Shown piece by piece: positions 1-64,000 of a DNA stretch of 64,000 nt. Both the position numbers and the translations under genes were made by a program. The notes under the pieces were generated by a model. It did no database searches. It worked only from the letters and a program-made list of their open reading frames with translations, and was not told the DNA's origin. The stretch's first letter is position 1. Each line of letters begins with the position of its first letter. This DNA comes from Planctomycetota bacterium (GTDB lineage: Bacteria > Planctomycetota > Phycisphaerae > UBA1845 > PWPN01), in assembly GCA_029550525.1 (NCBI GenBank), contig JAKPHF010000046.1:97476-161475 (forward strand), read 5' to 3'.

Positions 1-847
1 CCGCCATGGGATGGCCGATGTACGACATGTGCACGCGAAGCTGATGCGTGCGTCCGGTTTTCGGATGCAAATGCACGAGTGAGTAGCCGCGGAACCGCTC
101 GACGACTTCGTACTCCGTGATGGCTTCCTTGGCCAAACGGTTCATTACGCCGGCGTGGCAACCGGGGATGATATAACGATCCTTGATCGTCGGATGTGCT
201 GCCAGCGGCGCATTGATCACGTCGCTGTCCAGTTGCGGCGATCCTTCGACCACGCCGAGGTATGTTTTGCGCACGATTCGCTGCTCGAACTGTAGCGACA
301 ACCGCCAGTGAGCTTCGTCCGTCTTGGCCACCAGCATGACACCGGTGGTGTTCTTGTCCAGACGATGCACGATACCCGGGCGGAACGGGTCCTCGCCGTG
401 GCTCAACGAACTGGCATAGTAGGCCAGGCCGTTGGCCAGCGTGCCGGTCTGCGTGCTCTTGGACGGGTGGACGATGATCCCCTTCTGCTTGTTGATGGCC
501 AGCAGGTGGTCGTCCTCGTAGATGATGTCGAGCGGGATATTCTCCGGGATCAGGTCGTACGGCTCGGGCGGCGGAATGACCAGTTCGATGCGGTCCTGGC
601 TGTCGGGCTCGTAGCTTGCCTTGGTCGGCTTGCCGTTGACCAGGATGTCGCCCTGCTTGATCAGCCGCTGGATCATGGTTCGCGACAGCCGCGGGAAACG
701 GGCGTGCAGGTACTTGTCCAGACGCCGGCCGGGCAGACGGCGACGAACCACCAGCGTCACCCGCTGCGCTTCGTCGCTGTCGGTATCGAGCGGACGATCG
801 GCCAGCTCCTCATTCAACAGAACATCATCTTCAGGCTCGATGCCCAT
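1..847 (-). CDS. rluD: RluA/RluD-family 23S rRNA pseudouridine synthase (3' end runs off the window)
   Basis: Not in the ORF track. Manual minus-strand translation from ATG 847 (GAGGTG RBS): S4-like RLDKYL...SRTMIQRLIKQG, then LDIIYEDDHLLAINK and the catalytic motif RPGIVHRLDKNTTG. Confidence 0.9.
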   Translation of the reverse strand, partial: MGIEPEDDVLLNEELADRPLDTDSDEAQRVTLVVRRRLPGRRLDKYLHARFPRLSRTMIQRLIKQGDILVNGKPTKASYEPDSQDRIELVIPPPEPYDLIPENIPLDIIYEDDHLLAINKQKGIIVHPSKSTQTGTLANGLAYYASSLSHGEDPFRPGIVHRLDKNTTGVMLVAKTDEAHWRLSLQFEQRIVRKTYLGVVEGSPQLDSDVINAPLAAHPTIKDRYIIPGCHAGVMNRLAKEAITEYEVVERFRGYSLVHLHPKTGRTHQLRVHMSYIGHPMA

Positions 848-1125
848 TCACACCTCAAACCGGCACATCGCGGTAAGTACAGGAGAATCCGGAGGAAACG
901 TCCAGAGCCTTTATAGGTTAGCCGTGCCGGCGGAGTGTGTCAAACGCGCCCACGCCACCGACCAAGGCCAGTCAGGCTCCTTCCGCGAGGGGCGCCCCCA
1001 AACGCAGATGCCTCGCCTGCGACCGGCCGTTTACGGCTGCCGCTGGCGAGGCATCGTGTGTTGGACTTCAGGCTTGGAGGATCCCGCCGAAGCCGGCCTC
1101 CCAAAACCGACTTGCGAAGTCGGCG

Positions 1126-1386
1126 TCACAGGCCCTGGTTGCCCAGCTTCCGGCGAAGTTCGTCTCGTTCGCGAATCGTCGCTTCGCGATCGAAGATCAG
1201 GTACTTGATCATCAGTTGCCACTCGGCGACGGCCTCGCGCACCCGCGCGAAGTTTTGCTCGAGTTCACGGTGCCGCTCGATGGTCTCATCCAGAATCTGC
1301 AGGAGAGCCCCCCGCTGCCCCTCGGGTAACTCGTTGATCCGCTGCCTGGCCTCTTCGATGCTCGTCCTGAATGTCTCTTCGGTCAT
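1126..1386 (-). CDS. Small coiled-coil hypothetical protein (86 aa), planctomycete-type
   Basis: Amphipathic helical ORF MTEETFRTSIEEARQRINELP...IKYLIFDREATIRERDELRRKL, resembling a recurrent planctomycete family (KYLxFDxEAT motif). Purine-rich RBS upstream. Confidence 0.7.
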   Translation of the reverse strand: MTEETFRTSIEEARQRINELPEGQRGALLQILDETIERHRELEQNFARVREAVAEWQLMIKYLIFDREATIRERDELRRKLGNQGL

Positions 1387-1579
1387 TCTGGGCTCTTCCC
1401 TCCGGCCCCCCAACAGCGGGATCGCTCTGTCCCGCGACCGGTACTCAACTCTATGCTTGCGGCAAACGCATAGTCCAGAGGCCCGCCAAATATTCGTGCC
1501 AATCGACCACGCCGCCCACCCGCGACGCCCGGTAATCCAGTCGCTACAATCTGCACCCTGCTGTTTTGGGATATCCGGG

Positions 1580-2596
1580 ATGAATGACGACCGAAACGTT
1601 TCCGACGCTTGGCCGGAGGAGCCAACCGAGATGATGCCGTCCCATCCGCCGCGCGGGCCGGTGGCCGATGCAGCGGGCGAGGACGCCTCCGCTCGCGCTG
1701 CCGAAGCGCGGCGTCATACACGCCAGGAGAACCGAATCGGCATTGTCTACGGCGTGGCCGCATTCTCCTGGTGGGGACTGATGCCCGTTTACTTCAAGGC
1801 CGTATCCCGCGTGCCCGCACTGGAGGTGCTGGCTCATCGGGTCTTCTTCTCCACGCTGTTTTTATGGGGACTGTTGTTGGGGCGCCGCCGGATCCGTGCG
1901 GCCGTCACCGCGCTGGCCAACCGGCACACGCTGCTGATTCTCGGTGCCTCGACCAGTCTCATCGCCGGCAACTGGCTCGTGTTCATCTGGGCGGTCGGGC
2001 ATGCCCAGATCACGCAGGCCAGCCTGGGCTACTTCATCAACCCGCTGTTCAACGTGATGCTCGGGTATGTCTTCCTGGGCGAGCGCTTGCGCCCCATGCA
2101 GAAATGGAGCGTGCTGCTGGCCACACTGGGCGTGGTGATCCTCACCGTTCACGTTCGCGAAGTACCGACGGTGGCCTTGCTTCTGCCGGCTACGTTTGGG
2201 CTATACGGGCTGATTCGCAAGGTGGCCCACGTCGACGCCCTGGTCGGCCTGACCGCCGAGACCACGCTGCTCACGCCGCTGGCTCTGGGCTATCTGGTGA
2301 CGATTACACTCCAGGGACGCGGGCATCTCGGCACGGTCTCACCCGAACTGGACGTGCTGTTGGTGTCGTCAGGCGTGGTGACCGCCCTGCCGCTGATCTG
2401 GTTCCTTAACGCCGCCCGCCGTCTGCGGCTGTCCACGCTCGGATTCCTGCAGTACATCGCCCCCACGGTGCAGCTGCTGCTGGGCGTGATCGCGTACCGT
2501 GAGCCGTTCACGACCGTGCACCTGCTGAGCTTCGGCCTGGTCTGGACCGGTCTGGCCGTGTATATCATCGATGCCGTGAAACGCATGGACCGCTGA
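1580..2596 (+). CDS. rarD: RarD-family EamA/DMT permease
   Basis: About 10 TM segments. Motifs WWGLMPVYFK, EVLAHRV, NWLVFIWAV, ASLGYFINPL, LGFLQYIAPT. Start uncertain (1580 or 1631). Confidence 0.9.
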   Translation: MNDDRNVSDAWPEEPTEMMPSHPPRGPVADAAGEDASARAAEARRHTRQENRIGIVYGVAAFSWWGLMPVYFKAVSRVPALEVLAHRVFFSTLFLWGLLLGRRRIRAAVTALANRHTLLILGASTSLIAGNWLVFIWAVGHAQITQASLGYFINPLFNVMLGYVFLGERLRPMQKWSVLLATLGVVILTVHVREVPTVALLLPATFGLYGLIRKVAHVDALVGLTAETTLLTPLALGYLVTITLQGRGHLGTVSPELDVLLVSSGVVTALPLIWFLNAARRLRLSTLGFLQYIAPTVQLLLGVIAYREPFTTVHLLSFGLVWTGLAVYIIDAVKRMDR

Positions 2597-2647
2597 TGTC
2601 CTCTCCGATTCGTCGTTCTTCGGGGAGCGAGCATCCTGGCCGCCTCA

Positions 2648-3289
2648 TCATGCCTCATCCGTGCGCGCTCGTGTCATCCTTGGTCTCAACCCGCCGGTCC
2701 CCGAAACCGCGTGCTCTCGCGTTCCCAGATTTTTCCTCAGCAGCCACTGGTCGCCCTGGACCAGAATAGCAATTGGATCGAACGTGACTTCGCCGTCGCG
2801 CACGGGCCGGGTGTTCACCCGCGTGTAGCCCAGGCGCTCGTACAGCCGAAGCGCGGCCACGTTCGAACGCTCCACGCTCAATTCCGCCCGGGCGAACTGG
2901 CGGTCACGCAGAATCCGCTCGGCAGTTTCCAGCAGGCGCCTTCCGATGCCCCTGTTCCGCAGGCAGGGAAGAACACGAGCGGCCCAGATCACACCCGTGG
3001 AATCCACTTCACGTCGCGTCAGATCGATCCACACCTGGCCCGAGGCGACACCGTTGACCTCGGCCACGAGCATGAGCGACTCGCCGCGTGCCTGAGCGGC
3101 GAACGTGTCCTCCATGATGCCGCGATCGGGCGTGAACTGCCCGAACCACTCGAGCACCGGCAGATCTTCGCGCCGACAGGTCCGGATGACCACGTCGAGT
3201 GTGATCCCAAAACGGTCGAAAACCTCCGGCTCGGCCAACCACTCGCAGTGGTTCGTGACGGATCGCTCATTCTGCCGGTGACGCTGCAT
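2648..3289 (-). CDS. GNAT-family N-acetyltransferase
   Basis: Acetyl-CoA motif A (RVLPCLRNRGIGRRLL) and motif B (NVAALRLYERLGY). Start estimated at MQRHRQ. Confidence 0.8.
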   Translation of the reverse strand: MQRHRQNERSVTNHCEWLAEPEVFDRFGITLDVVIRTCRREDLPVLEWFGQFTPDRGIMEDTFAAQARGESLMLVAEVNGVASGQVWIDLTRREVDSTGVIWAARVLPCLRNRGIGRRLLETAERILRDRQFARAELSVERSNVAALRLYERLGYTRVNTRPVRDGEVTFDPIAILVQGDQWLLRKNLGTREHAVSGTGGLRPRMTRARTDEA

Positions 3290-3329
3290 GATTCGCTCCC
3301 GATGCCGGTCGAAGCTGCGACGGCGCGCG

Positions 3330-3551
3330 TCAGACGCCGTCGCCGGGTCGGCCGATCGCACGCCCCCACTCGTATTTGTAGTCCTCCCGGCCGCGGAGAA
3401 CATCGAATCCGCGCATCCCCTCCCCGATGGCTGGCTCGAGGGCGTGGGCAACGAGCAATTTGCCCGGCGAAAGCCGTCCATATTCGGGATCGAAACCGCC
3501 CAGGTAGTAGTACAACCGACGGGAGCGCACGCCGGCGTGATCGGCCTGCAT
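3330..3551 (-). pseudogene. C-terminal fragment of a CelD/BcsL-like GNAT acetyltransferase
   Basis: YYYLGGFDPEYGRLSPGKLL...FDVLRGREDYKYEWG is the typical C-terminus of this roughly 300-aa family. Only about 50 bp separate it from the upstream gene, so the N-terminus is missing. Confidence 0.75.
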
Positions 3552-3602
3552 GGCAATGCTTCTCCGAGCATCGCGTGCTGCCTCTCGGTTCGCTCCGCGA
3601 GC

Positions 3603-4565
3603 TCACCTCGCCGCTCCGAGCCCGATTTCGCCGGCGGCGCCGCAGGGCCGGCCGGTCGTGCGGGCGCTCGTGCGTGCCGGCTCGGCATAGCGCCGCAGCA
3701 TCCGCACACAGAACTCGGCGTACTCCTCCGGCTGCCGGGGTGGACTGGTGTGATGCGGCGCCATTCCCCGGTGCTCGGGCGTGAAGCAGAACGTCACCGT
3801 CACGTTGAAGTCCCGCAGCGCCTCCATCTGGCGGTCGAACCATTCCATCGCGTTCGGTTGGTATGAGTCCGCCCAGCTCAGGCCGGTCCGTAAATAGCGA
3901 ACGCCCAACCGGCGCATCCATTCGACAGCCTCGTCCAGCCGATGATCCTGGTAATGGAACCACTGACACAAGCCCAATTGCGGCGTGTGCCGCATGAACT
4001 GCTCGAGCGCGGGCTTGGGACTCCCATCCTCGCGAAGCAGGCCGAGGTAGAAGTGCCGATAATACGCCGAGCCTTCCGCCTCGCGATGGCGCGTGGTCGC
4101 CGGCCACGCCCGGGGCAAGTCATACAGGCTGTACCAGTGAATGCGATCGGCCCGGCCGCAGAGCAGTTCCGCCGTGCGCTGCACGCCCCAGACCTGCACC
4201 TCCTCCGCGCCGAACGAAGACACCCCCACCTCCGACACCCACACCGGCAGTTGCGTCACGGCTTGGATTTCGGCAAGTTTCGCCGGCCAATCGTGAATGG
4301 GCCAATGATTCCAATCCAACGGAAAACCGTGCACCGCCACCACGTCCACGTCGTCGAGAACGCCGAAGCCGTCCATTCGCTCGATGAACAGCGGATCGAT
4401 GGGCGAGATGCCGCCCAGCACCCGCGGCAAGCCCGGCCACTCCGCCCCGATCGCCCGACCCGCAAGCTTGACCATGTGGGCGAACCTCGACCAGTCCTTG
4501 TCGATTTCAAAGTCCCAATGCGACTTGTTGTTCGGCTCGTTCCACAGCATCACTGCTTCGATCAT
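3603..4565 (-). CDS. Clan GH-A glycoside hydrolase-like protein (often annotated beta-xylosidase)
   Basis: MIEAVMLWNEPNN (acid/base NEP motif), VAVHGFPLDW, PVWVSEVG (nucleophile), LRTGLSWAD. Confidence 0.8.
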   Translation of the reverse strand: MIEAVMLWNEPNNKSHWDFEIDKDWSRFAHMVKLAGRAIGAEWPGLPRVLGGISPIDPLFIERMDGFGVLDDVDVVAVHGFPLDWNHWPIHDWPAKLAEIQAVTQLPVWVSEVGVSSFGAEEVQVWGVQRTAELLCGRADRIHWYSLYDLPRAWPATTRHREAEGSAYYRHFYLGLLREDGSPKPALEQFMRHTPQLGLCQWFHYQDHRLDEAVEWMRRLGVRYLRTGLSWADSYQPNAMEWFDRQMEALRDFNVTVTFCFTPEHRGMAPHHTSPPRQPEEYAEFCVRMLRRYAEPARTSARTTGRPCGAAGEIGLGAAR

Positions 4566-4631
4566 CCGCGCGTTCTCCTCCCGCCAGTGCGGCACCGGCA
4601 TCCGCCAGTGTCGATGAACGAACACGACGGC

Positions 4632-5450
4632 TCACGACGAATGCGATCGTCGAGCCGCGTACACGGGTCGCGGCCCGTCTGGACCGTCCGGCATCTCCCG
4701 CCGCCGGCAGACGAACACCTCCGGCTCGGGATGACTCAGGATTTCGAATCCGGCACTGCGTAACATCGCTTGCGAGCAGGCGAGGTTCGGAACCCACCAG
4801 TTCGTCTCGTCGTTGGCGTACTTATGCTCGATGAAATGCAGCTTGGGCCATCCCGGCGCATTGAAGATGCCCGTCTCCCAGAAGTCGTAATCGGGCTCGA
4901 CCTCGACGACCTCACGACTGCCTCGCTGCATGGATTGAAAGATCAACAGATCGCGAGCCACCTCGGCGTGAATGAGATCCAGAGCGAGCAGCGGGTGCCG
5001 CAAGTGATAAAGCACGCCCAGAAACAGCACGATGTCGAATTTCTCGCCCAGCAGCCCCACGTCGTACACCGACAGCCGGCGATATTCGACGTCCACGCCG
5101 AGCACGCCAGCCGCGAATCGGGCCTGCTCGAGGTAGGAATCCGCCCAATCGACCCCGACGACCCGCTCCGCCCCTCGCCGCTTCATCTCGATCGCGTGGA
5201 AACCGGCGTTGCAGCCGATGTCCAGCACGGTCTTGCCTCGCAGATCCTGGGGCAGCGCGTCGGCGAATGCTCTCCATTTGACACCCGGGTAGTCGCCCAG
5301 GTAATGATCCGGCGCAGTCTGCACACCCTTCAGATTGATGTTGTGAAACCACGGCCCGAGCTCCTTCACCCTACGCTCGATCTCAGCCCGGTCCAGTTCC
5401 CAACCCGGATTGTCACCTCGCTCTGCGCTTTGGGGTCTGGTTGAAGCCAT
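4632..5450 (-). CDS. Class I SAM-dependent methyltransferase, TIGR04290 (Rta_06860)-like
   Basis: LGPWFHNINL, TAPDHYLGDYP, VLDIGCNAGF, FLGVLYHLRHP, DETNWWVPN. Confidence 0.85.
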   Translation of the reverse strand: MASTRPQSAERGDNPGWELDRAEIERRVKELGPWFHNINLKGVQTAPDHYLGDYPGVKWRAFADALPQDLRGKTVLDIGCNAGFHAIEMKRRGAERVVGVDWADSYLEQARFAAGVLGVDVEYRRLSVYDVGLLGEKFDIVLFLGVLYHLRHPLLALDLIHAEVARDLLIFQSMQRGSREVVEVEPDYDFWETGIFNAPGWPKLHFIEHKYANDETNWWVPNLACSQAMLRSAGFEILSHPEPEVFVCRRREMPDGPDGPRPVYAARRSHSS

Positions 5451-5470
5451 AACACACTCGCCGAAGAAGC

Positions 5471-5780
5471 TCACCGGTCGACGCGTCCGATCGTCGCCGG
5501 CGCGGGCCCGGCTTCGGACGACACCATCGAGCTCAGCAGCCGGATCGCCTCGCGGTATCCATGCAAGGTCCCCACGTGCGTGTAGGCTTGGCGGGCTTTC
5601 ACGCCCCGCGCCTGGCCGCCCCACTGGAAATACGCGTTCACCAGCGTTCCGATGTACTCGCCGCGGCACTGCCGCTCGAGCCCCAGTACGTGCAACTCCT
5701 TAATACAAGCCGTGCCACAACGTCGCATGACCATTGCCCCAGGGCGAATTGATCGACAGGCCGAACACGACAATCTTCAT
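5471..5780 (-). pseudogene. Chimeric remnant: CgeB-like glycosyltransferase N-terminus joined to a sugar-nucleotidyltransferase C-terminus
   Basis: ATG 5780 (AGGGGG RBS) gives MKIVVFGLSINSPWGNGHATLWHGLY* (TAA 5700-5702). A shifted frame continues as ...EYIGTLVNAYFQWGG...YTHVGTLHGYREAIRLL. Confidence 0.75.
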
Positions 5781-5839
5781 GCTGCCCCCTGAACGCATCA
5801 GCCGGTTAGAACCGGGGAGCGAGCATCTTGCCCGCCTAA

Positions 5840-6928
5840 TCAGCACGCCTCTTCGCCGCGGATGAACGCGTCCAACCTCATCCGGGCCTGGCTGTCGGTG
5901 AACTGTTGGGGCGGCGTTTTCATGAAGTAGCTCGAGGGGCCGGTCAGCGGGCCGCCGATGCCGCGATCCAGAGCCAGCCGTGCGCAGCGAATCGCGTCGA
6001 TAACCACGCCGGCCGAGTTAGGCGAGTCCCAGACCTCCAGTTTCATCTCGCACAACAGCGGCACGTTCCCGAACGTCGTACCTTCCATGCGAATGTGGCA
6101 GAACTTGCGGTCCGCCATCCAGGGCACATAATCGCTCGGGCCGACGTGAGCGTCGGCGTCGGCGATGGGATAATCGAGCTGGCTGGTGACGGCCCGGGTT
6201 TTGGACAGCTTCTTGGATTCCAGCCGCTCGCGCTCGAGCATGTTCATGAAGTCGGTATTGCCCCCGAAATTCAGTTGGTAGGTCCGGTCCAGCCGCACAC
6301 CTCGATCGCGGAAGAGGTTGGCCAACACACGGTGGCTGATGGTCGCACCAAGCTGGCTCTTGATGTCATCCCCGATGAGGGGCAGACCCTTGTCCTCGAA
6401 ACGGACCGCCCACTCCGGCTTCGAAGCGATGAACACCGGAATGCAGTTGATGAATGCACAACCGGCCTCGAGCACCTGCTCGGCGTACCACTCGGTGGCC
6501 TTCTGCGATCCCACCGGTAGGTACGACACGACAACCTCCGTACCCGTGTCGCGCAGGACGCGAGCGACGTTGACCGCCGGTCCCGGCGCCTCTTGGATGA
6601 TTTCCCGAAGGTACTTGCCCAGCCCGTCGTGCGTTGGCCCTCGGCGGACCGGCACGCCCAACTCGGGTACGCGGGCAAACTGATACGTGTTATTCGGTGC
6701 GGCGAATATCGCTTCGGCCAGATCGCGTCCGACCTTGGTGGCGCTCACGTCGAACGCGGCCGAGAACTCGATCTCGCCCACGTGATAGCCTCCGAGCCGC
6801 ACGTGCATCAGCCCGGGCACGAACTGTCCGTCGTCGGCATGGCGGTAGAACTCGACGCCCTGCACCAGCGCCGACGCGCAGTTGCCCACGCCGACGACGG
6901 CCACGCGTATGGGTTTTCTTCGACTCAT
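5840..6928 (-). CDS. ino1: myo-inositol-1(3)-phosphate synthase
   Basis: [60 protein letters not shown]. Confidence 0.95.
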
Positions 6929-7355
6929 CTTCGTATTGACTCCCGCGAGCCAGAGTGGCCGGGACAAGGCACAAGTGTGGCCCGCCGCCGCCTTGTTCGC
7001 CCCTGGAGATCATCCGCTCCCGACCCCTCCTCATCTGCTTGGGACGGATTGTGGCTGGACTTTGTCCCCGTCGGCGACAGATATCTGTCGCGCGCATACC
7101 GGGACACCCGTCGGCGACCGCATGATGTCGGTCAAGATGACGCGCCGGCGCATTCTAGCGCTGTATCCGCCGGCCGGCCCTTGCCCATTTCAGGGACGCT
7201 GGCATCTCGCCCGCCCGATGCATGCAAGATGCCGTCCCATCAAGTGGTCTGACGGAACCAACGGCAAACCGCTCGCGTACGGCCACACCATCCGCCACAG
7301 CGGTGCGTTCAGGACATTCGCGGAGAGAAGATGAAGCCGGAACAGGAAAGCGATT

Positions 7356-9332
7356 CTACGCCCTCAGTTCCCGGCGAAGCATGGCGGGCAAGTCGAAATT
7401 CTCCTGAGGCATGGTGCGCCACTCGCGGTGAAACCGGTCCACTTGCAACTGCCGTTCGGCCATCGACCGATACAGGCCGCCCTGAGCGAGCAGCTCCTCA
7501 TGCGTGCCCTGCTCGGCGATCCGGCCGCGATCCATGTAGTAGATCATGTCGCAGTCGGTAACCGCGCTGATCCGGTGCGACACGAGGACGATGGTGCGCC
7601 GCCCTTTGAGCTTCCGCAACGACTCGGTGATCAGGTGCTCGTGATGAGCGTCCAAAGCGCTGGTCGGCTCGTCGAGCACGATGATGGGGGCTTGCGTCAG
7701 CAGAGCCCGGGCTACCGCAATGCGTTGGCGCTGGCCGCCCGAGAGGTTCATGCTGCCTTCCGTGAGCGCGGACTGATAGCCTTCGGGCAATGCCTCGATG
7801 AACTCGGCCGCGCCGGCGAGTTCGGCGGCTTCACGGATCTCCTCGAAACTTGCGTCGGGCCGCGCGTACGCGATGTTCTCTGCAATCGTGGTAGGCAGCA
7901 GCACGCTGTCCTGCAACACGAGGGCGAGGTGCCGGCGCAGATCCTGCAGTCGAATGTCGCGCATGTCGTGCCCGTCGAGCGTCAGCCGGCCGCCGGTCGG
8001 GTCGTAGAAACGCGGCAGCAGGTTCAACACCGTGCTCTTACCGACGCCGCTCGAACCGACGAACGCGACCATCCGGCCCGGCTCGATGCGCACGCTCACG
8101 CCTTGCAGCACCGGCTTGTCATCGCCGTATGCAAATGACACGTCGTGGAGTTCGAGCACCCGGGGCTGAACCGGCAGCCGCACCGCCCCCGGCTTGTCCG
8201 TGATGACCGACTCGCGATCGAGGACCTCGAACACACGCCGGGCCCCTGCCACGCCGCCCTGAATGTTGGGCCCGATGCCGGTGATCTTGCACAGCGGATC
8301 CCACAGCAGGCCAAGGTACGAGGTGAAAATCATCAGGTCGCCCACCGTCAATCCACCGGCTCCGGGTTCGACGAACAGGTTGTGCCAGACGAGATAGCCG
8401 CCGTAGCCGAACACCGCCGCACCGCCCACGCCGAAGATCGTGCCCACGGTCAACCAGTAGAACATCTCCTGCCAATTGAGCCGCCACCACGCTTCGATGT
8501 TCCGGCGGATCGTGCCGTGAAACTGCTGAAACTCGTCCTGCTCGCGGCAGAACGCCTGCACCAGGCCGACCGACGACATGGACCGTTGCACCGTGGTGGT
8601 GTACTCCGACTCGACCTCGCGGGCCTCCAGCGTCCGCCGCTCGAGCCGGCGGCCGAACAGCACGTTGGCAGTCATGAGAGGCGGCGCGATCGACAATGCC
8701 ACCAGCGTGAGCGTCACGCTGCGAGAGCTCAGCGTCCACAGGATGAACACCAGGCTGAAGACGGCGATGAACGTGGAAATGAAGACGCCCAGGATGGCCT
8801 GGCAGCCGTACGTGTCGTAGCTCAGGCGAAAAATGGCGTCGCCCTGCGGCTGCGCGCGATGATAGCTGAGATGTAGCGCCTGCAGCTTGCGATATAGATC
8901 GCAGCGAACCCGCATCAACCCGTGGTAGTTCACCCGGTTGTTGACCACCGTGCGAGCCATGGTCAGCAGGTCCTGCGTTGCCTTCATGAGCAGCCCGATG
9001 ACCGCCAGACCGATGATCTGGCCGAGACGACTCTCGGGAAGCGGCGCGAGGAACAGGCGATAAATGAAGCCCTGCTGGAGACTGTTCGACAGCACGGAGT
9101 CCACCAGCACTGCCATGGGCCAAGCCATCAGCAGCCCCAGACCGGTGTTGGCGGCAATGATGACAAGCAGCAGCACGACCAACGGCAGGTCAGGCCGAAA
9201 ATAGGACAGCGCCCGCAGGTAGAACCGCACCTGCTCGCGCCAGCGTTCCCGCGCCGTAGCGCGGGGTCTGCCGCCCGAACCGTCCGCCTCCGAATCCTGG
9301 GCTGCCTGCGTCTTCCAAGTAGCCGCGCTCAC
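7356..9332 (-). CDS. ABC exporter, fused TMD-NBD half transporter
   Basis: N-terminal 6-TM domain, Walker A GSSGVGKST, signature LSGGQRQR, Walker B IIVLDEPTSALD, H-loop SHR. Confidence 0.95.
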   Translation of the reverse strand: MSAATWKTQAAQDSEADGSGGRPRATARERWREQVRFYLRALSYFRPDLPLVVLLLVIIAANTGLGLLMAWPMAVLVDSVLSNSLQQGFIYRLFLAPLPESRLGQIIGLAVIGLLMKATQDLLTMARTVVNNRVNYHGLMRVRCDLYRKLQALHLSYHRAQPQGDAIFRLSYDTYGCQAILGVFISTFIAVFSLVFILWTLSSRSVTLTLVALSIAPPLMTANVLFGRRLERRTLEAREVESEYTTTVQRSMSSVGLVQAFCREQDEFQQFHGTIRRNIEAWWRLNWQEMFYWLTVGTIFGVGGAAVFGYGGYLVWHNLFVEPGAGGLTVGDLMIFTSYLGLLWDPLCKITGIGPNIQGGVAGARRVFEVLDRESVITDKPGAVRLPVQPRVLELHDVSFAYGDDKPVLQGVSVRIEPGRMVAFVGSSGVGKSTVLNLLPRFYDPTGGRLTLDGHDMRDIRLQDLRRHLALVLQDSVLLPTTIAENIAYARPDASFEEIREAAELAGAAEFIEALPEGYQSALTEGSMNLSGGQRQRIAVARALLTQAPIIVLDEPTSALDAHHEHLITESLRKLKGRRTIVLVSHRISAVTDCDMIYYMDRGRIAEQGTHEELLAQGGLYRSMAERQLQVDRFHREWRTMPQENFDLPAMLRRELRA

Positions 9333-9561
9333 CAGAAAACCTCCCGCCGCCTACGGTCGGGACCGGCTGATGCCCGATCCGCCGCATGGGCAAAACTATT
9401 ACTGGATGATCAGCGAGAGGTTCGAAGGAAGTGAAAAGAACCATCCAACAACGCCGCGCCGTTGCGGGCGGGCGAACGATATAACCCGGCAAGCGGTGGC
9501 GACGCCACTCGGAGGCGGGCATCTTGCCCGCCTCACGTCCTGATCGGCAAGAGAACCGGGT

Positions 9562-10419
9562 TCAGGCTTCGGCGGGCTGAAGGGCCCGAAGCTTCTCGGC
9601 GAACTCATTGATGATGTAGTCGGGCGTGGAGGCGCCGGCGGTCACGCCTGCGACCTTGTGGCCGGCCACCATCTCGGGCCTGAACTGATCCCACGACTCC
9701 AGGTGATACGTGGGCAACCCGTGCTGCTCGCAAATCCGAGCCAGCTCGCGCGTGTTCGCGCTGTGCAGTCCGCCCAGAACGAACATCACGTCCACCTCGG
9801 CGCACAGCTCCGCCACCGCTTCCTGCCGCCGCACCACTTCGAGACACAAGGTGTTCACGACCTTGAGCTCGCGGAAGGGCCGGGCGGCGATGGCGCCGAT
9901 CATCCGGGCCACATGCTCGGGAGCGTGCGTGGTCTGGGCGACGATGCCGAGACGCTCGCGCCGCGGCAACAGCCGGTCGAGATCGGCTTCGCTGTCCACC
10001 ACGATGACATCCGGCGCATAGCCGATGACGCCGCGCACCTCGGGATGGTTGGCGTCGCCGATCATGACCACGCGGTAGCCTTCCTCGTGCAGTTGCTTGA
10101 CCACCGTCTGGGCGCGCTTCACCAGCACGCAGGTCGCGTCCACGATCTCCAACTGTTTCTCGGCCGCCCGAGCGTACGTGTCGGGGCCGGCGCCGTGCGA
10201 GCGGACGAGCACGGTCGTGCCGGGCGCCAACTGCTCCAGGTCACCCGACTGGTTCAAACCGGCCTTCTCCAGATCCTGGACGACCTGGGGGTTGTGAATG
10301 ACCGGCCCCAGCGCCACGACCTTGCCCGGCTCGTGCTCCCGAACGGTACGCTGGGCCAGTTCGATGGCGTCCTCGACGCCGAAACAAAATCCGCGTTTAC
10401 GTGCCAGCCTGACTTCCAT
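9562..10419 (-). CDS. ispH: 4-hydroxy-3-methylbut-2-enyl diphosphate reductase
   Basis: GFCFGV, IHNP, SHG, DATC, HPEV, QTT, NTLC, SANT, TAGASTP. Confidence 0.97.
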   Translation of the reverse strand: MEVRLARKRGFCFGVEDAIELAQRTVREHEPGKVVALGPVIHNPQVVQDLEKAGLNQSGDLEQLAPGTTVLVRSHGAGPDTYARAAEKQLEIVDATCVLVKRAQTVVKQLHEEGYRVVMIGDANHPEVRGVIGYAPDVIVVDSEADLDRLLPRRERLGIVAQTTHAPEHVARMIGAIAARPFRELKVVNTLCLEVVRRQEAVAELCAEVDVMFVLGGLHSANTRELARICEQHGLPTYHLESWDQFRPEMVAGHKVAGVTAGASTPDYIINEFAEKLRALQPAEA

Positions 10420-11137
10420 GGACTGATGGGGCCTCCGTTTCGAACCATTGTAGCCGGCGGGCCGGCACGCGACGATGCCAACGCGTCTGCATTTCGATGA
10501 TGCGGCGGCGGATCTCCTCGGTGAGTTCGTCGGGCGTCATGTCCGCGTATTCTTCCGCGGTGATGGGCTTGCCATACTCGATCACCACGTTGCCCAGGCC
10601 GGGAAACTTGCGATGGCGCGGCCACGCCCGCTCCATGCCGTCTATGAGCGTGGGCACGATCGGGGCCTTGACCTTTTTGGCCACCGTGGCCAGACCCGCG
10701 AACATGGGACCGATGCGCCCATCCCGCGAGCGCGTGCCTTCCGGAAACGCCGCCACCACGCGTCCTTCCTTGAGCCGCCGCATGGTCTCCTTGATGGCCA
10801 CCATGTCGGCCGTCCCCCGCTTGATCGGGTAGGCGTTCAAAAACACGATCAGCCGGCGAAACCACTTGTTCTCGAACAGCGTGTCGCGGGCCATGTAATT
10901 GCCCTCGCGATACAACGCCATGGTCACCAGCACCGGATCCATGAAGCTCTGGTGGTTACTGACCAGCAGCACGCCCCCCCGCGCGGGAAAATGGTGACGG
11001 CCGAACACCCGGGCCTTGAGCAGCAGCACGCAGGTCCATTGGCAGATCAGCCGGCAGAACCAGTAGGACAACCGCATCTCGGGCAGGACTGAACTCAGGA
11101 GGGACGGGCGAGAAGTCTGAAGAGAGTCCCCATTCAT
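10397..11137 (-). CDS. plsC: 1-acyl-sn-glycerol-3-phosphate acyltransferase
   Basis: SNHQSFMD (HX4D) and FPEGTRS. Lies in cmk-plsC-ispH order. Start could be about 60 nt downstream. Confidence 0.9.
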   Translation of the reverse strand: MNGDSLQTSRPSLLSSVLPEMRLSYWFCRLICQWTCVLLLKARVFGRHHFPARGGVLLVSNHQSFMDPVLVTMALYREGNYMARDTLFENKWFRRLIVFLNAYPIKRGTADMVAIKETMRRLKEGRVVAAFPEGTRSRDGRIGPMFAGLATVAKKVKAPIVPTLIDGMERAWPRHRKFPGLGNVVIEYGKPITAEEYADMTPDELTEEIRRRIIEMQTRWHRRVPARRLQWFETEAPSVHGSQAGT

Positions 11138-11195
11138 CGATTCATTTCACCTCGGATGTCTGACTCGCCGATTCGCACTGTTGACTTGACACTGC

Positions 11196-11876
11196 TCACT
11201 TCGCACTTTTCGCCCCGTGTTCCCTGCTTCTTACTACTTCCAGCATCCGTTCCACCACCTCGTGAATGCTCATCCGCGTGGTATCGATTACGACGGCTTC
11301 GCCCGACTCGAGCAACGGGGCCCACTGGGCGCGGTCGTTGTCGTCACGGCTGCGAATGTTTTCGAGCACCTTTTCGTAATCGACTTCCTCGCCCTCGGCC
11401 ACCATATCGATGTACCGCCGCTCAGCCCGCTTGGCGTCGTCGGCGTTCACCAGGAACTTCACGTCGGCGTCCGGGAACACCACGCTGCCCTGATCGCGCC
11501 CTTCGGTGACCAGGCTTCCCAACTGTCGGCCGATCTCCCGCTGCTTTTCCACCAGCACCTGTCGAACTCCCGGCACGCGCGAGATGAAACTCGTATGCTG
11601 GTTGACCCGCATGGAGCGGATGGCCTCACTGACGTCCTTGCCGTCCATGACCACCCGCACATGCGTGGGACCGCAATCGAGTTGAATCGAGGTCTGGCGA
11701 GCAAGTTCGACCAGCACGTCCGGATCATCCAACGGCGTGGCCGTCTCGAGCGCCTTGTACGTCAGCGCCCGGTACATCGCGCCGGTGTCCAGGTACGGAA
11801 TCTCCAACGCCGCCGCCAGCTTGCGGGCCGCGGTGGACTTCCCTGAACCGGCCGGACCGTCGATGGTGATGATCAT
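11196..11876 (-). CDS. cmk: Cytidylate kinase
   Basis: ITIDGPAGSGKST, LDTGAMYR, EGRDQGSVVFPDA. Confidence 0.96.
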   Translation of the reverse strand: MIITIDGPAGSGKSTAARKLAAALEIPYLDTGAMYRALTYKALETATPLDDPDVLVELARQTSIQLDCGPTHVRVVMDGKDVSEAIRSMRVNQHTSFISRVPGVRQVLVEKQREIGRQLGSLVTEGRDQGSVVFPDADVKFLVNADDAKRAERRYIDMVAEGEEVDYEKVLENIRSRDDNDRAQWAPLLESGEAVVIDTTRMSIHEVVERMLEVVRSREHGAKSAK

Positions 11877-11949
11877 GGTTCAGCACACTCCGTTGGCTGA
11901 GCATCGTGCACAGGCGGCAGTCTGAGGTGCTCGCTTTGTGGTGCACACT

Positions 11950-12059
11950 TTGTGGTGTACGCTTCCAGCGTGCACGTGTGCAGGCAGGATGCCTTCGCCA
12001 CAATACCTGCACGTTCAAGGCCCACCCTACGCATGAGGCGGGCAAGATGCTCGCCCCCC
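11950..12059. repeat. REP-like composite: family A doublet (11950-12003) plus family B palindrome (12036-12059)
   Basis: TTGTGGTGTACGCTTCCAGCGTGCAC...GCAGGCAGGATGCCTTCGCCACAA followed by AGGCGGGCAAGATGCTCGCCCCCC. Near-identical units recur at 32721, 47787 and 61250. Confidence 0.8.
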
Positions 12060-12089
12060 AAAGCCCCGTTCGAGCGTTGGCCTCCGCCG

Positions 12090-13607
12090 TCAGAGCACGT
12101 TCAACGACGTCCGCCGGTCGGCCTGCGTCACCACTTCGCCATGCAGCGTCAAGGCGGTGGCCGAGGTCACCCGGATGCGGACGAACTGCCCGATGAGCGT
12201 CTCGGGCCCGGTAAAGACGACGATTTCATCGCCTCGACTGCGGCCCGTCAACTGGTCGGAGCGCTTCCAGGACACTTCGTGACCGCGCGTCTGCTCCGCC
12301 TCCTGAGCCTTGATCGCGGCCTTGCTGTAGCCCTCGACGAGCACCTCGATCTCACGGCCGACCATTGCTTGATGATGAGCCAGACACATGCGCTTCTGCA
12401 ACGCGGCTAGCTCGGTGTGACGGCGTTGCTTGACGGCCTCGGGGACGTCGTCCGGCAGCCGACGGTCGGCAACCGTGCCCGGCCTCTCCGAGTACTTGAA
12501 CATGTAAATGTTCTTGTACCGCGTGCGCTCCACCAGCGCGAGCGTCTGCTCGTGATCGGCCTCGGTCTCGCCGCAGAACCCCACGATGAAATCGCCCGCC
12601 AGCGAGATCCCCGGCACAACCTCTCGGGCGCGGGCCAGGAGCTCTTCGTATTGCTCGACCGTGTACTGCCGCTTCATGCGCTTCAGCACCTCGTTCGAGC
12701 CACTCTGGGCGGGAATGTGCAGGTACTCGCAGACCTTGGGCAGGTCGCGCATTGCCTGCAGGATGTCGTCGGTGAAGTCGCCGGGATAGCTGGTGACGAA
12801 GCGAATGCGTTCGATCCCCCCCACATCGTGCACGAGCTCCAGCAGGTCGGCGAAGTTCACGAGCTTGCCCGACTCGTCGCGGTACTTGTAGCTGTTGACC
12901 GTCTGACCGAGCAGCGTGATTTCCTTGGCGCCCAGGTCGGCCAGCTTGCGGATCTCCTGCACGATGTGCTCGGGCGGACGGCTGCGCTCCGGCCCCCGCG
13001 TGAAGGGCACCACGCAGAACGTGCAGAACTTGTCGCAGCCGCGCTGCACGCGCACGTACGACTGCAGGACACGTCCGTCGGGCGGCACGTCGCGCGACAG
13101 GTCCAATGCTTCGATGCTGTCGAACAGCTTGGTACGTTCGGCCGCCGGCGTTCGCCGCGAATGATTCCGCTCCAGCGCGACAGCCAGTCGGTGCGCGTTA
13201 CCGTCACCCCGCAGCCGCCCGCCCGCACGGCTGGCTTCCGCAGCCTCCCGAGCTTCGAGGACCTCGGCCAGCAGACTGGGGATCTCGTTGAGATTCCCCG
13301 GCCCGCAGAGCAGATCGACGTGCGGCGCCTTGGTCTGGATACCGTCGTGGTCGCGTTCGGCCATGCAACCGATGACGCCCACCACCATGTCCGGCCGGCG
13401 CTTCTTGAGCTTGGCCACCTCGCCCAGCCGGCTGTAGACCTTGTCCTCGGCATGCTGGCGAACGCTGCACGTGTTGAACAGCACGAGGTCGGCCGTCCGC
13501 ACATCGTCGGTCGGCTGATAGCCCATACTCGAAAGCTGCCCGAGAACCAGCTCGCTGTCGAGCACGTTCATCTGGCAGCCAAAAGTTTCCAGATAGACGG
13601 ATTTCAT
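12090..13607 (-). CDS. miaB: tRNA-2-methylthio-N6-dimethylallyladenosine synthase
   Basis: ETFGCQMNVLDSE, NTCSVR, radical SAM CDKFCTFC, C-terminal TRAM domain. Confidence 0.95.
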   Translation of the reverse strand: MKSVYLETFGCQMNVLDSELVLGQLSSMGYQPTDDVRTADLVLFNTCSVRQHAEDKVYSRLGEVAKLKKRRPDMVVGVIGCMAERDHDGIQTKAPHVDLLCGPGNLNEIPSLLAEVLEAREAAEASRAGGRLRGDGNAHRLAVALERNHSRRTPAAERTKLFDSIEALDLSRDVPPDGRVLQSYVRVQRGCDKFCTFCVVPFTRGPERSRPPEHIVQEIRKLADLGAKEITLLGQTVNSYKYRDESGKLVNFADLLELVHDVGGIERIRFVTSYPGDFTDDILQAMRDLPKVCEYLHIPAQSGSNEVLKRMKRQYTVEQYEELLARAREVVPGISLAGDFIVGFCGETEADHEQTLALVERTRYKNIYMFKYSERPGTVADRRLPDDVPEAVKQRRHTELAALQKRMCLAHHQAMVGREIEVLVEGYSKAAIKAQEAEQTRGHEVSWKRSDQLTGRSRGDEIVVFTGPETLIGQFVRIRVTSATALTLHGEVVTQADRRTSLNVL

Positions 13608-13889
13608 CTGCAAATGCCTATCGCTCCGAAGCTTAGCGGAACACAAACGCCGTCGGCCCTGTCTGATTGTAAAGAATCAGCCCCCCCGGAGCAACGCGGC
13701 GGCCCATCCACCGCCCTTGCCCCTCCTGCCCCGCGGGCTCCGCATTCGACATGCATACAAGAAAAGGCTTCCGCCATCCCGCCATCCAGACAGCGGTTGG
13801 AAGGCAAGCTTCTGGTGTATTAGTATGCTCCGGCGATACTGGAAAGGACTGCCCGCGGGTCACACCGACCGACGTAGATAAGATACATC

Positions 13890-15062
13890 ATGAGCGACCA
13901 CCAACCACCCCCCATGCCGCCGTTCGTCGAGACGCCGCCTCGCCGCCAGCCCCCGCCGCCGCGTTCTCACACGCCGCTGCTGCTGGCCATTCTGCTGGGT
14001 TTGATCGTGGGCTGGGCGATGTATCGACTGGCGGACGACTGGATGGCTCGCAAGGCTGCCGTGCCTCGCGTGGTCACGCCGCGTGGCGAGCTGGCCGCCG
14101 ACGAGGCCGCCACCATCGCCATCTTCGAGAACGCCTCGCCGTCGGTGGTGTTCATTACCAGCGTCGCCCTTCAGAGCCGGTTTTTCGGCCTGGACGTCAC
14201 GCGGATTCCCCAAGGCACGGGCTCGGGCTTCGTGTGGGATCAACAAGGCCATATCGTCACGAATTACCACGTGGTTGCCGGCGCGGCCAACGGTCCCGTG
14301 ACCTTCGAAGTCGCGCTCGCCGACGGCACCACCTCGCGAGGCGAGGTCATCGGCGTCTCGCCGGAGAACGACCTGGCCGTCTTGCGAATCTCCGTGCCGG
14401 CCAGCAAGCTGCGGCCCATTCCCATCGGCACGTCGGCCGATCTGCAGGTCGGCCAGAAGGTATTCGCCATCGGTAACCCCTTCGGCCTCGACCAGACGCT
14501 CACCACTGGCATCGTCAGCGCGCTGGGACGTCAAATCCCCTCGCTCAACAACCGCGTCATCAAGGACGTGATTCAGACCGATGCCGCCATTAACCCCGGC
14601 AACTCCGGCGGGCCGCTGCTCGACAGCGCGGGCCGGCTGATCGGCGTGAACACCGCCATCTACAGCCCCAGCGGCGCCAGCGCGGGCATCGGCTTCGCCA
14701 TCCCCGTGGATACCGTCAACCGCGTTGTGCCCGAGTTGATCGCTCACGGCCGCGTGGTTCGCCCACAGATGGGCGTCGCCCTGGCTCACGACAGCCTCGC
14801 CCGGCGACTCGGCATCAAAGGCGTGCTCATCATCCACGTCGAGGAGGGCTCGCCGGCGCAGCGCGCCGGCCTCATCGGCACACGGCAGGACGCCCGCGGA
14901 CGCTGGATCCTCGGCGACATCATCACCGCCATCGACGATACGCCGGTCGACACGGTCGCCGATCTGCTCACCGCCGTCGGCGAACACAAGGCCGGCGACA
15001 CCGTGCGCCTGACCATCCAACGCGGCGACCGCCGCGGCACGGTCGAGGTCACGCTCGAATAG
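13890..15062 (+). CDS. HtrA/DegS-type serine protease (TM anchor, trypsin domain, one PDZ)
   Basis: GTGSGFV, TNYHVV, NDLAVL, IQTDAAINPGNSGGPL, C-terminal PDZ. Confidence 0.95.
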   Translation: MSDHQPPPMPPFVETPPRRQPPPPRSHTPLLLAILLGLIVGWAMYRLADDWMARKAAVPRVVTPRGELAADEAATIAIFENASPSVVFITSVALQSRFFGLDVTRIPQGTGSGFVWDQQGHIVTNYHVVAGAANGPVTFEVALADGTTSRGEVIGVSPENDLAVLRISVPASKLRPIPIGTSADLQVGQKVFAIGNPFGLDQTLTTGIVSALGRQIPSLNNRVIKDVIQTDAAINPGNSGGPLLDSAGRLIGVNTAIYSPSGASAGIGFAIPVDTVNRVVPELIAHGRVVRPQMGVALAHDSLARRLGIKGVLIIHVEEGSPAQRAGLIGTRQDARGRWILGDIITAIDDTPVDTVADLLTAVGEHKAGDTVRLTIQRGDRRGTVEVTLE

Positions 15063-15460
15063 CCCGCCGGCTTCGCCTGGCACCACACCCCGCGAGCGTC
15101 AAGAGCGTGCTGACCTGCGACTTTGGGAGGCGGGCACCTTGCCCGCCTGTTCCCTGCAGAATCCCGGCCCGCGCCGTGCGCCGTTCTCCCATCTGCCTCA
15201 ATCCACAGAGAACCGTTTCTCTGCTACCTCCGTTCCCTCCTGTCAGCCACTTCCGCGATGCATTCATTCGCATCACCCGCTCCCGATTGACGGGGCGGGT
15301 TGAATATGTCAAACTGAGCTTGCCCTGGCATGCCCGCCCGGGCGAGGCCGCCCGCGGCAAACGCGCCGGTGGCGCCCCCCAAGGGGGGCACCGGGGCTGG
15401 CTCAGCCGAGCAGGCTCGTTCGGACGTTGTCCGGGGCAAGCGCAAGATCGTCAAGACGTT

Positions 15461-15534
15461 GCACCCGTAGCTCAATTGGACAGAGCATCGGTCTTCGGAA
15501 CCGAGGGTTGGGGGTTCGAATCCCTCCGGGTGTA
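15461..15534 (+). tRNA. tRNA-Arg, anticodon UCG (CCA not encoded)
   Basis: Acceptor stem GCACCCG/CGGGTGT, D-arm GCTC..GAGC, anticodon stem TCGGT/ACCGA with loop CT-TCG-GA, T-loop GGTTCGAATCC. Confidence 0.95.
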
Positions 15535-15784
15535 GTTTCCTTGGAAGAAAGCTGTGAGCTGTGGGCTGTGGGCCGGACAGGCCGACGGTTGGGCAACCCC
15601 AGCCCCCCGTTCGATCGTGCGCAGATGACGGTCAGCCCCGAACAAGGCGCCCCCTCTGCGATCCGTGGACAATGCAGCCCTCCGACATGACGGCTCACGA
15701 CATACACCGTTTTCCGCTGCCATGGCTTGTCTGTCACCCCTGCCGGGGCTCCTTCCCATGATGGTGGGGTCGGGTGGCACGCTT

Positions 15785-15911
15785 GCCGACCGGGGGTTTA
15801 CGCCGCCCGGTGAGTGACTACTGCCCCTTGCGGGGCAGAAGAATGGGTAGCGCGGTCGCCGACCGGGGGCGGTACGGCTAGTGGCTGCCGCCCCTTACGG
15901 GGGCAGAAGAA
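15785..15911. repeat. Two degenerate direct copies of a third REP-like unit (family C)
   Basis: GCCGACCGGGGG...GCCCCTTRCGGGG(G)CAGAAGAA at 15785-15843 and 15858-15911, each with a GCCCC/GGGGC hairpin. Confidence 0.6.
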
Positions 15912-16012
15912 CGGCTACAGAAGACGCGGGCGCGTCCGGACTCGTTCGTACTCGTTGGCTCGGCTCGTGAGCCGCCGACGGTCGATGCCCGCCCCTCGCG
16001 CTTCGCGCAACG

Positions 16013-16040
16013 AAAAGGGGCGGATCGAGTGACCCGCCCC
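16013..16040 (-). terminator. Intrinsic terminator after the DUF2617 gene
   Basis: Minus strand GGGGCGGGTC-ACTC-GATCCGCCCC-TTTT, about 30 nt after the stop codon. Confidence 0.7.
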
Positions 16041-16069
16041 GGATGCGTGTTCGTGATAACCGCTGAGCC

Positions 16070-16684
16070 TTACAGCGCTCGGCGCTGTCCGTTGCGCCGG
16101 ATGGGCGCCAGTCGTCCGCCGACTTCCACGATCGACTGCGTCTTGATGATCGTGTAGTCCGCCGGGAAGGAGTGGAACGCCTGCACGTGGAACTCGCGAT
16201 CCCGAGCTTCAAAGTCGATGAAGCTGAACGGGACGAGCTCGTTCTCGCCAGCCCACTCGTTGAACGTGACCAGGATGCCCCGGTTGCTGCCGTAGTTCAG
16301 CAAGTCCCGGTGCGAAGCGTGGAACAGGTTCTGGTTCATCCGCTCGACCTGGGTCGAAAGGATGTACCGCATCCCGTCATCGAACTCTTCCATGTGGTCG
16401 CGCTCGCCGCGGAACTGGAAGTGAGTGACCAACCCGTTCTGCGGCAGGACTTCCAAGTCGTCCGTGGTGACCTCGGCGACGCAGCGGCCGGCGGACTGAA
16501 CCGTCAGCACATGCGACAAGCCGATCACCCAGATGTCGGCCTGGTAGGAAGCGCGTTCAATGTGGCGACTGTGGTGAATCCGGAAAAGCTCCGGATGCAG
16601 CGGCCGATGATACAAAGCGAACTTCAGGTCCGCCACACGCTGCAAACTCTCACCTAGTTCCAGTCCCGGTTCCTCAGATGACAT
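16070..16684 (-). CDS. DUF2617-like hypothetical protein
   Basis: LYHRPLHPELF N-terminal motif and FHSFP...IIKTQS C-terminal motif. Alternative GTG start at 16699. Confidence 0.7.
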   Translation of the reverse strand: MSSEEPGLELGESLQRVADLKFALYHRPLHPELFRIHHSRHIERASYQADIWVIGLSHVLTVQSAGRCVAEVTTDDLEVLPQNGLVTHFQFRGERDHMEEFDDGMRYILSTQVERMNQNLFHASHRDLLNYGSNRGILVTFNEWAGENELVPFSFIDFEARDREFHVQAFHSFPADYTIIKTQSIVEVGGRLAPIRRNGQRRAL

Positions 16685-16729
16685 AACAAAACTCTCCACA
16701 AAACCGACGAGCCTCTCCTCGCCGGTGTT

Positions 16730-16882
16730 AAAAAAAAGCCAGGGTAATAAACCCGGTACTCAATGCGTCGCTTGAGGTACCGCACCCGGGAGGCTGCTCT
16801 GTGCCGCCAAAAACGAATCAGCAACCACCACCACGGCGGCTACTCCCTCCAGGTAGGCGGGGGGGTGGGACGAACGCTTAAG
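16730..16882 (-). ncRNA. Candidate structured small RNA (6S-like rod) or attenuator leader
   Basis: The 5' end CTTAAGCGTTCGT pairs with GCGACGCATTGAG. Inner stems CCGC/GCGG, CCTGGAGG/CCTCCCGGG and GCCGCC/GGCGGC. Ends in a CCGGGT..ACCCTGG hairpin plus T8. A promoter lies directly upstream. Confidence 0.55.
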
Positions 16883-16887
16883 CGGTG

Positions 16888-16916
16888 ATTATACTAATCG
16901 GCTCAAGCCCCACCAA
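16888..16916 (-). promoter_or_regulatory. Sigma70-type promoter
   Basis: Minus strand TTGGTG (16916-16911), a 17-nt spacer, then TATAAT (16893-16888). An AT-rich UP-like stretch lies upstream. Confidence 0.7.
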
Positions 16917-17008
16917 GGAAAATCTTTGAAATTTCGCGCCCGGCAGCCAAAAAACTCAGGTTTTGTGCGTACTACGCTTCAACCGCTCCGAAAGTTTTTG
17001 CAGGGAAG

Positions 17009-18010
17009 GTGATTTGGCGTCACCTCCTGTCTTTTTGTACACTCGGGCTCTCGCCCGAGACGCACGGAAGGGACGTGTTCGTGGGTGGAGAAGCGAAAAA
17101 TCTCGAAGCAGGGCCGTCGGAGTCTGCCGGCGCCGGGAGGCGGCGGCTGATCACCCGCCGGCGCGTGCTGGGGAGCATGCTGGGCTCGGCCGGCCTGGCC
17201 GTTGGCGGCGCGGGCTATGCCTACGGGATCGAGCCGGTCTGGCCCGCTGTCACTCGTCTGCAGATGCCTCTGGCGAACCTTGGGCCGGAGTTCGAAGGCG
17301 CCCGCCTTATCCAGATCAGCGATCTTCACGTCGGCTCGTCCGTCCCCCTCGACTACCTGCAAAAGTGGATAGACTGGATTGCCGGCCAGCAGACCGACTG
17401 GGTCGTGGTCACCGGCGATCTGGTCCACTATTCGCACCACTTGGCCGTGGGTCCCATGGCCCGGCTAGTCAGCCGGCTGCGGGCCCGGGAGGCGGTCCTG
17501 ACCAGCCTGGGCAATCATGAGTACGGCGCCTGTCGGCCGGGCGGCGGGATGGCTGGTCTGGCCCAACGGGCGGTCAACGCGCTGGCCGGCGAAGGGGTAC
17601 GAGCGCTTCGGAACGAGGTGGTCACATTCCGCCGGGGCAGATCGGAACTGCACATCGTCGGCATGGACGACCTGTGGGGCGAGCAGTACCGGCCCGACGT
17701 CGCCTTCGCCGCCCTGCCGTCCACCGCTCCCACCATCGTGCTGTCGCACAATCCGGATACGTTCGTGGACCTGCTCGATCGGCCGTTCGACTGGATGCTG
17801 TCCGGTCACACGCACGGCGGCCAAGTGAACATCCCCTTATTCGGCCCGCCGGTGCTGCCAGTACGTCACCGCCAATTCGCTGCCGGACATTCGTCGCTGG
17901 CCGGCAAGAACCTGTACGTCAACCGAGGATTGGGATGGGTGATGCGAGTCCGGTTCAATGCCCGGCCGGAGGTGACGATCTTCACACTGACGCGAGCCTC
18001 GACAACGTGA
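17009..18010 (+). CDS. YkuE-like metallophosphoesterase with twin-arginine leader
   Basis: SDLH, TGD, GNHE, SHNPD, GHTHGGQ, and leader LITRRRVLG...YAYGIEP. Start uncertain. Confidence 0.9.
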   Translation: MIWRHLLSFCTLGLSPETHGRDVFVGGEAKNLEAGPSESAGAGRRRLITRRRVLGSMLGSAGLAVGGAGYAYGIEPVWPAVTRLQMPLANLGPEFEGARLIQISDLHVGSSVPLDYLQKWIDWIAGQQTDWVVVTGDLVHYSHHLAVGPMARLVSRLRAREAVLTSLGNHEYGACRPGGGMAGLAQRAVNALAGEGVRALRNEVVTFRRGRSELHIVGMDDLWGEQYRPDVAFAALPSTAPTIVLSHNPDTFVDLLDRPFDWMLSGHTHGGQVNIPLFGPPVLPVRHRQFAAGHSSLAGKNLYVNRGLGWVMRVRFNARPEVTIFTLTRASTT

Positions 18011-18103
18011 CGCTTCGCCACGGTGAACCCGCAGAACGGAGCGCAGGCTCCCAGAAGTGAGTCAAGAGGCGGGCGAGACACCCGCCCCCCGAGCGTAACG
18101 GCA

Positions 18104-20761
18104 CTAGCTTAGCCTCTCGCGGACCCAGGCGGAAGCAGCGGCGAGGGCATCGGGGATGCCTTCGGGCTTGTTGCCGCCGGCTTGGGCGAGGTTGGGCTTG
18201 CCGCCGCCGCGGCCGTCGATGGCCGGCACGATGTGCTTGATGAGATCGCCCGCCTTGACGCCCTTGGCGATCAGGTCGTCGGTCACCGCCGCGATGAGCA
18301 TGGGCTTGCCCTCGGCGACGACGCCCAGGCAGACGGCGGCCGATCCCGCCTGCGAGCGCAGCCAGTCGGCGGCCTCGCGAATCTGCTCGACGGGCACCTC
18401 GGGCAACTCGCCGACGATGATGGCGGCGCCGTTGACACGCTCAGCCTCTTCGAGCAATTTCTGCCGGACGCCCTTCACGTCTGCGGCCGCCCCCTTGGTC
18501 AACTGCTTGCGGAGCTTCTTGATCTCCTCCTGCATGGCGGCGATGCGAGCGGGCAACTGCTCGGGGCCGGTGTTCAGCAGGCCGGCCGCCTCCTTGGCTG
18601 TGCGTTCGAGCTGCTGCACGTGCTCGACGGCTCGCGGGCCGGTGACTGCGGTGACGCGGCGCACGCCCTTGGCGATGCCTTCCTCGGCCACGATCTTGAA
18701 GAACCCGATCTGGCCCGTACGCTCCAGGTGCGTGCCGCCGCAGAACTCAGCCGAGAACGAGTCAGGCCCGATGCTCACCACGCGCACGACGTCGCCGTAC
18801 TTCTCGCCGAAGAACGCCCGCACGCCCGGCAGCTTTCGAGCCTCGTCGATGGGCAGCTCGCGCGTGGAGACGTCGAGATCGGCGTAGATCTTTTCGTTGA
18901 CCAGCCGTTCGACGGCCGCGATCTCGTCGGCGGTCATCGGGGCGTTGTGATCGAAGTCGAACCGCAGCCGCTCGGGATCGACCACCGAACCGTGCTGCTT
19001 GACGTGCTCGCCCAGCACGGTCCGCAGGGCCCAGTGCAGCAAGTGGGTGGCGGTGTGGTTCTTGCGCGTCAGGTCGCGAACGGCGGCGACCTCGAGCTGG
19101 GCGGCCTGGCCGGCCTCGACCGTGCCGTCCGTCACCTGCCCGACGTGCAGGACGGTGTCGCCCAGCCGTTGCGTGGTCATCACCTCGAACACGCCCGTGC
19201 CCGTCCGGATCTGACCAGTGTCACCTATCTGCCCCCCCTGCTCGGCATAGAAGCACGTCTTGTCGAGCACCAGGGCGGTCTGGCCGTCGGCCTCGGTCAG
19301 CGAGCCGTTGCTGATGAAGGCGTTGCGGACCACCCAGCCGAGCACCCGGGCTTCGGCGGCGCGGCCGAGATACTTGGGCGAATCCTGCGTGGGAGGCAAC
19401 TCGCCTTCGACGGCCACCACCACGTGCTGCTTGGCGGCGGCGCGAGCCTTTTCCTTGGCCTCGGCCATCAGGTCGGCAAAGCCCGTCTCATCCACGCTCA
19501 TGCCGCGCTCGCCTGCCATCTGCACGGTCAGATCGATGGGGAAGCCGTACGTGTCGTAGAGCTTGAACGCGTCAGCGGCGGAGATGGTCTTGCCGCTCTT
19601 GGCGGCCTGCTCGAACAGGGCGATGCCGCGATCGAGCGTGCGGCCGAAGCTCTCCTCCTCCTCGCGGATGAGCTGCATGACGCGGTCCGCCGATCCCTTG
19701 AGCTCGGGGAAGACGTCACCCATGGTCTCGACGATGGTGGGCACGAGCTTGTGGATGAACGGCTGCGTCTGGCCCAACTGCTGCCGACCGAAGCGGGCGG
19801 CTCGCCGGAGCAGGCGGCGCAGGACGTAGCCGCGGCCATCGTTACTGGGTTTGGCCCCGTCGGTGATGGAGAACGTCAGCATGCGGACGTGATCAGCGAT
19901 CACCCGCATGGCGTTGTCCACGTGAGCATCAGGGCCGACGGCGCCGGTGTACGCATGTCCGGTCAGTTCGCCGATCTTGCCGAGCAGCGGCGCGAACACA
20001 TCGGTGTCGTAGTTGCTCTGCTTGCCCTGGAGCACGGCCACGATGCGCTCGAAGCCCATACCCGTGTCCACGTGCCGGGCGGGTAACGGCGTGAGCTTGC
20101 CCGATTCATCGCGGTTGAACTGGATGAAAACGAGATTCCAGATCTCCATGACCCGCGGGTCGCCGGCGTTGACCAGCTTGCCGCCGGACTTGTCCGGCGT
20201 CAGGTCGATATGGATCTCGCTGCACGGCCCGCATGGACCGGTCGCCCCCATCTCCCAAAAGTTGTCCTTCTTGCCGAAGCGCCGCACGTGCGCAGGGTCG
20301 ATGTCGGTGACCTCGGTCCAGAGCTTCGCCGCCTCTTCGTCGGCGTCCAGGCCTTCATGTTCGTCGCCGGCGAACACGGTCGCGTAGAGCCGATCCTTGG
20401 GCAGGCCCCACACCTGCGTCAGGAGTTCCCACGCCCAGGCGATGGCTTCCTTCTTGAAGTAATCGCCGAACGACCAGTTGCCGAGCATCTCGAAGAACGT
20501 GTGGTGGTACGTGTCACGGCCCACTTCCTCGAGGTCGTTGTGCTTGCCCGAGACGCGGATACACTTTTGGGTGTCGACCGCACGACGGTATGGCCGGCTG
20601 CCCGTCCCCAGGAACACGTCCTTGAACTGGTTCATGCCGGCGTTGGTGAACATGAGCGTGGGATCGTCCACGGGTACGACGGGCGCGGACGGCACGGCGG
20701 TGTGAGCCTTGCCCACGAAGAACTCGATGAACTCACGTCGGATCTGGTCAGAGGTTCGCAT
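18104..20761 (-). CDS. alaS: Alanine--tRNA ligase
   Basis: DPTLMFTNAGMNQFK, HHTFFEMLGNWSFGDYFK, DTGMGFER, editing motifs HTATH and EFCGGTH, C-Ala GGRGGG-like end. Confidence 0.98.
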   Translation of the reverse strand: MRTSDQIRREFIEFFVGKAHTAVPSAPVVPVDDPTLMFTNAGMNQFKDVFLGTGSRPYRRAVDTQKCIRVSGKHNDLEEVGRDTYHHTFFEMLGNWSFGDYFKKEAIAWAWELLTQVWGLPKDRLYATVFAGDEHEGLDADEEAAKLWTEVTDIDPAHVRRFGKKDNFWEMGATGPCGPCSEIHIDLTPDKSGGKLVNAGDPRVMEIWNLVFIQFNRDESGKLTPLPARHVDTGMGFERIVAVLQGKQSNYDTDVFAPLLGKIGELTGHAYTGAVGPDAHVDNAMRVIADHVRMLTFSITDGAKPSNDGRGYVLRRLLRRAARFGRQQLGQTQPFIHKLVPTIVETMGDVFPELKGSADRVMQLIREEEESFGRTLDRGIALFEQAAKSGKTISAADAFKLYDTYGFPIDLTVQMAGERGMSVDETGFADLMAEAKEKARAAAKQHVVVAVEGELPPTQDSPKYLGRAAEARVLGWVVRNAFISNGSLTEADGQTALVLDKTCFYAEQGGQIGDTGQIRTGTGVFEVMTTQRLGDTVLHVGQVTDGTVEAGQAAQLEVAAVRDLTRKNHTATHLLHWALRTVLGEHVKQHGSVVDPERLRFDFDHNAPMTADEIAAVERLVNEKIYADLDVSTRELPIDEARKLPGVRAFFGEKYGDVVRVVSIGPDSFSAEFCGGTHLERTGQIGFFKIVAEEGIAKGVRRVTAVTGPRAVEHVQQLERTAKEAAGLLNTGPEQLPARIAAMQEEIKKLRKQLTKGAAADVKGVRQKLLEEAERVNGAAIIVGELPEVPVEQIREAADWLRSQAGSAAVCLGVVAEGKPMLIAAVTDDLIAKGVKAGDLIKHIVPAIDGRGGGKPNLAQAGGNKPEGIPDALAAASAWVRERLS

Positions 20762-21330
20762 GTGTCTGGTCGTTCCTGTTGTTGTCCGCGCGGACAGCCT
20801 GCAAGGCCCGGCCGGCCCCGCCCAGCGCCAACCTCCCCCACGGGGGAAGGCATGTCGAGAACTGGTTATTGTAACGGACGGCGGCGGCCTGGGAAGTCTC
20901 CTGCCCGGCACGCGCCGGTCCCGGACCACCGACCCGCTGACGGTCGGCTACGGCCGACGATCACGTCAGGCCAGCTTGCCGACGACCGGCCAAGCCCGGG
21001 ACCCCGGTCCCCAAAGGCCTCTTATCCCCCGCGGACTTGCCGATCGCGCGGCGCCCCCGGCCGGCGACGGAAATCGAAGCGTCTCGCCCCTTCTGTTTCA
21101 TGGAGAGCCGCTTAGACAGGAACTCCAGATGCAACGCGGTTGGTGTCGTCGGTCGGGACGTCGGAGGACGCTGGCGCGGTTCACCGATGGGATCGGCACT
21201 GCCGCCGAGCTCGGGGCAGACCATCGTCTGCTCACAACCGAACGGGGCTGACGCTCCCGTCTCTTGACTGCGGCCCTCATGCGAGCAGGGAAGACGGTCT
21301 GCGGAGAGCTGTTCTCCGTGTCATCGGTGG

Positions 21331-22995
21331 TCACGGCTGCGGCCGCGAGGCCGCCGGCACGGGCTTGCCCGCGAGCAGAGCATCAAGCTGGCCCCGCACG
21401 AACTCCACTTTGTTGAACCCGATGTTGACCGCGGCAATCCGTGCATCCTTGCCGACGACGACGCAGGTGGGAAAACCATCCACCTGGAACATGCGGCCCA
21501 CGCCAAATCCGGTGTCGGCGGCAACTTCAAGGTGCGAGCCCAGGCTGGTCATCAACTGCGTGATCTCGGCCGCCGAGTATTCGCGCCGACCGCTGGGGTT
21601 CGTGGTCACCACGTTGACGAAGCGGATGCCCTTGTCCTGGTAGGCCGCGCGAATCTTCTCCAATTCCGGGATCTGCTTCTTGCAGAATCCGCAAGCGGGT
21701 GAGACGAAGTTGAGCACGGTGACCTTGCCCACGAGATCGGCACTGCCGATGGGCCGGCCGTCGAACGTGTCGAGCGAGAACGCCGGCGCGGGCTTGCCGA
21801 CCAGCAACTCGGCGGGACGAATCCGCGGCGTGGCCGGCTGGGTTTGAGCCGCCAAGTTGGCCGGCGCCGGATTCTGCCCCGGCGGCGGATAGATGCGAGC
21901 CTGGAGCGTGGGCAACTCCGAATCATCTGTCTCCACGGTCAGCACGCGGCCCTCGGCAGGAATGACCGCGCCGGCCGGAACATCGACCTGGATCCGGAAA
22001 GCCTTGCCCGGCGACCGAGCATCAACGGTGGTCTTGAACGTCGCATCATCGACGCTGGCCTGCTTCACATTGACCAGGCTGGCCCCATAGTTGTTGAGCC
22101 AGAACTGCAGCGAGCCCTGGTTCTGCCCGGGCATGCTACGCGGCGAAGGCGTGAACCGGGTAGCCGACGGGTACAGGTCGAGCCGGTGGGGCACGCGGCC
22201 GGAAGCCTGCACGCGAAGGATTTTTTCTTCCTCTATGTTGGTTTGAAGATTGGCCACGACGCCCAGAAAACCGGGCTTGTACGGTGTGACCGTGGTGAAA
22301 CTGAGCTCGAACACCTTGCCCGGTTCCTTCTCGGTCAGTCCCACCTTGAACTGTTCGGACGCCAGCGGCTGAAGCTCGAGCTTCAGCGGCGTGTCGGTAT
22401 TGTTGCGGATTCTCACCACTTGCGTGATGGGTTCGTTGGTGATGATCGTCCCGAACGAGGCGGCAGCCGGCTGAATGTCGATCCGCTTGCGGAACGTGCC
22501 GACCAGTTGGAGCGTCAGGTTGGGCGTAACCGGATCGTTCGAGGCGATGTTGATCTTCTTGGGAGCGATACGACCGTTGAGCCCCGTGGTCTTGAGCCCG
22601 AACAGGAACTGCCCGGACTGGCCCGGTTGAATGACTTTCGGATAATCGCCAACGGTCGTGCAACCACAATCCACACGGACGCTGCGGATTTCCAGCGGCG
22701 CGTTGCCACGGTTGTGGATCTCGAAGGTCTGCTGGACGTCGGAGCCGACCCACACGTCGCCGAAGTCGTGCTCGGTTTTCTCAACGTGGATGACAGGCGC
22801 AGGCCGGTCGGCCGCCGGTTGCGTCGCGGTAGGTTGACCGGCGGTGGATTGTGCGGCGGCCGACGGCACGTCGCCCGTCTGAGCCGTGCTCTGGGCGAAC
22901 GTCATGCTGGCCAAGGCAAGGCCGACCGATAGCCCGTAAGTGAAGACGGCCGGGAAACGCACGAATGCTCCTGATCCCTCGATGACCTGCCGCAT
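21331..22995 (-). CDS. Secreted DUF1573/Ig-like repeat protein with C-terminal TlpA-like thioredoxin
   Basis: Signal peptide, HDFG...F.I.N.GNAPL.I..V..DCGCT (DUF1573), further Ig-like beta domains, then PAFSL...NFVSPACGFCK...GFPT redoxin. Confidence 0.8.
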   Translation of the reverse strand: MRQVIEGSGAFVRFPAVFTYGLSVGLALASMTFAQSTAQTGDVPSAAAQSTAGQPTATQPAADRPAPVIHVEKTEHDFGDVWVGSDVQQTFEIHNRGNAPLEIRSVRVDCGCTTVGDYPKVIQPGQSGQFLFGLKTTGLNGRIAPKKINIASNDPVTPNLTLQLVGTFRKRIDIQPAAASFGTIITNEPITQVVRIRNNTDTPLKLELQPLASEQFKVGLTEKEPGKVFELSFTTVTPYKPGFLGVVANLQTNIEEEKILRVQASGRVPHRLDLYPSATRFTPSPRSMPGQNQGSLQFWLNNYGASLVNVKQASVDDATFKTTVDARSPGKAFRIQVDVPAGAVIPAEGRVLTVETDDSELPTLQARIYPPPGQNPAPANLAAQTQPATPRIRPAELLVGKPAPAFSLDTFDGRPIGSADLVGKVTVLNFVSPACGFCKKQIPELEKIRAAYQDKGIRFVNVVTTNPSGRREYSAAEITQLMTSLGSHLEVAADTGFGVGRMFQVDGFPTCVVVGKDARIAAVNIGFNKVEFVRGQLDALLAGKPVPAASRPQP

Positions 22996-23116
22996 ATGAA
23001 TCTCCTCGGGCCAGTGTGGGGAGCGCCCGGCAGTTCCGGGCGGAACGGACCATTATAAAGCTCCGCCAATCGTCCGTGAAACGTGCAATCTCCTCCAGAC
23101 TCGCCAGCCGCCGCCC

Positions 23117-23614
23117 TCACGAGGTGGCCGGCTGCCCCCCGGCAGAGGACGTTGACCCTTTTCCAAGGGCATCGTCCAGAAGTGCGACGATCTTCTCCTC
23201 GGCTTCGAGCATCGCCTGGCGGGTCCGCTCGCTGAGTATGTCGCCGAAATCCCAGTCGTATCCCCGAATGCCCACCAGCCAGGCCTCGGGCACATTGAGA
23301 TGCATGGCGGCGGTGAGTCCCAATAGCACGTCGGGCGGACAATGATGTGTGTCAAGACCGCCCGTTTGGGCGGGCAGCAGGCGCCCGAACGTCACATCCG
23401 CTCCGTCCTCGTGGGCGTGAGCGTCCACGAAGATGGCTAGCCGGCAGTGGTGCAGATCATCCACCAGTTCGGGACCGAGCTGGTGATACTCCTGCACGAC
23501 TACGTCCGATACGCCCGCGTAGCGCTCGGCCAGCCGTTCGGCCAGAACCAGCGCCGAGCCGTCGTCGCGACGTCCCATGTTGCCCCAGGCGATGATGCGA
23601 ATGGGTTGAGACAC
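23117..23614 (-). CDS. hoxW: [NiFe]-hydrogenase maturation protease
   Basis: WGNMGRRDDG, QLGPEL, IFVDA, DTHH. Directly follows the large subunit. GTG start estimated. Confidence 0.88.
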   Translation of the reverse strand: MSQPIRIIAWGNMGRRDDGSALVLAERLAERYAGVSDVVVQEYHQLGPELVDDLHHCRLAIFVDAHAHEDGADVTFGRLLPAQTGGLDTHHCPPDVLLGLTAAMHLNVPEAWLVGIRGYDWDFGDILSERTRQAMLEAEEKIVALLDDALGKGSTSSAGGQPATS

Positions 23615-23672
23615 GGTCGAAAGTCCCGGCGCGGGCAAATGGGTACAGGGCGGCGCGGCGAGAAACGCCCGA

Positions 23673-25100
23673 TCATCCCCGCGCGAGCACGTCGATGACG
23701 TTTCCCGACGCATCCAGCAGTTCGATCCGCAGCGGCATCTGGCCGATGGCGTGCGTGCTGCACGACAGACACGGATCGTAGCAACGGATGGCCGCCTCGA
23801 CCTTGTTGAGCATGGGCTCGGTCAGGTTGGCGCCGTCCACGTGGCGCAGCGCGACGTCCATGACGGCCTTGTTCATGGCGTAGTTGTTCTGACCGGAAGC
23901 GACGATGAGGTTGACCCGCTCGATCCCTCCGCTCTCGTCCACCATGTAATGATGGAAGAGCGTGCCCCGCGGCGCTTCGATCACGCCGATACCCTCGGGC
24001 AGAATCTGGTAGCTCTCGGCGATAAGGTCGTCGCCGCAAATGTCGGCGTGGTTGAGCAGTTGCTCGACGCGCTCGATGCCGAACAGGATCTCGACCAGCC
24101 GGGCGTAGTGGTAGTACATCGAGCCTTCGACTTTGCCGCCGCCGTTGAGTTGGCGGAAGGTCTCCAGTTCCCGGTTGGCCTCGGGCGTACCGGTGCTGTC
24201 GCACACATTGAGCCGAGCCAGCGGGCCCACGCGATACGAGCCCTCGGGATAGCCGAGCGGCCGATAGAACGGGAACTTCAGGTACGAGAAGTCCTCGGTG
24301 GCTTCGGCGATCAGCGACAGATAGCTGTTGGGATCGTACAGATCCTCGAGCAGTTCGCCGGACGGGCTCATCATCCGCAGCAAGCCGTCATAGTGCTCGA
24401 GCTTGCCCTCGGGAGTGACCAGGCCCATGTAGTTGGTAGGGAAGCTCGCGAATGTGTCCACGAACTCGCGGTTGGCCTCGTAGTAGCCGAGCAGCAATTT
24501 GATGCCGGCCCGCGTGATTTCCTTGGCTTCGGGCACGCCCTGAAGCAGCCGGTCGCGATCCTCGACCTTGAGAGAGCGGTTCATGCCGCCCGGCACGCAG
24601 ACGTCGGGATGGATCTTGCGCCCCCCCACCGCGGCGATGACTTCCTGGCCGAACTGCCGCAGCCGGATACCCTGCCGGGCAATCTCCGGGTTGGCCGAAA
24701 TCACGCCGAAAATATTGCGCTTCTCGGGCGGACAATCGAACCCCAGGAGCAAATCGGGCGACGACAGGTGGAAGAAGCTCAGGGCGTGCGACTGGATCAT
24801 CTGGCCCATGTGCATGAGCTCGCGCAGCATGCGGGCGGTCGGCGTGGGCTGCACGCCGCAGATGGCGTCCACCGCTTTGGCCGCGGCCAAGTGGTGGCTC
24901 ACCGGACAGATGCCGCAGATGCGCTCGGTGAGTGTCGGCATCTCCGAAAAATGCCGCCGCTCGCAGAACTTCTCGAAGCCCCGGAACTCCACCACGTGAA
25001 AGCGAGCCGCCGTTACCTTGCCGGACTCGTCCAGGTGCACGGTCACACGGCCATGCCCCTCGACGCGGGTAACGGGATCGATCTTGATTACGCGAGACAC
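23673..25100 (-). CDS. hoxH: [NiFe]-hydrogenase large subunit (group 3, HoxH/HydL type)
   Basis: TRVEGHG, L1 ERICGICPVSH, EAPRGTLFHHY, L2 RCYDPCLSCSTH, followed by a cleavable C-terminal tail. Confidence 0.95.
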   Translation of the reverse strand: MSRVIKIDPVTRVEGHGRVTVHLDESGKVTAARFHVVEFRGFEKFCERRHFSEMPTLTERICGICPVSHHLAAAKAVDAICGVQPTPTARMLRELMHMGQMIQSHALSFFHLSSPDLLLGFDCPPEKRNIFGVISANPEIARQGIRLRQFGQEVIAAVGGRKIHPDVCVPGGMNRSLKVEDRDRLLQGVPEAKEITRAGIKLLLGYYEANREFVDTFASFPTNYMGLVTPEGKLEHYDGLLRMMSPSGELLEDLYDPNSYLSLIAEATEDFSYLKFPFYRPLGYPEGSYRVGPLARLNVCDSTGTPEANRELETFRQLNGGGKVEGSMYYHYARLVEILFGIERVEQLLNHADICGDDLIAESYQILPEGIGVIEAPRGTLFHHYMVDESGGIERVNLIVASGQNNYAMNKAVMDVALRHVDGANLTEPMLNKVEAAIRCYDPCLSCSTHAIGQMPLRIELLDASGNVIDVLARG

Positions 25101-25124
25101 TCTAGCACCTCAACTCCGTTGAGC

Positions 25125-25220
25125 AATGCCGAAATCCGAATGACGAATGACGAAAAAGCTGTGAGCTATGAGCCGGAGGAAAAATTCGTCATTCGTCATT
25201 CTGGCTTCGTCATTCGGATC
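25125..25220. repeat. Inverted 7-mer repeat array (AATGACG)n ... (TTCGTCA)n between hydrogenase genes
   Basis: ATCCGAATGACGAATGACGAA ... TTCGTCATTCGTCATTC..TTCGTCATTCGGAT. The same family recurs at 44975 and 56371. Confidence 0.75.
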
Positions 25221-25766
25221 TTAGTCGTAAGCCAGCGCGACCTTCTTCTCCGCCGGCTGTCCGGTCAGCAGGCCCGAAACCGCAGCCCAAATCGCCTCGG
25301 GACTGGGCGGACACCCCGGAATCCACGCATCCACCTTCACGCATTCGTGGATGGGCAGCACTTTGGGCAGCAGCTTGGGCACTTCAACCGTCGGCACCTC
25401 GCCGAAGGCCGTGCTCTCCACTTCCACATACGCCCGCTCGAGCACTTCCTCATTGGAAAACTGGTTACGCAGCATGGGCACGCAACCGAAGCCCGCACAG
25501 TCGCCCAGCGAGACCAGGACCTTGGCCTTGGCCCGCAGGTGTTTGAGCACTTCGAGGTTCTCCTCGTTGGCCACGCTGCCTTCGACCAGCCCGATGTCGC
25601 ATTCCGGGATGTCCTTCACGTCGGCGATCGGCGAGGCGACCACGTCGGCGAGCCGAGCCAGGTCGATCAGCTTTTCATCCAGGTCAAGAAACGACATGTG
25701 GCAACCCGAGCAGCCGCACAGCCACACGGTTGCAATCCGTTTCCTGCCGGTGTTGTTCTCACTCAT
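25221..25766 (-). CDS. hoxY: [NiFe]-hydrogenase small subunit (HoxY/HydS type, single proximal cluster)
   Basis: WLCGCSGCHMS, VEGS, GDCA, IPGCPP. About 181 aa, no Tat leader. Confidence 0.93.
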   Translation of the reverse strand: MSENNTGRKRIATVWLCGCSGCHMSFLDLDEKLIDLARLADVVASPIADVKDIPECDIGLVEGSVANEENLEVLKHLRAKAKVLVSLGDCAGFGCVPMLRNQFSNEEVLERAYVEVESTAFGEVPTVEVPKLLPKVLPIHECVKVDAWIPGCPPSPEAIWAAVSGLLTGQPAEKKVALAYD

Positions 25767-25782
25767 CTCGCATCTCCACAGG

Positions 25783-25895
25783 GCCGTGAGCCATGGGCTC
25801 AAGCTGTGTGCTATGAGCCGTGGGCTATGAGCCATTGCTCCGGCTCACCGCTGACAGCCGAAAGCTGACAGCCGAGAGCTGATAGCTGAGAGCTC
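25783..25895. repeat. 7-mer repeat arrays (GCTRTGA/GCCRTGR and GCTGANA types)
   Basis: GCTATGAGCCGTGGGCTATGAGCC and GCTGACAGCCGAAAGCTGACAGCCGAGAGCTGATAGCTGAGAGC. Similar arrays at 15551 and 45341. Confidence 0.7.
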
Positions 25896-25904
25896 TCACA
25901 CTTC

Positions 25905-28004
25905 TCATTCTTCCACCATCTTCTCGAGACCCGACAGGTCGATCGGCTTTTCCTTGGGCTGGCACGGGACCATATGGCCATCGGCCAGGTGGCGGATCGT
26001 CTCGGGAATGTCGGGAGCGGACCACCCACAGTAAGGTCCGCGCCAGGTCTTGGCCAGCGACTCGAAGAACGCCACCTCGTCCACGCAGTACGGCGCCGGA
26101 TCCATCAGCCGCGTGCTCTTCTGCACGCGACCCTCCAGGTTCACGAACGTGCCCTCCCGCTCGGCCCAACTGGCCGTCGGAATCACCACGTGGGCGATGT
26201 CCATGACGTCGTGCTCGCGAGCGATCATGGCCACCACGAAGCTCACCGTCCGCAGCCGCTCCATCCAGTCGCGTTCCCAGGTGGGCTCCTCGTCGCCGAG
26301 CACCACGAAGGCGACGTCGGCGCTCTGCGGCTCGAGCATCCGGATATCCACGCCAGCCGGGCCGAGCAGCCGTGCCCCGGCGCTGTTGGCGCCCATGGAC
26401 AGTTCCATCAGCCGCCACCGCCCGGTGGGTGTCTTCTGCCGGCACGCCTTGACCAGGTTCATGGCCGCGGTGATGCCGGCCGAGCCACGGCGGGTGATGC
26501 CCCGGCCGCAGAGGATCATCGGACTCTTCGCGTTAGCGTACAGCTCGGCCGCCCGGCGGATGTCGGCCGCGGGCACGCCCGCCTGCCGCGTGATCTCGTC
26601 GTCGTCCAGCGCCCGCAGCTTCTTCTCGAGCTCCGGCGGCAGCGTCAGCTTGGCCCGGCCCATCTCCCACAGGTACTTGAGCATGGCCGCCAGCACCACC
26701 GTGTCCTTGCCCCGCTCGATCTGCAGGCTGATGTCCGTCCAGTCGCTGAGCCACGTGTGCCGCGGGTTCACCTTGACCAGCTTGGCCTTGCGATGCAGCA
26801 CGCCCCGCCGCACGTACGAGGCGATCACGCCATGCGATCGCTCGAGGTTGCAGCCCAGCAACAGGAACATGTCCGACTCGTCGAGGTCATTCAGACCGGC
26901 CAGCGGAGCCAAGCGGTTGTCCAGGTCGAGGGCCTCCCGCACGCCGGCGGCATCGGCTCGGTCGACGATCGACCACCGAGGGCTGCCCACCACGCGAGTG
27001 ATGAAGCTCTGACAGGCCGCCAGCGTCTCCAGCGGCAGCCGCGGGCTGAACAGACCAATGACCCGCGACGGATCATGGTGAATGGGAGCGGTGCTCAGGC
27101 GATTCGCGCATTCGCGCACGACCTCGTTGAGCGAACGCTTGATCCACTGGGCGCCGCGGCGAGCCTTGATCTCATCGATTCTGCCTCGCTTGGGGTTAAC
27201 CAGGCCGAAACGGCCACGCTCGCAGAGCACGCAGTTGCCGTTGGGTCCGCCGGCCGACGTCACGCTGCCGATCTGGCGGTGCCGCACGGACGCGTTGATC
27301 CGGCATCCCACGCCGCAACTGGGGCAGATGGTCTCCGTCAGCTCCAGCGGCAGCCGGCCTTGCCAGTGGGCGCTACGCTTTTCGAACAGAGCCCCCGTCG
27401 GGCAAACCGTCACGCACGTGCCGCACGATACGCACGACGACTCGCCCAGCGGCACACCCTCGTCGGCGATGAGCAGCGTCGCTGAGCCGCGGTGATCGAG
27501 ATCCAGCACGTGCGCCCCCACCCACTGGTCGCACGCCCGGATACACCGCGTGCACAAAATGCAGCGGTTGTGGTCCAGCGCGATCCGCGGATGCGAGTTG
27601 TCCACCGGCAGTTGCGGGAAGAGGTAGTCGTACCGCACATGGTCCATGTGGTGCTCGTACGCCGCGGTCTGCAGCTCGCAATTGCCGCTCCGCGGGCAGA
27701 ACGGGCAGATGTGATTGCGCTCGCCGAAGATGAGCTCCAGCGTCTGGCGGCGCAAATCCTCCAGCAGCGGCGTGTGCGTGCGGATGACCATGTTGTTCTC
27801 GGCCGGCGTCGTGCAGGCCGGAACGGGCCGGCGCTGGCCCTGGATCTCCACGATGCACAAGCGGCACGCTCCGATGTCCTTGAGCCCATCGTAGTGACAG
27901 AGCGTGGGGACGTGGATGCCGTTCGCCCGGCAGACCTCCAGGATGGTGGGGCCGGACTCGAGCGTCAATTCCTGGCCGTTGATGGTAACGCGAATCTCGC
28001 TCAT
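25905..28004 (-). CDS. NuoG/HydA-like FeS subunit (long HoxU with a molybdopterin-oxidoreductase-like C-terminal domain)
   Basis: [2Fe-2S] PTLC..ACRLC..PAC, His-ligated HICPFCPRSGNC, CILCTRCIRAC, CVSCGTCVTVCP, extra CPSCGVGC..LCERG, and the C-terminal P.ASWAEREGTFVNLEGRVQ. 699 aa. Confidence 0.88.
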   Translation of the reverse strand: MSEIRVTINGQELTLESGPTILEVCRANGIHVPTLCHYDGLKDIGACRLCIVEIQGQRRPVPACTTPAENNMVIRTHTPLLEDLRRQTLELIFGERNHICPFCPRSGNCELQTAAYEHHMDHVRYDYLFPQLPVDNSHPRIALDHNRCILCTRCIRACDQWVGAHVLDLDHRGSATLLIADEGVPLGESSCVSCGTCVTVCPTGALFEKRSAHWQGRLPLELTETICPSCGVGCRINASVRHRQIGSVTSAGGPNGNCVLCERGRFGLVNPKRGRIDEIKARRGAQWIKRSLNEVVRECANRLSTAPIHHDPSRVIGLFSPRLPLETLAACQSFITRVVGSPRWSIVDRADAAGVREALDLDNRLAPLAGLNDLDESDMFLLLGCNLERSHGVIASYVRRGVLHRKAKLVKVNPRHTWLSDWTDISLQIERGKDTVVLAAMLKYLWEMGRAKLTLPPELEKKLRALDDDEITRQAGVPAADIRRAAELYANAKSPMILCGRGITRRGSAGITAAMNLVKACRQKTPTGRWRLMELSMGANSAGARLLGPAGVDIRMLEPQSADVAFVVLGDEEPTWERDWMERLRTVSFVVAMIAREHDVMDIAHVVIPTASWAEREGTFVNLEGRVQKSTRLMDPAPYCVDEVAFFESLAKTWRGPYCGWSAPDIPETIRHLADGHMVPCQPKEKPIDLSGLEKMVEE

Positions 28005-28078
28005 AACCTTGTCAGTGGCCGATCCGCCGTTTATCAGTCATAGGCGGAAACCGGCCACATCACTCCTTCCAGTCACAC

Positions 28079-29962
28079 CTACTGCTTGAGGACCGCATCG
28101 AACCGGCACACCTCGAAGCACTCGCCGCAGTGGACGCACCCGTCCGTCTCGATCCAATACTTGCGCTTGTCGTCGAACTTGTGGATGATCGCCGCGGGGC
28201 ACGCGCGAGCGCACAATCCGCAGCCGGTGCACTTGTCGACGTCGATGCTGTAACGCAGGAGCTGACGGCACACGCCGGCCGGGCAGCGATGGTCGCGAAT
28301 GTGCGCCTCGTACTCCTCGCGAAAGTGCTGCAGCGTGCTGCGGATGGGATTGGGCGCGGTCATCCCCAAGCCGCACAGGCTGGCCATGGCGGTCACGCCG
28401 GCCAGGCCTTCCAGCCGCTCGAGTTCGTCGGGCCGAGCTTCGCCCCGCGTGATACGGGTGAGCATGTGCAGCATCTGCCGTGTGCCGATGCGGCACGGCG
28501 GACACTTGCCGCACGATTCGTCCACGCAGAAGTCCATGAAAAACCGGGCGACGTCCACCATGCACGAGCTGTCGTCCATGACGATCAGACCGCCCGAACC
28601 CATGATGGAGCCGATGGCCTGCAGCGAGTCGAAGTCCAGCGGCGTGTCCAGATGCTGGGCGGGAATGCAACCGCCCGACGGGCCGCCGGTCTGAGCCGCC
28701 TTGAACGTGCGGCCGTTGGGCACGCCTCCGCCGATGTCGAACACCAGTTGGCGCAGGCTCGTGCCCATGGGCACTTCGACCAGACCCGTGTTGCGAATCT
28801 TGCCGGCCAGAGCGAACACCTTGGTGCCCGGGCTTTTGGGCGTGCCGATCTGGCTGAACCATTTTCCGCCGTTGCGGATGATGGGCGGCACGTTGGCGTA
28901 CGTCTCGACGTTATTGATGATCGTCGGCTTGCCGTACAAGCCCGACTGCGTGGGATACGGTGGACGGGGCTGAGGCATGCCGCGGCGGCCCTCGACCGAG
29001 GCCATCAGCGCGGTTTCCTCGCCGCACACGAACGCGCCAGCTCCCACGCGGATCTCGATATCGAAGCAGTAGTCCGTGCCCAGAATGCGTTCGCCGATCA
29101 GATCCTTGTCGCGGGCCTGACTGATCGCGGTCTGTAACCGCTTGATGGCCAGCGGATACTCGGCCCGCACGTAGATGAAGCCTTTGCTGGCCCCCGTCGC
29201 GTAACCGGCAATAAGCATGCCTTCCAGCACGCGATGCGGATCGCTTTCCAGGACGCTTCGGTCCATGAAGGCGCCGGGGTCCCCCTCGTCGGCGTTGCAG
29301 ATCACGTACTTGGTCGGGCCGGGAGCGGCCGCCAGCATCTGCCACTTAACGCCCGCGGAGAACCCGCCGCCGCCCCGCCCTCGCAGGCCGCTCGCCAGCA
29401 GCTCTTCCACCACTTGCTTGGGGGCCATGCCGCCCAATGCCTTCTGCAAGGCGAGATAGCCGTCGCGAGCGATGTACTCGTCGATGTTCTGCGGGTCGAT
29501 GAGGCCGGAGTTCTCCAGCACGACCTTGAGCTGGTGCTTGAAGAAGGGCATCTCGGCAGCCGTGCGATAGGGCTGCCCGTCCTCGGCCTTGTGGAGCAGA
29601 TCGGTCACGATCTTGCCGTCGCGCAAATGCTCTTCGACGATCCGCTTGACGTCCTTCTCCGTCACCTTGACGTACAGGACGGCATCGGGCATCACCTGCA
29701 CGACCACGCCAAGGTCGCAGCAGCCCACGCAGCCCGTCTCGATGAGCTTGACGTACTCGCGCAGGCCGCGCTGACCCAGGACCTCCCGAAACGCGGTGGC
29801 CACGCTCGCGCAACCGCAACTGACACACGCTCCGCCCGCACAGACCAGGACCTCCCGATAGGCGCACGGCGCATCGGGCCGACTCTCCGGCGCCTTCCCC
29901 AGCCGCAGAGCGAGCGACGCTTTCGCTTGCTCCCGCCACTCGTACAGTTCCTTGAGCGTCAT
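28079..29962 (-). CDS. hoxF: NADH/FMN-binding diaphorase subunit (HoxF/HydB/NuoF type) with C-terminal 2x[4Fe-4S]
   Basis: SGLRGRGGGGF, NADEGDPGAFMDR, GAGAFVCGEETAL, GGPSGG, ESCGKCPPCR, HIRDHRCPAGVC, CTGCGLCARACP, CVHCGECFEVC. Confidence 0.93.
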   Translation of the reverse strand: MTLKELYEWREQAKASLALRLGKAPESRPDAPCAYREVLVCAGGACVSCGCASVATAFREVLGQRGLREYVKLIETGCVGCCDLGVVVQVMPDAVLYVKVTEKDVKRIVEEHLRDGKIVTDLLHKAEDGQPYRTAAEMPFFKHQLKVVLENSGLIDPQNIDEYIARDGYLALQKALGGMAPKQVVEELLASGLRGRGGGGFSAGVKWQMLAAAPGPTKYVICNADEGDPGAFMDRSVLESDPHRVLEGMLIAGYATGASKGFIYVRAEYPLAIKRLQTAISQARDKDLIGERILGTDYCFDIEIRVGAGAFVCGEETALMASVEGRRGMPQPRPPYPTQSGLYGKPTIINNVETYANVPPIIRNGGKWFSQIGTPKSPGTKVFALAGKIRNTGLVEVPMGTSLRQLVFDIGGGVPNGRTFKAAQTGGPSGGCIPAQHLDTPLDFDSLQAIGSIMGSGGLIVMDDSSCMVDVARFFMDFCVDESCGKCPPCRIGTRQMLHMLTRITRGEARPDELERLEGLAGVTAMASLCGLGMTAPNPIRSTLQHFREEYEAHIRDHRCPAGVCRQLLRYSIDVDKCTGCGLCARACPAAIIHKFDDKRKYWIETDGCVHCGECFEVCRFDAVLKQ

Positions 29963-30480
29963 TTGTATGCCTTCAAAAGCTTCTTGATCTCGTTGCTCTT
30001 CAACTGCCCGTGCACGCGGTCACCCACCATGGCCACCGGAGCCAGCCCACACGCGCCCACGCAGCGAGCGCAGCGAAGACTGAACCGTCCGTCGGCCGTG
30101 GTCTGGCCGTTGCGGATTCCCAATTCCTTCTCGAATGCCCGCAACACCGTTTCAGCCCCCCGCACGTAGCAGGCCGTCCCCGTGCAGACGTTGATCGTGT
30201 GCTTGCCCTGCGGCACGCGGCTGAAGAACGAGTAGAACCCGATCACGCCGTACACCTGGCTGATGGGCAGCCGCAGCTCGTGGGCGATGTACCGGATGAC
30301 GTCCTCACGCAGGTAGCCGAACAGCTCCTGCGCCCGGTGCAGGATCTGGATGAGGGCGTCGGGCGCGCGGTCGTAGAAATCCATGGCCATCTGCAGTTCG
30401 GCGAACAGGGCCTGCTCATACGGCGCCGCCACCGCCCCGCTTCGGCTGATGCCCTGCTGAATGTTGCTCAGGCTCGTCAT
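29959..30480 (-). CDS. hoxE: [2Fe-2S] subunit (HoxE/HydC/NuoE type)
   Basis: LIQILHRAQELFGYL, VCTGTACYVRG, RCVGACGLAP. ATGA overlap with hoxF. Confidence 0.93.
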   Translation of the reverse strand: MTSLSNIQQGISRSGAVAAPYEQALFAELQMAMDFYDRAPDALIQILHRAQELFGYLREDVIRYIAHELRLPISQVYGVIGFYSFFSRVPQGKHTINVCTGTACYVRGAETVLRAFEKELGIRNGQTTADGRFSLRCARCVGACGLAPVAMVGDRVHGQLKSNEIKKLLKAYK

Positions 30481-31068
30481 TGTGTACGTCCTCAGTCAGG
30501 ACTCCGTTACATCTTTCACAAATTGCTGCGAAGGCAATCCATCCCCCGCGTGTGCTCGTTCAGTCCCCTGCTGTATATCGGGTAATTCCAGTCCGTCAGT
30601 ATCGGCGACTTTGAACCGCCGCGAGCGGCCGGCGGCAGGAAGGACCCACAAAACGGTAAGTCTAAAGCCGCACACGATATCTGGCAAGACAAGCCCATCC
30701 GCGGCGCTTCCACCGGGCCGATAACCGGCCCGGCTCCGATCAGCACTCACTCGGAACTAGGCAACCCCCATGCCGAACCCGCGTCGGCCGGTTTCCGGAG
30801 CATCTGCCCCACAAAGCCTCGTGTGCAGGTGAAGGAAATTCGGGATCTGTTCACGAGCAGGTCGTTTCTCGAGGCTTGGTTCGTTAATCGGGCGCGAAGC
30901 CGCCTGGCTGAGGAACGAACGGCTTGCCGTGGCGGCGCTGCCGTTGGCCATTTGCCGAGGCGCTCGGGTCATCTGCCCCGCCCTCTCCGCACGCGCGTGG
31001 AGGACCGATCGCGAGGCTGGCGCGAGGTCCGTCCTATTCGGACGCCACAAAAGACGGTGCTTGGATGC

Positions 31069-31506
31069 TTACTTGGCGTTGGAGTTCTTGGCGGCTTCGA
31101 TCTCGTGCTCTTTGGCCACCAGTTGGGCGATGGTGGTGTCGTCGAGCAGGCTGCGGAATGCTTCCTTGACCGGCCGCCACTGATCGTGCATGGCACAGGG
31201 GTTCTCGTCCGTGCACTTGGCATGGCCGAGCGGGCAGCGGCTGCGGGCAGGGATATCGTCGAATGGCTTGACCACGTCGATCAACTTCAACTTGTTGGCC
31301 CGCCGCTTCAGCCGGAAGCCGCCCCCGATGCCTCGGGTCGACGTGAGCACACCCGCATGGACAAGATCCCGCAGGACCTTGGAGAGGTATTTGTTGGGGA
31401 TGTGGCCCTTGCTGGAGATCTCACGGGCCAGAACCGGCCGCTCTTCCTCGACCTTGGCAATGGCGACCACCGCTCGAAGTGCGTATTCAGCAGTCTTGCT
31501 CAGCAC
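31069..31506 (-). CDS. Rrf2-family transcriptional regulator with three Cys
   Basis: SKTAEYALRA, YLSKVL..L..AG, STRGIGGGF.L, CPLG..KC....PC.MH. Confidence 0.93.
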   Translation of the reverse strand: MLSKTAEYALRAVVAIAKVEEERPVLAREISSKGHIPNKYLSKVLRDLVHAGVLTSTRGIGGGFRLKRRANKLKLIDVVKPFDDIPARSRCPLGHAKCTDENPCAMHDQWRPVKEAFRSLLDDTTIAQLVAKEHEIEAAKNSNAK

Positions 31507-31860
31507 GGTGAAACCCTCTCAGACCGGCAACCGATGCTTGGTTATTTGCCCATATTCAGGTAGAACTATAGCGCACGGGCCTGTACCGAGCAAGAGGCTT
31601 TCTACATTAATCTGATTTTTTCATCTTTAAAGCGTCGCCGGGGCGGCACAACACGACCTCGCGAGATTGCACCAGGGTTGTCCCGTATCCGAATCAGACC
31701 CCGAAGCGGCTTGGCTTTGCGCAGACGCGAGCCGATGGTAAGGGAGCTCCAGCCTGTATGGGTGAACCGTATTCCGTACTCCGGCCTGATGGAGAACCGG
31801 CACCCGCCTCGAGATCGAAACACTATTCCAACCGACGCCTTTCGACGTCAGGAGGAGAAG

Positions 31861-32628
31861 ATGTCTGCTGAGCTGCTGCGAAATGAACTCATCGTCATCC
31901 TGGGTCTGGCCGTGACTGCGGTGGCGAGCGAACCGGCTACGCAACCGGCCAGCCGCCCCGCCGCGATCGACTGGGCGAAGCACTACTACCGGCGGGTCGA
32001 GCAGTTCGAACGGGAAAACCGCGAGAAGCGAAACATCGTCCTCGTCGGCTCGTCACACATCGAAGGCTTCATGCAGGATCGCCTCCTGCCCGGGCGGAGG
32101 ATCGTCAACCGCGGCATCTCGTCAGATCGAATCGGGATCGGCGAGCGCGGCGTCCTGCACCGGTTGGAGCAGTCCGTATTCGACTGCAACCCCGGCATCG
32201 TCTTTCTCGAAAACGGTGTGAATGACCTGGGTGAGTTGTGGCGGCACGGCACGCCCAGCCTCGATGAGATCGAAGCCTGCTACCGCGAGGTCGTCCGCCG
32301 CATCCGCGAGCGGCGTCCCGACGTGAAGCTCGTCATCGTCGGCCTGTTCCCCACGCGCGACCGCTTCGCCGGACTGAAGCCACTGATCGTGCAGTTCAAC
32401 GCACGACTCGAGAAGATCGCGGCTGATTTCGGCTGCCCCTTCATGGACGTGTATGCACCCTTTGCTGACGATCAGGGCCTGCTCCGGCAAGACCTGTCGC
32501 GTGATGGCCTGCACCTCACCGATGCGGGCTATCGGCTCTGGGCCGACATGATCGATCGGACGCTGACGCAACTCGGTGCAGACCAGTTGAGCGCTGCCGG
32601 TTCACCCACCAGCCGTTCTGCCCGATAG
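31861..32628 (+). CDS. Secreted SGNH/GDSL hydrolase
   Basis: AGGAG RBS, signal peptide, block I VGSSH, NRGISSD, GVND, DGLH. Confidence 0.85.
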   Translation: MSAELLRNELIVILGLAVTAVASEPATQPASRPAAIDWAKHYYRRVEQFERENREKRNIVLVGSSHIEGFMQDRLLPGRRIVNRGISSDRIGIGERGVLHRLEQSVFDCNPGIVFLENGVNDLGELWRHGTPSLDEIEACYREVVRRIRERRPDVKLVIVGLFPTRDRFAGLKPLIVQFNARLEKIAADFGCPFMDVYAPFADDQGLLRQDLSRDGLHLTDAGYRLWADMIDRTLTQLGADQLSAAGSPTSRSAR

Positions 32629-32660
32629 CTTGGCCTTGGAGAACGGGCGTCAGCGTTGTT

Positions 32661-32831
32661 GGGCGAGCGTCTCGCCTGCCTTTATTTCTGCTGACGGCTT
32701 GTGCATGTCCGGCGTGCCGGTTGTGGTGCAGGCATCCGCGCCTGCGGCCTATGCACGCTGGAAGCGTGCACCACAACAAGCCGGCAATGCATGATTGTCC
32801 GCGTTCGAGGCGGGCGGGACGCTCGCACCCC
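32661..32831. repeat. Composite REP-like element B-A-B' between convergent genes
   Basis: B at 32661-32681, A doublet at 32721-32776, inverted B at 32808-32831. Confidence 0.75.
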
Positions 32832-32833
32832 GG

Positions 32834-33403
32834 TCACAGCGACAGGGTATCCTCGATGTTCAACCCACGACGAGAGGCCATCTCCCGTCCGACGTCGGCG
32901 AGTTCACGACTGTCCAGCAAACGGCCGGCTGCCGGAAAGACTTCCGCGTCTTCAAGATGAATGTGTTCGGCGTAGGCCTGCTCGAGCGCTTCGATGTGTT
33001 CGAGCAGTTCTCGCGTTTCGTCGGCGGCCAGATGATTCCGCTCGAGCCATTGCCGCCCGAGTCGCTCCACAACGTCGTGGCCGCCCCGAACCGCCTGGTG
33101 ATCATGCTCCAGGCGGGATACCACGGCCATGAGTGCAGGATCCTGACCGGCAGACGTGCTCCTGAGCCGCGGAAAGAGCGACTCTTCCTCATCGGCGGTG
33201 TGGTTGGGCGCAGCGACCCGGAAGTATCGAAGCGCCGACTCCAGCGCCCGGCGGCTCTCAGGGTCCAGCTCGCCCCCCTGCAGTGTCCTGGTCACGTGGG
33301 CCAGGATGCCCAAGAACCGCTCGATGCGACGATGGCAATCGGATAAGAGGCGTAACGGCTCATCGAATCCGGCATCGGGCCGGCCGCCGATCTGAATAGG
33401 CAC
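32834..33403 (-). CDS. Hemerythrin/HHE-domain protein
   Basis: L.DCHRRIERF, HTADEE.SLFP, LEHDH, Y.EHI.LED.EVFP, EMASRRG. Confidence 0.88.
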   Translation of the reverse strand: MPIQIGGRPDAGFDEPLRLLSDCHRRIERFLGILAHVTRTLQGGELDPESRRALESALRYFRVAAPNHTADEEESLFPRLRSTSAGQDPALMAVVSRLEHDHQAVRGGHDVVERLGRQWLERNHLAADETRELLEHIEALEQAYAEHIHLEDAEVFPAAGRLLDSRELADVGREMASRRGLNIEDTLSL

Positions 33404-33731
33404 GTGAACCTCCCGACGTTTTCGAGGCCGAGTCTCGCTCGGCCGGTCCGCACCGTCCGCACGAAACCCGATAACTCACTCCTCCGGCGATGGTAAGCCG
33501 CCTGATGGCGACCGCCCACCTTCGTCCGGTCCGCAGGTCCGCATGGCGGCCTTCTTCCCGGCGATCGAGGACCGCCCCGCCCGCCCGTTTTCCAGGCCGT
33601 TGGCCCGCTTTCTGGACAAATCCATCGACACTCGTAACCGTTCGCGGTACAATCACGAGTGCATCTCTGATTCGCACCTTCGCGAGACGACGTGCTTCAC
33701 ATCTGCAGCCCTCGGCACGGGAGGACACATC

Positions 33732-34937
33732 ATGTCGCAGCAAATCGTTGTCCATTGCCCATCGTGCAGCCAGAAATACCGAGTCGACCCTGCCACCGTG
33801 GGACATCGCGCCCGATGCGCCAAGTGCGGCCAAAAATTCCTGATCTCGTCCAAAGCCCCTCTGGATGAGGACACCATCCTGGCCTGGATCAGCGATTCGG
33901 ATCCGGCATCCGAGTCGGTGATGGGCTCGACGGGGCTGTTCCAGTCGTCGGAAGCTTCGCAGGCCGTCGCGTCTGCCCACTCAGCTGGCAATGGGGCCGG
34001 CCCGTCCATCGCGGCAGCCTGGTCGCGGACAACACCCGCCGCTGTCGCCCCGCGCAGCGTCGCCCCCGATGACAACGATGCCGGCGTGCGGCTGGCGAGT
34101 ATCGGCGACGATGGAGCGCATTTCGAGTTTCCCGTCTCCAGTCTGACTCGCGGCGATCTGCGCGACGCCTTCCCTCGCAAGTGTGTCGGCTGCGGTGTAC
34201 GCCAGGGGCTGTTCGTCCACCTGGTGTACTGGCCCGACCGCATGAAGAGTCACGAAGCCGCTCACTGGCAGGAGTTGCAGAACACAACCGTGGGTGACTG
34301 GGAACACTTCGCCCACCTGCCGGGTCGCACCTGGCTCAACCGACTGCCACGTCCACGGCACTGTCTACCGCCGTTCAACGAACCCTTTCCGTTACTGCTC
34401 TGCCGGCACTGTCATGCCGCGCACGAGGTGCAAGGCCGTGTAATTGCACACGGCACGGTCGAATGGTGCAGCCTGACGATTCACTCGTTGGCCACTGCCG
34501 TGGAGTTCTACCGGAACAACGGCGGCCGCCACACGCCGGAGTATCAGCATCTCATCGAACAACGCGACATCCGCCACGATAAGCGCAACGAACTTCATCC
34601 GGACGTGCGAAACCGGCTTTCACACTGGTTCACGCCGCTGCCCGGCGAGGAATTCGTGCGTTATTTCCCCGATACTGAGTTCTCTGCCGCCGAGGCGGGC
34701 AACGCGGGCGCAGTCCTCACCGTTCGCCGGCTGGTATTCAAGAAATTCGCCGCTTATCGCGACTATCCGCTTCACCAGCCATGCCGTATGGAAATCAAGC
34801 CGGACGGGCCGCGTTCGATCGTGCACATCTTCGAAGAAGGGCACCGCCCGGCCGTCTTCTCGCTCAGCCAGGCCGACGCCAATCAACTGGTGACCTCGCT
34901 GCGCACGCTGGCCTGCCGATGGCGGATCAGCCGATGA
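33732..34937 (+). CDS. Hypothetical protein with N-terminal zinc ribbon
   Basis: GGAGG RBS. CPSC..Y..(13)..CAKC zinc ribbon, then a second Cys set (CVGC ... CRHC). Confidence 0.7.
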   Translation: MSQQIVVHCPSCSQKYRVDPATVGHRARCAKCGQKFLISSKAPLDEDTILAWISDSDPASESVMGSTGLFQSSEASQAVASAHSAGNGAGPSIAAAWSRTTPAAVAPRSVAPDDNDAGVRLASIGDDGAHFEFPVSSLTRGDLRDAFPRKCVGCGVRQGLFVHLVYWPDRMKSHEAAHWQELQNTTVGDWEHFAHLPGRTWLNRLPRPRHCLPPFNEPFPLLLCRHCHAAHEVQGRVIAHGTVEWCSLTIHSLATAVEFYRNNGGRHTPEYQHLIEQRDIRHDKRNELHPDVRNRLSHWFTPLPGEEFVRYFPDTEFSAAEAGNAGAVLTVRRLVFKKFAAYRDYPLHQPCRMEIKPDGPRSIVHIFEEGHRPAVFSLSQADANQLVTSLRTLACRWRISR

Positions 34938-34948
34938 CAGGAACAGGC

Positions 34949-35088
34949 CTGAGACCTGAGTCCTGAGTCTGAGGCTTGAGGTCTCAAGCCTTTTTATCGC
35001 CGGAGATGAACCGCCGAGGTCGCAGAGGAGCACAGAGGTAGGCATCGCAGGCTTTCTTCTCTGTGCCCCTCTGCGACCTCTGTGGTGA
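34949..35088. repeat. 7-mer (CCTGAGN) array plus inverted 9-mer element between convergent genes
   Basis: CCTGAGACCTGAGTCCTGAGTCTGAGGCTTGAGG, then ACCGCCGAGGTCGCAGAGGAGCACAGAG ... CTCTGTGCCCCTCTGCGACCTCTGTGGT. Confidence 0.7.
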
Positions 35089-35107
35089 GTCAATTCGAAG
35101 GGGGCGG

Positions 35108-37723
35108 CTATTCCAGAAGAAAAGACCGCGGCGCGAAAGCGGCGACGTCGCACTCGAAGCAGCCGTGATTGATCGCGATGGCATCGCCGACGGACCGGCC
35201 GCGCAGATCGCACGGTTGTGCGGTCTTGAATCGTGAGCCGGGTGGAAGCGTAACGACGCACGATCCGGTCCGGCCGGACAGCTCCCAGATGCGCAAGAGC
35301 GTGCCCGCGCCATCCGGATTCGCTCCAAATGCTGTGACCACAGTCCCGGTTCTCGACAGGCTCAGTCCCGCCTGCGACGCCGGTAGCTTGCCGGCCGGTG
35401 CGTCGGAGAATGCCGCCAGCACGGGATTGCGTGCCTCGACCGCCGCGACGGCCAGGATCGAGCTTGCATCGTCGGCTTTGCCCGGCCAGATCCGCACCCG
35501 CGCCGACCACGAGCCGCCTACCCACTGCGAGAAGTTGGTGGACCACTGGTTGTTGAACAAGTTCACGTAGACTGCCGGCGCCTTCGGTTTGAACTCGCGG
35601 CTGAACCGCCACAGGCCGGGCTCACCGATACTCACCACCGGCGAGTCGAGCGGACAGATCCCCACCAACGCCCCATCACTGCCTCTGACCGTCATGCCGC
35701 TGCTCAGGCAGAACATGTCGGCATTGCTGGCCGGCTGACGATCCGTGGCCGGATCGACGAACGCGCCGGGCCTCCCCAACAGATAGGAAGCGTTGTCCAT
35801 AGCCAACGGCAGGCAGAGCCAGCCGGCTTCGGGCCACGGTGTGGCGGGCTTGTCGACGATCGTCCACTCCAGATCGACGAAGGGCAGTTCGTGGTAGACG
35901 GTTACCGCCAGGCCTACCGCATGCGGAATCGTCTCGGTGGGCTTGGCCGTCATGATCGCCCGCAAAGCGACGCCGTCTTGCTCATAACGCAGATCGAAAT
36001 CGCCCGGCGAAGCATCTCGCCCCGGTGCCTCCGCCGCCGGCGGCAGACCAGGCTTGCCGAAGTCGCCTTCGATCCAAGGCCACTTCCCTTGCGAATATTG
36101 TTTGATGTAGCGCTGGGCGTCGTCCGCATCGAACGTCTGATACAAGTAGCGACCCAGCACCTCTCCAGGCGCAACGAACTCGCGACCGGACTGCTTGTCG
36201 AGCAGGCTGACCACACCGCCGCGGGCAGGATCGACTTTCACCCGCAGTCGCGCGTTCTCGATCGTGCGGCCGGCTTCGTCGAGCTTCGCGACTTGCGCAC
36301 CGTCGCCGTCCACATCCGCCAAGGCATACGCTTTGTAGCCCATGGGCGGCAGATCGCAGGCAACGAATCGAGCCGTCGTTCCGTCCGCCCGCTCGAACGA
36401 AACGACGTCAGTCCGCTTCCACGGCAACGGGTTGTAGACCACGACGCGCGGGCCGGTCGTGGCGACGTTATCCGCCAGCCGCTTCACGTGCTCGGCCAAC
36501 GCGGGCTCAACCAACCAGGCAGCCTGTCGGATGTAGTCGCCCTGCTCTTCCCATGATTCTTCCGCCTTGGCATACGTGCCCTTGGCGTAGCTTTCCTCCC
36601 ACGCCTTGCCGTACAACCGCGGAAAACGCTTGGCGTCCATCCCCCAGGTGTGCTCGCCATACATGAGGCTTTGCTCGTAGGCCTGGGCGATCGTGTCCTT
36701 CACCTCGGGCACCGCCACGCCCCAGCCGCTCAGCAGCGTGTTGAGCGCTTCCAGCTGCGCGATCTGCGGCCGCACTCGCCGAGCGGTGGCCGTATCCTGC
36801 GGATGCGACATGATGCCGTGAATCCAACTGTCGGGCATGTCCGCCCGCACCACGGGCAGGTCCGGATTCTCGCGGCGGATCGCATCGGCGAAGTCTGACA
36901 GCCGTCCCATGCGAATCTTCGCTCCGGGCAGTTGCCGTGCGGCGTCGGCGAGCAGCTTCTTGACCTCCTCCGGCGTGGGCGGGCCGTGATTGTCGCCCGT
37001 GTGAATCAAGGCCAGCCACGTCTTATGCGGCCAGTTCTCGGGCGGCAGCAGGCCCGTGCCGTAGCCCAAAACGAGCATGGTCATCACCCGTGAACCGTCG
37101 GGGCCTTCCCACCAGAACAGCGGCGGGGCTTGCGGCGGTGTCGACGCGCGGTTGCAGCCCAGGTGCAGGAACTCGACGCCGGCGTGGGCGAGAATTGTGG
37201 GCAACGCCCAGCAATGCGAGGGCACGTCCGTCATCTTCGCGTCGCGCGGCAAGGGCTGACCGTACGTGCGGGCCAATCGCGACGAGAAGCCCATTCCGCG
37301 CACGATGTCCTCCAACTCGAGCGATTCCGTGTGCGTGGTCACGGGCAAAGCATGCCAGACGAAGCGCCCGCTGCGGATGGCGTCTTCGATACGCTGCCGT
37401 CGCCCCGGCTCCTGGCCCGGCCAGAGAATCTGCGTCAGCGGCCAGCCCGGGATTGTCCAGGCGAATTGCTGCTCGGCCGGCAGATCTCGCGTGGCGTCCA
37501 CCGTACCCAGCGCCTTGTCGATCATGGTCGTGCGATAGCTTTCCAGCACGTTCCGCGCCAGGTCGGTATAGCCGATGTCAAAGTGCGTCTTGCAGACGAC
37601 GATCACCTCATCGACCCGGGCGGCGCGGGCCGAGGGAACGAAGGCCACAGCGCACCAGCACGCCAGCCGCAACCATCGACGAGTCGAGTTCTGCAACAAC
37701 ATGCGCGTCTCCAGATGATGCAC
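35108..37723 (-). CDS. Secreted GH38-like glycoside hydrolase
   Basis: Signal peptide ending ARA, KTHFDIGYT, TDVPSH, TGDNHGPP, YGEHTWG, VYNPLPW, C-terminal CDLRGR...F..RSF. Confidence 0.75.
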   Translation of the reverse strand: MHHLETRMLLQNSTRRWLRLACWCAVAFVPSARAARVDEVIVVCKTHFDIGYTDLARNVLESYRTTMIDKALGTVDATRDLPAEQQFAWTIPGWPLTQILWPGQEPGRRQRIEDAIRSGRFVWHALPVTTHTESLELEDIVRGMGFSSRLARTYGQPLPRDAKMTDVPSHCWALPTILAHAGVEFLHLGCNRASTPPQAPPLFWWEGPDGSRVMTMLVLGYGTGLLPPENWPHKTWLALIHTGDNHGPPTPEEVKKLLADAARQLPGAKIRMGRLSDFADAIRRENPDLPVVRADMPDSWIHGIMSHPQDTATARRVRPQIAQLEALNTLLSGWGVAVPEVKDTIAQAYEQSLMYGEHTWGMDAKRFPRLYGKAWEESYAKGTYAKAEESWEEQGDYIRQAAWLVEPALAEHVKRLADNVATTGPRVVVYNPLPWKRTDVVSFERADGTTARFVACDLPPMGYKAYALADVDGDGAQVAKLDEAGRTIENARLRVKVDPARGGVVSLLDKQSGREFVAPGEVLGRYLYQTFDADDAQRYIKQYSQGKWPWIEGDFGKPGLPPAAEAPGRDASPGDFDLRYEQDGVALRAIMTAKPTETIPHAVGLAVTVYHELPFVDLEWTIVDKPATPWPEAGWLCLPLAMDNASYLLGRPGAFVDPATDRQPASNADMFCLSSGMTVRGSDGALVGICPLDSPVVSIGEPGLWRFSREFKPKAPAVYVNLFNNQWSTNFSQWVGGSWSARVRIWPGKADDASSILAVAAVEARNPVLAAFSDAPAGKLPASQAGLSLSRTGTVVTAFGANPDGAGTLLRIWELSGRTGSCVVTLPPGSRFKTAQPCDLRGRSVGDAIAINHGCFECDVAAFAPRSFLLE

Positions 37724-37729
37724 AACGGA

Positions 37730-38683
37730 CTATCGTTCGTCCGCGACATACTTCTCGTAAATCACGACCGCGTCCGCGGGCGATTCGTTTTTACGAACCA
37801 CCAGCCTCATGACGGCGCGGGCGGTCTCACCCGATTTGACATCCCGCCCGAACAGCGACAGGTACGTGGAATAATGCCCGGCGATGCCGTCGGGCGGCTC
37901 CTGGTTGTACGAGCAGTAGAGTGTCGAGCAGTCGATCGGCCGCGACATGATCGCCAGGCTCGTGTTCGTATGGGCATCGTGACGCACGGCCAGCGGACCG
38001 GCCATGTATCGCGTCACCGACCAATGCACCGGATGCAGACCCAGCTCCCAGCGGCCGTCGAACACGAGCTGCGCGGCCGCCAAGTCGCGCGGAAACGCAA
38101 GGTATGTACCCACCGTCAGGGGCGTAACGTCCACGGGCACCATCGTCGGCTTGCCGGGAGCGTGCCGAGTCGGCGCGAGATAGACGTGACCGCGAGTGTC
38201 CTTCTTGAAATACGAGCCGATGAACAGCTCAAGGCGCGGGATCTCCGTGTGCGGCTTGATGGTCGCTTCGACGTCCAGCGTGTCGGGGGCCGTCCAGCGG
38301 TACGTGCCCGTGATATCGGCCGGATGCACATCGTCGCCCTCGGCAACTGCCGGCCACTCGATTCGCACGCCACCATCGGGCAGCAGCGTCGCCGACTTGG
38401 GCCATTCCCACATGACGCCGCCCCACCGCCGGTTGCTCGACACGAGGCGATAGAAGCTGAAAATCCCATACTCGGGCCGGCCCTTGGCCAGTTCTACCCC
38501 GCTGGCCTTGTCGATGAGCGAGACGAGGCCCTGGGCCTTCTCGCCCGCCACCAGCCGGCCGGTAAATCGGCCAGTGTCGAACGTGAACTCACCGGGCTTG
38601 CCCGACTTGAACGCCAGATCTGTCGACTGGGCCCAGACCGGTCCGCTCATCAAGCAGAACATCAGGACGATCAGTCTGCACAT
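37730..38683 (-). CDS. Secreted hypothetical beta-rich protein
   Basis: GGAGG RBS, signal peptide ending VWA-Q, 6-bp gap to the GH38-like gene, coding-like composition. Confidence 0.7.
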   Translation of the reverse strand: MCRLIVLMFCLMSGPVWAQSTDLAFKSGKPGEFTFDTGRFTGRLVAGEKAQGLVSLIDKASGVELAKGRPEYGIFSFYRLVSSNRRWGGVMWEWPKSATLLPDGGVRIEWPAVAEGDDVHPADITGTYRWTAPDTLDVEATIKPHTEIPRLELFIGSYFKKDTRGHVYLAPTRHAPGKPTMVPVDVTPLTVGTYLAFPRDLAAAQLVFDGRWELGLHPVHWSVTRYMAGPLAVRHDAHTNTSLAIMSRPIDCSTLYCSYNQEPPDGIAGHYSTYLSLFGRDVKSGETARAVMRLVVRKNESPADAVVIYEKYVADER

Positions 38684-38759
38684 GTCGCGCCTCCGGGAAT
38701 GTGTCAACCGCGGCTGCCGGTCCGATGGCCGCTGTCTGCGCATCAGGCGTGCCACACCA

Positions 38760-41543
38760 TCACGGAAGAACGATATCGACCGCGTCCTCCACGATTGCAT
38801 CATGCAGCCGTTCGCCCGCCAGCGTGATCTCGCCCGCCCGAACCCCGTGCAGGGTCGTGGGCGTCCAGTTCCCGCCCGACTTGTGGAATCGCAAGGCTAC
38901 GGCCACCGCGTCGGCTCGCAGTTGACGGCCGTCAGGCAGCGTGACCTGCATCGGTTCGGCCGGACCGTCGAATGCCTCCAACCGGTTGCACGCGGCCAGC
39001 ACCGCGTCGTTGTCGCGCTCCAGCCAGATGGCCCGGCTGTCCGGCGCACTCGGCTCGCAAACCAGCAACTGCTCGTGCCAAGCCATTGGATCACGCGTGC
39101 GGCTCGGGCTCAACGTCGAGGTCATGGCCAGCGGCAGCCTGGCCTTCACGCGATACGTGGCCAGCGGCACCTGCCGCAGGTCGCCCAGGAGCAGTTCGCC
39201 CCGGTCGTTGCGCTTCTCGACCTCGGCCCACACGGCAATGCCTTTGCCCATCTCCAGCTTGGCCGCCGGCTGCGACGTGACGTGAATATAGAGATTCGCC
39301 GCATCCTCCGTGGTCCACACGCAGCCGCAATCCGGATCGTGGGTCATCTCCAGCGGCGCGAAGCGATACCGCAACGCCACCTCATGCTCGCCCGTGCCCG
39401 TCACGTCGTCAAGCACGAGCCAAAGATCCGGCGCGCTCTTGACCGACTTGAGGAACCACACCCGACGATGATGACGCACGTCTTCCAGACCGCGGTATCC
39501 GCTGTTCGTGCCGGCCACGAAGTCGAATCCGGGCGTCGTCACCCACGCGTTCGCTTTGGCGCTGCGCGAATCGAGGTCATCGACCGTCACCGTGTTGTGC
39601 GAACGAGTGGAAGTCAATTCGCGAGCCTCGGGCGTGCCGTAGGTGTGGATGCCCGGGTCGATCAGCACCGTCCGGCCGTAGGCCGCCACCACGATGCTGA
39701 GCGGGTCCAGGTGCCCGTGGCTGCCATGCGGTCCGCAGCGAAAGCCCATGTAGTTCGACTGGCGGCTCCAGTCGTTGCGCATGTAGTAGTAGCCGCCGTG
39801 CGGGAACGCGTATGACTTCTCCTGGGGCGGACTGCCCTGCTTGCCGTTGCTGTAGACGTAGAGGAAGTCCTGCCGGTCGTACATTCGGGCCCCGCGCTCC
39901 AGGAAGTCGGGCCGCGTCGGATGGTTCGAGTCGCCCCAGATCGGCAGCGTGCCGTCAGGCAACGTCGCGTACATGAGGTACTCGAACATCTTCTCGGTCA
40001 GCCGTACCATTTCCTCGGGCACTTCGAGGCCTTCAACGTGGCTGTCGCGCACCTGTTGAATGACTTTCGAATACCGGTTGAGCACGAGTCCGTGATAGTT
40101 CACCGTCGGCTCATGCAGCGCGCCGTCGGGATAGACCGTGCGCTTGGCGTTCTCGATCAGCGTGGCCAGGCCCCGTTCGGCTCGCTCGCGAGCCTTCTTG
40201 AACTCGGGGTAGGTCACGCCGAACTGGAACAGGGCGTCGGCCATCTGCGTTTCCCAATTGCCGCCACCCTTCTGCCGCTCGAGGACATCGGCCAATTCGC
40301 CCATGTTGAAGATCCACTTGGCCCGCACGTCCTGCGTGAAGAACGGCGAGTCGGCGAAGATGCTGTAGTAGTGAAAGCCGTGGAGAATCCGCGCCCCGAC
40401 CGACAGGGCCGACCACATCGAGCCGCCGGGCGTACCAGCCGGCAACGCCGCCGGGATCGGCTCGTCAGGTCCGTACGCCCCGTTGAGCGCCGGCGAGGGC
40501 AAACTTACGTAGAAATCCGCCAGCATCTCGTTGAATGCCCGGGCATACTTCTCGTTGCCCGTCTTGGCGTAGGCTTCGCCCAACGGCTTACGCAGGCCGC
40601 CGCGGGTCAGGCCCACGCCCCCGCGCTGCGGCCACAGCGCGTAGTAGTTCCAGTATGGCGCCATGTTCACGATGCTGCCGTCCTCGTGGACCCACACCTG
40701 CTGGATGGACGCCAGATCGGCCTCCCGTGTATCGTACGTTGGGTCGAACTGGAACTGGCGTTTTTCGGGCACGACCAGGTCCGTGCGCTGCGTCTCGAAG
40801 TACCGGACCAGCTCGGCGACCGCATCGTCCCATCGCTTGGCTTCGACGAGCTCGCGCACCTTGGCCAGCGGCGGGTAGTCCAGGTCCAATCGGTTGAACG
40901 CCTGGCGGTACAGTTCGTCGCGGTCCACTTGCTTGCGCACGTGCACGTGGAACCAGACGTCGAAGTCCTGCGGCTCTCCGCCGACGTAAGCCTGTCCGGC
41001 GGCATAATCGTCCGACGCCTTGCCGATGCCGTCGAGAAACGCATCGCCGCCCGCGAAGCCCGCACGCGTCTTGGTCAACAACCACTCCGTCGGCACCTCA
41101 GCCGGCCTGAGCGACTCGGTTTCCACGGTCAGCTCGAAGTAATACTCGCGATCGGGCTCCACGCGAGCATCCAGCGTGAACATGGGAATCGCTCCTTCCC
41201 ACATGCGCTGGAAGTACGGAATGGCGAAGCGACCGCAGGCATGCCGCTTGGCCGGCGAATCCCACAGCGTCATCACCAGCACTTCGTCCGGATGCCAGCT
41301 TTCGTTCCAGAACGCCTGCCAGATCGCGATTCGGTAGATTTTTTCCACCTTCGGGCCGGTACGGAACGTTTGGCCCAGCGGCTTGTCCCGCCCGACCTGG
41401 AGAAACTCGTCCTCCGCCCGCTTGTCGGTGTGGGCATCCAGTTGGATGGTGTTCAGGTAAATGTCCAGCGGTCGCGGGGCGGCCAGGCCCGCGGAAACGA
41501 ACAAGCCGAGGCCCACCACACCGGTACAGATCTTTCGTCGCAT
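38760..41543 (-). CDS. Secreted heparinase II/III-family polysaccharide lyase
   Basis: GNW, V.PDG..HE....YH, PDG.LP.WGD, FP.GGYY.MR.DW, HGHLD.LS, DPG..TY, SHNTVTVD. Confidence 0.85.
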   Translation of the reverse strand: MRRKICTGVVGLGLFVSAGLAAPRPLDIYLNTIQLDAHTDKRAEDEFLQVGRDKPLGQTFRTGPKVEKIYRIAIWQAFWNESWHPDEVLVMTLWDSPAKRHACGRFAIPYFQRMWEGAIPMFTLDARVEPDREYYFELTVETESLRPAEVPTEWLLTKTRAGFAGGDAFLDGIGKASDDYAAGQAYVGGEPQDFDVWFHVHVRKQVDRDELYRQAFNRLDLDYPPLAKVRELVEAKRWDDAVAELVRYFETQRTDLVVPEKRQFQFDPTYDTREADLASIQQVWVHEDGSIVNMAPYWNYYALWPQRGGVGLTRGGLRKPLGEAYAKTGNEKYARAFNEMLADFYVSLPSPALNGAYGPDEPIPAALPAGTPGGSMWSALSVGARILHGFHYYSIFADSPFFTQDVRAKWIFNMGELADVLERQKGGGNWETQMADALFQFGVTYPEFKKARERAERGLATLIENAKRTVYPDGALHEPTVNYHGLVLNRYSKVIQQVRDSHVEGLEVPEEMVRLTEKMFEYLMYATLPDGTLPIWGDSNHPTRPDFLERGARMYDRQDFLYVYSNGKQGSPPQEKSYAFPHGGYYYMRNDWSRQSNYMGFRCGPHGSHGHLDPLSIVVAAYGRTVLIDPGIHTYGTPEARELTSTRSHNTVTVDDLDSRSAKANAWVTTPGFDFVAGTNSGYRGLEDVRHHRRVWFLKSVKSAPDLWLVLDDVTGTGEHEVALRYRFAPLEMTHDPDCGCVWTTEDAANLYIHVTSQPAAKLEMGKGIAVWAEVEKRNDRGELLLGDLRQVPLATYRVKARLPLAMTSTLSPSRTRDPMAWHEQLLVCEPSAPDSRAIWLERDNDAVLAACNRLEAFDGPAEPMQVTLPDGRQLRADAVAVALRFHKSGGNWTPTTLHGVRAGEITLAGERLHDAIVEDAVDIVLP

Positions 41544-41728
41544 GCTGCCCTCTCCTGGATGCCCGGCCCACCGCAGCCGACGCGTATTGGCCAATGTAAA
41601 ATCGTTTTAATTCCGACGCAAGCCGCGCTGCCCGCCGATGTCGACAGGCCGCGACCGGTCGATTATGTTTCACGCATTACTGCCCGGCAGCTCTGACCAG
41701 TCTACCTGCTAGCTTCGGAGGCGTCATC

Positions 41729-44700
41729 ATGCGGTCGCACGCGATCTCGTGTGTTCTGTCAGCCGAAATCATGTTTTTCGCTTCATCGCTGGCCGCGACG
41801 TCAGCCGAGATCGGGCGGATTCCCAACGGCTTCGATGCAGCCCCCTTCGGCGAGCGATTCACCGAAGACGACGGAAAGATCGTCGGAATTCGTTGGGGCG
41901 AGCCGCGCAAGATCCGCCAGCTGATCCTTACGTTCAAGCACGACGTCGATCCGGCAAGCATCCGCGACGCGATTCGAGTCGAGTACTGGCACCACAATTG
42001 GAACGGCAAGGCCGACCCGGTGGCCGACGAACTCGACGCGGGAGCGACCGGCTGGGCGGATGTCGACGACTGGTACAACGGCAACTGGCGAAAGGCCGAG
42101 ACGATCCTGGCGGCGAACAACCGGGAAGTCGTCATCCACTTTCCCCCTACCGGCCCCAGCGAAGGCTACAAGAATCCGCACATACCGGGCGTGGCGTATC
42201 GCAAGACGCTCAAGATCCGGCTGGCGTCCGACAGTCCGCTGCCGGAGTTGGCAAAGCTCGAAGCCATCACCGAAGCGGTCTGTCGGCCGTTAACCGTGCG
42301 CATCTCGTTCGACGAGCCGGCCGACGCCGCCTTCAAATCGGAACCGGGTCTGCATGGCCGGTTTGAAGCCTTCAACGGCAGTGTGAACGCGATCAGGAAA
42401 CCCGGCGATTCCGCGGTCGTGGACGTGAATGATTTCCCGCTTGAGGGTGAATTGCTGGCCGACGTGACCATGACCGTCGATCCGGTCGACTCCCGGTATG
42501 ATCGCACCATCGTGACGCTGCGGGCGGGCGTTCGCTCGTTTTCATTCGCCGCCGATGAGGTGGCCCGGGGCGATCGCATCTTCGTGGACGATCTGGGCGT
42601 TCTGGTCACTCGCGGCGACGACGAGATGAACGTCCGCGCGTATCGGCAGCACATCAAGCAGTTGCCCGGCAAGACCGTATACCACCGCATCTTCGAGCAT
42701 CCCGAGCAAACGCTGGACCGGGCCTGGAACGACATGCCCCTCAAGCGGCAGATCATGTTCGTCCACGGTCTGCCCGGCGACCGCAACGTCATGGGCCAGG
42801 GCGCCGGCGGCGACATCCGCGTCAGCGGCCACGGCCGATGGTTCGCGCTGAACCCCAGCCCGCGGGACAGCGCCCGCCAGAAGTGGGACGGCCAGATGCT
42901 GTGGTTCGACTTCGGTCTGCCCGATCAGGACAAACGGGCGGGCCGCGAACTGAAGGACGGCTACCTTCCGCTCCTGCGCTCCTGCTGGCAGGACGGGCCC
43001 ATCTTCTACGAACAGCTCACCGTGCTCGACACGCTGACCGGCAAGCTCGACGACATCCCGCTCGACGAGCCCACCGTACTGCTCATGCAACTGCGGGTAC
43101 TCAATACGACCGAGACACAGCCCGGCACGGCGAGGCTTCGGCTGATCGCCCGCGTCAGTAATGCCGATCGCGAACACCCGTTGGTGCTCCAGGGCAACCG
43201 CGTCTTCAACCCCGCCGGCCCGGGTGAGCAGCGATTCCGCTACCTCTTCGAGACCCACGGCAAGGGCCGAACCGCCTCGGACGGCAAGGGGATCGACTGG
43301 TCGCTCGAACTGGCCCCCGGCGAGTCGCATAAACTCTTTGTTGCGATCCCATCCATTACGCTGGAGACTGATGAGGAGATCGAGCCGCTCGCCCACCGCG
43401 ACTTCCATGCCGATGCCGAGCGAATCTGTCGCTTCTGGCGCGAGCTCACCGAGCGCGGCACGCAGATCATCACACCCGAGCCGTGGCTCAACGACTTCCA
43501 CAAGGCTCACCTGCGGCACATGCTGATCAACTGCCAGAAAGAGCTCGACTCCGACCGCCTGCACGCCCACGTGGGCACGTTCTATTACGGCATGTATCCC
43601 AACGAGTCGGCCATGATGGTCAGCGATCTCGATCGCCGCGGCTATCACGACGAAGCCCGCCGCAACATCGATTCGATGCTGCACTACCAGGGCACGGTCC
43701 AGTTCGCCGGTACCTACACCAGCAAGGAAGGCCTGCTCTACGGCGACGGCGGACACGAAACGGGCGACTACAACAAGTCGCACGGCTACATCCTGTGGCT
43801 CATCGCACACCATTGGCGGATGACCCGCGACCGGGTCTGGCTCGAGGCTTCCGCCGACAAGATCGTCAAGGCCTGCGAGTGGATCGTGCACGAGCGGCGG
43901 ACCACCATGAAGACCCGTTCCGACGGCAGCAAGCCCATCGAGTACGGCTGCCTGCCCGCCGGCGGCCTGGAGGACGTGCAGGACTTCTGGTTTTGGCTGG
44001 CCACCAACGCGGCCACCGATTGGGGCTTCCAGGCCGCTGCCGCGGCCCTGGCCGACATCAATCACCCCCGAGCCGGTGAACTGCAGAAAGAAGCGGCCGC
44101 CTATCACCACGACTTCATGGCCGCCATGACCGAGGCCCGTATCCGCACCCCCGTGGTGCGGCTCCGCGACGGCCGCTACGTCCCCAAGTACCCCAGCGAG
44201 CTGTACACCCGCGGTCGGGCCTACGGCTGGCTCCGCGAAGTGCTCGAAGGCTCCCTTTTCCTGCCCGCCTACCAGTTGCTCGACCCGAACTCGCCCGAGG
44301 CCCGCTGGATCATGCAGGACTACGAGGACAACCTCTACATCTCGCGACAGTACAGCTACGACATCCCCAACTTCGGCCGGTTCTGGTTTTCGCGCGGCGG
44401 CTTCTGCATGCAGGCCTGCCTGCTCGACAGCCCGCTGCCCTACCTCTGGCGGGATGAGATCAAGCACTACGTGCGGGCCTATTTCAACTCGTTCGCCTCG
44501 GGCTTCTACCCCGAGACTCGCATGCTGTGCGAGCACGCCCTGCCCGAGCTCGGCTACTGGCGCGGCGACCACTTCAAATCGTCCGACGAGGCTCAGTCCA
44601 CCTACTGGCTGCGACTCATGTTCGTCCGCGAGGAGGGCTCGGACCTGTACCTCGGCCAGGCCATCCCCCGTTACTGGCTCGCCGACGGCCGTGGCGCGAG

Positions 44701-44968
44701 CATCGAGCGAGCAGCCAGCGAGTTCGGGCCGCTTTCGCTCGCGTACCAGCCCGATATCGCCGCCGGTCGTATCAAGGCCACGCTGGTCCCCCCGACGCGA
44801 AACGCCCCGGAGACGATCTATCTGCGTTTCCGACATCCTGAAGAGAAGCGGATGACCCGTGTGACCGTCAACGGGCAGCCATACGATCGATTCGACGCCG
44901 AAAAGGAATGGGTCATACTGCCGGGCGCGCTGCAAGGCGTGCAGGAGGTGACCGCGGAGTACAGGTAA
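41729..44968 (+). CDS. Large secreted protein with a putative (alpha/alpha)6 glycosidase-like C-terminal half
   Basis: 1079 aa, signal-like N-terminus, helical C-half (GY..EA, HW.MTRD..WL...A.KI.KA..WI, LPAG.LED, L.LG.AIPR.WL). Confidence 0.65.
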   Translation: MRSHAISCVLSAEIMFFASSLAATSAEIGRIPNGFDAAPFGERFTEDDGKIVGIRWGEPRKIRQLILTFKHDVDPASIRDAIRVEYWHHNWNGKADPVADELDAGATGWADVDDWYNGNWRKAETILAANNREVVIHFPPTGPSEGYKNPHIPGVAYRKTLKIRLASDSPLPELAKLEAITEAVCRPLTVRISFDEPADAAFKSEPGLHGRFEAFNGSVNAIRKPGDSAVVDVNDFPLEGELLADVTMTVDPVDSRYDRTIVTLRAGVRSFSFAADEVARGDRIFVDDLGVLVTRGDDEMNVRAYRQHIKQLPGKTVYHRIFEHPEQTLDRAWNDMPLKRQIMFVHGLPGDRNVMGQGAGGDIRVSGHGRWFALNPSPRDSARQKWDGQMLWFDFGLPDQDKRAGRELKDGYLPLLRSCWQDGPIFYEQLTVLDTLTGKLDDIPLDEPTVLLMQLRVLNTTETQPGTARLRLIARVSNADREHPLVLQGNRVFNPAGPGEQRFRYLFETHGKGRTASDGKGIDWSLELAPGESHKLFVAIPSITLETDEEIEPLAHRDFHADAERICRFWRELTERGTQIITPEPWLNDFHKAHLRHMLINCQKELDSDRLHAHVGTFYYGMYPNESAMMVSDLDRRGYHDEARRNIDSMLHYQGTVQFAGTYTSKEGLLYGDGGHETGDYNKSHGYILWLIAHHWRMTRDRVWLEASADKIVKACEWIVHERRTTMKTRSDGSKPIEYGCLPAGGLEDVQDFWFWLATNAATDWGFQAAAAALADINHPRAGELQKEAAAYHHDFMAAMTEARIRTPVVRLRDGRYVPKYPSELYTRGRAYGWLREVLEGSLFLPAYQLLDPNSPEARWIMQDYEDNLYISRQYSYDIPNFGRFWFSRGGFCMQACLLDSPLPYLWRDEIKHYVRAYFNSFASGFYPETRMLCEHALPELGYWRGDHFKSSDEAQSTYWLRLMFVREEGSDLYLGQAIPRYWLADGRGASIERAASEFGPLSLAYQPDIAAGRIKATLVPPTRNAPETIYLRFRHPEEKRMTRVTVNGQPYDRFDAEKEWVILPGALQGVQEVTAEYR

Positions 44969-44971
44969 AAG

Positions 44972-45398
44972 ACGAAATCCGAATGACGAATAGCGAGTGA
45001 AGATTCATCCGCTGGCTCATCGCCCGCGGTGCCTTCACCCGCTGCGCATGTCATCCGTGGCGCGCGGCATACGGTAGAAGAAGGAGTCCGTCCCGCAAAT
45101 CAATCTGCGTCCATCTACGGACATGCTTTTCTCTGTTCTCTCTGTTGCCTCCTGTTGACCTTCTTCGCGAGCCAGCGCGCCCATGATTTTCAAGAGGAGC
45201 AAACATGAGGCAACGGAGAATGAACCTTGATTGGCCGGAATCTGCAGTTCCGCCAAATCTTGTAATCTTGAAATCTGTGGGTCATACTCTCCGGCATCCG
45301 ACTGTGTACCATGACCCAAGCGAGTGGTGACACCTTTACGAGCTCTGAGCTGTGAGCCAGACATCTGGCTGATAGCTGACAGCTGAGAGCTGACAGCT
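44972..45398. repeat. Intergenic mosaic of several short-repeat families
   Basis: GAAATCCGAATGACGAA, AATCTGCGTCCATCTACGG, CTCTGTTCTCTCTGTTGCCTCCTGTT, AATCTTGTAATCTTGAAATCT, GCTGATAGCTGACAGCTGAGAGCTGACAGC. Confidence 0.6.
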
Positions 45399-45403
45399 AC
45401 AAA

Positions 45404-45907
45404 ATGACCCGGCCGACGAGACTACAGCGATTCGCCCGCTGGCTGGCCGCCGGCGTCTGCGTCTTCATCATGCTGGTGTGGGCGGCCTCGCTGATGATCG
45501 AATTCGTCTATGTCCGTCCGGGCACGGCTTGGAACAGTTATGTCCGCATAGCGCACGGTCAGATCGGCGTCTACAGCCAGGCGCGCCCCTTCTTCCCTCC
45601 TCCGACGTATCGCTGGTTCGTACGGCGCATCGCGTTCGCGCCGGATTGGGCCTGGGACATCAACATCGTGGATCTGCGGAGCTGGGTAATCATTCTTCCG
45701 TTCTGGATGATCCTCAGCGTGACCGCCGGCATCACCGGTCTGCTCTGGCTGAGGCCAGGGCGCCGACCGCCGCCCGGCCATTGCCCGACCTGCGGCTACG
45801 ACCTGACCGGCAACATGACCGGCACCTGCCCGGAATGCGGCCGTGAGAGTCGCTGGCGACACGGGACGGAAAGCCGACAAAACGGCACTTCGCCGCCGTC
45901 GCATTGA
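45404..45907 (+). CDS. Membrane protein with C-terminal CxxCGYDLxG...CPECG zinc ribbon
   Basis: Two hydrophobic segments, P(F)W motif, CPTCGYDLTGNMTGTCPECG. Confidence 0.75.
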   Translation: MTRPTRLQRFARWLAAGVCVFIMLVWAASLMIEFVYVRPGTAWNSYVRIAHGQIGVYSQARPFFPPPTYRWFVRRIAFAPDWAWDINIVDLRSWVIILPFWMILSVTAGITGLLWLRPGRRPPPGHCPTCGYDLTGNMTGTCPECGRESRWRHGTESRQNGTSPPSH

Positions 45908-45940
45908 TTCTTTCGCCCCTCGCCGGTACGTTCTGGCCTC

Positions 45941-46759
45941 ATGAACATCTTCATCAGCGCGGACATGGAGGGCATGGCGGGCATCGTCGGCTGGCACCAG
46001 GCCGAGCATACCGAGCGGGACTACGGCATGGCCCGGCTGTGGATGACGCAGCAGGTCAACGCGGCCATCGAAGGCGCCATCAACGCCGGCGCGACCTCGA
46101 TCCTGGTCAAGGACGCGCACGAGACCGCCACCAACATCCTACTCGACAAGCTGCATCCGGCGGCAGAGCTGATCAGCGGCTGGGGCCCGCTCGGCAGCAT
46201 GGTCGAAGGCGTGGACGAAAGCTTCGATGCGGTCATGCTCCTGGGCTATCACGCCCGGGCCATGACCATCGGGGGCACGCTGGCTCACACCTGGTCGGGT
46301 AATGTGCTCGACCTGCGCCTCAACGGAGAGCCCATCGGCGAGACCGCCTGGGCGGCCGCCTTCGCCGGCCACTTCAACGTGCCGATCGCCCTGATCACCG
46401 GCGATGACAAGCTCAAGGAACAGGTGGACCACGAACTGCCGCCCGGATTCCACTACGTGATCACCAAGACGGGCATGGCCCACAAGGCGGCTCGGCTCCG
46501 GCCGCTCGCCGACGTGTGCGAAGAGATCCGCGACACCGCCGCCGCGAGCCTGGCCGACCTCGAAGGCCTGCCCGTGTTCAAGCCGCATCTGCCGGCCACG
46601 GTCTCCATTCGCTTTCGACACTGGGAAGGACTCGACATCTGTGCCGCCGTTCCCGGCGTGCAGCGGTTGGACGTGGCCACGTTCCAGTTCCAGGCTGCCG
46701 ACATGATCGAAGCCCAGAAGTACTTCGCAACGCTTCACCGACTCGCTCCGCGATCGTGA
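45941..46759 (+). CDS. M55-family D-aminopeptidase (DppA-like)
   Basis: ISADMEG, DAH, MVEG, GYHA, LAHT, GET. Confidence 0.92.
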   Translation: MNIFISADMEGMAGIVGWHQAEHTERDYGMARLWMTQQVNAAIEGAINAGATSILVKDAHETATNILLDKLHPAAELISGWGPLGSMVEGVDESFDAVMLLGYHARAMTIGGTLAHTWSGNVLDLRLNGEPIGETAWAAAFAGHFNVPIALITGDDKLKEQVDHELPPGFHYVITKTGMAHKAARLRPLADVCEEIRDTAAASLADLEGLPVFKPHLPATVSIRFRHWEGLDICAAVPGVQRLDVATFQFQAADMIEAQKYFATLHRLAPRS

Positions 46760-46805
46760 CGAGCCCCTATAATCCTTACCATCATCTTCCGCAGGAGGAT
46801 TTGTC

Positions 46806-47711
46806 ATGCGCGTTGCCGTCACGGGTGCCACCGGATTCCTGGGCCGCTACATCGTCAATGAACTGCTGGGGCAAGGCTACGAGTGCCGATGCTGGTACCG
46901 GCCCGGCCACAGCGACCGGGAAGGCTTCTACGAAACGGAACAAAGCCGAATCGATTGGATCCACGGCGACTTGGGCGATCATGCGTCGATGCACTCGCTG
47001 GTCAAAGGAGCCGACGCCGTCGTTCATGCCGCCCTCTCTCGTCCGGGGGCCGGGTTCATGGGCGCCGAAGGCGAGTTGATCGGGTTCGTGGAAACGAATT
47101 TGGTCGGCACGCTGCGGCTCATCCGGGAGGCCGTCGATTGCGGCGTGTCGCGCTTCATCTTCATCTCCACCTGCGCGGTTCACGACGTGATTCTCGATGA
47201 CCGTCCGTTGGACGAGACTCATCCCCTCTGGCCCAAGAGCCATTACGGCGCGCACAAGGCGGCCATCGAGAAGTTCGTGCATAGCTTCGGTTTTGGCGAG
47301 GGCTATCCGATCTGCGCCCTGCGACCCACCGGCATCTATGGCATCGCCCGTCCCGTCGAAAAGAGCAAGTGGTTTCGGCTCGTCCAGGACGTCAAGGCCG
47401 GCAAGCCGATCGACAGCGCTGCCGGCGGCAAGGAAGTCCACGCCGCCGACGTCGCCCGGGCCGTGAGCATCCTGTTGCGAGCCCCCGACATCGCCGGGCA
47501 GTCCTACAACTGCTACGACATGTACATCTCCGACGAGCACGTTGCCGGCATCGCCAAGCGCCTGAGCCACAGCAACAGCGAGATCAGCCGGCGCAACAAG
47601 GGCCCCAAACACCAGATCGTGACCGACAAGCTTCGCGAGCTGGGCATGACTTTCGGCGGCGAAGAACTCCTCGAACGGACGGTGGCCGAAATGCTTCGCT
47701 GCTCGGGTTGA
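46806..47711 (+). CDS. NAD-dependent epimerase/dehydratase (extended SDR)
   Basis: TGATGFLG, YGAHK (YxxxK), LRPTGIYG, VHAADVA. Confidence 0.9.
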   Translation: MRVAVTGATGFLGRYIVNELLGQGYECRCWYRPGHSDREGFYETEQSRIDWIHGDLGDHASMHSLVKGADAVVHAALSRPGAGFMGAEGELIGFVETNLVGTLRLIREAVDCGVSRFIFISTCAVHDVILDDRPLDETHPLWPKSHYGAHKAAIEKFVHSFGFGEGYPICALRPTGIYGIARPVEKSKWFRLVQDVKAGKPIDSAAGGKEVHAADVARAVSILLRAPDIAGQSYNCYDMYISDEHVAGIAKRLSHSNSEISRRNKGPKHQIVTDKLRELGMTFGGEELLERTVAEMLRCSG

Positions 47712-47758
47712 GCCCGGGGCCTGGGGACTGGGGAAGAGCGTCGGGATGAGGGCGTTCC

Positions 47759-47916
47759 GGGGGACGGGCGTCTCGCCCGCCTCGTGTTGTGGTGCACGCT
47801 TCCAGCGTGCGCGTGCAGGCAGGATGCCTGCACCACAATACTATCACCGGCGCGCTCCTCACGTACCGGCATCATCGGAAATCAAGGCGGGCAAGACGCC
47901 CGCCCCCCCCCCCCCC
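47759..47916. repeat. Composite REP-like element B-A-B' between convergent genes
   Basis: B at 47759-47782, A doublet at 47787-47838, inverted B from 47885 ending in a long C run. Confidence 0.8.
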
Positions 47917-48636
47917 TCAGAACAGGTCGCGATACGAGATGTTGCCCTTGGCCCAATAGGTGATCAGGCCGGCACACTCATAGATGATCGACGGAATGTT
48001 CTTGATTCGCCACTCGCAGTGGTCCCAGTACGACTTGCCCGGCCGAGGCGATCGGCCCGTGTAGACGCTGAGGTTCTTGTAGCCAGCTGCGGCGAAGCAG
48101 GCCCGGGCCCGTCGGGCGTGCGTATGCTCGGTGACTAACACGAACCGATGGTTCTGAGGATCCACGCCCGGCAACTTCGCCACACCTGCCGGGTGCATGT
48201 GCGTGGTATGCGAGCGGTTGTCCACCAGAATCTGCTTGCGCGGCACGCCGCATTCCACGATCAGGTTGCGCATCCACTCGGCCGCACCGGGTGCGTTGCT
48301 GACGATGACCACCGGCGCCACCTTCTGAAGCCACAATTGGGCGGCCTTGACCTCGCGGCCAGTCCCACCCCCCAGGCAGACAATGTAGTCGGCTTCCTTG
48401 GGCGGCGGCTGACCCACCGCCAACCAGTAGTAAACCCGCTCGGGCAGCGGCGCGAGCACCATCACGATTTCAAGGAGCATGGCCAGCGCGAGCAGGTTGC
48501 GCGTGGTGCGAAACAGCCATCCCGCCCAGCGACGAAGCTGCCGCGGTTTCGAGGGCGCCGCGGACAAACCCGGCGAGTCGCTCGCGGCCGGGCCCACCCC
48601 GGCGGTCTGGGATTCCGAACCTGAAATTTCCTTCAT
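47917..48636 (-). CDS. YdcF/ElyC (DUF218) family protein
   Basis: TM segment, ADYIVCLGGG, S.TT, LVT...H..RA, YE..G...YW. Start estimated. Confidence 0.8.
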   Translation of the reverse strand: MKEISGSESQTAGVGPAASDSPGLSAAPSKPRQLRRWAGWLFRTTRNLLALAMLLEIVMVLAPLPERVYYWLAVGQPPPKEADYIVCLGGGTGREVKAAQLWLQKVAPVVIVSNAPGAAEWMRNLIVECGVPRKQILVDNRSHTTHMHPAGVAKLPGVDPQNHRFVLVTEHTHARRARACFAAAGYKNLSVYTGRSPRPGKSYWDHCEWRIKNIPSIIYECAGLITYWAKGNISYRDLF

Positions 48637-48828
48637 GCGCCAAGTGTACTCCAACTGGAAGGACCTACTCAAACCGGACCGAACGGACTGAGTGAGTCCA
48701 CCGGACACCGGATGAAGCGACGGGTCCCGCGGCAGTAGGTAAGAGAATGGCAGCCGCCGACAACAATAGGTAGAGGGTTCTTGAAACCCGCAGGTTCTGC
48801 GGGAGTGGACTCGGGCCACAGGAAGGAT

Positions 48829-49392
48829 ATGACCATGCGTACATCCACACTGCTGCCCAAAATCATCGAGACCTTGAACCGGCCATTGTTCGGAACGCGG
48901 GTGATTCCGCCCGGCGTCGCCGTGCCCGCCGTGGATTTTCCGGAAGACGAGTACGCCGTGTTTTGCCCAGGCTGCGACTACCTGCTGCGGGGTCTGGCAT
49001 CTGAGCAGTGCCCGGAGTGCGGTCGGCCGTTCAACCGCGGGCAATTGCTGGTGGATCAATACGTGCGCGAGCGCGATCACCGCGTTTGGAAGCAGGGTGG
49101 GATCGGCCGATGGGCGGGTCGCATTGCTGCCTTCGTGCTGGGCTTCCTGCTGATCTACATCGCAGCCGCGCACCTGGCCGCCCTATGCCTGCCCTGGCTC
49201 GGTCGCACGATGACCAAGGCCACTGCCCGCCAAGTGGACGCCTGGGTAAGCCTCGTCCAGACGGCGCATGAGCTCATGTGGTGGGGACAGCTCGTTCTGC
49301 TGGCCATACTCCTGGCGAGCGTGGGCGTGTGGCTGCGCGCCGCTCGTCGCAATGCTCGCAAGCGCCGGCGCATCCTCGATGCACTGCCTTGA
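48829..49392 (+). CDS. Membrane protein with N-terminal CxxCxYxLRGL...CPECG zinc ribbon
   Basis: CPGCDYLLRGLASEQCPECG followed by two TM helices. GGAAGG RBS. Confidence 0.7.
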   Translation: MTMRTSTLLPKIIETLNRPLFGTRVIPPGVAVPAVDFPEDEYAVFCPGCDYLLRGLASEQCPECGRPFNRGQLLVDQYVRERDHRVWKQGGIGRWAGRIAAFVLGFLLIYIAAAHLAALCLPWLGRTMTKATARQVDAWVSLVQTAHELMWWGQLVLLAILLASVGVWLRAARRNARKRRRILDALP

Positions 49393-49414
49393 TCGCGCGG
49401 TTGCGGAGAGAGCG

Positions 49415-49732
49415 TTACCAAACGCCGGGAAATCCGCCGTAAAAATCGCCGTAGCCCCAGCCCCAGTCGCCGTAACCCCAGCTCCAATCGCCGAACACCG
49501 GATCATCGTAGTATCCGAAGTCGGGGAAGAAGACGTCGCCGCAGCCATACACCCCGATGCCGGGGCCGCATCCGACCACCGATGGTCCCAACAGCGGTGC
49601 GGGGAAGTAACCACCGTCGAAGAAGTCGTTGTCGTCGAAGACCCCTTCGCTGAAAAAGCCCCACGGACAACCACCCGAGACCAATAAGACCAACGCCAGG
49701 CAGATCGCCGTCGCTCCAAGCGGATGTCGCAT
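49415..49732 (-). CDS. Small Gly/Asp/aromatic-rich putative lipoprotein
   Basis: AGGAGG RBS, hydrophobic leader ending VSGG-C, low-complexity tail with GDW(S/G)WGY repeats. Confidence 0.6.
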   Translation of the reverse strand: MRHPLGATAICLALVLLVSGGCPWGFFSEGVFDDNDFFDGGYFPAPLLGPSVVGCGPGIGVYGCGDVFFPDFGYYDDPVFGDWSWGYGDWGWGYGDFYGGFPGVW

Positions 49733-49937
49733 GAGCGCACCTCCTTTGCCCGGGAGCCCACGGTTCGGCTGAAACAGTTCATTTTACCCTCGGCCCGCGC
49801 CTGCGAACCGCGCACGAGGAATGAAGCCCATTCTCCCAGGATCACCCGGTCGGTGTGCGACCTAATGCGAACTCCTGCAGAAGGCCTGAGAGCTTAAGCT
49901 TGAGACCTGAGGCTTGAGGGATGCCTGAAGTACGATC

Positions 49938-51281
49938 CTATTTTGAAATCTTCACCGGCCAGTGCTCGCTGTCGGTTCTCGCTTCGTCCATGATGCGTTC
50001 GATGCGTGCGGCCACCTGCGGATAACGGTCGGCAATGTCGGTCTGCTCGCCGAGGTCTGTCGAGATGTCGTACAGTTCGATCGGCCCCTTGTTCTTGCGG
50101 ATGCCCTTGTACTGGCCGAAGCGCACACCCTGCGCGAAACCACGTTCGTGGAACTCCCAGTACAGGTACTCGTGCTTCGGTTGATCCTGGCCCAAGAGTG
50201 CGGGCAGGAACGAAATGCCGTCGATATCCGCAGGCGGCTCGACGCCCACGATCGCCGCGAACGTGGGCAGCACGTCCCAAAAGGCCAGCGGCACGTTCGA
50301 AACGCCGGGCCGAATTCGCGCCGGCCAGCGGGCGATCATGGGCACGCGAATGCCCCCATCGGTCAGATCGCGCTTGATACCCCGAAACGGCCCATTGCTG
50401 TCGAAGAACTCCGGATCGTAGCCGCCTTCCTTGTGCGGGCCGTTGTCGCTGCTGAACATCACCAATGTGTTCTCGTCCAGGCCGAGCTCGCGCAGCTTGG
50501 CCATCACGCGGCCGATGTCGCGGTCCATGCGGTAGATCATGGCCGCATGGCCCTTTTGGCCCACCGTCCAGTCTCGATCGGCATAGGGACCGTAATCGGG
50601 CACCTCCATGCCCATGCCCTCGGCCTGTTGACGCTCGTTGTTCGCGTGCGGCACCGTGTACGCCAGATAGAGGAAGAATGGCCCGCTCTTGTTCTTCTCG
50701 ATGAAGCTCAACGCCTCGGCGGTGAACAAATCGTGCGAGTACTGCCGCCGCTGGTTGTCCCGGTTGCCCTCGAGCTCGACCCGCTCCTGGTTGCGCCACA
50801 AATACGTCGGATAGTAATCGTGGGCATGTCGTTGGTTCAGATACCCGAAGAAATAGTCGAAGCCCTGTCGGTTCGGAATGCCGGTGGTGTCCGGTTCGCC
50901 CAACCCCCACTTGCCCACCAACCCCGTGATGTAGCCTGCCTGCTTGAAAATCTCAGCCACCGTGACATCCTGCGGCCGAAGCGGAATCCGCTCGTTGCCG
51001 CGCACCCAGCAATGGCCGGTGTGCTTTCCCGTCATGAGCGAGCAGCGCGACGGCGCGCAAACCGTGCTGCCGGCGTAAAAGTCCGTAAAGCGCAGTCCCT
51101 CGGCCGCCAGCCGATCGAGGTTCGGCGTAGCCACTTTCTTCTGCCCGTAACAGCCGAGACTGCCGTATCCGAGATCGTCGGCCAGGATGAAAATCACGTT
51201 GGGCTTGGCGGCAGGCTCGGCAAAAGCGCTGATCGCGACCAGACCGGACAACAGTACGAAATGGACAGGCGAATGAGACAT
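49938..51281 (-). CDS. Secreted formylglycine-dependent (S1) arylsulfatase
   Basis: PNVIFILADDLG, CAPSR, GKWGLG, SDNG, GGIRVP, LYD...D.GE. Confidence 0.95.
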   Translation of the reverse strand: MSHSPVHFVLLSGLVAISAFAEPAAKPNVIFILADDLGYGSLGCYGQKKVATPNLDRLAAEGLRFTDFYAGSTVCAPSRCSLMTGKHTGHCWVRGNERIPLRPQDVTVAEIFKQAGYITGLVGKWGLGEPDTTGIPNRQGFDYFFGYLNQRHAHDYYPTYLWRNQERVELEGNRDNQRRQYSHDLFTAEALSFIEKNKSGPFFLYLAYTVPHANNERQQAEGMGMEVPDYGPYADRDWTVGQKGHAAMIYRMDRDIGRVMAKLRELGLDENTLVMFSSDNGPHKEGGYDPEFFDSNGPFRGIKRDLTDGGIRVPMIARWPARIRPGVSNVPLAFWDVLPTFAAIVGVEPPADIDGISFLPALLGQDQPKHEYLYWEFHERGFAQGVRFGQYKGIRKNKGPIELYDISTDLGEQTDIADRYPQVAARIERIMDEARTDSEHWPVKISK

Positions 51282-51401
51282 GCTTTTCGCTCCCTGGGAT
51301 CGAGTTGGCAAAGCCAGCCCATGTTGTAGAATAGAATCGATAGCCGAGCAAGACCTTTCCATGAACACTGACTGAGGCATGACAACGCCGGGAGATGAAA
51401 C

Positions 51402-51983
51402 ATGGCTGCAAAGAAGATTCTGATGATCGTCGGCGACTATGTCGAGGACTACGAGGTGATGGTGCCGTTCCAGGCCCTGCAGATGGTGGGCCACACGGTG
51501 CACGCGGTCTGTCCGGGGAAGCGTTCGGGCGAGCAGGTGCGGACGGCCATTCACGATTTCGACGGAGCGCAGACGTATAGCGAGAAGCCGGGCCACAACT
51601 TTACGCTCAACGCCACCTTCTCGGCCATCACGCCGTCCGATTACGACGCGCTGGTCATCCCCGGCGGGCGGGCCCCCGAATATCTGCGGCTCAACGAGCA
51701 GGTGATCAAGATGGTCCAGCACTTCGCCAAGGCCAACAAGCCCATCGCCTCGCTGTGCCACGGCCCGCAGCTGCTCGCCGCTGCCGGCGTGCTCGCGGGC
51801 AAGACCTGCAATTGCTACCCGGCCGTCAGCCCCGAGGTCAAAGGCGCCGGCGGCACGTACGTCGAGCTACAAATGGACCAGGCCCACGTGGACGGCAACC
51901 TGGTGACCGCGCCGGCCTGGCCCGCCCATCCGGCGTGGCTCGCCAAGTTCCTCCAGGTGCTCGGGACGGTCATCCAACCTTGA
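51402..51983 (+). CDS. DJ-1/PfpI-family protein
   Basis: [32 protein letters not shown]. Confidence 0.93.
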
Positions 51984-52020
51984 CCGCGACCTGTCTTTAG
52001 AAAATACCGAGATCCGGCCG

Positions 52021-52063
52021 AAAAAAGCGTCGCGATAGGGCGGTCCAAACCGCCCTATCGCGA
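52021..52063 (-). terminator. Strong hairpin terminator between convergent genes
   Basis: Perfect 15-bp stem TCGCGATAGGGCGGT-CCAA-ACCGCCCTATCGCGA (52030-52063), with a T6 run 3 nt downstream on the minus strand. Confidence 0.75.
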
Positions 52064-52128
52064 AGGAAGGAGAGCAAAAACGGGTTGTCGCTTGCCGGCT
52101 TCGCGCAGGAGTATCCCGCCCGGTCGAC

Positions 52129-53418
52129 TCACCCGTTCGTCGGATCGATAATCCCGAAGCTGTCCTCGGTCAGCACGGCGCTGACGGGCGTGCCCTTGCC
52201 GGCGGCCAGATACTTCTGATTGGCGTCGGCCACCCGGGCGGCCGCTTCGATGATCGCCACCAGCGGCACGGCCGACTCGGCATCGGCGTACGTGCCCGCA
52301 ATCGCTTCACGCGTCGTCAGCCCCAGTTTCACCCGCGAGGCCGCATCCAGTCCCGCCACCAGCGAATCCTTGCAATACCCGATGCACGCCGTGGCGTCGG
52401 TCGGCCGCGATTGTACCTGGTAGTAGCCCCAACGCGGCACTTCCGCCTGGAAGTGCGGATTGTGCGTCCGCGTGCCGTTGCCCGTGATGCACGACCGCAG
52501 CCCGCGGTCCTGTTGATCCACGAACACGCGGCCCTTGCTGCCGATGATCTCCATCTCCTGGTTGACGGCACCCTCGAAATCCTCGGGGTTCACCCAGGCG
52601 TTGACGTACTGCACGCTCATGCCGTTGTCGTACTGCACGGTCACCTGCATGGAATCGAACGTGCCGATGCCGTTCGGATTGCGCTCGTCGCGCCAATTGA
52701 CCAGCAGCTTCTTCTGACCGATAGCCCACAGGCTCACGGGCTTCATGTTCAGGTAGTAGCCGAACAGATCGGTCCAGTGCACGCCCACATAGCTGAATGG
52801 ATTGCTGGTCGCCGCCCACTTGAAAATCTTGGTCGAGACCTCCAGCGGCTCCTCGAGGACAGCCCGACCATAGAGCAGATCGCCGCACCGTGGAACGAGG
52901 TCCACGAACGCGCTGCGCAGGAACGAGTCGTAGCGCTTGTGCATGTCCACCGCGACCACGAGCCCCGCTTTGCGGCTGCGAGCCACGATCTCCTTGGCCT
53001 CGTCCACAAACAGCGCCAGCGGCTTCTCGCACACCACGTGCACGCCCCTCTCGAGCGCGGCCAGGATCGGCGGCGTGTGCAGCGAGTCGGGCGTGGCGAT
53101 GAACAGCACGTCGGGCTTGGCTTCGTCGAGCAGATCGATCCATGGCGTCTCGCCCCAGTAGGGCTTGGGGTTACCCGACGGGCACCATTCCTTGAAGCTC
53201 TTGACCAGATCGTGGGCCAGCGGCTCGAACCGCTCGCCGATGGCCACCAGCTTGTACTCGACATCGCCCAACTCGCGAGCGTGGTGGTCCAGTCCGGCCG
53301 TGCCCAGGTACGGCGCGATGCCGCACCGCTCGAAGTCGGCAAGGCTCCGCAGCACGACCCCCTTGCCGAACATCCCGCCGCCGATCGACGCCATCCGAAT
53401 TACTTTATTGGCCATCAC
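52129..53418 (-). CDS. Gfo/Idh/MocA-family oxidoreductase
   Basis: IGGGMFG, IATPD.LH, HVVCEKPL, HKRYD, GVHWTD. Confidence 0.9.
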   Translation of the reverse strand: MMANKVIRMASIGGGMFGKGVVLRSLADFERCGIAPYLGTAGLDHHARELGDVEYKLVAIGERFEPLAHDLVKSFKEWCPSGNPKPYWGETPWIDLLDEAKPDVLFIATPDSLHTPPILAALERGVHVVCEKPLALFVDEAKEIVARSRKAGLVVAVDMHKRYDSFLRSAFVDLVPRCGDLLYGRAVLEEPLEVSTKIFKWAATSNPFSYVGVHWTDLFGYYLNMKPVSLWAIGQKKLLVNWRDERNPNGIGTFDSMQVTVQYDNGMSVQYVNAWVNPEDFEGAVNQEMEIIGSKGRVFVDQQDRGLRSCITGNGTRTHNPHFQAEVPRWGYYQVQSRPTDATACIGYCKDSLVAGLDAASRVKLGLTTREAIAGTYADAESAVPLVAIIEAAARVADANQKYLAAGKGTPVSAVLTEDSFGIIDPTNG

Positions 53419-53618
53419 TTACGTTCTCCACAAGGCTTGGTTTCGGGGGCCAATGATCGGCCCGGCGACCGGCTGTGTCAAGAAGCGCGTCCTCTTGGGT
53501 TACCCCCGGAGGCGGGGGCTGGGGACTGGAGGCTGGGAGGTGGGCATCTTGCCCGCCTCGTGAAGAGGAAGAGGGTGCACAGGTTGAGCGCGCAAGAGGG
53601 CGTGTTGTGGTGCGCATC

Positions 53619-54494
53619 TTATGCTCGTCCACTCTCCGTCCCCTCCGTGTCTTCGTGACGAACACGAATTTCACCAGCCGGCTGTGTTTCGCTGCGGCCG
53701 GCACGGATCACAAACTCCAGGATCCGCCGGGCGTCGCCGTAGCTGGTCGAGTGGCCGCCGTTCTCGCGGTAGATCAGCAACACGGGCCGGCGCAACTTCT
53801 CGAGCACGCGGGCCAGGCGCACCACACTCGCGCACGGCACGCTCGTGTCCTTGCCGCCCGCAGTGATGGCCACCGGCATGGTGAATCGCTCGGGCCAATA
53901 CTCGGCGCTGCGCTTCTTGTACTCCAGCGGGATCTCCGCCTTGGTTCCCCCGAACGACTCGCGGATAGCTTCCTGAAAGCTCTCGTACTCCAGGTGGTTG
54001 GCTGTGCCGTTCATGCTGGCCACGCCCGCCACGAGATCCGGGTGCAAAGCCGCGAACGTCAGGGCCCCCGAGCCCCCCATGGACCCGCCGCACAGAAAGA
54101 CTTTGCCGACCCGGTAGTCGCGCCGCAGATCGCCGATGATCTGCACCAGGTCTGCTTCCGCCTTCGGCCCCATCCATGACGTCTTGGCTCGATAGTCCGG
54201 CGAAACGAACAGCATGCCGTGCTCGGCGGCCACGTCGCGAGCCGCCCGGCACTCGTCGCGGGCGTCCTCGACGAACTGCCAGCGATCCGAGCCGTGGCCG
54301 TGCAGGGCGATGAGAACGTCATGAGGTTCGGCAGGCTGGTAGTTGTCGGGAAACACGATGACATAGCGTTGCGTTGTCCCGTCGCAGGCGGCCGTGAACG
54401 CCACGTCGCGGATCTCGCCGGCCAGGGCAGGTCGCAAGCAAGCGAAAACAACACCGAGAAAGAGCGTTATAGAATGGCTGCTCACGACAATCAC
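53619..54494 (-). CDS. Secreted alpha/beta hydrolase (esterase/S9-like)
   Basis: Signal peptide ending ALA, LHGHG, GGSMGG nucleophile elbow, G.KD..VP, GGH. Confidence 0.85.
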   Translation of the reverse strand: MIVVSSHSITLFLGVVFACLRPALAGEIRDVAFTAACDGTTQRYVIVFPDNYQPAEPHDVLIALHGHGSDRWQFVEDARDECRAARDVAAEHGMLFVSPDYRAKTSWMGPKAEADLVQIIGDLRRDYRVGKVFLCGGSMGGSGALTFAALHPDLVAGVASMNGTANHLEYESFQEAIRESFGGTKAEIPLEYKKRSAEYWPERFTMPVAITAGGKDTSVPCASVVRLARVLEKLRRPVLLIYRENGGHSTSYGDARRILEFVIRAGRSETQPAGEIRVRHEDTEGTESGRA

Positions 54495-54544
54495 ATCTGG
54501 AAATCCGTCGATTTCGAGTCATCTGCAACTCGTTGCTGCGAGCC

Positions 54545-56335
54545 TCAAGGTTCGACGGCCCCCGTCGGCGTGGGCGCCGATCGCGGCTTGCGCGTCACCC
54601 AGATCATGATCGCGCCCAGAACGACCAGTCCGCCTCCGATGATAAGATTGAGCACCAGAGCCAGCGTGCCGGTCCGGGGATCCGAGCCCCCCGTCGTCTT
54701 GATCCACGGTTGGATGGCCAGCATCATCACGCCGGTGAGTACGATCGTGGTCCCCACGATGCGGAACGGCGAAAGCACAGCCGACCCCGAAGCGCCCGCC
54801 GGCAGCTTGTCTTCCTCGAGCGTGCCGATGGGGGCGGACAATCGGGCCTGGAACTCATCGACGCGAGCCTGTGCGGCAGGACTGATGGGGAAGAACGGCA
54901 TGGCGATCAATGTCGCCGCCAGCGTGGCAACCAACGAGCAAAGCAAAATCACCGTCTCTCGCTGCCACGTCATGCCCTGCCACTCGATCTCCCTTGGCAA
55001 CGTAAGGAAGAGCGTGAGCCCCAGCCCCAGTCCGATGCAGAATCCGACCACCGAGCTGCCGTTGGAAAGCCGTCGTGAGACCAGGCCGCCCAGCATGGGT
55101 ACGGCCACCGGCGCCACGGCGATGCTGAAGAGTGTCACCATGTTCTGGAACAGCGATTCGCCTTCTCCCCTGTACATCAGGAAGGCGATGCCCAATGAGA
55201 CGATGCCGACGAGCAGCGTCATCAGCCGCCCCACCACGACCAGTTCACGGTTGCTCGACTGCGGCCGAATCAGCCGTTTGTACACGTCATTTGTCAGCAC
55301 GCTCGCGCACACGTTGTAGTCGCCGCTGAGCATGGACATGGTGGCCGAGAACATCGCGGCCACCACCAGGCCGAACATGCCGGCCGGCAGCAGCTTGGCA
55401 CACATGAGCGGGTACACCGCCTTGTCCGCCACGCCCTCGCCCAGGAAATGGCGGGCGGCCATGGCCGGCGCGAACATCAGCGGCGGACCAATGATGTTCA
55501 AGAACACCACCAACCAGCCGACTTTCCGAGCATCCTTCTCGGTCGGAACGCAATAAAACCGCTGCACCAGCGACCAGTTCACGCTGTACGACAGGCAGTA
55601 CATGAGCACCGTAGTAAGGATGTAGATCCACCCGAACTTCTCGTTCACTGGATACCAGAAGCCCGGCGGCGAGTTGTGCCACACCTGGCCGAACCCGCCC
55701 GCCTCGTGAAAGGCCAGCGGGAAGAGCACGAGTACGGCCGCCATCATCACCACGAACTGCACGAAGTCGGTCACCATGACCGCCCACAAACCACCCATGA
55801 ACGTGTAGGCCAACATGATCACCGAGGACCAGAACATCGCTTGGCCCATCCCGATGCCCAGGCTCACCGAGATGAAGGCACCGATGGCCACGATCTTCAG
55901 GGCGTCGTCGATGATCTTGACGGGGATCCCCTGCCACGCGAACACCTGCCTCAGCAACGGGCTGTACCGCGTCTCGATGTACTCCACCGGACTGGTCAGT
56001 CGGGCCCGACGCCACCGCGTGGCAAAGAACAGCACGCTGAACAACGTGGCCGGCACAGTCACCCAGTACACCGTCACGCCCAGCAGGCCGTACTTGTACG
56101 CCAACCCCGAGTACGCGATGAATGCGAACGCGCTGAAGCTGCTCATCCAGTACGACACGCCGCTCAGCCACCAGGGAATGGTGTTGCCGCCGGTAAAATA
56201 ATCCTTCAGCCCCTTCATGAAGCGATAGAAGTACAGGCCGATACCGAGCATCACCACGAAGTAGCAGACCAGAATGAACCAGTCCGGGCCCTGCAGTTGA
56301 CGTGTCGTCTGTGCCAAAATGTTATTCGTGAGCAT
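54545..56335 (-). CDS. Sodium:solute symporter (SSS) family transporter
   Basis: DYF.GG..IPWW..G.S..MS.FSA, YT..GG..AV..TD..Q, VQR, G...AAM.SA.MS. Many TM helices. Confidence 0.92.
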   Translation of the reverse strand: MLTNNILAQTTRQLQGPDWFILVCYFVVMLGIGLYFYRFMKGLKDYFTGGNTIPWWLSGVSYWMSSFSAFAFIAYSGLAYKYGLLGVTVYWVTVPATLFSVLFFATRWRRARLTSPVEYIETRYSPLLRQVFAWQGIPVKIIDDALKIVAIGAFISVSLGIGMGQAMFWSSVIMLAYTFMGGLWAVMVTDFVQFVVMMAAVLVLFPLAFHEAGGFGQVWHNSPPGFWYPVNEKFGWIYILTTVLMYCLSYSVNWSLVQRFYCVPTEKDARKVGWLVVFLNIIGPPLMFAPAMAARHFLGEGVADKAVYPLMCAKLLPAGMFGLVVAAMFSATMSMLSGDYNVCASVLTNDVYKRLIRPQSSNRELVVVGRLMTLLVGIVSLGIAFLMYRGEGESLFQNMVTLFSIAVAPVAVPMLGGLVSRRLSNGSSVVGFCIGLGLGLTLFLTLPREIEWQGMTWQRETVILLCSLVATLAATLIAMPFFPISPAAQARVDEFQARLSAPIGTLEEDKLPAGASGSAVLSPFRIVGTTIVLTGVMMLAIQPWIKTTGGSDPRTGTLALVLNLIIGGGLVVLGAIMIWVTRKPRSAPTPTGAVEP

Positions 56336-56370
56336 GCTGTCGGTATACTCCGGCCCGGGGGCCAACCTCG

Positions 56371-56463
56371 AATGTCAATGACGAATGCTCAAATGACGAA
56401 TGACGAATTCGGGCTCAGAGCCCATGGCTTCCATTCGTCATTCGGATTTCGTCATTCGTCATT
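56371..56463. repeat. Inverted 7-mer array (AATGACG)n ... (TTCGTCA)n
   Basis: AATGACGAATGCTCAAATGACGAATGACGAA ... CATTCGTCATTCGGATTTCGTCATTCGTCATT fills the gap between the aminotransferase and symporter genes. Confidence 0.8.
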
Positions 56464-56465
56464 CC

Positions 56466-57791
56466 CTACGCCTTCAGACTCTTGCGATGCGCCCACACCT
56501 TCTCGAACGCCTTGACGTACTGCTCCACCAACTCCGGCACCGGCTTGGTGAAATAAGGCAGGAAGATGGCCGTCGCGTTGCACTGCTCCGACCCGGGCAG
56601 GACGTCGGGAATGACCGGCTTGTGATGCCACCATTGTGCTTCGGCGTACAGCGCGAGCTTGTGCTGCAGCGGATAGACGAACGGCCGAGCCATCACGCCC
56701 TCGGCATTCAAGGCCTTGATGAGCGTCTCGCGGCTCATGCCGGCCTCGGCCTCGTCGATGAACAGCGTGTTTTGGTCGTAGTACAGCCGCTGGGCGTCGG
56801 GCCGGGTCTTCTGGTCATACAGGCCGGGCAACTGGGTGAGTCGATCGTTGAGCGACCGCGTCTGGGCGACGCCTTCCTTGCTGCGCTGATCGAGGCGTTT
56901 AAGTTGCAACCGGGCCAGCACCGCGCACATGGGATGCATCCGCAGCTTCAACCCCATGCCCGAGACGGCATATCTGCGATACGGGCTGTCCTCCGGGTAC
57001 GATTTGGGCACCTCGTAATGCCCGAGCGCCGTCGCTCGTTCGTAGCACTCGCGGTTCTGGTAGATGCCCATGCCGCCTTCGATGCCCGGCACGGGCTTGG
57101 TCTGCTGGAAGCTCGTGATGGACGCCTCTCCCCAGGTGCCCATGAGCTTGCCCTTGAGCCTCGTGCCTTGCGCGTGGGCGCAATCTTCCAACACGATCAA
57201 GCCCTTTTCCTTGGCCCAGTCGCAAATCTCGTCCATGTCAGCCGGGTTTCCGAACCAGTGCACGGGCAGCACGGCCCGGGTGTTCTTGGTCAGCCGCTTC
57301 TTCGCGTCGTTCAGGTCGAAGTTCATCGTCCGCGGATGAATGTCCACAAACACCGGCACGAGCCCGAACAACCGCATGGGCACGATCGTCGCGAAGAACG
57401 TGTAGCTCGGCACCATAATCTCACTGCCCGGCGGCAGGTTGAGTCCGAAAAACATCGCGGTCAGCGCGCTGGTACCGTTGCAGTACGATTTGACGTACGG
57501 AACCTGGTAGTACTCCTGCCACTCCCTCTCCAGCTCCTCGTTGGGGCCGTAGCCGGGGTTCCGCAGGAAGGCCACGATCGCGTCTTCTTCCTCCTTGCCG
57601 TACAGCGGCCAGCGAGCGGCATCGGCATGCGGCACGGTCACCGCCTTGGGCCCGCCGTGGAGGGCCAGCGTCTCACCCGCCGCTCGAGCTGCCGAGGGAC
57701 GAACTAATGCCGCCCCTGCCGCTACCGCCCCCGTGGTTCCGAGAAACCGCCGCCGACTGGTCTTCGCCGTCGAATCACCCTTTCGCTGCAT
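56466..57791 (-). CDS. DegT/DnrJ/EryC1/StrS PLP aminotransferase with Tat signal peptide
   Basis: Leader SRRRFLG...AARA, NGTSAL, VPSYTF.AT, PVH.FG, EDCAHA.G, SFQQTK (PLP Lys), EGG. GGAGG RBS. Confidence 0.9.
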   Translation of the reverse strand: MQRKGDSTAKTSRRRFLGTTGAVAAGAALVRPSAARAAGETLALHGGPKAVTVPHADAARWPLYGKEEEDAIVAFLRNPGYGPNEELEREWQEYYQVPYVKSYCNGTSALTAMFFGLNLPPGSEIMVPSYTFFATIVPMRLFGLVPVFVDIHPRTMNFDLNDAKKRLTKNTRAVLPVHWFGNPADMDEICDWAKEKGLIVLEDCAHAQGTRLKGKLMGTWGEASITSFQQTKPVPGIEGGMGIYQNRECYERATALGHYEVPKSYPEDSPYRRYAVSGMGLKLRMHPMCAVLARLQLKRLDQRSKEGVAQTRSLNDRLTQLPGLYDQKTRPDAQRLYYDQNTLFIDEAEAGMSRETLIKALNAEGVMARPFVYPLQHKLALYAEAQWWHHKPVIPDVLPGSEQCNATAIFLPYFTKPVPELVEQYVKAFEKVWAHRKSLKA

Positions 57792-57997
57792 GTCAAGCCT
57801 CCTATCGAATTGCGGAGCCCGTTTGCCCTGAAGGCGGATGTCGCCACGGCCCGCCAGAATGCGCGGGCGGACAGGCGAACCCAATCTATCGGCCCTCCGA
57901 GGATCGGTCAACGAACGCCCGAATTGTGAATGGGCATGTCGAGTGACATGCCGCGACAGCATCTTTGCATCAACGACGGATCGGCTACAATAACCCA

Positions 57998-59050
57998 ATG
58001 GCCAAACCGCCCGAGCAAATGACTGTGTTAGGCATCGAAACCTCCTGCGACGAAACGTCCGTCGCCGTGGTGACGGGCGGTCACCAGGTGCGCTCCAACG
58101 TCGTCGCCACGCAGTTCGATGTTCACGCCAAGTACGGCGGCGTCGTACCTGAGCTCGCCAGCCGCGCCCACATCGAGAATCTCGACGCCTGTGTGGCTGA
58201 GGCTCTCGCCCAGGCCGGCCTGACGCTCGAGCAAGCACGCGAAGAAATCGACGCCATTGCCGTATCCAATCGGCCCGGACTCGTCGGCTGCCTGCTCATC
58301 GGCGTCACCGCGGCCAAGACCCTCTCGTTCGTCTGGGGCAAGCCGCTCATCGGCGTCAATCACGTGCACGCCCACGCCTGTAGCGCGGCCATCGAATTGC
58401 CGGCGGATCAGCCGCTTTGGCCCGCCGTCGCGCTGGTCGTCAGCGGCGGCCACACGTCGCTCTATCACGTGCGCGACCCGCAGCAGATCGACCTGCTCGG
58501 CGCGACCATCGACGATGCCGCCGGCGAGGCCTTCGACAAGGTGGCCAGCATCCTCAACCTGGGGTTCCCCGGCGGACCGATCGTCGAACGCACCGCCGCC
58601 CCCGGCAACAGCACGGCATATTCGTTCCCGCGCACCATGCTCGGCCGCGACTCGCTCGACTTTTCATTCAGCGGCATCAAGACCGCCGTCCTCTATACCG
58701 TGCACGGTCCCGGCAAGACCACCGGCGGCCTCGAACGCCTCAGCCCTCAGGAGATCGCCGACATTGCCGCCAGCTTCCAGGCGGCCGTGACTGACGTCCT
58801 TGTGGCCAAGACCATGCTCGCCGTCGAACAGACGGGCGTACGCACGGTGGTCGTCGGCGGTGGTGTGGCGGCCAACAAAGCGCTCCGCAGCGGCCTGACC
58901 GATGCCTGCGCTCGGCGCGGCATCACGCTACACCTGACGCCCATGCGTTACTGCACGGACAACGGTGCCATGATCGCCCACCTGGGCCATCACCTTCTGG
59001 CGGCCGGCCGTACCGACCCCCTGTCGCTCGAGGCCCGCGCCACCGCCTGA
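57998..59050 (+). CDS. tsaD: tRNA N6-threonylcarbamoyladenosine transferase
   Basis: LGIETSCDET, GGVVPELASRAH, HVHAH, VSGGHT, DDAAGEAFDK, FSFSG.KT, GGVAAN, TDNGAMIA. Confidence 0.97.
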   Translation: MAKPPEQMTVLGIETSCDETSVAVVTGGHQVRSNVVATQFDVHAKYGGVVPELASRAHIENLDACVAEALAQAGLTLEQAREEIDAIAVSNRPGLVGCLLIGVTAAKTLSFVWGKPLIGVNHVHAHACSAAIELPADQPLWPAVALVVSGGHTSLYHVRDPQQIDLLGATIDDAAGEAFDKVASILNLGFPGGPIVERTAAPGNSTAYSFPRTMLGRDSLDFSFSGIKTAVLYTVHGPGKTTGGLERLSPQEIADIAASFQAAVTDVLVAKTMLAVEQTGVRTVVVGGGVAANKALRSGLTDACARRGITLHLTPMRYCTDNGAMIAHLGHHLLAAGRTDPLSLEARATA

Positions 59051-59405
59051 ATAGTGCGGAATCAATGGAACAACCCTGGCCTGCACGCAGGTGAACGCCC
59101 GATGAAAGAGGGTGTGACCGACCTCCTTGGACGAGCAACGAGAGGAACGCTTGTCGGCGTGCCCTTATCGTGTCCGGGCGTTTAGGGTATCTTTAATGCT
59201 TTGTGTTACCCCCGGATGGCGGTAATGGGGGGCGGGCGTCTCGCCCGCCTCAAATGTGGGTCCAATGCCCGCACCCGCCGAAACAGGCAAGAGTGGGCGA
59301 CCGCAAGAGCGGCATGAATGCATTGTGATGCCCCGGATGGCAGGCTTGCCCCGGGCTTTGATGCGGCCGGGTCGGATCCGGTCCCAAGATCAAGGTGAGT
59401 GCGAA

Positions 59406-61163
59406 ATGGCGAAACGACAATTCCTGGTGACATCCGCCCTGCCCTATTCCAACGGCCGGCTGCACGTCGGCCACATCACCGGCGCGTACTTGCCGGCCGA
59501 TACCTACGTCCGCTATCTCCGCGCCCGCGGCGAAGACGTACGGTTCATCTGCGGTAGCGACGACAACGGAGTGGCCTCGTTGATCTCCGCCCGCAAGGAA
59601 GGCCGCAGCGTCGAGGAACTGACCGCCCACTACAACGCCCGTCAGGCCGCCGACTTCAAGGGCCTCGGCATCGAGTTCGACGTCTACGGCGGAACGCATC
59701 AGCCCGGCTTCGTCGAACTGCACAACCAGATCAGCCAGGGCTTCTTCAAGCAAACCTTCGACAAGGGCTACTTCGTCAAGAAGACCACCGAACAGCTCTA
59801 CGACGAGCAGGCCGGCCAGTTCCTGCCCGATCGCTACGTCAAAGGCACGTGCTATCACCGCAAGGCCGACGGCACCCCCTGCGAGTACCCCGAAGCCTAC
59901 GGCGATCAATGCGAGCAGTGCGGCAACAGCATCGACCCCATGCTCCTGAAGGACCCCGTGAGCACCATCACCGGCACCCGGCCCGTCCCCCGGAAGACCA
60001 CGCACTGGTACATGCAGTTGCCCAAATTCGAAAAGCCCTTGCGCGAATGGCTGGAGTCCAAGCGCGAACCGAAGGACGGCAGCCCGCCCTGGCGCGACAC
60101 GGTGCTGAACTTCGCTCTGGGCCAGATCAAGCAGGGCCTGCCCGAACGGGCCATGACGCGCGACCTGCATTGGGGCGTGCCCGTACCGCTCGACGACCCG
60201 GACGCGCAAGGCAAGGTGCTCTACGTCTGGTTCGACGCCCCCATCGGCTACGTGTCATTTACCGCCAAGTGGTGTGAAGAACACGAGGGCGACTGGAGGG
60301 CCTACGAACGCTGGTGGAAGAATCCCGACTGCAAGATCGTTCACTTCATCGGCGAGGACAACACCGTCTTCCACGCTCTCACCTGGCCGGCCATGCTGAT
60401 GGCCGAAGGCTCGTACCAGCTTCCCTGGCAAGTGGTGGCCAACTCGTTCCTCAACATCAAGTTCCCGGGCCAGGAGGAGCAGAAGATCAGCAAGAGCCGC
60501 GGCACGGCCATCTGGATCGAGGAATACCTCAAGATGTTCGAGCCGGATCCGTTGCGGTACTATCTGACCTCCATCGCGCCCGAACGGCAGCGGACGGCCT
60601 TCGACGTGGATGCGTTCATCGAAGCCAACAATGCGATCCTCAGCAACACGCTGGGCAACTTCGTGAACCGCACACTGACGTTCGCCCAGAAGTATTTCGA
60701 CAACCGCGTGCCGGAGGCCGGCACCCGCGGGCCCGGCGAGCAGCAGCAACTCGCCAACATTCGCGAAGCTGCCGCCCGAACGACCGAACTGCTGGAGGCC
60801 TTCCGCTTCAAGGATGCAATGGAGGCGGTGATTAACCTCGCCCGCCAGGCCAACGGCTACTTCAGTGAGAAGGCGCCCTGGGCCCAGCGCAAGACCGACA
60901 TGGCCGCATGCGGCACGACGATCAACGTCTGCATTCAGATGGTCAAGGCACTGACGGTGCTCATCGCACCGTTCATGCCTTCTTCGGCCCTGAAGTGCGC
61001 CCGGATGTTGAATCTGCCGGTGAGCCCGAGCGGTCAACTGGCGCTGCCGCCCATTGCCTGGGACGAGGCCACGGTCGAACTGCCGGCGGGCCACGCCCTC
61101 GGCGAGCCGGTCATCCTCTTTCAAAAGCTCGACCCCGGCCAGATCTTCGCCGACGGGAAGTGA
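59406..61163 (+). CDS. metG: Methionine--tRNA ligase (short form, no C-terminal tRNA-binding domain)
   Basis: TSALPYSNG.LHVGH, Zn knuckle, WGVPVP, YVWFDA, KISKS, anticodon domain with APW. Confidence 0.97.
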   Translation: MAKRQFLVTSALPYSNGRLHVGHITGAYLPADTYVRYLRARGEDVRFICGSDDNGVASLISARKEGRSVEELTAHYNARQAADFKGLGIEFDVYGGTHQPGFVELHNQISQGFFKQTFDKGYFVKKTTEQLYDEQAGQFLPDRYVKGTCYHRKADGTPCEYPEAYGDQCEQCGNSIDPMLLKDPVSTITGTRPVPRKTTHWYMQLPKFEKPLREWLESKREPKDGSPPWRDTVLNFALGQIKQGLPERAMTRDLHWGVPVPLDDPDAQGKVLYVWFDAPIGYVSFTAKWCEEHEGDWRAYERWWKNPDCKIVHFIGEDNTVFHALTWPAMLMAEGSYQLPWQVVANSFLNIKFPGQEEQKISKSRGTAIWIEEYLKMFEPDPLRYYLTSIAPERQRTAFDVDAFIEANNAILSNTLGNFVNRTLTFAQKYFDNRVPEAGTRGPGEQQQLANIREAAARTTELLEAFRFKDAMEAVINLARQANGYFSEKAPWAQRKTDMAACGTTINVCIQMVKALTVLIAPFMPSSALKCARMLNLPVSPSGQLALPPIAWDEATVELPAGHALGEPVILFQKLDPGQIFADGK

Positions 61164-61175
61164 TCGGTCGCAGCC

Positions 61176-61316
61176 GGGGGGCGGGCGTCTCGCCCGCCTT
61201 TTTCCTGCGCGGATATCGGCACGTATATGTTCAACGTGCGGGCATGGCATTGTGGTGCAGGCATCCTGCCTGCACGAGCACGCTGGAAGCGTGCACCACA
61301 ACCTGGAAGCGTGCAC
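61176..61316. repeat. Composite REP-like element B-A between convergent genes
   Basis: B at 61176-61199, A doublet at 61250-61301, followed by a partial duplication CTGGAAGCGTGCAC. Confidence 0.8.
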
Positions 61317-61344
61317 TAAGACAGCGGAGTGATCTCCGGTTTGC

Positions 61345-62541
61345 TCAGGCAGTCGCGGCTTCGGCGGCGGGTGCACGGTGCCGGCCGGCGGCCACCCACG
61401 CCCGCATGGCGTTGAGCGTCTGCGGCCAACGGTTCGACAGCCGCTTCCGAATGAATGCGGTATACAGATCGTCGCACGCCTGGATCATGTCGCGAAGTTT
61501 CTCGATGCGATCCTCGAAGATGGCACGAGGATTGGACGCATCCTCCGGCGGGGGCAACTGCACCCCACTGTAGTGCATGACATCACCCCGCAGGTTCAGG
61601 CCGTAGCTCTCGCCCGATGCCGCCAGTTGCAGCCCTACCCGCACGGGTCGCTTGCCCTCGGCCAGCGCCACCGCCGCTTCCGGCAGATGCGTCGGATCGT
61701 CGGCCTGTACCGACAGCTTGCCCGTGATGCCGAACGCACATTCGAGCTGGACGGACTTCTCGAACAGGACCGTCACCGACTTGCCCAACTGCGTGCTCAC
61801 CTGCGCGCTTTCGATTTGTGACGTGTACCACAGCCAGACCAGCCATTCCGTGCCGAGGAAGTCCTTGCCCCGAACCTCGTTCTCGTAGTCGTCGGCGCTG
61901 ACCGCCCCGTCCGGCGGCTGCACGAAGTGGGCCGGCTTGCAGTCGTCGAACGCTCGCGCCTCGCCCGCGTGGGCCGCCCATCGCGCCGCCAGCTCCGACG
62001 ACGAGACCGGCACGAGCATCAGTCCGAACGTCATGCGGAACAACGTCATGAACGGCTCGGCCACGCTGTTGCCCGTCGAGCCCAGGTAGACCTCGTTGCG
62101 CTTGAGATCCCAGAACACCGGCACCTGCTTCATGCGACGGAACGCGCCCTCGCGGGCCTCGGCTTCCGCCCGCGCCAGCGCCTCCTCGCGTGCCTGCCGC
62201 CGTTCGGCCTTCGACAGGAACTCGCGGCCCGACGCCTCCAGCAGAGCCGCCTCGTTCTGACGCTGGTAGCTGCGGACCAGGTCGCTCGGCGGCTTGTTCG
62301 TGTCGATGCGCATGGAGAACGCCAAGCCGTCGCCCACTGCGTTCTTGGCGAAACTGAAGCTGGTGTCCAGGATATGCTCGCCGGTGATCCAGCCCATCTC
62401 GGTATGATCGGCCGTCTGGATGCTGTCGCGGCCCATCGCCCGCGCCGACAACTGCTCGATCAACGCCTCGTCCACCCGCTGCGGCGAGTTGCCCTGAACG
62501 AAGAACCGCTTGAACGTGATGGAACCACCTGCGAAACCCAT
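61345..62541 (-). CDS. RdgC-like recombination-associated protein
   Basis: MGF..GSITFKRF.V, GW, R.D..K.P, RE.LSK.ER, F..LF..TF, FLG.E.L.WLW, EA..AL..GK. Resembles the long RdgC-like proteins of planctomycetes and deltaproteobacteria. Confidence 0.6.
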   Translation of the reverse strand: MGFAGGSITFKRFFVQGNSPQRVDEALIEQLSARAMGRDSIQTADHTEMGWITGEHILDTSFSFAKNAVGDGLAFSMRIDTNKPPSDLVRSYQRQNEAALLEASGREFLSKAERRQAREEALARAEAEAREGAFRRMKQVPVFWDLKRNEVYLGSTGNSVAEPFMTLFRMTFGLMLVPVSSSELAARWAAHAGEARAFDDCKPAHFVQPPDGAVSADDYENEVRGKDFLGTEWLVWLWYTSQIESAQVSTQLGKSVTVLFEKSVQLECAFGITGKLSVQADDPTHLPEAAVALAEGKRPVRVGLQLAASGESYGLNLRGDVMHYSGVQLPPPEDASNPRAIFEDRIEKLRDMIQACDDLYTAFIRKRLSNRWPQTLNAMRAWVAAGRHRAPAAEAATA

Positions 62542-62804
62542 GGAACCTCTCTCCCGCGCGTCGAGAACGCCAATTGGAGTCTTTCAACAGGTCAGATCGT
62601 ATGGGCAGCACGCCCGGCGTCAACCGCTCGCGAGGAAGACGAGAACCGGCAGGCTGTGAGATTCTCGCCGCTCACAGCAAGGAAGCGAACATGATGATCT
62701 TACGCTGCAAACGTTTAGAACCGCGCCACCGCTCTGACAGCGATGGCCGGCGACCAATGGACTCAAACCCGCGCATCTTTTCAAATGAAGCGCGTGTGAA
62801 CGCA

Positions 62805-64000
62805 TCAATCATCACATGCAGGATCGAGCGCACCGCCAACGCTCAGACAGCGCTGCAGAATGGCGAAGTCGGCCATATCCAGATCGCCGTCGCCGTCATC
62901 CATGCACCGGCACTCGAAAGAATCGACGATGGGCAAGTTCGGGCCGTTGGCACAACTCATCCAGAAAAGCATATCATCCGCGTCGACCTGTCCGTCGCGG
63001 TTGCTGTCCACCACCGGGTCCGGACAAGACACGGGCACCTCGCCCTCGAACACGTGAACCGAATCGAACCACATGGTGTCGTCGCCCGGCACGGGCGTCA
63101 GTTGCACTTCGTTGGCGGGTCCTTCCCAGATCGTCGTCGCGCACGTACCCCAGGCGTGCTGATCGGTGGTTTCGTTCAGGTAGGCGTCGAATTGTCCATT
63201 GCTGCGGACCACCACTCGCAGCGTGAAGAACTCACCGGCATGCGGCCCCGCGACCCCTGGCTGAGCCACTTGCACCGTCCGGCTGAATAGCGTCTGCGCG
63301 ACCGCGTAGTGCGTTTCGTCCAATTGGTTGGTGGCATCGACCAGTGTCAGCTTGCCGTAGTCCGCACTGCCCGGTGCGCCGTCCACGCCGAAGGCGAACC
63401 TGCGCTGGAAGGCACGAAGCTCCACGAAATGACGGCCGGCGGCCCGGGGCCCGGCCGCCGCCTTGACCACCAGCGTCAGCGCGGTCACGCCGTCGGGCAC
63501 CGTGAACCCCTTGCGGATCTTGGCCTTGCCCATGTTGCGGTGATTACCCGGACCCGCCGGCAACGTGGCGTCCATGTTGTTCCCGTCGCCCGTCACCACT
63601 CGCAGGACCGGATACAGCGGAGCCCTTACGAACCCCGGTGCTCCCCAGGGCGGACTGTGCGGCACCATCGAGTCGGGAATGATCAACGGACGATAACCGG
63701 CGTTGTTTCCGTCGTCGAAGGCGATCCATTCGGTGTATGAGCTGTGCGTGGCATCCGCCAGCGGATCGGGTGCGTTGTAATGCTCGGTGAAGGGTTGCTT
63801 CTTGTGACAGCCGATCCCCGGCCGGCAGTTGTTGTCCGGCCAAGTGTCCGCGTTCAGATCCTGCGAGCCCTGATACCAGCAGGCCAGGTCGCCTCTGATG
63901 TTCGGGCAGTCCGCCGCCAGGCTGCGGCCTTCATGGATCCAGCCTTGTCCTTCGGGTGTGGTGGCCAACACGGATTCGTATGCCAGGAGTACGTCGCCGT
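62805..64000 (-). CDS. Secreted-type protein with C-terminal Cys-rich dockerin-like domain (5' end outside window)
   Basis: Reading frame open to the window edge. Ends with duplicated EF-hand-like loops DSNRDGQVDADD and DDGDGDLDMADF, framed by six Cys. Confidence 0.75.
   Translation of the reverse strand, partial: GDVLLAYESVLATTPEGQGWIHEGRSLAADCPNIRGDLACWYQGSQDLNADTWPDNNCRPGIGCHKKQPFTEHYNAPDPLADATHSSYTEWIAFDDGNNAGYRPLIIPDSMVPHSPPWGAPGFVRAPLYPVLRVVTGDGNNMDATLPAGPGNHRNMGKAKIRKGFTVPDGVTALTLVVKAAAGPRAAGRHFVELRAFQRRFAFGVDGAPGSADYGKLTLVDATNQLDETHYAVAQTLFSRTVQVAQPGVAGPHAGEFFTLRVVVRSNGQFDAYLNETTDQHAWGTCATTIWEGPANEVQLTPVPGDDTMWFDSVHVFEGEVPVSCPDPVVDSNRDGQVDADDMLFWMSCANGPNLPIVDSFECRCMDDGDGDLDMADFAILQRCLSVGGALDPACDD

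What the first reader, a model, noticed from the sequence alone, without database searches (positions are those of the whole stretch)
23117..30480. Putative electron-bifurcating HydABC-SL type [NiFe]-hydrogenase in a planctomycete
Seen: one strand carries E/C, F/B, long U/A, small subunit, large subunit and protease genes. The flavoprotein is 627 aa with an N-terminal thioredoxin-like Cys cluster (CAGGAC..GCVGCC), a HxxxxxCPAGVC site and a C-terminal 2x[4Fe-4S] domain. It has ADEGDPGAFMDR and GGPSGG. Known: ordinary cyanobacterial or Cupriavidus HoxF lacks the C-terminal ferredoxin domain. That domain and these residues characterise HydB of bifurcating HydABC enzymes, and the pentameric layout matches NiFe-HydABCSL of Acetomicrobium mobile. 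Inference: this enzyme couples H2 to both NAD and ferredoxin, suggesting a fermentative or syntrophic lifestyle. I am not aware of such an enzyme being characterised in this phylum.
Basis: partly seen in the sequence, partly recalled or inferred. Interest (0 to 1): 0.8.

Follow-up and report, generated by a model that had tools for sequence, protein, structure and literature searches.

The report
Bifurcating-type NiFe hydrogenase operon, Phycisphaerae
This six-gene operon of an uncultured sludge planctomycete encodes a close counterpart of the one characterised nickel-iron hydrogenase that couples hydrogen to both NAD and ferredoxin, so it is a new host for a known enzyme type rather than a new kind of enzyme.

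Summary
Window 23117-30480 (minus strand) holds hydC-hydB-hydA-hydS-hydL-hydD with the stated lengths and motifs.

Four of the five structural subunits match the Acetomicrobium mobile NiFe-HydABCSL structure 7T2R first or nearly first. HydA, HydS and HydL hit it best. HydB scores 791 bits against it and 801 against an FeFe-HydB, while non-bifurcating homologues score 412 or less. All iron-sulfur ligand motifs are present, including the His-bearing B2 site and the AFM and GGPSG flavin motifs.

A classical Hox operon in the same genome gives the reverse pattern, with 5XF9 as best hit.

The closest relatives (71-82% HydL identity) are all Phycisphaerae or Planctomycetales MAGs with the same gene order.

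The genome also has PFOR, HypD and HypF, four further HydCB modules, heme-copper and bd oxidases. The host therefore looks facultative, not strictly fermentative.

Contigs from RNA libraries hold the whole operon.

Verdict: a new member of a known kind, and bifurcation is inferred, not shown. This scan's notes hold 46 findings in at least 41 other genomes that mention such NiFe/HydABCSL-type hydrogenases.

The parts
29959..30480 (-). hydC (173 aa): NuoE/HoxE-like subunit with a thioredoxin-like [2Fe-2S] site (C1)
   Evidence: PF01257 at E 1.1e-50. The best solved-structure hits are HydC/NfnC subunits of bifurcating enzymes: 8a6t_C 139.7 bits, 7t2r_C 121.1 bits. A C-x4-C...C-x3-C motif lies at 99-144. 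The gene overlaps hydB by 4 nt.
28079..29962 (-). hydB (627 aa): FMN/NAD(H)-binding flavoprotein with an N-terminal [2Fe-2S] site (B5), B1, the His-bearing B2 site and a C-terminal 2x[4Fe-4S] domain (B3/B4)
   Evidence: Pfam hits PF01512, PF10589, Fer4 families at 572-623 and PF01257 at 32-111. Solved-structure scores are 7q4v_B 801 bits and 7t2r_B 791 bits, against 412 or less for non-bifurcating homologues. Ligand positions are C41/C46/C78/C82; C484/C487/C490/C530; C467/T505/H554/C560/C565; and the two motifs 578-588 and 609-619. AFM and GGPSGG are present.
25905..28004 (-). hydA (699 aa): long NuoG/HoxU-like connector with motifs for clusters A1-A5, a molybdopterin-oxidoreductase-like C-terminal domain and no H-cluster domain
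   Evidence: Pfam hits PF13510, PF10588, PF22117/PF12838, PF04879 (222-267) and PF00384. Neither PF02906 nor PF01568 appears at E <= 0.001. The best solved-structure hit is 7t2r_A (692 aa) at 316.7 bits over residues 1-636, and the next scores 205.9. CPSCGVGC at 227-234 and C258/C261 were read.
25221..25835 (-). hydS (204 aa as listed, possibly 181 aa from Met24): small subunit with ligands for the proximal [4Fe-4S] cluster only
   Evidence: PF01058 at E 7.6e-30. The best solved-structure hit is 7t2r_E (179 aa) at 164.1 bits. Motifs CGCSGC 40-45, GDC 111-113 and GCPP 174-177 are present. Similarity to orthologues starts at residues 28-31 in 3 of 5 relatives' loci and at residue 6 in the other two.
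23673..25100 (-). hydL (475 aa): [NiFe] large subunit
   Evidence: PF00374. The best solved-structure hit is 7t2r_D (475 aa) at 600 bits, against 5xf9_D 453.5 and 5odc_F 405.9. The motifs RICGICPVSH 60-69 and DPCLSCSTH 442-450 are followed by a 25-residue tail of the kind the maturation protease removes.
23117..23713 (-). hydD: hydrogenase maturation endopeptidase
   Evidence: TIGR00072 at 56.7 bits, cut-off 47.45. It is conserved directly after hydL in planctomycete loci.
30481..31068 (-). 588-bp unannotated leader upstream of hydC (association tentative)
   Evidence: No Pfam family for its two small ORFs and no Rfam match. RNA-library contigs of three runs cross it without a break.
31069..31506 (-). 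Rrf2-family regulator gene on the same strand upstream; possible local regulator (association tentative)
   Evidence: PF02082 at E 3.9e-31. It lies on the same RNA-library contigs as the 5' end of hydC in X15, X16 and X17. It was not found beside the orthologous operons.

Best explanation
The operon encodes a cytoplasmic, heteropentameric, flavin-based electron-bifurcating/confurcating [NiFe]-hydrogenase of the NiFe-HydABCSL (NiFe-Bfu, type 3) kind, plus its maturation protease.

The mechanism below is taken from the A. mobile structure and is inferred here. HydL makes or splits H2. Electrons pass by S1-A3-A2-A1-B1 to the single FMN of HydB, where NAD(H) binds. [quoted passage not shown]

In the cell it most likely runs mainly as a confurcating H2-evolving valve. 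It would take NADH from sugar oxidation and reduced ferredoxin from the genome's pyruvate:ferredoxin oxidoreductase, and it can probably also run in reverse.

Shown here: gene content, order, homology, cofactor ligands, conservation in relatives, and presence in RNA libraries. Inferred: assembly, cofactor content, coupling, direction and partner ferredoxin.
For: Gene set and order C-B-A-S-L-D lie on one strand with gaps of -4 to 120 nt.

Solved-structure comparison: 7T2R (A. mobile NiFe-HydABCSL) is the best hit for HydA (316.7 bits, next 205.9), HydS (164.1) and HydL (600 against 453.5 for the non-bifurcating 5XF9). For HydB it scores 791 against a best of 801 for 7q4v_B, while non-bifurcating homologues score 412 or less.

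The B2 ligands named in PMC8880783 and PMC9304861 (C438, C476, H525, C531, C536) align to C467, T505, H554, C560 and C565. Thr at the second position is what those papers report for FeFe-HydB and for about two-thirds of BfuB sequences.

B1, B3/B4 and B5 cysteines, the C1 motif, the A1-A5 motifs and the NiFe motifs are all present. The AFM and GGPSG flavin-site motifs are present in the window, in 9 of 9 planctomycete orthologues and in the 1 Armatimonadota orthologue checked.

Internal control: the same genome's Hox operon has a fused HoxEF with TFK in place of AFM, no GGPSGG, no H-x5-C-x4-C and no C-terminal ferredoxin motifs, plus a 248-aa HoxU. Its best hits are 5xf9_A (381.9 bits) and 5xf9_D (599.9 bits).

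Trees: HydL falls in a 14-row all-Planctomycetota clade (SH-aLRT 100), apart from the short-HoxU clade that holds the genome's own HoxH. HydB falls in a 10-row planctomycete clade, inside a 48-row clade (99) that holds the genome's FeFe-linked HydBs and excludes its NuoF and HoxEF.

The genome has PFOR (1805.9 bits), HypF and HypD.

Contigs from four RNA libraries of three studies match the operon at 95% identity or more, mostly 99% or more. They bridge every gene junction, for example X15 record 6, 3484 nt over 25315-28798 with 0 differences.
Against: No biochemistry exists for this enzyme.

HydA is only moderately similar to A. mobile HydA (316.7 bits over about 640 residues).

The best solved-structure hit for HydC is an FeFe-enzyme HydC, not 7t2r_C.

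The SLBB domain of HydB scores below Pfam's cut-off (22.1 against 27).

No ferredoxin gene lies in the operon.

My trees contain no named characterised sequences. They are quick searches with SH-aLRT support only, and the genome's own HoxH and HoxEF rows were flagged as long branches.

RNA-library contigs cannot exclude carried-over DNA and show neither strand nor level.

The MAG has an estimated 5.89% contamination, so genes on other contigs (PFOR, hyp, oxidases, FeFe enzymes) may not all belong to the same organism.

The 2026 Hox preprint shows that sequence-based rules for who bifurcates are still in flux.
Confidence: 0.8

Rival explanations
1. It is a non-bifurcating NAD(H)-only soluble hydrogenase (a Hox/SH-like enzyme, group 3d). 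The extra clusters are structural or vestigial, so H2 is coupled to NAD+ alone.
For: HydS and HydL are homologous to HoxY and HoxH (5xf9_C 145 bits, 5xf9_D 453.5 bits). NCBIfam's best models for HydC and the N-terminal part of HydA are HoxE and HoxU, both below cut-off. In A. mobile the A4/A5 branch is itself thought to be non-functional (PMC8880783).
Against: HydB scores 791-801 bits against bifurcating HydBs and only 280 against 5xf9_A. All ligands of the low-potential branch C1-B2-B3/B4 are kept across 9 planctomycete orthologues, apart from an assembly defect at the C-terminus of L010. The genome already has a separate Hox operon of the short-HoxU type.
Confidence: 0.08
2. It is a bifurcating enzyme of the same build but with a different partner set or a different main direction. 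For example, it may act chiefly in H2 uptake to make reduced ferredoxin for biosynthesis. It may also use NADP(H) or a flavodoxin instead of NAD(H) and ferredoxin.
For: The A. mobile reaction is reversible (PMC8880783). The genome holds three FeFe-linked HydCB modules that could already serve H2 evolution. It also has oxidases that would allow H2 to be used as a fuel.
Against: The nucleotide-site motifs are identical to those of the NAD-linked enzymes. PFOR is present as a source of reduced ferredoxin. Nothing in the operon points to NADP.
Confidence: 0.1
3. HydA is an active molybdo- or tungstopterin enzyme, such as a formate dehydrogenase. The complex would then link formate and H2, like a soluble formate hydrogenlyase.
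For: The C-terminal two-thirds of HydA match PF00384 (91.2 bits) and PF04879. Formate dehydrogenase alpha subunits are the next-best solved-structure hits.
Against: There is no match to the molybdopterin dinucleotide-binding domain PF01568 at E <= 0.001. The best hit by far is A. mobile HydA, which carries only a [4Fe-4S] cluster (A5) there (PMC8880783). TIGR01591 scores 128.7 against a cut-off of 666.
Confidence: 0.02

Closest known systems
NiFe-HydABCSL (NiFe-Bfu, type 3 Bfu enzyme) of Acetomicrobium mobile, PDB 7T2R/7T30 (Feng et al. 2022, PMC8880783)
   Same: It has the same five subunits with nearly the same lengths: HydA 699 against 692 aa, HydL 475 against 475, HydB 627 against 597. HydA is long and lacks an H-cluster domain. 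HydS has a single cluster. HydB has the N-terminal [2Fe-2S] site, the His-bearing B2 site and the C-terminal 2x[4Fe-4S] domain. A maturation protease gene sits in the operon.
   Different: The fifth B2 ligand is Thr505 rather than Cys. Cys occurs in 6 of the 9 planctomycete orthologues. No HisK or HydP genes lie in the operon; an Rrf2 regulator sits upstream instead. The host is a 64% G+C Phycisphaerae MAG from sludge and digester habitats with oxidase genes, not a thermophilic fermentative Synergistetes bacterium. The HydA sequence is well diverged (316.7 bits).
Electron-bifurcating FeFe-HydABC (Thermoanaerobacter kivui 7Q4V/8A6T, Thermotoga maritima 7P5H)
   Same: The HydB/HydC core is shared. 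HydB's best solved-structure hit overall is 7q4v_B (801 bits) and HydC's is 8a6t_C. Thr occupies the semi-conserved B2 position, as in FeFe-HydB.
   Different: Here the catalytic site is a separate NiFe HydSL pair. HydA matches FeFe-HydA only over residues 1-211 and has no H-cluster domain.
NAD-reducing soluble [NiFe]-hydrogenase HoxFUYH (Hydrogenophilus thermoluteolus 5XF9) and cyanobacterial HoxEFUYH
   Same: The HydSL pair is homologous to HoxYH, and the FMN-B1-A1-A2-A3-S1-NiFe chain is the same.
   Different: [quoted passage not shown] The genome's own Hox operon shows exactly this and hits 5XF9 best. A 2026 preprint reports that Synechocystis Hox nonetheless bifurcates.
MvhADG-HdrABC (group 3c)
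   Same: NCBIfam's best models for HydL and HydS are VhuA and VhuG, both far below cut-off.
   Different: There are no Hdr or MvhD genes here. The genome has a separate Hdr-Mvh locus whose large subunit is 39% identical.

Membership tests
NiFe-HydABCSL / NiFe-Bfu (type 3 Bfu) | Genes for HydA, HydB, HydC, HydS and HydL together in one cluster | tested here: met
   Six co-directional genes have gaps of -4 to 120 nt. The same order is seen in planctomycete loci such as L012, L013, L015, L016 and L018-L021.
NiFe-HydABCSL / NiFe-Bfu (type 3 Bfu) | BfuB domain set used by Schut et al. 2022: FMN/NADH domain, SLBB, NuoF-type 4Fe-4S region and a ferredoxin-type 4Fe-4S domain (PMC9304861) | tested here: met
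   PF01512 scores 160.4 bits, PF10589 scores 110.6 bits, and Fer4 families cover 572-623. SLBB is weak at 22.1 bits against a cut-off of 27.
NiFe-HydABCSL / NiFe-Bfu (type 3 Bfu) | B2 site with its conserved His and three conserved Cys, and the fifth ligand Cys or Thr | tested here: met
   C467, T505, H554, C560 and C565 align to A. mobile C438, C476, H525, C531 and C536. Whether the site holds [2Fe-2S] or Zn is disputed in the literature.
NiFe-HydABCSL / NiFe-Bfu (type 3 Bfu) | B3/B4 (C-terminal 2x[4Fe-4S]), B5 (N-terminal [2Fe-2S]) and C1 in HydC | tested here: met
   Cys motifs lie at 578-588 and 609-619, at 41-82, and at 99-144 in HydC. They are invariant in orthologues except at the defective C-terminus of L010.
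NiFe-HydABCSL / NiFe-Bfu (type 3 Bfu) | HydA with clusters A1-A5 (A3 present) and no H-cluster domain | tested here: met
   Motifs lie at 36-64, 98-109, 148-158 and 191-201, and PF04879 covers 222-267. There is no PF02906 hit. The best solved-structure hit is 7t2r_A.
NiFe-HydABCSL / NiFe-Bfu (type 3 Bfu) | Small subunit with one cluster only, and a large subunit with the NiFe-binding Cys pairs | tested here: met
   HydS has about 181-204 aa and four ligand Cys, and 7t2r_E is its best hit. HydL carries RICGICPVSH and DPCLSCSTH.
NiFe-HydABCSL / NiFe-Bfu (type 3 Bfu) | Tightly coupled reaction: H2-dependent ferredoxin reduction only with NAD+, and H2 evolution only with NADH plus reduced ferredoxin | not testable with these tools
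   This needs enzyme assays. The property is described for A. mobile in PMC8880783.
NiFe-HydABCSL / NiFe-Bfu (type 3 Bfu) | Assembly of the five subunits (dimer of pentamers) | not tested
   The complex is about 2150 residues, over the 1000-residue limit of the complex predictor, so no job was sent.
Hox / soluble NAD-reducing hydrogenase (group 3d) | Short HoxU (about 240 aa), and HoxF without the B2-B5 clusters (PMC9304861) | tested here: not met
   HydA has 699 aa with a molybdopterin-like C-terminal domain. HydB has all the B2-B5 motifs. NCBIfam HoxE and HoxU equivalogs score below cut-off: 192.6 against 224 and 280.5 against 333.
HydDB class of the large subunit | Classifier assignment (3c, 3d or other) | not testable with these tools
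   HydDB is not available here. Solved-structure scores place HydL nearest 7t2r_D, then 5xf9_D, then Mvh.

The most novel reading that the evidence does not exclude
The NiFe-Bfu cassette may be a laterally moving module that one Phycisphaerae order picked up. It would serve there as a more oxygen-robust alternative to the FeFe-HydABC enzymes in habitats that swing between oxic and anoxic, such as activated sludge. The Cys/Thr switch at the fifth B2 ligand inside this clade may retune the low-potential branch for a different ferredoxin or direction.

Supporting hints: the distribution is patchy. Eight of 40 relatives have an orthologue of 63% identity or more. In a sample of 400 other genomes of the phylum, none reached E 1e-165 apart from two at 53-54% identity, which is well short of orthologue level. 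None of 7 flanking proteins was found near the orthologous operons. The genome has oxidase genes. Thr occurs in 4 and Cys in 7 of 11 sequences.
Probability: 0.15. Interest if true: 0.5.

Novelty: new member of a known kind. Interest (0 to 1): 0.3.

Why it matters
Only one NiFe-HydABCSL has been purified and solved. The 2022 family survey, which left out metagenomes, listed the NiFe type for Synergistetes and Halorhabdus only (PMC9304861, passages).

This operon and its relatives show the canonical five-subunit form in a mesophilic, polysaccharide-degrading planctomycete lineage of sludge and digesters. The same layout also appears in loci named Chloroflexota and Armatimonadota. It therefore widens the host range and supplies natural sequence variants, including Cys/Thr at the B2 site, for work on the debated Bfu mechanism.

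It also bears on H2 budgets in wastewater systems. One genome carries a NiFe-Bfu, three FeFe-linked Bfu-type modules, a Hox and an Mvh-Hdr.

It does not reveal a new mechanism.

Tried and rejected
- Rfam scan of 22800-31800 at E <= 0.1 gave 0 matches.
- The promoter and terminator scan gave 2 and 3 sites against 1.5 and 5.0 expected, which is not above chance.
- Seven proteins flanking the operon (Rrf2, DUF1573-redoxin, AlaRS, GDSL lipase and three small ORFs) were sought in the 80 related loci. There were 0 hits at E <= 1e-5, so no conserved neighbourhood exists beyond the six genes.
- Rnf: the rnfD model found only a below-cut-off match of 56.5 bits against 207, so Rnf was not found with this query.
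- RNA-library contigs left some bins of the 13-kb stretch without cover, for example 31718-32151 in all four runs. Holes in contig cover prove nothing and are not used.
- The short skips and loose ends inside hydB in X15 and X16 look like chimeric contigs over conserved HydB stretches. They were not followed up.
- Literature searches for Phycisphaerae with 'electron-bifurcating' + hydrogenase, 'bifurcating' + NiFe, or 'bifurcat' + hydrogenase returned 0 papers each. Phycisphaerae + hydrogenase returned 33 papers. I read passages of two (PMC11929135, PMC4897734), and neither describes this enzyme.
- A look-up of HydA by sequence in this scan's notes found nothing.
- No complex or structure prediction was run, because the complex exceeds the size limit and would pass by likeness to 7T2R anyway.
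- Percent identity to the 7T2R chains was not computed, because those sequences are not held as usable records. Bit scores are given instead.
- No named reference sequences (A. mobile, Halorhabdus, C. necator, Synechocystis) could be put in the trees.
- Supplementary tables and figures of PMC9304861, which list clade members, were not opened. They may list planctomycete Bfu entries that I did not see.


Full report
**What is there**

The minus strand of window 23117-30480 carries six ORFs:
- hydC, 29959-30480, 173 aa
- hydB, 28079-29962, 627 aa
- hydA, 25905-28004, 699 aa
- hydS, 25221-25835, 204 aa
- hydL, 23673-25100, 475 aa
- a protease gene, 23117-23713, 198 aa

The spacings are -4, 74, 69, 120 and -41 nt. 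Third-position G+C of 0.73-0.88 marks all six as real genes in this 64% G+C DNA.

Pfam and NCBIfam give these assignments:
- HydC: thioredoxin-like [2Fe-2S] (PF01257).
- HydB: a NuoF-type FMN domain (PF01512), the NuoF 4Fe-4S region (PF10589), a second PF01257-like stretch at 32-111, and 4Fe-4S dicluster families at 572-623.
- HydA: PF13510, PF10588, PF22117/PF12838, PF04879 and PF00384. It has no H-cluster domain (PF02906) and no PF01568.
- HydS: PF01058.
- HydL: PF00374.
- Protease: TIGR00072, 56.7 bits against a cut-off of 47.45.

Similarity of HydS to its orthologues begins at residues 28-31 in three of the five relatives' loci. In the other two it begins at residue 6. Similarity of the protease begins at residues 24-40 in four of the five. 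Their true starts may therefore lie downstream of the listed ones.

**Which enzyme it resembles**

I compared each subunit with all solved structures by sequence.
[quoted passage not shown] The next hit scores 205.9.
- HydL: best hit 7t2r_D (475 aa) at 600 bits. The non-bifurcating H. thermoluteolus enzyme 5xf9_D scores 453.5 and Mvh 5odc_F scores 405.9.
- HydS: best hit 7t2r_E at 164.1 bits.
- HydB: 801.2 bits against 7q4v_B (an FeFe-HydB) and 790.9 against 7t2r_B. All nine full-length hits at 639 bits or more are subunits of HydABC, Nfn or related Bfu-type complexes. The best non-bifurcating homologues reach only 411.9 (6vw7_B), 383.9 (Nqo1) and 280.3 (5xf9_A).
- HydC: best hits are HydC/NfnC subunits, with 8a6t_C at 139.7 and 7t2r_C at 121.1.

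**Defining residues**

Feng et al. (PMC8880783, passages) and Schut et al. (PMC9304861, passages) define the bifurcating core by clusters B1-B5 in HydB and C1 in HydC. Its hallmark is the B2 site, liganded in A. mobile by C438, C476, H525, C531 and C536. The His is described as present in nearly all BfuB sequences and absent from non-bifurcating homologues. C476 is replaced by Thr in FeFe enzymes and in about two-thirds of BfuB sequences.

In the alignment these positions correspond to C467, T505, H554, C560 and C565 of the window protein (checked). The other ligand motifs are also present:
- B5: C41, C46, C78, C82
- B1: C484, C487, C490, C530
- B3/B4: 578-588 and 609-619
- C1 in HydC: 99-144
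- A1-A4 in HydA: 36-64, 98-109, 148-158, 191-201
- Proximal-cluster cysteines of HydS
- RICGICPVSH and DPCLSCSTH in HydL

The A5 motif lies in the PF04879 stretch of HydA.

The AFM and GGPSG motifs are called signatures of bifurcating hydrogenases in a 2026 preprint (10.64898/2026.06.25.734504, passages). Both are present.

**An internal control**

The same assembly is G000, with 5.8 Mb, 82 contigs, 100% estimated completeness and 5.89% contamination. It holds a second group-3 operon on contig C70. That operon has a fused HoxEF (692 aa), a 248-aa HoxU, HoxY and HoxH, the last 51% identical to HydL.

Its HoxEF has TFK in place of AFM. It has no GGPSGG, no H-x5-C-x4-C and no C-terminal ferredoxin motifs. 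Its best solved-structure hits are 5xf9_A (381.9 bits) and 5xf9_D (599.9 bits), ahead of 7t2r. The two paralogous enzymes of one genome thus sort cleanly onto the two structurally characterised types.

A third locus on C81 is an Hdr-Mvh type.

**Trees**

I built a quick maximum-likelihood tree of 79 large subunits. Four of the 80 fetched loci were dropped as incomplete, and the window and the two paralogues from this genome were added. The window falls in a 14-row clade whose 13 named members are all Planctomycetota (SH-aLRT 100). The 16 loci with a short HoxU-like gene form a separate clade together with this genome's own HoxH (96).

In a tree of 56 HydB-like proteins (7 dropped as incomplete) the window lies in a 10-row planctomycete clade (100) that is sister to an Armatimonadota sequence (99). 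This sits inside a 48-row clade (99) that holds the genome's four other HydB paralogues and excludes its NuoF and HoxEF.

These trees have limits. They are quick searches with SH-aLRT support only. The Hox rows were flagged as long branches. No named characterised sequence could be included.

**Host and distribution**

Of 447 confirmed relatives in the species-representative genome collection, the best 80 were kept. All 13 with 71-82% identity are titled Phycisphaerae, Planctomycetales, Planctomycetaceae or Phycisphaeraceae MAGs. Nine of these show the full architecture, with a long HydA and a HydB carrying the C-terminal ferredoxin motifs. Two are cut or defective, and two lack the neighbouring DNA.

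Among 40 relatives of the genome, 8 have an orthologue of 63% identity or more. Six are in the same family and two are in other families of the order. In an even sample of 400 other genomes of the phylum, only 2 reached E <= 1e-165, both at 53-54% identity.

Over all 76 loci scored by architecture, the counts were:
- 22 with a long HydA plus a HydB carrying the C-terminal ferredoxin motifs. These are planctomycete, Chloroflexota and Armatimonadota loci.
- 16 with a short HoxU, 15 of them named Bathyarchaeota or Bathyarchaeia and one Chloroflexota.
- 6 with a HydB of about 1000 aa.
- 12 with a long HydA and another kind of HydB.
- 12 with a long HydA and no HydB on the locus.
- 8 with neither on the locus.

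The enzyme type is therefore common in uncultured anaerobes. This scan's notes hold 46 findings in at least 41 genomes that mention such NiFe/HydABCSL-type hydrogenases. Those are AI notes, used only as leads.

**Physiology**

The genome encodes:
- a nifJ-type pyruvate:ferredoxin oxidoreductase (1805.9 bits), HypF and HypD
- five matches to the [FeFe] H-cluster domain
- four further HydC-HydB pairs on contig C28, three of them beside an H-domain gene
- NuoEFG
- four COX1-family genes and a cytochrome bd oxidase

No Rnf was found above cut-off with the rnfD model. The window itself carries sulfatase, heparinase-like and GH38-like genes.

The likeliest role is a confurcating H2 valve during sugar fermentation. 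NADH and PFOR-derived reduced ferredoxin would be turned into H2, and the reaction should be reversible. The host looks facultative, not strictly fermentative or syntrophic. Because of the contamination estimate, genes on other contigs are attributed to the same organism with some reserve.

**Occurrence and RNA**

The 7.4-kb stretch is held nearly word for word by runs labelled activated sludge, anaerobic digester and biofilm metagenomes. Twenty rows hold it, 17 with at least half of the sampled words, from 15 studies. Five rows are flagged as possible sources.

Contigs from four metatranscriptome libraries of three studies lie on it at 95% identity or more, mostly 99% or more, and they bridge every gene junction. 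Three contigs run from hydC through the 588-bp leader into the upstream Rrf2 regulator gene. Contigs cannot show strand, ends or level, and DNA carry-over is not excluded. This is therefore suggestive of expression but no more.

**Literature**

The five papers that hold the term NiFe-HydABCSL and the passages I read do not report the NiFe type in Planctomycetes. Schut et al. name Planctomycetes only for Nuo-Bfu, and they excluded metagenomic data. PMC11406978 reports FeFe-type BfuABC homologues in Planctomycetota. Three searches combining Phycisphaerae with bifurcation terms returned nothing. Supplements of these papers were not opened.

[quoted passage not shown] That does not touch the assignment made here.

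**Verdict**

This is a canonical NiFe-HydABCSL operon in a Phycisphaerae MAG, a new member of a known kind. Family membership by sequence is about 0.9 likely. Actual NAD- and ferredoxin-coupled bifurcation is about 0.8 likely and is inferred, not shown. Interest is modest.

Noticed in passing
window 30481-31506: A 588-bp unannotated leader and an Rrf2-family regulator gene lie upstream of hydC on the same strand. RNA-library contigs of three runs cross from hydC through the leader into the Rrf2 gene. There is no Rfam match, and Rrf2 is not found beside the orthologous operons of relatives.
   Followed up: partly
HydB residue 505 (window about 28450); loci L010-L021, L017: The semi-conserved fifth ligand of the B2 site switches within one clade. 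It is Thr in the window, L010, L012 and L013. It is Cys in L015, L016, L018-L021 and in the Armatimonadota sequence L017.
   Followed up: partly
G000 contig C70 (L007:3429-17349): A second, classical Hox operon has HoxE and HoxF fused into one 692-aa protein. It lies directly downstream of a 1175-aa PAS/hybrid histidine kinase and is followed by a response-regulator gene.
   Followed up: partly
G000 contig C28 (about 33-37 kb, 264-268 kb, 379-385 kb, 445-451 kb) and C81 (L008): Four more HydC-HydB pairs lie on C28. Three sit beside [FeFe] H-domain genes, and two have HydB of about 1100 aa. C81 carries an Hdr-Mvh locus. One MAG thus carries about seven hydrogenase systems.
   Followed up: partly
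loci L023, L025, L036, L048, L049 and other Bathyarchaeia loci: These archaeal operons have a short HoxU-like subunit (about 235 aa). Their roughly 548-aa flavoprotein keeps H-x5-C-x4-C, and GGPSGG in the two checked (L023, L049), but has no C-terminal 2x[4Fe-4S] domain. This is an intermediate build between Hox and Bfu.
   Followed up: no
loci L018, L019, L021, L012: In some planctomycete relatives, HypB-like (cobW/HypB/UreG), HypC and an AIR-synthase-like (HypE-like) gene lie directly upstream of hydC. In the window's genome the HypD and HypF matches are on another contig.
   Followed up: no
window 21331-22995 (-): A 554-aa protein directly downstream of the operon joins a DUF1573/OS_HP2-like Ig domain to a redoxin/AhpC-TSA thiol-disulfide domain. 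The OS_HP2 (seleno)protein model scores 82.3 bits, below its cut-off of 100.
   Followed up: no
window 41729-44968 (+): A 1079-aa ORF with gene-like codon bias has no Pfam family at E <= 1e-5.
   Followed up: no
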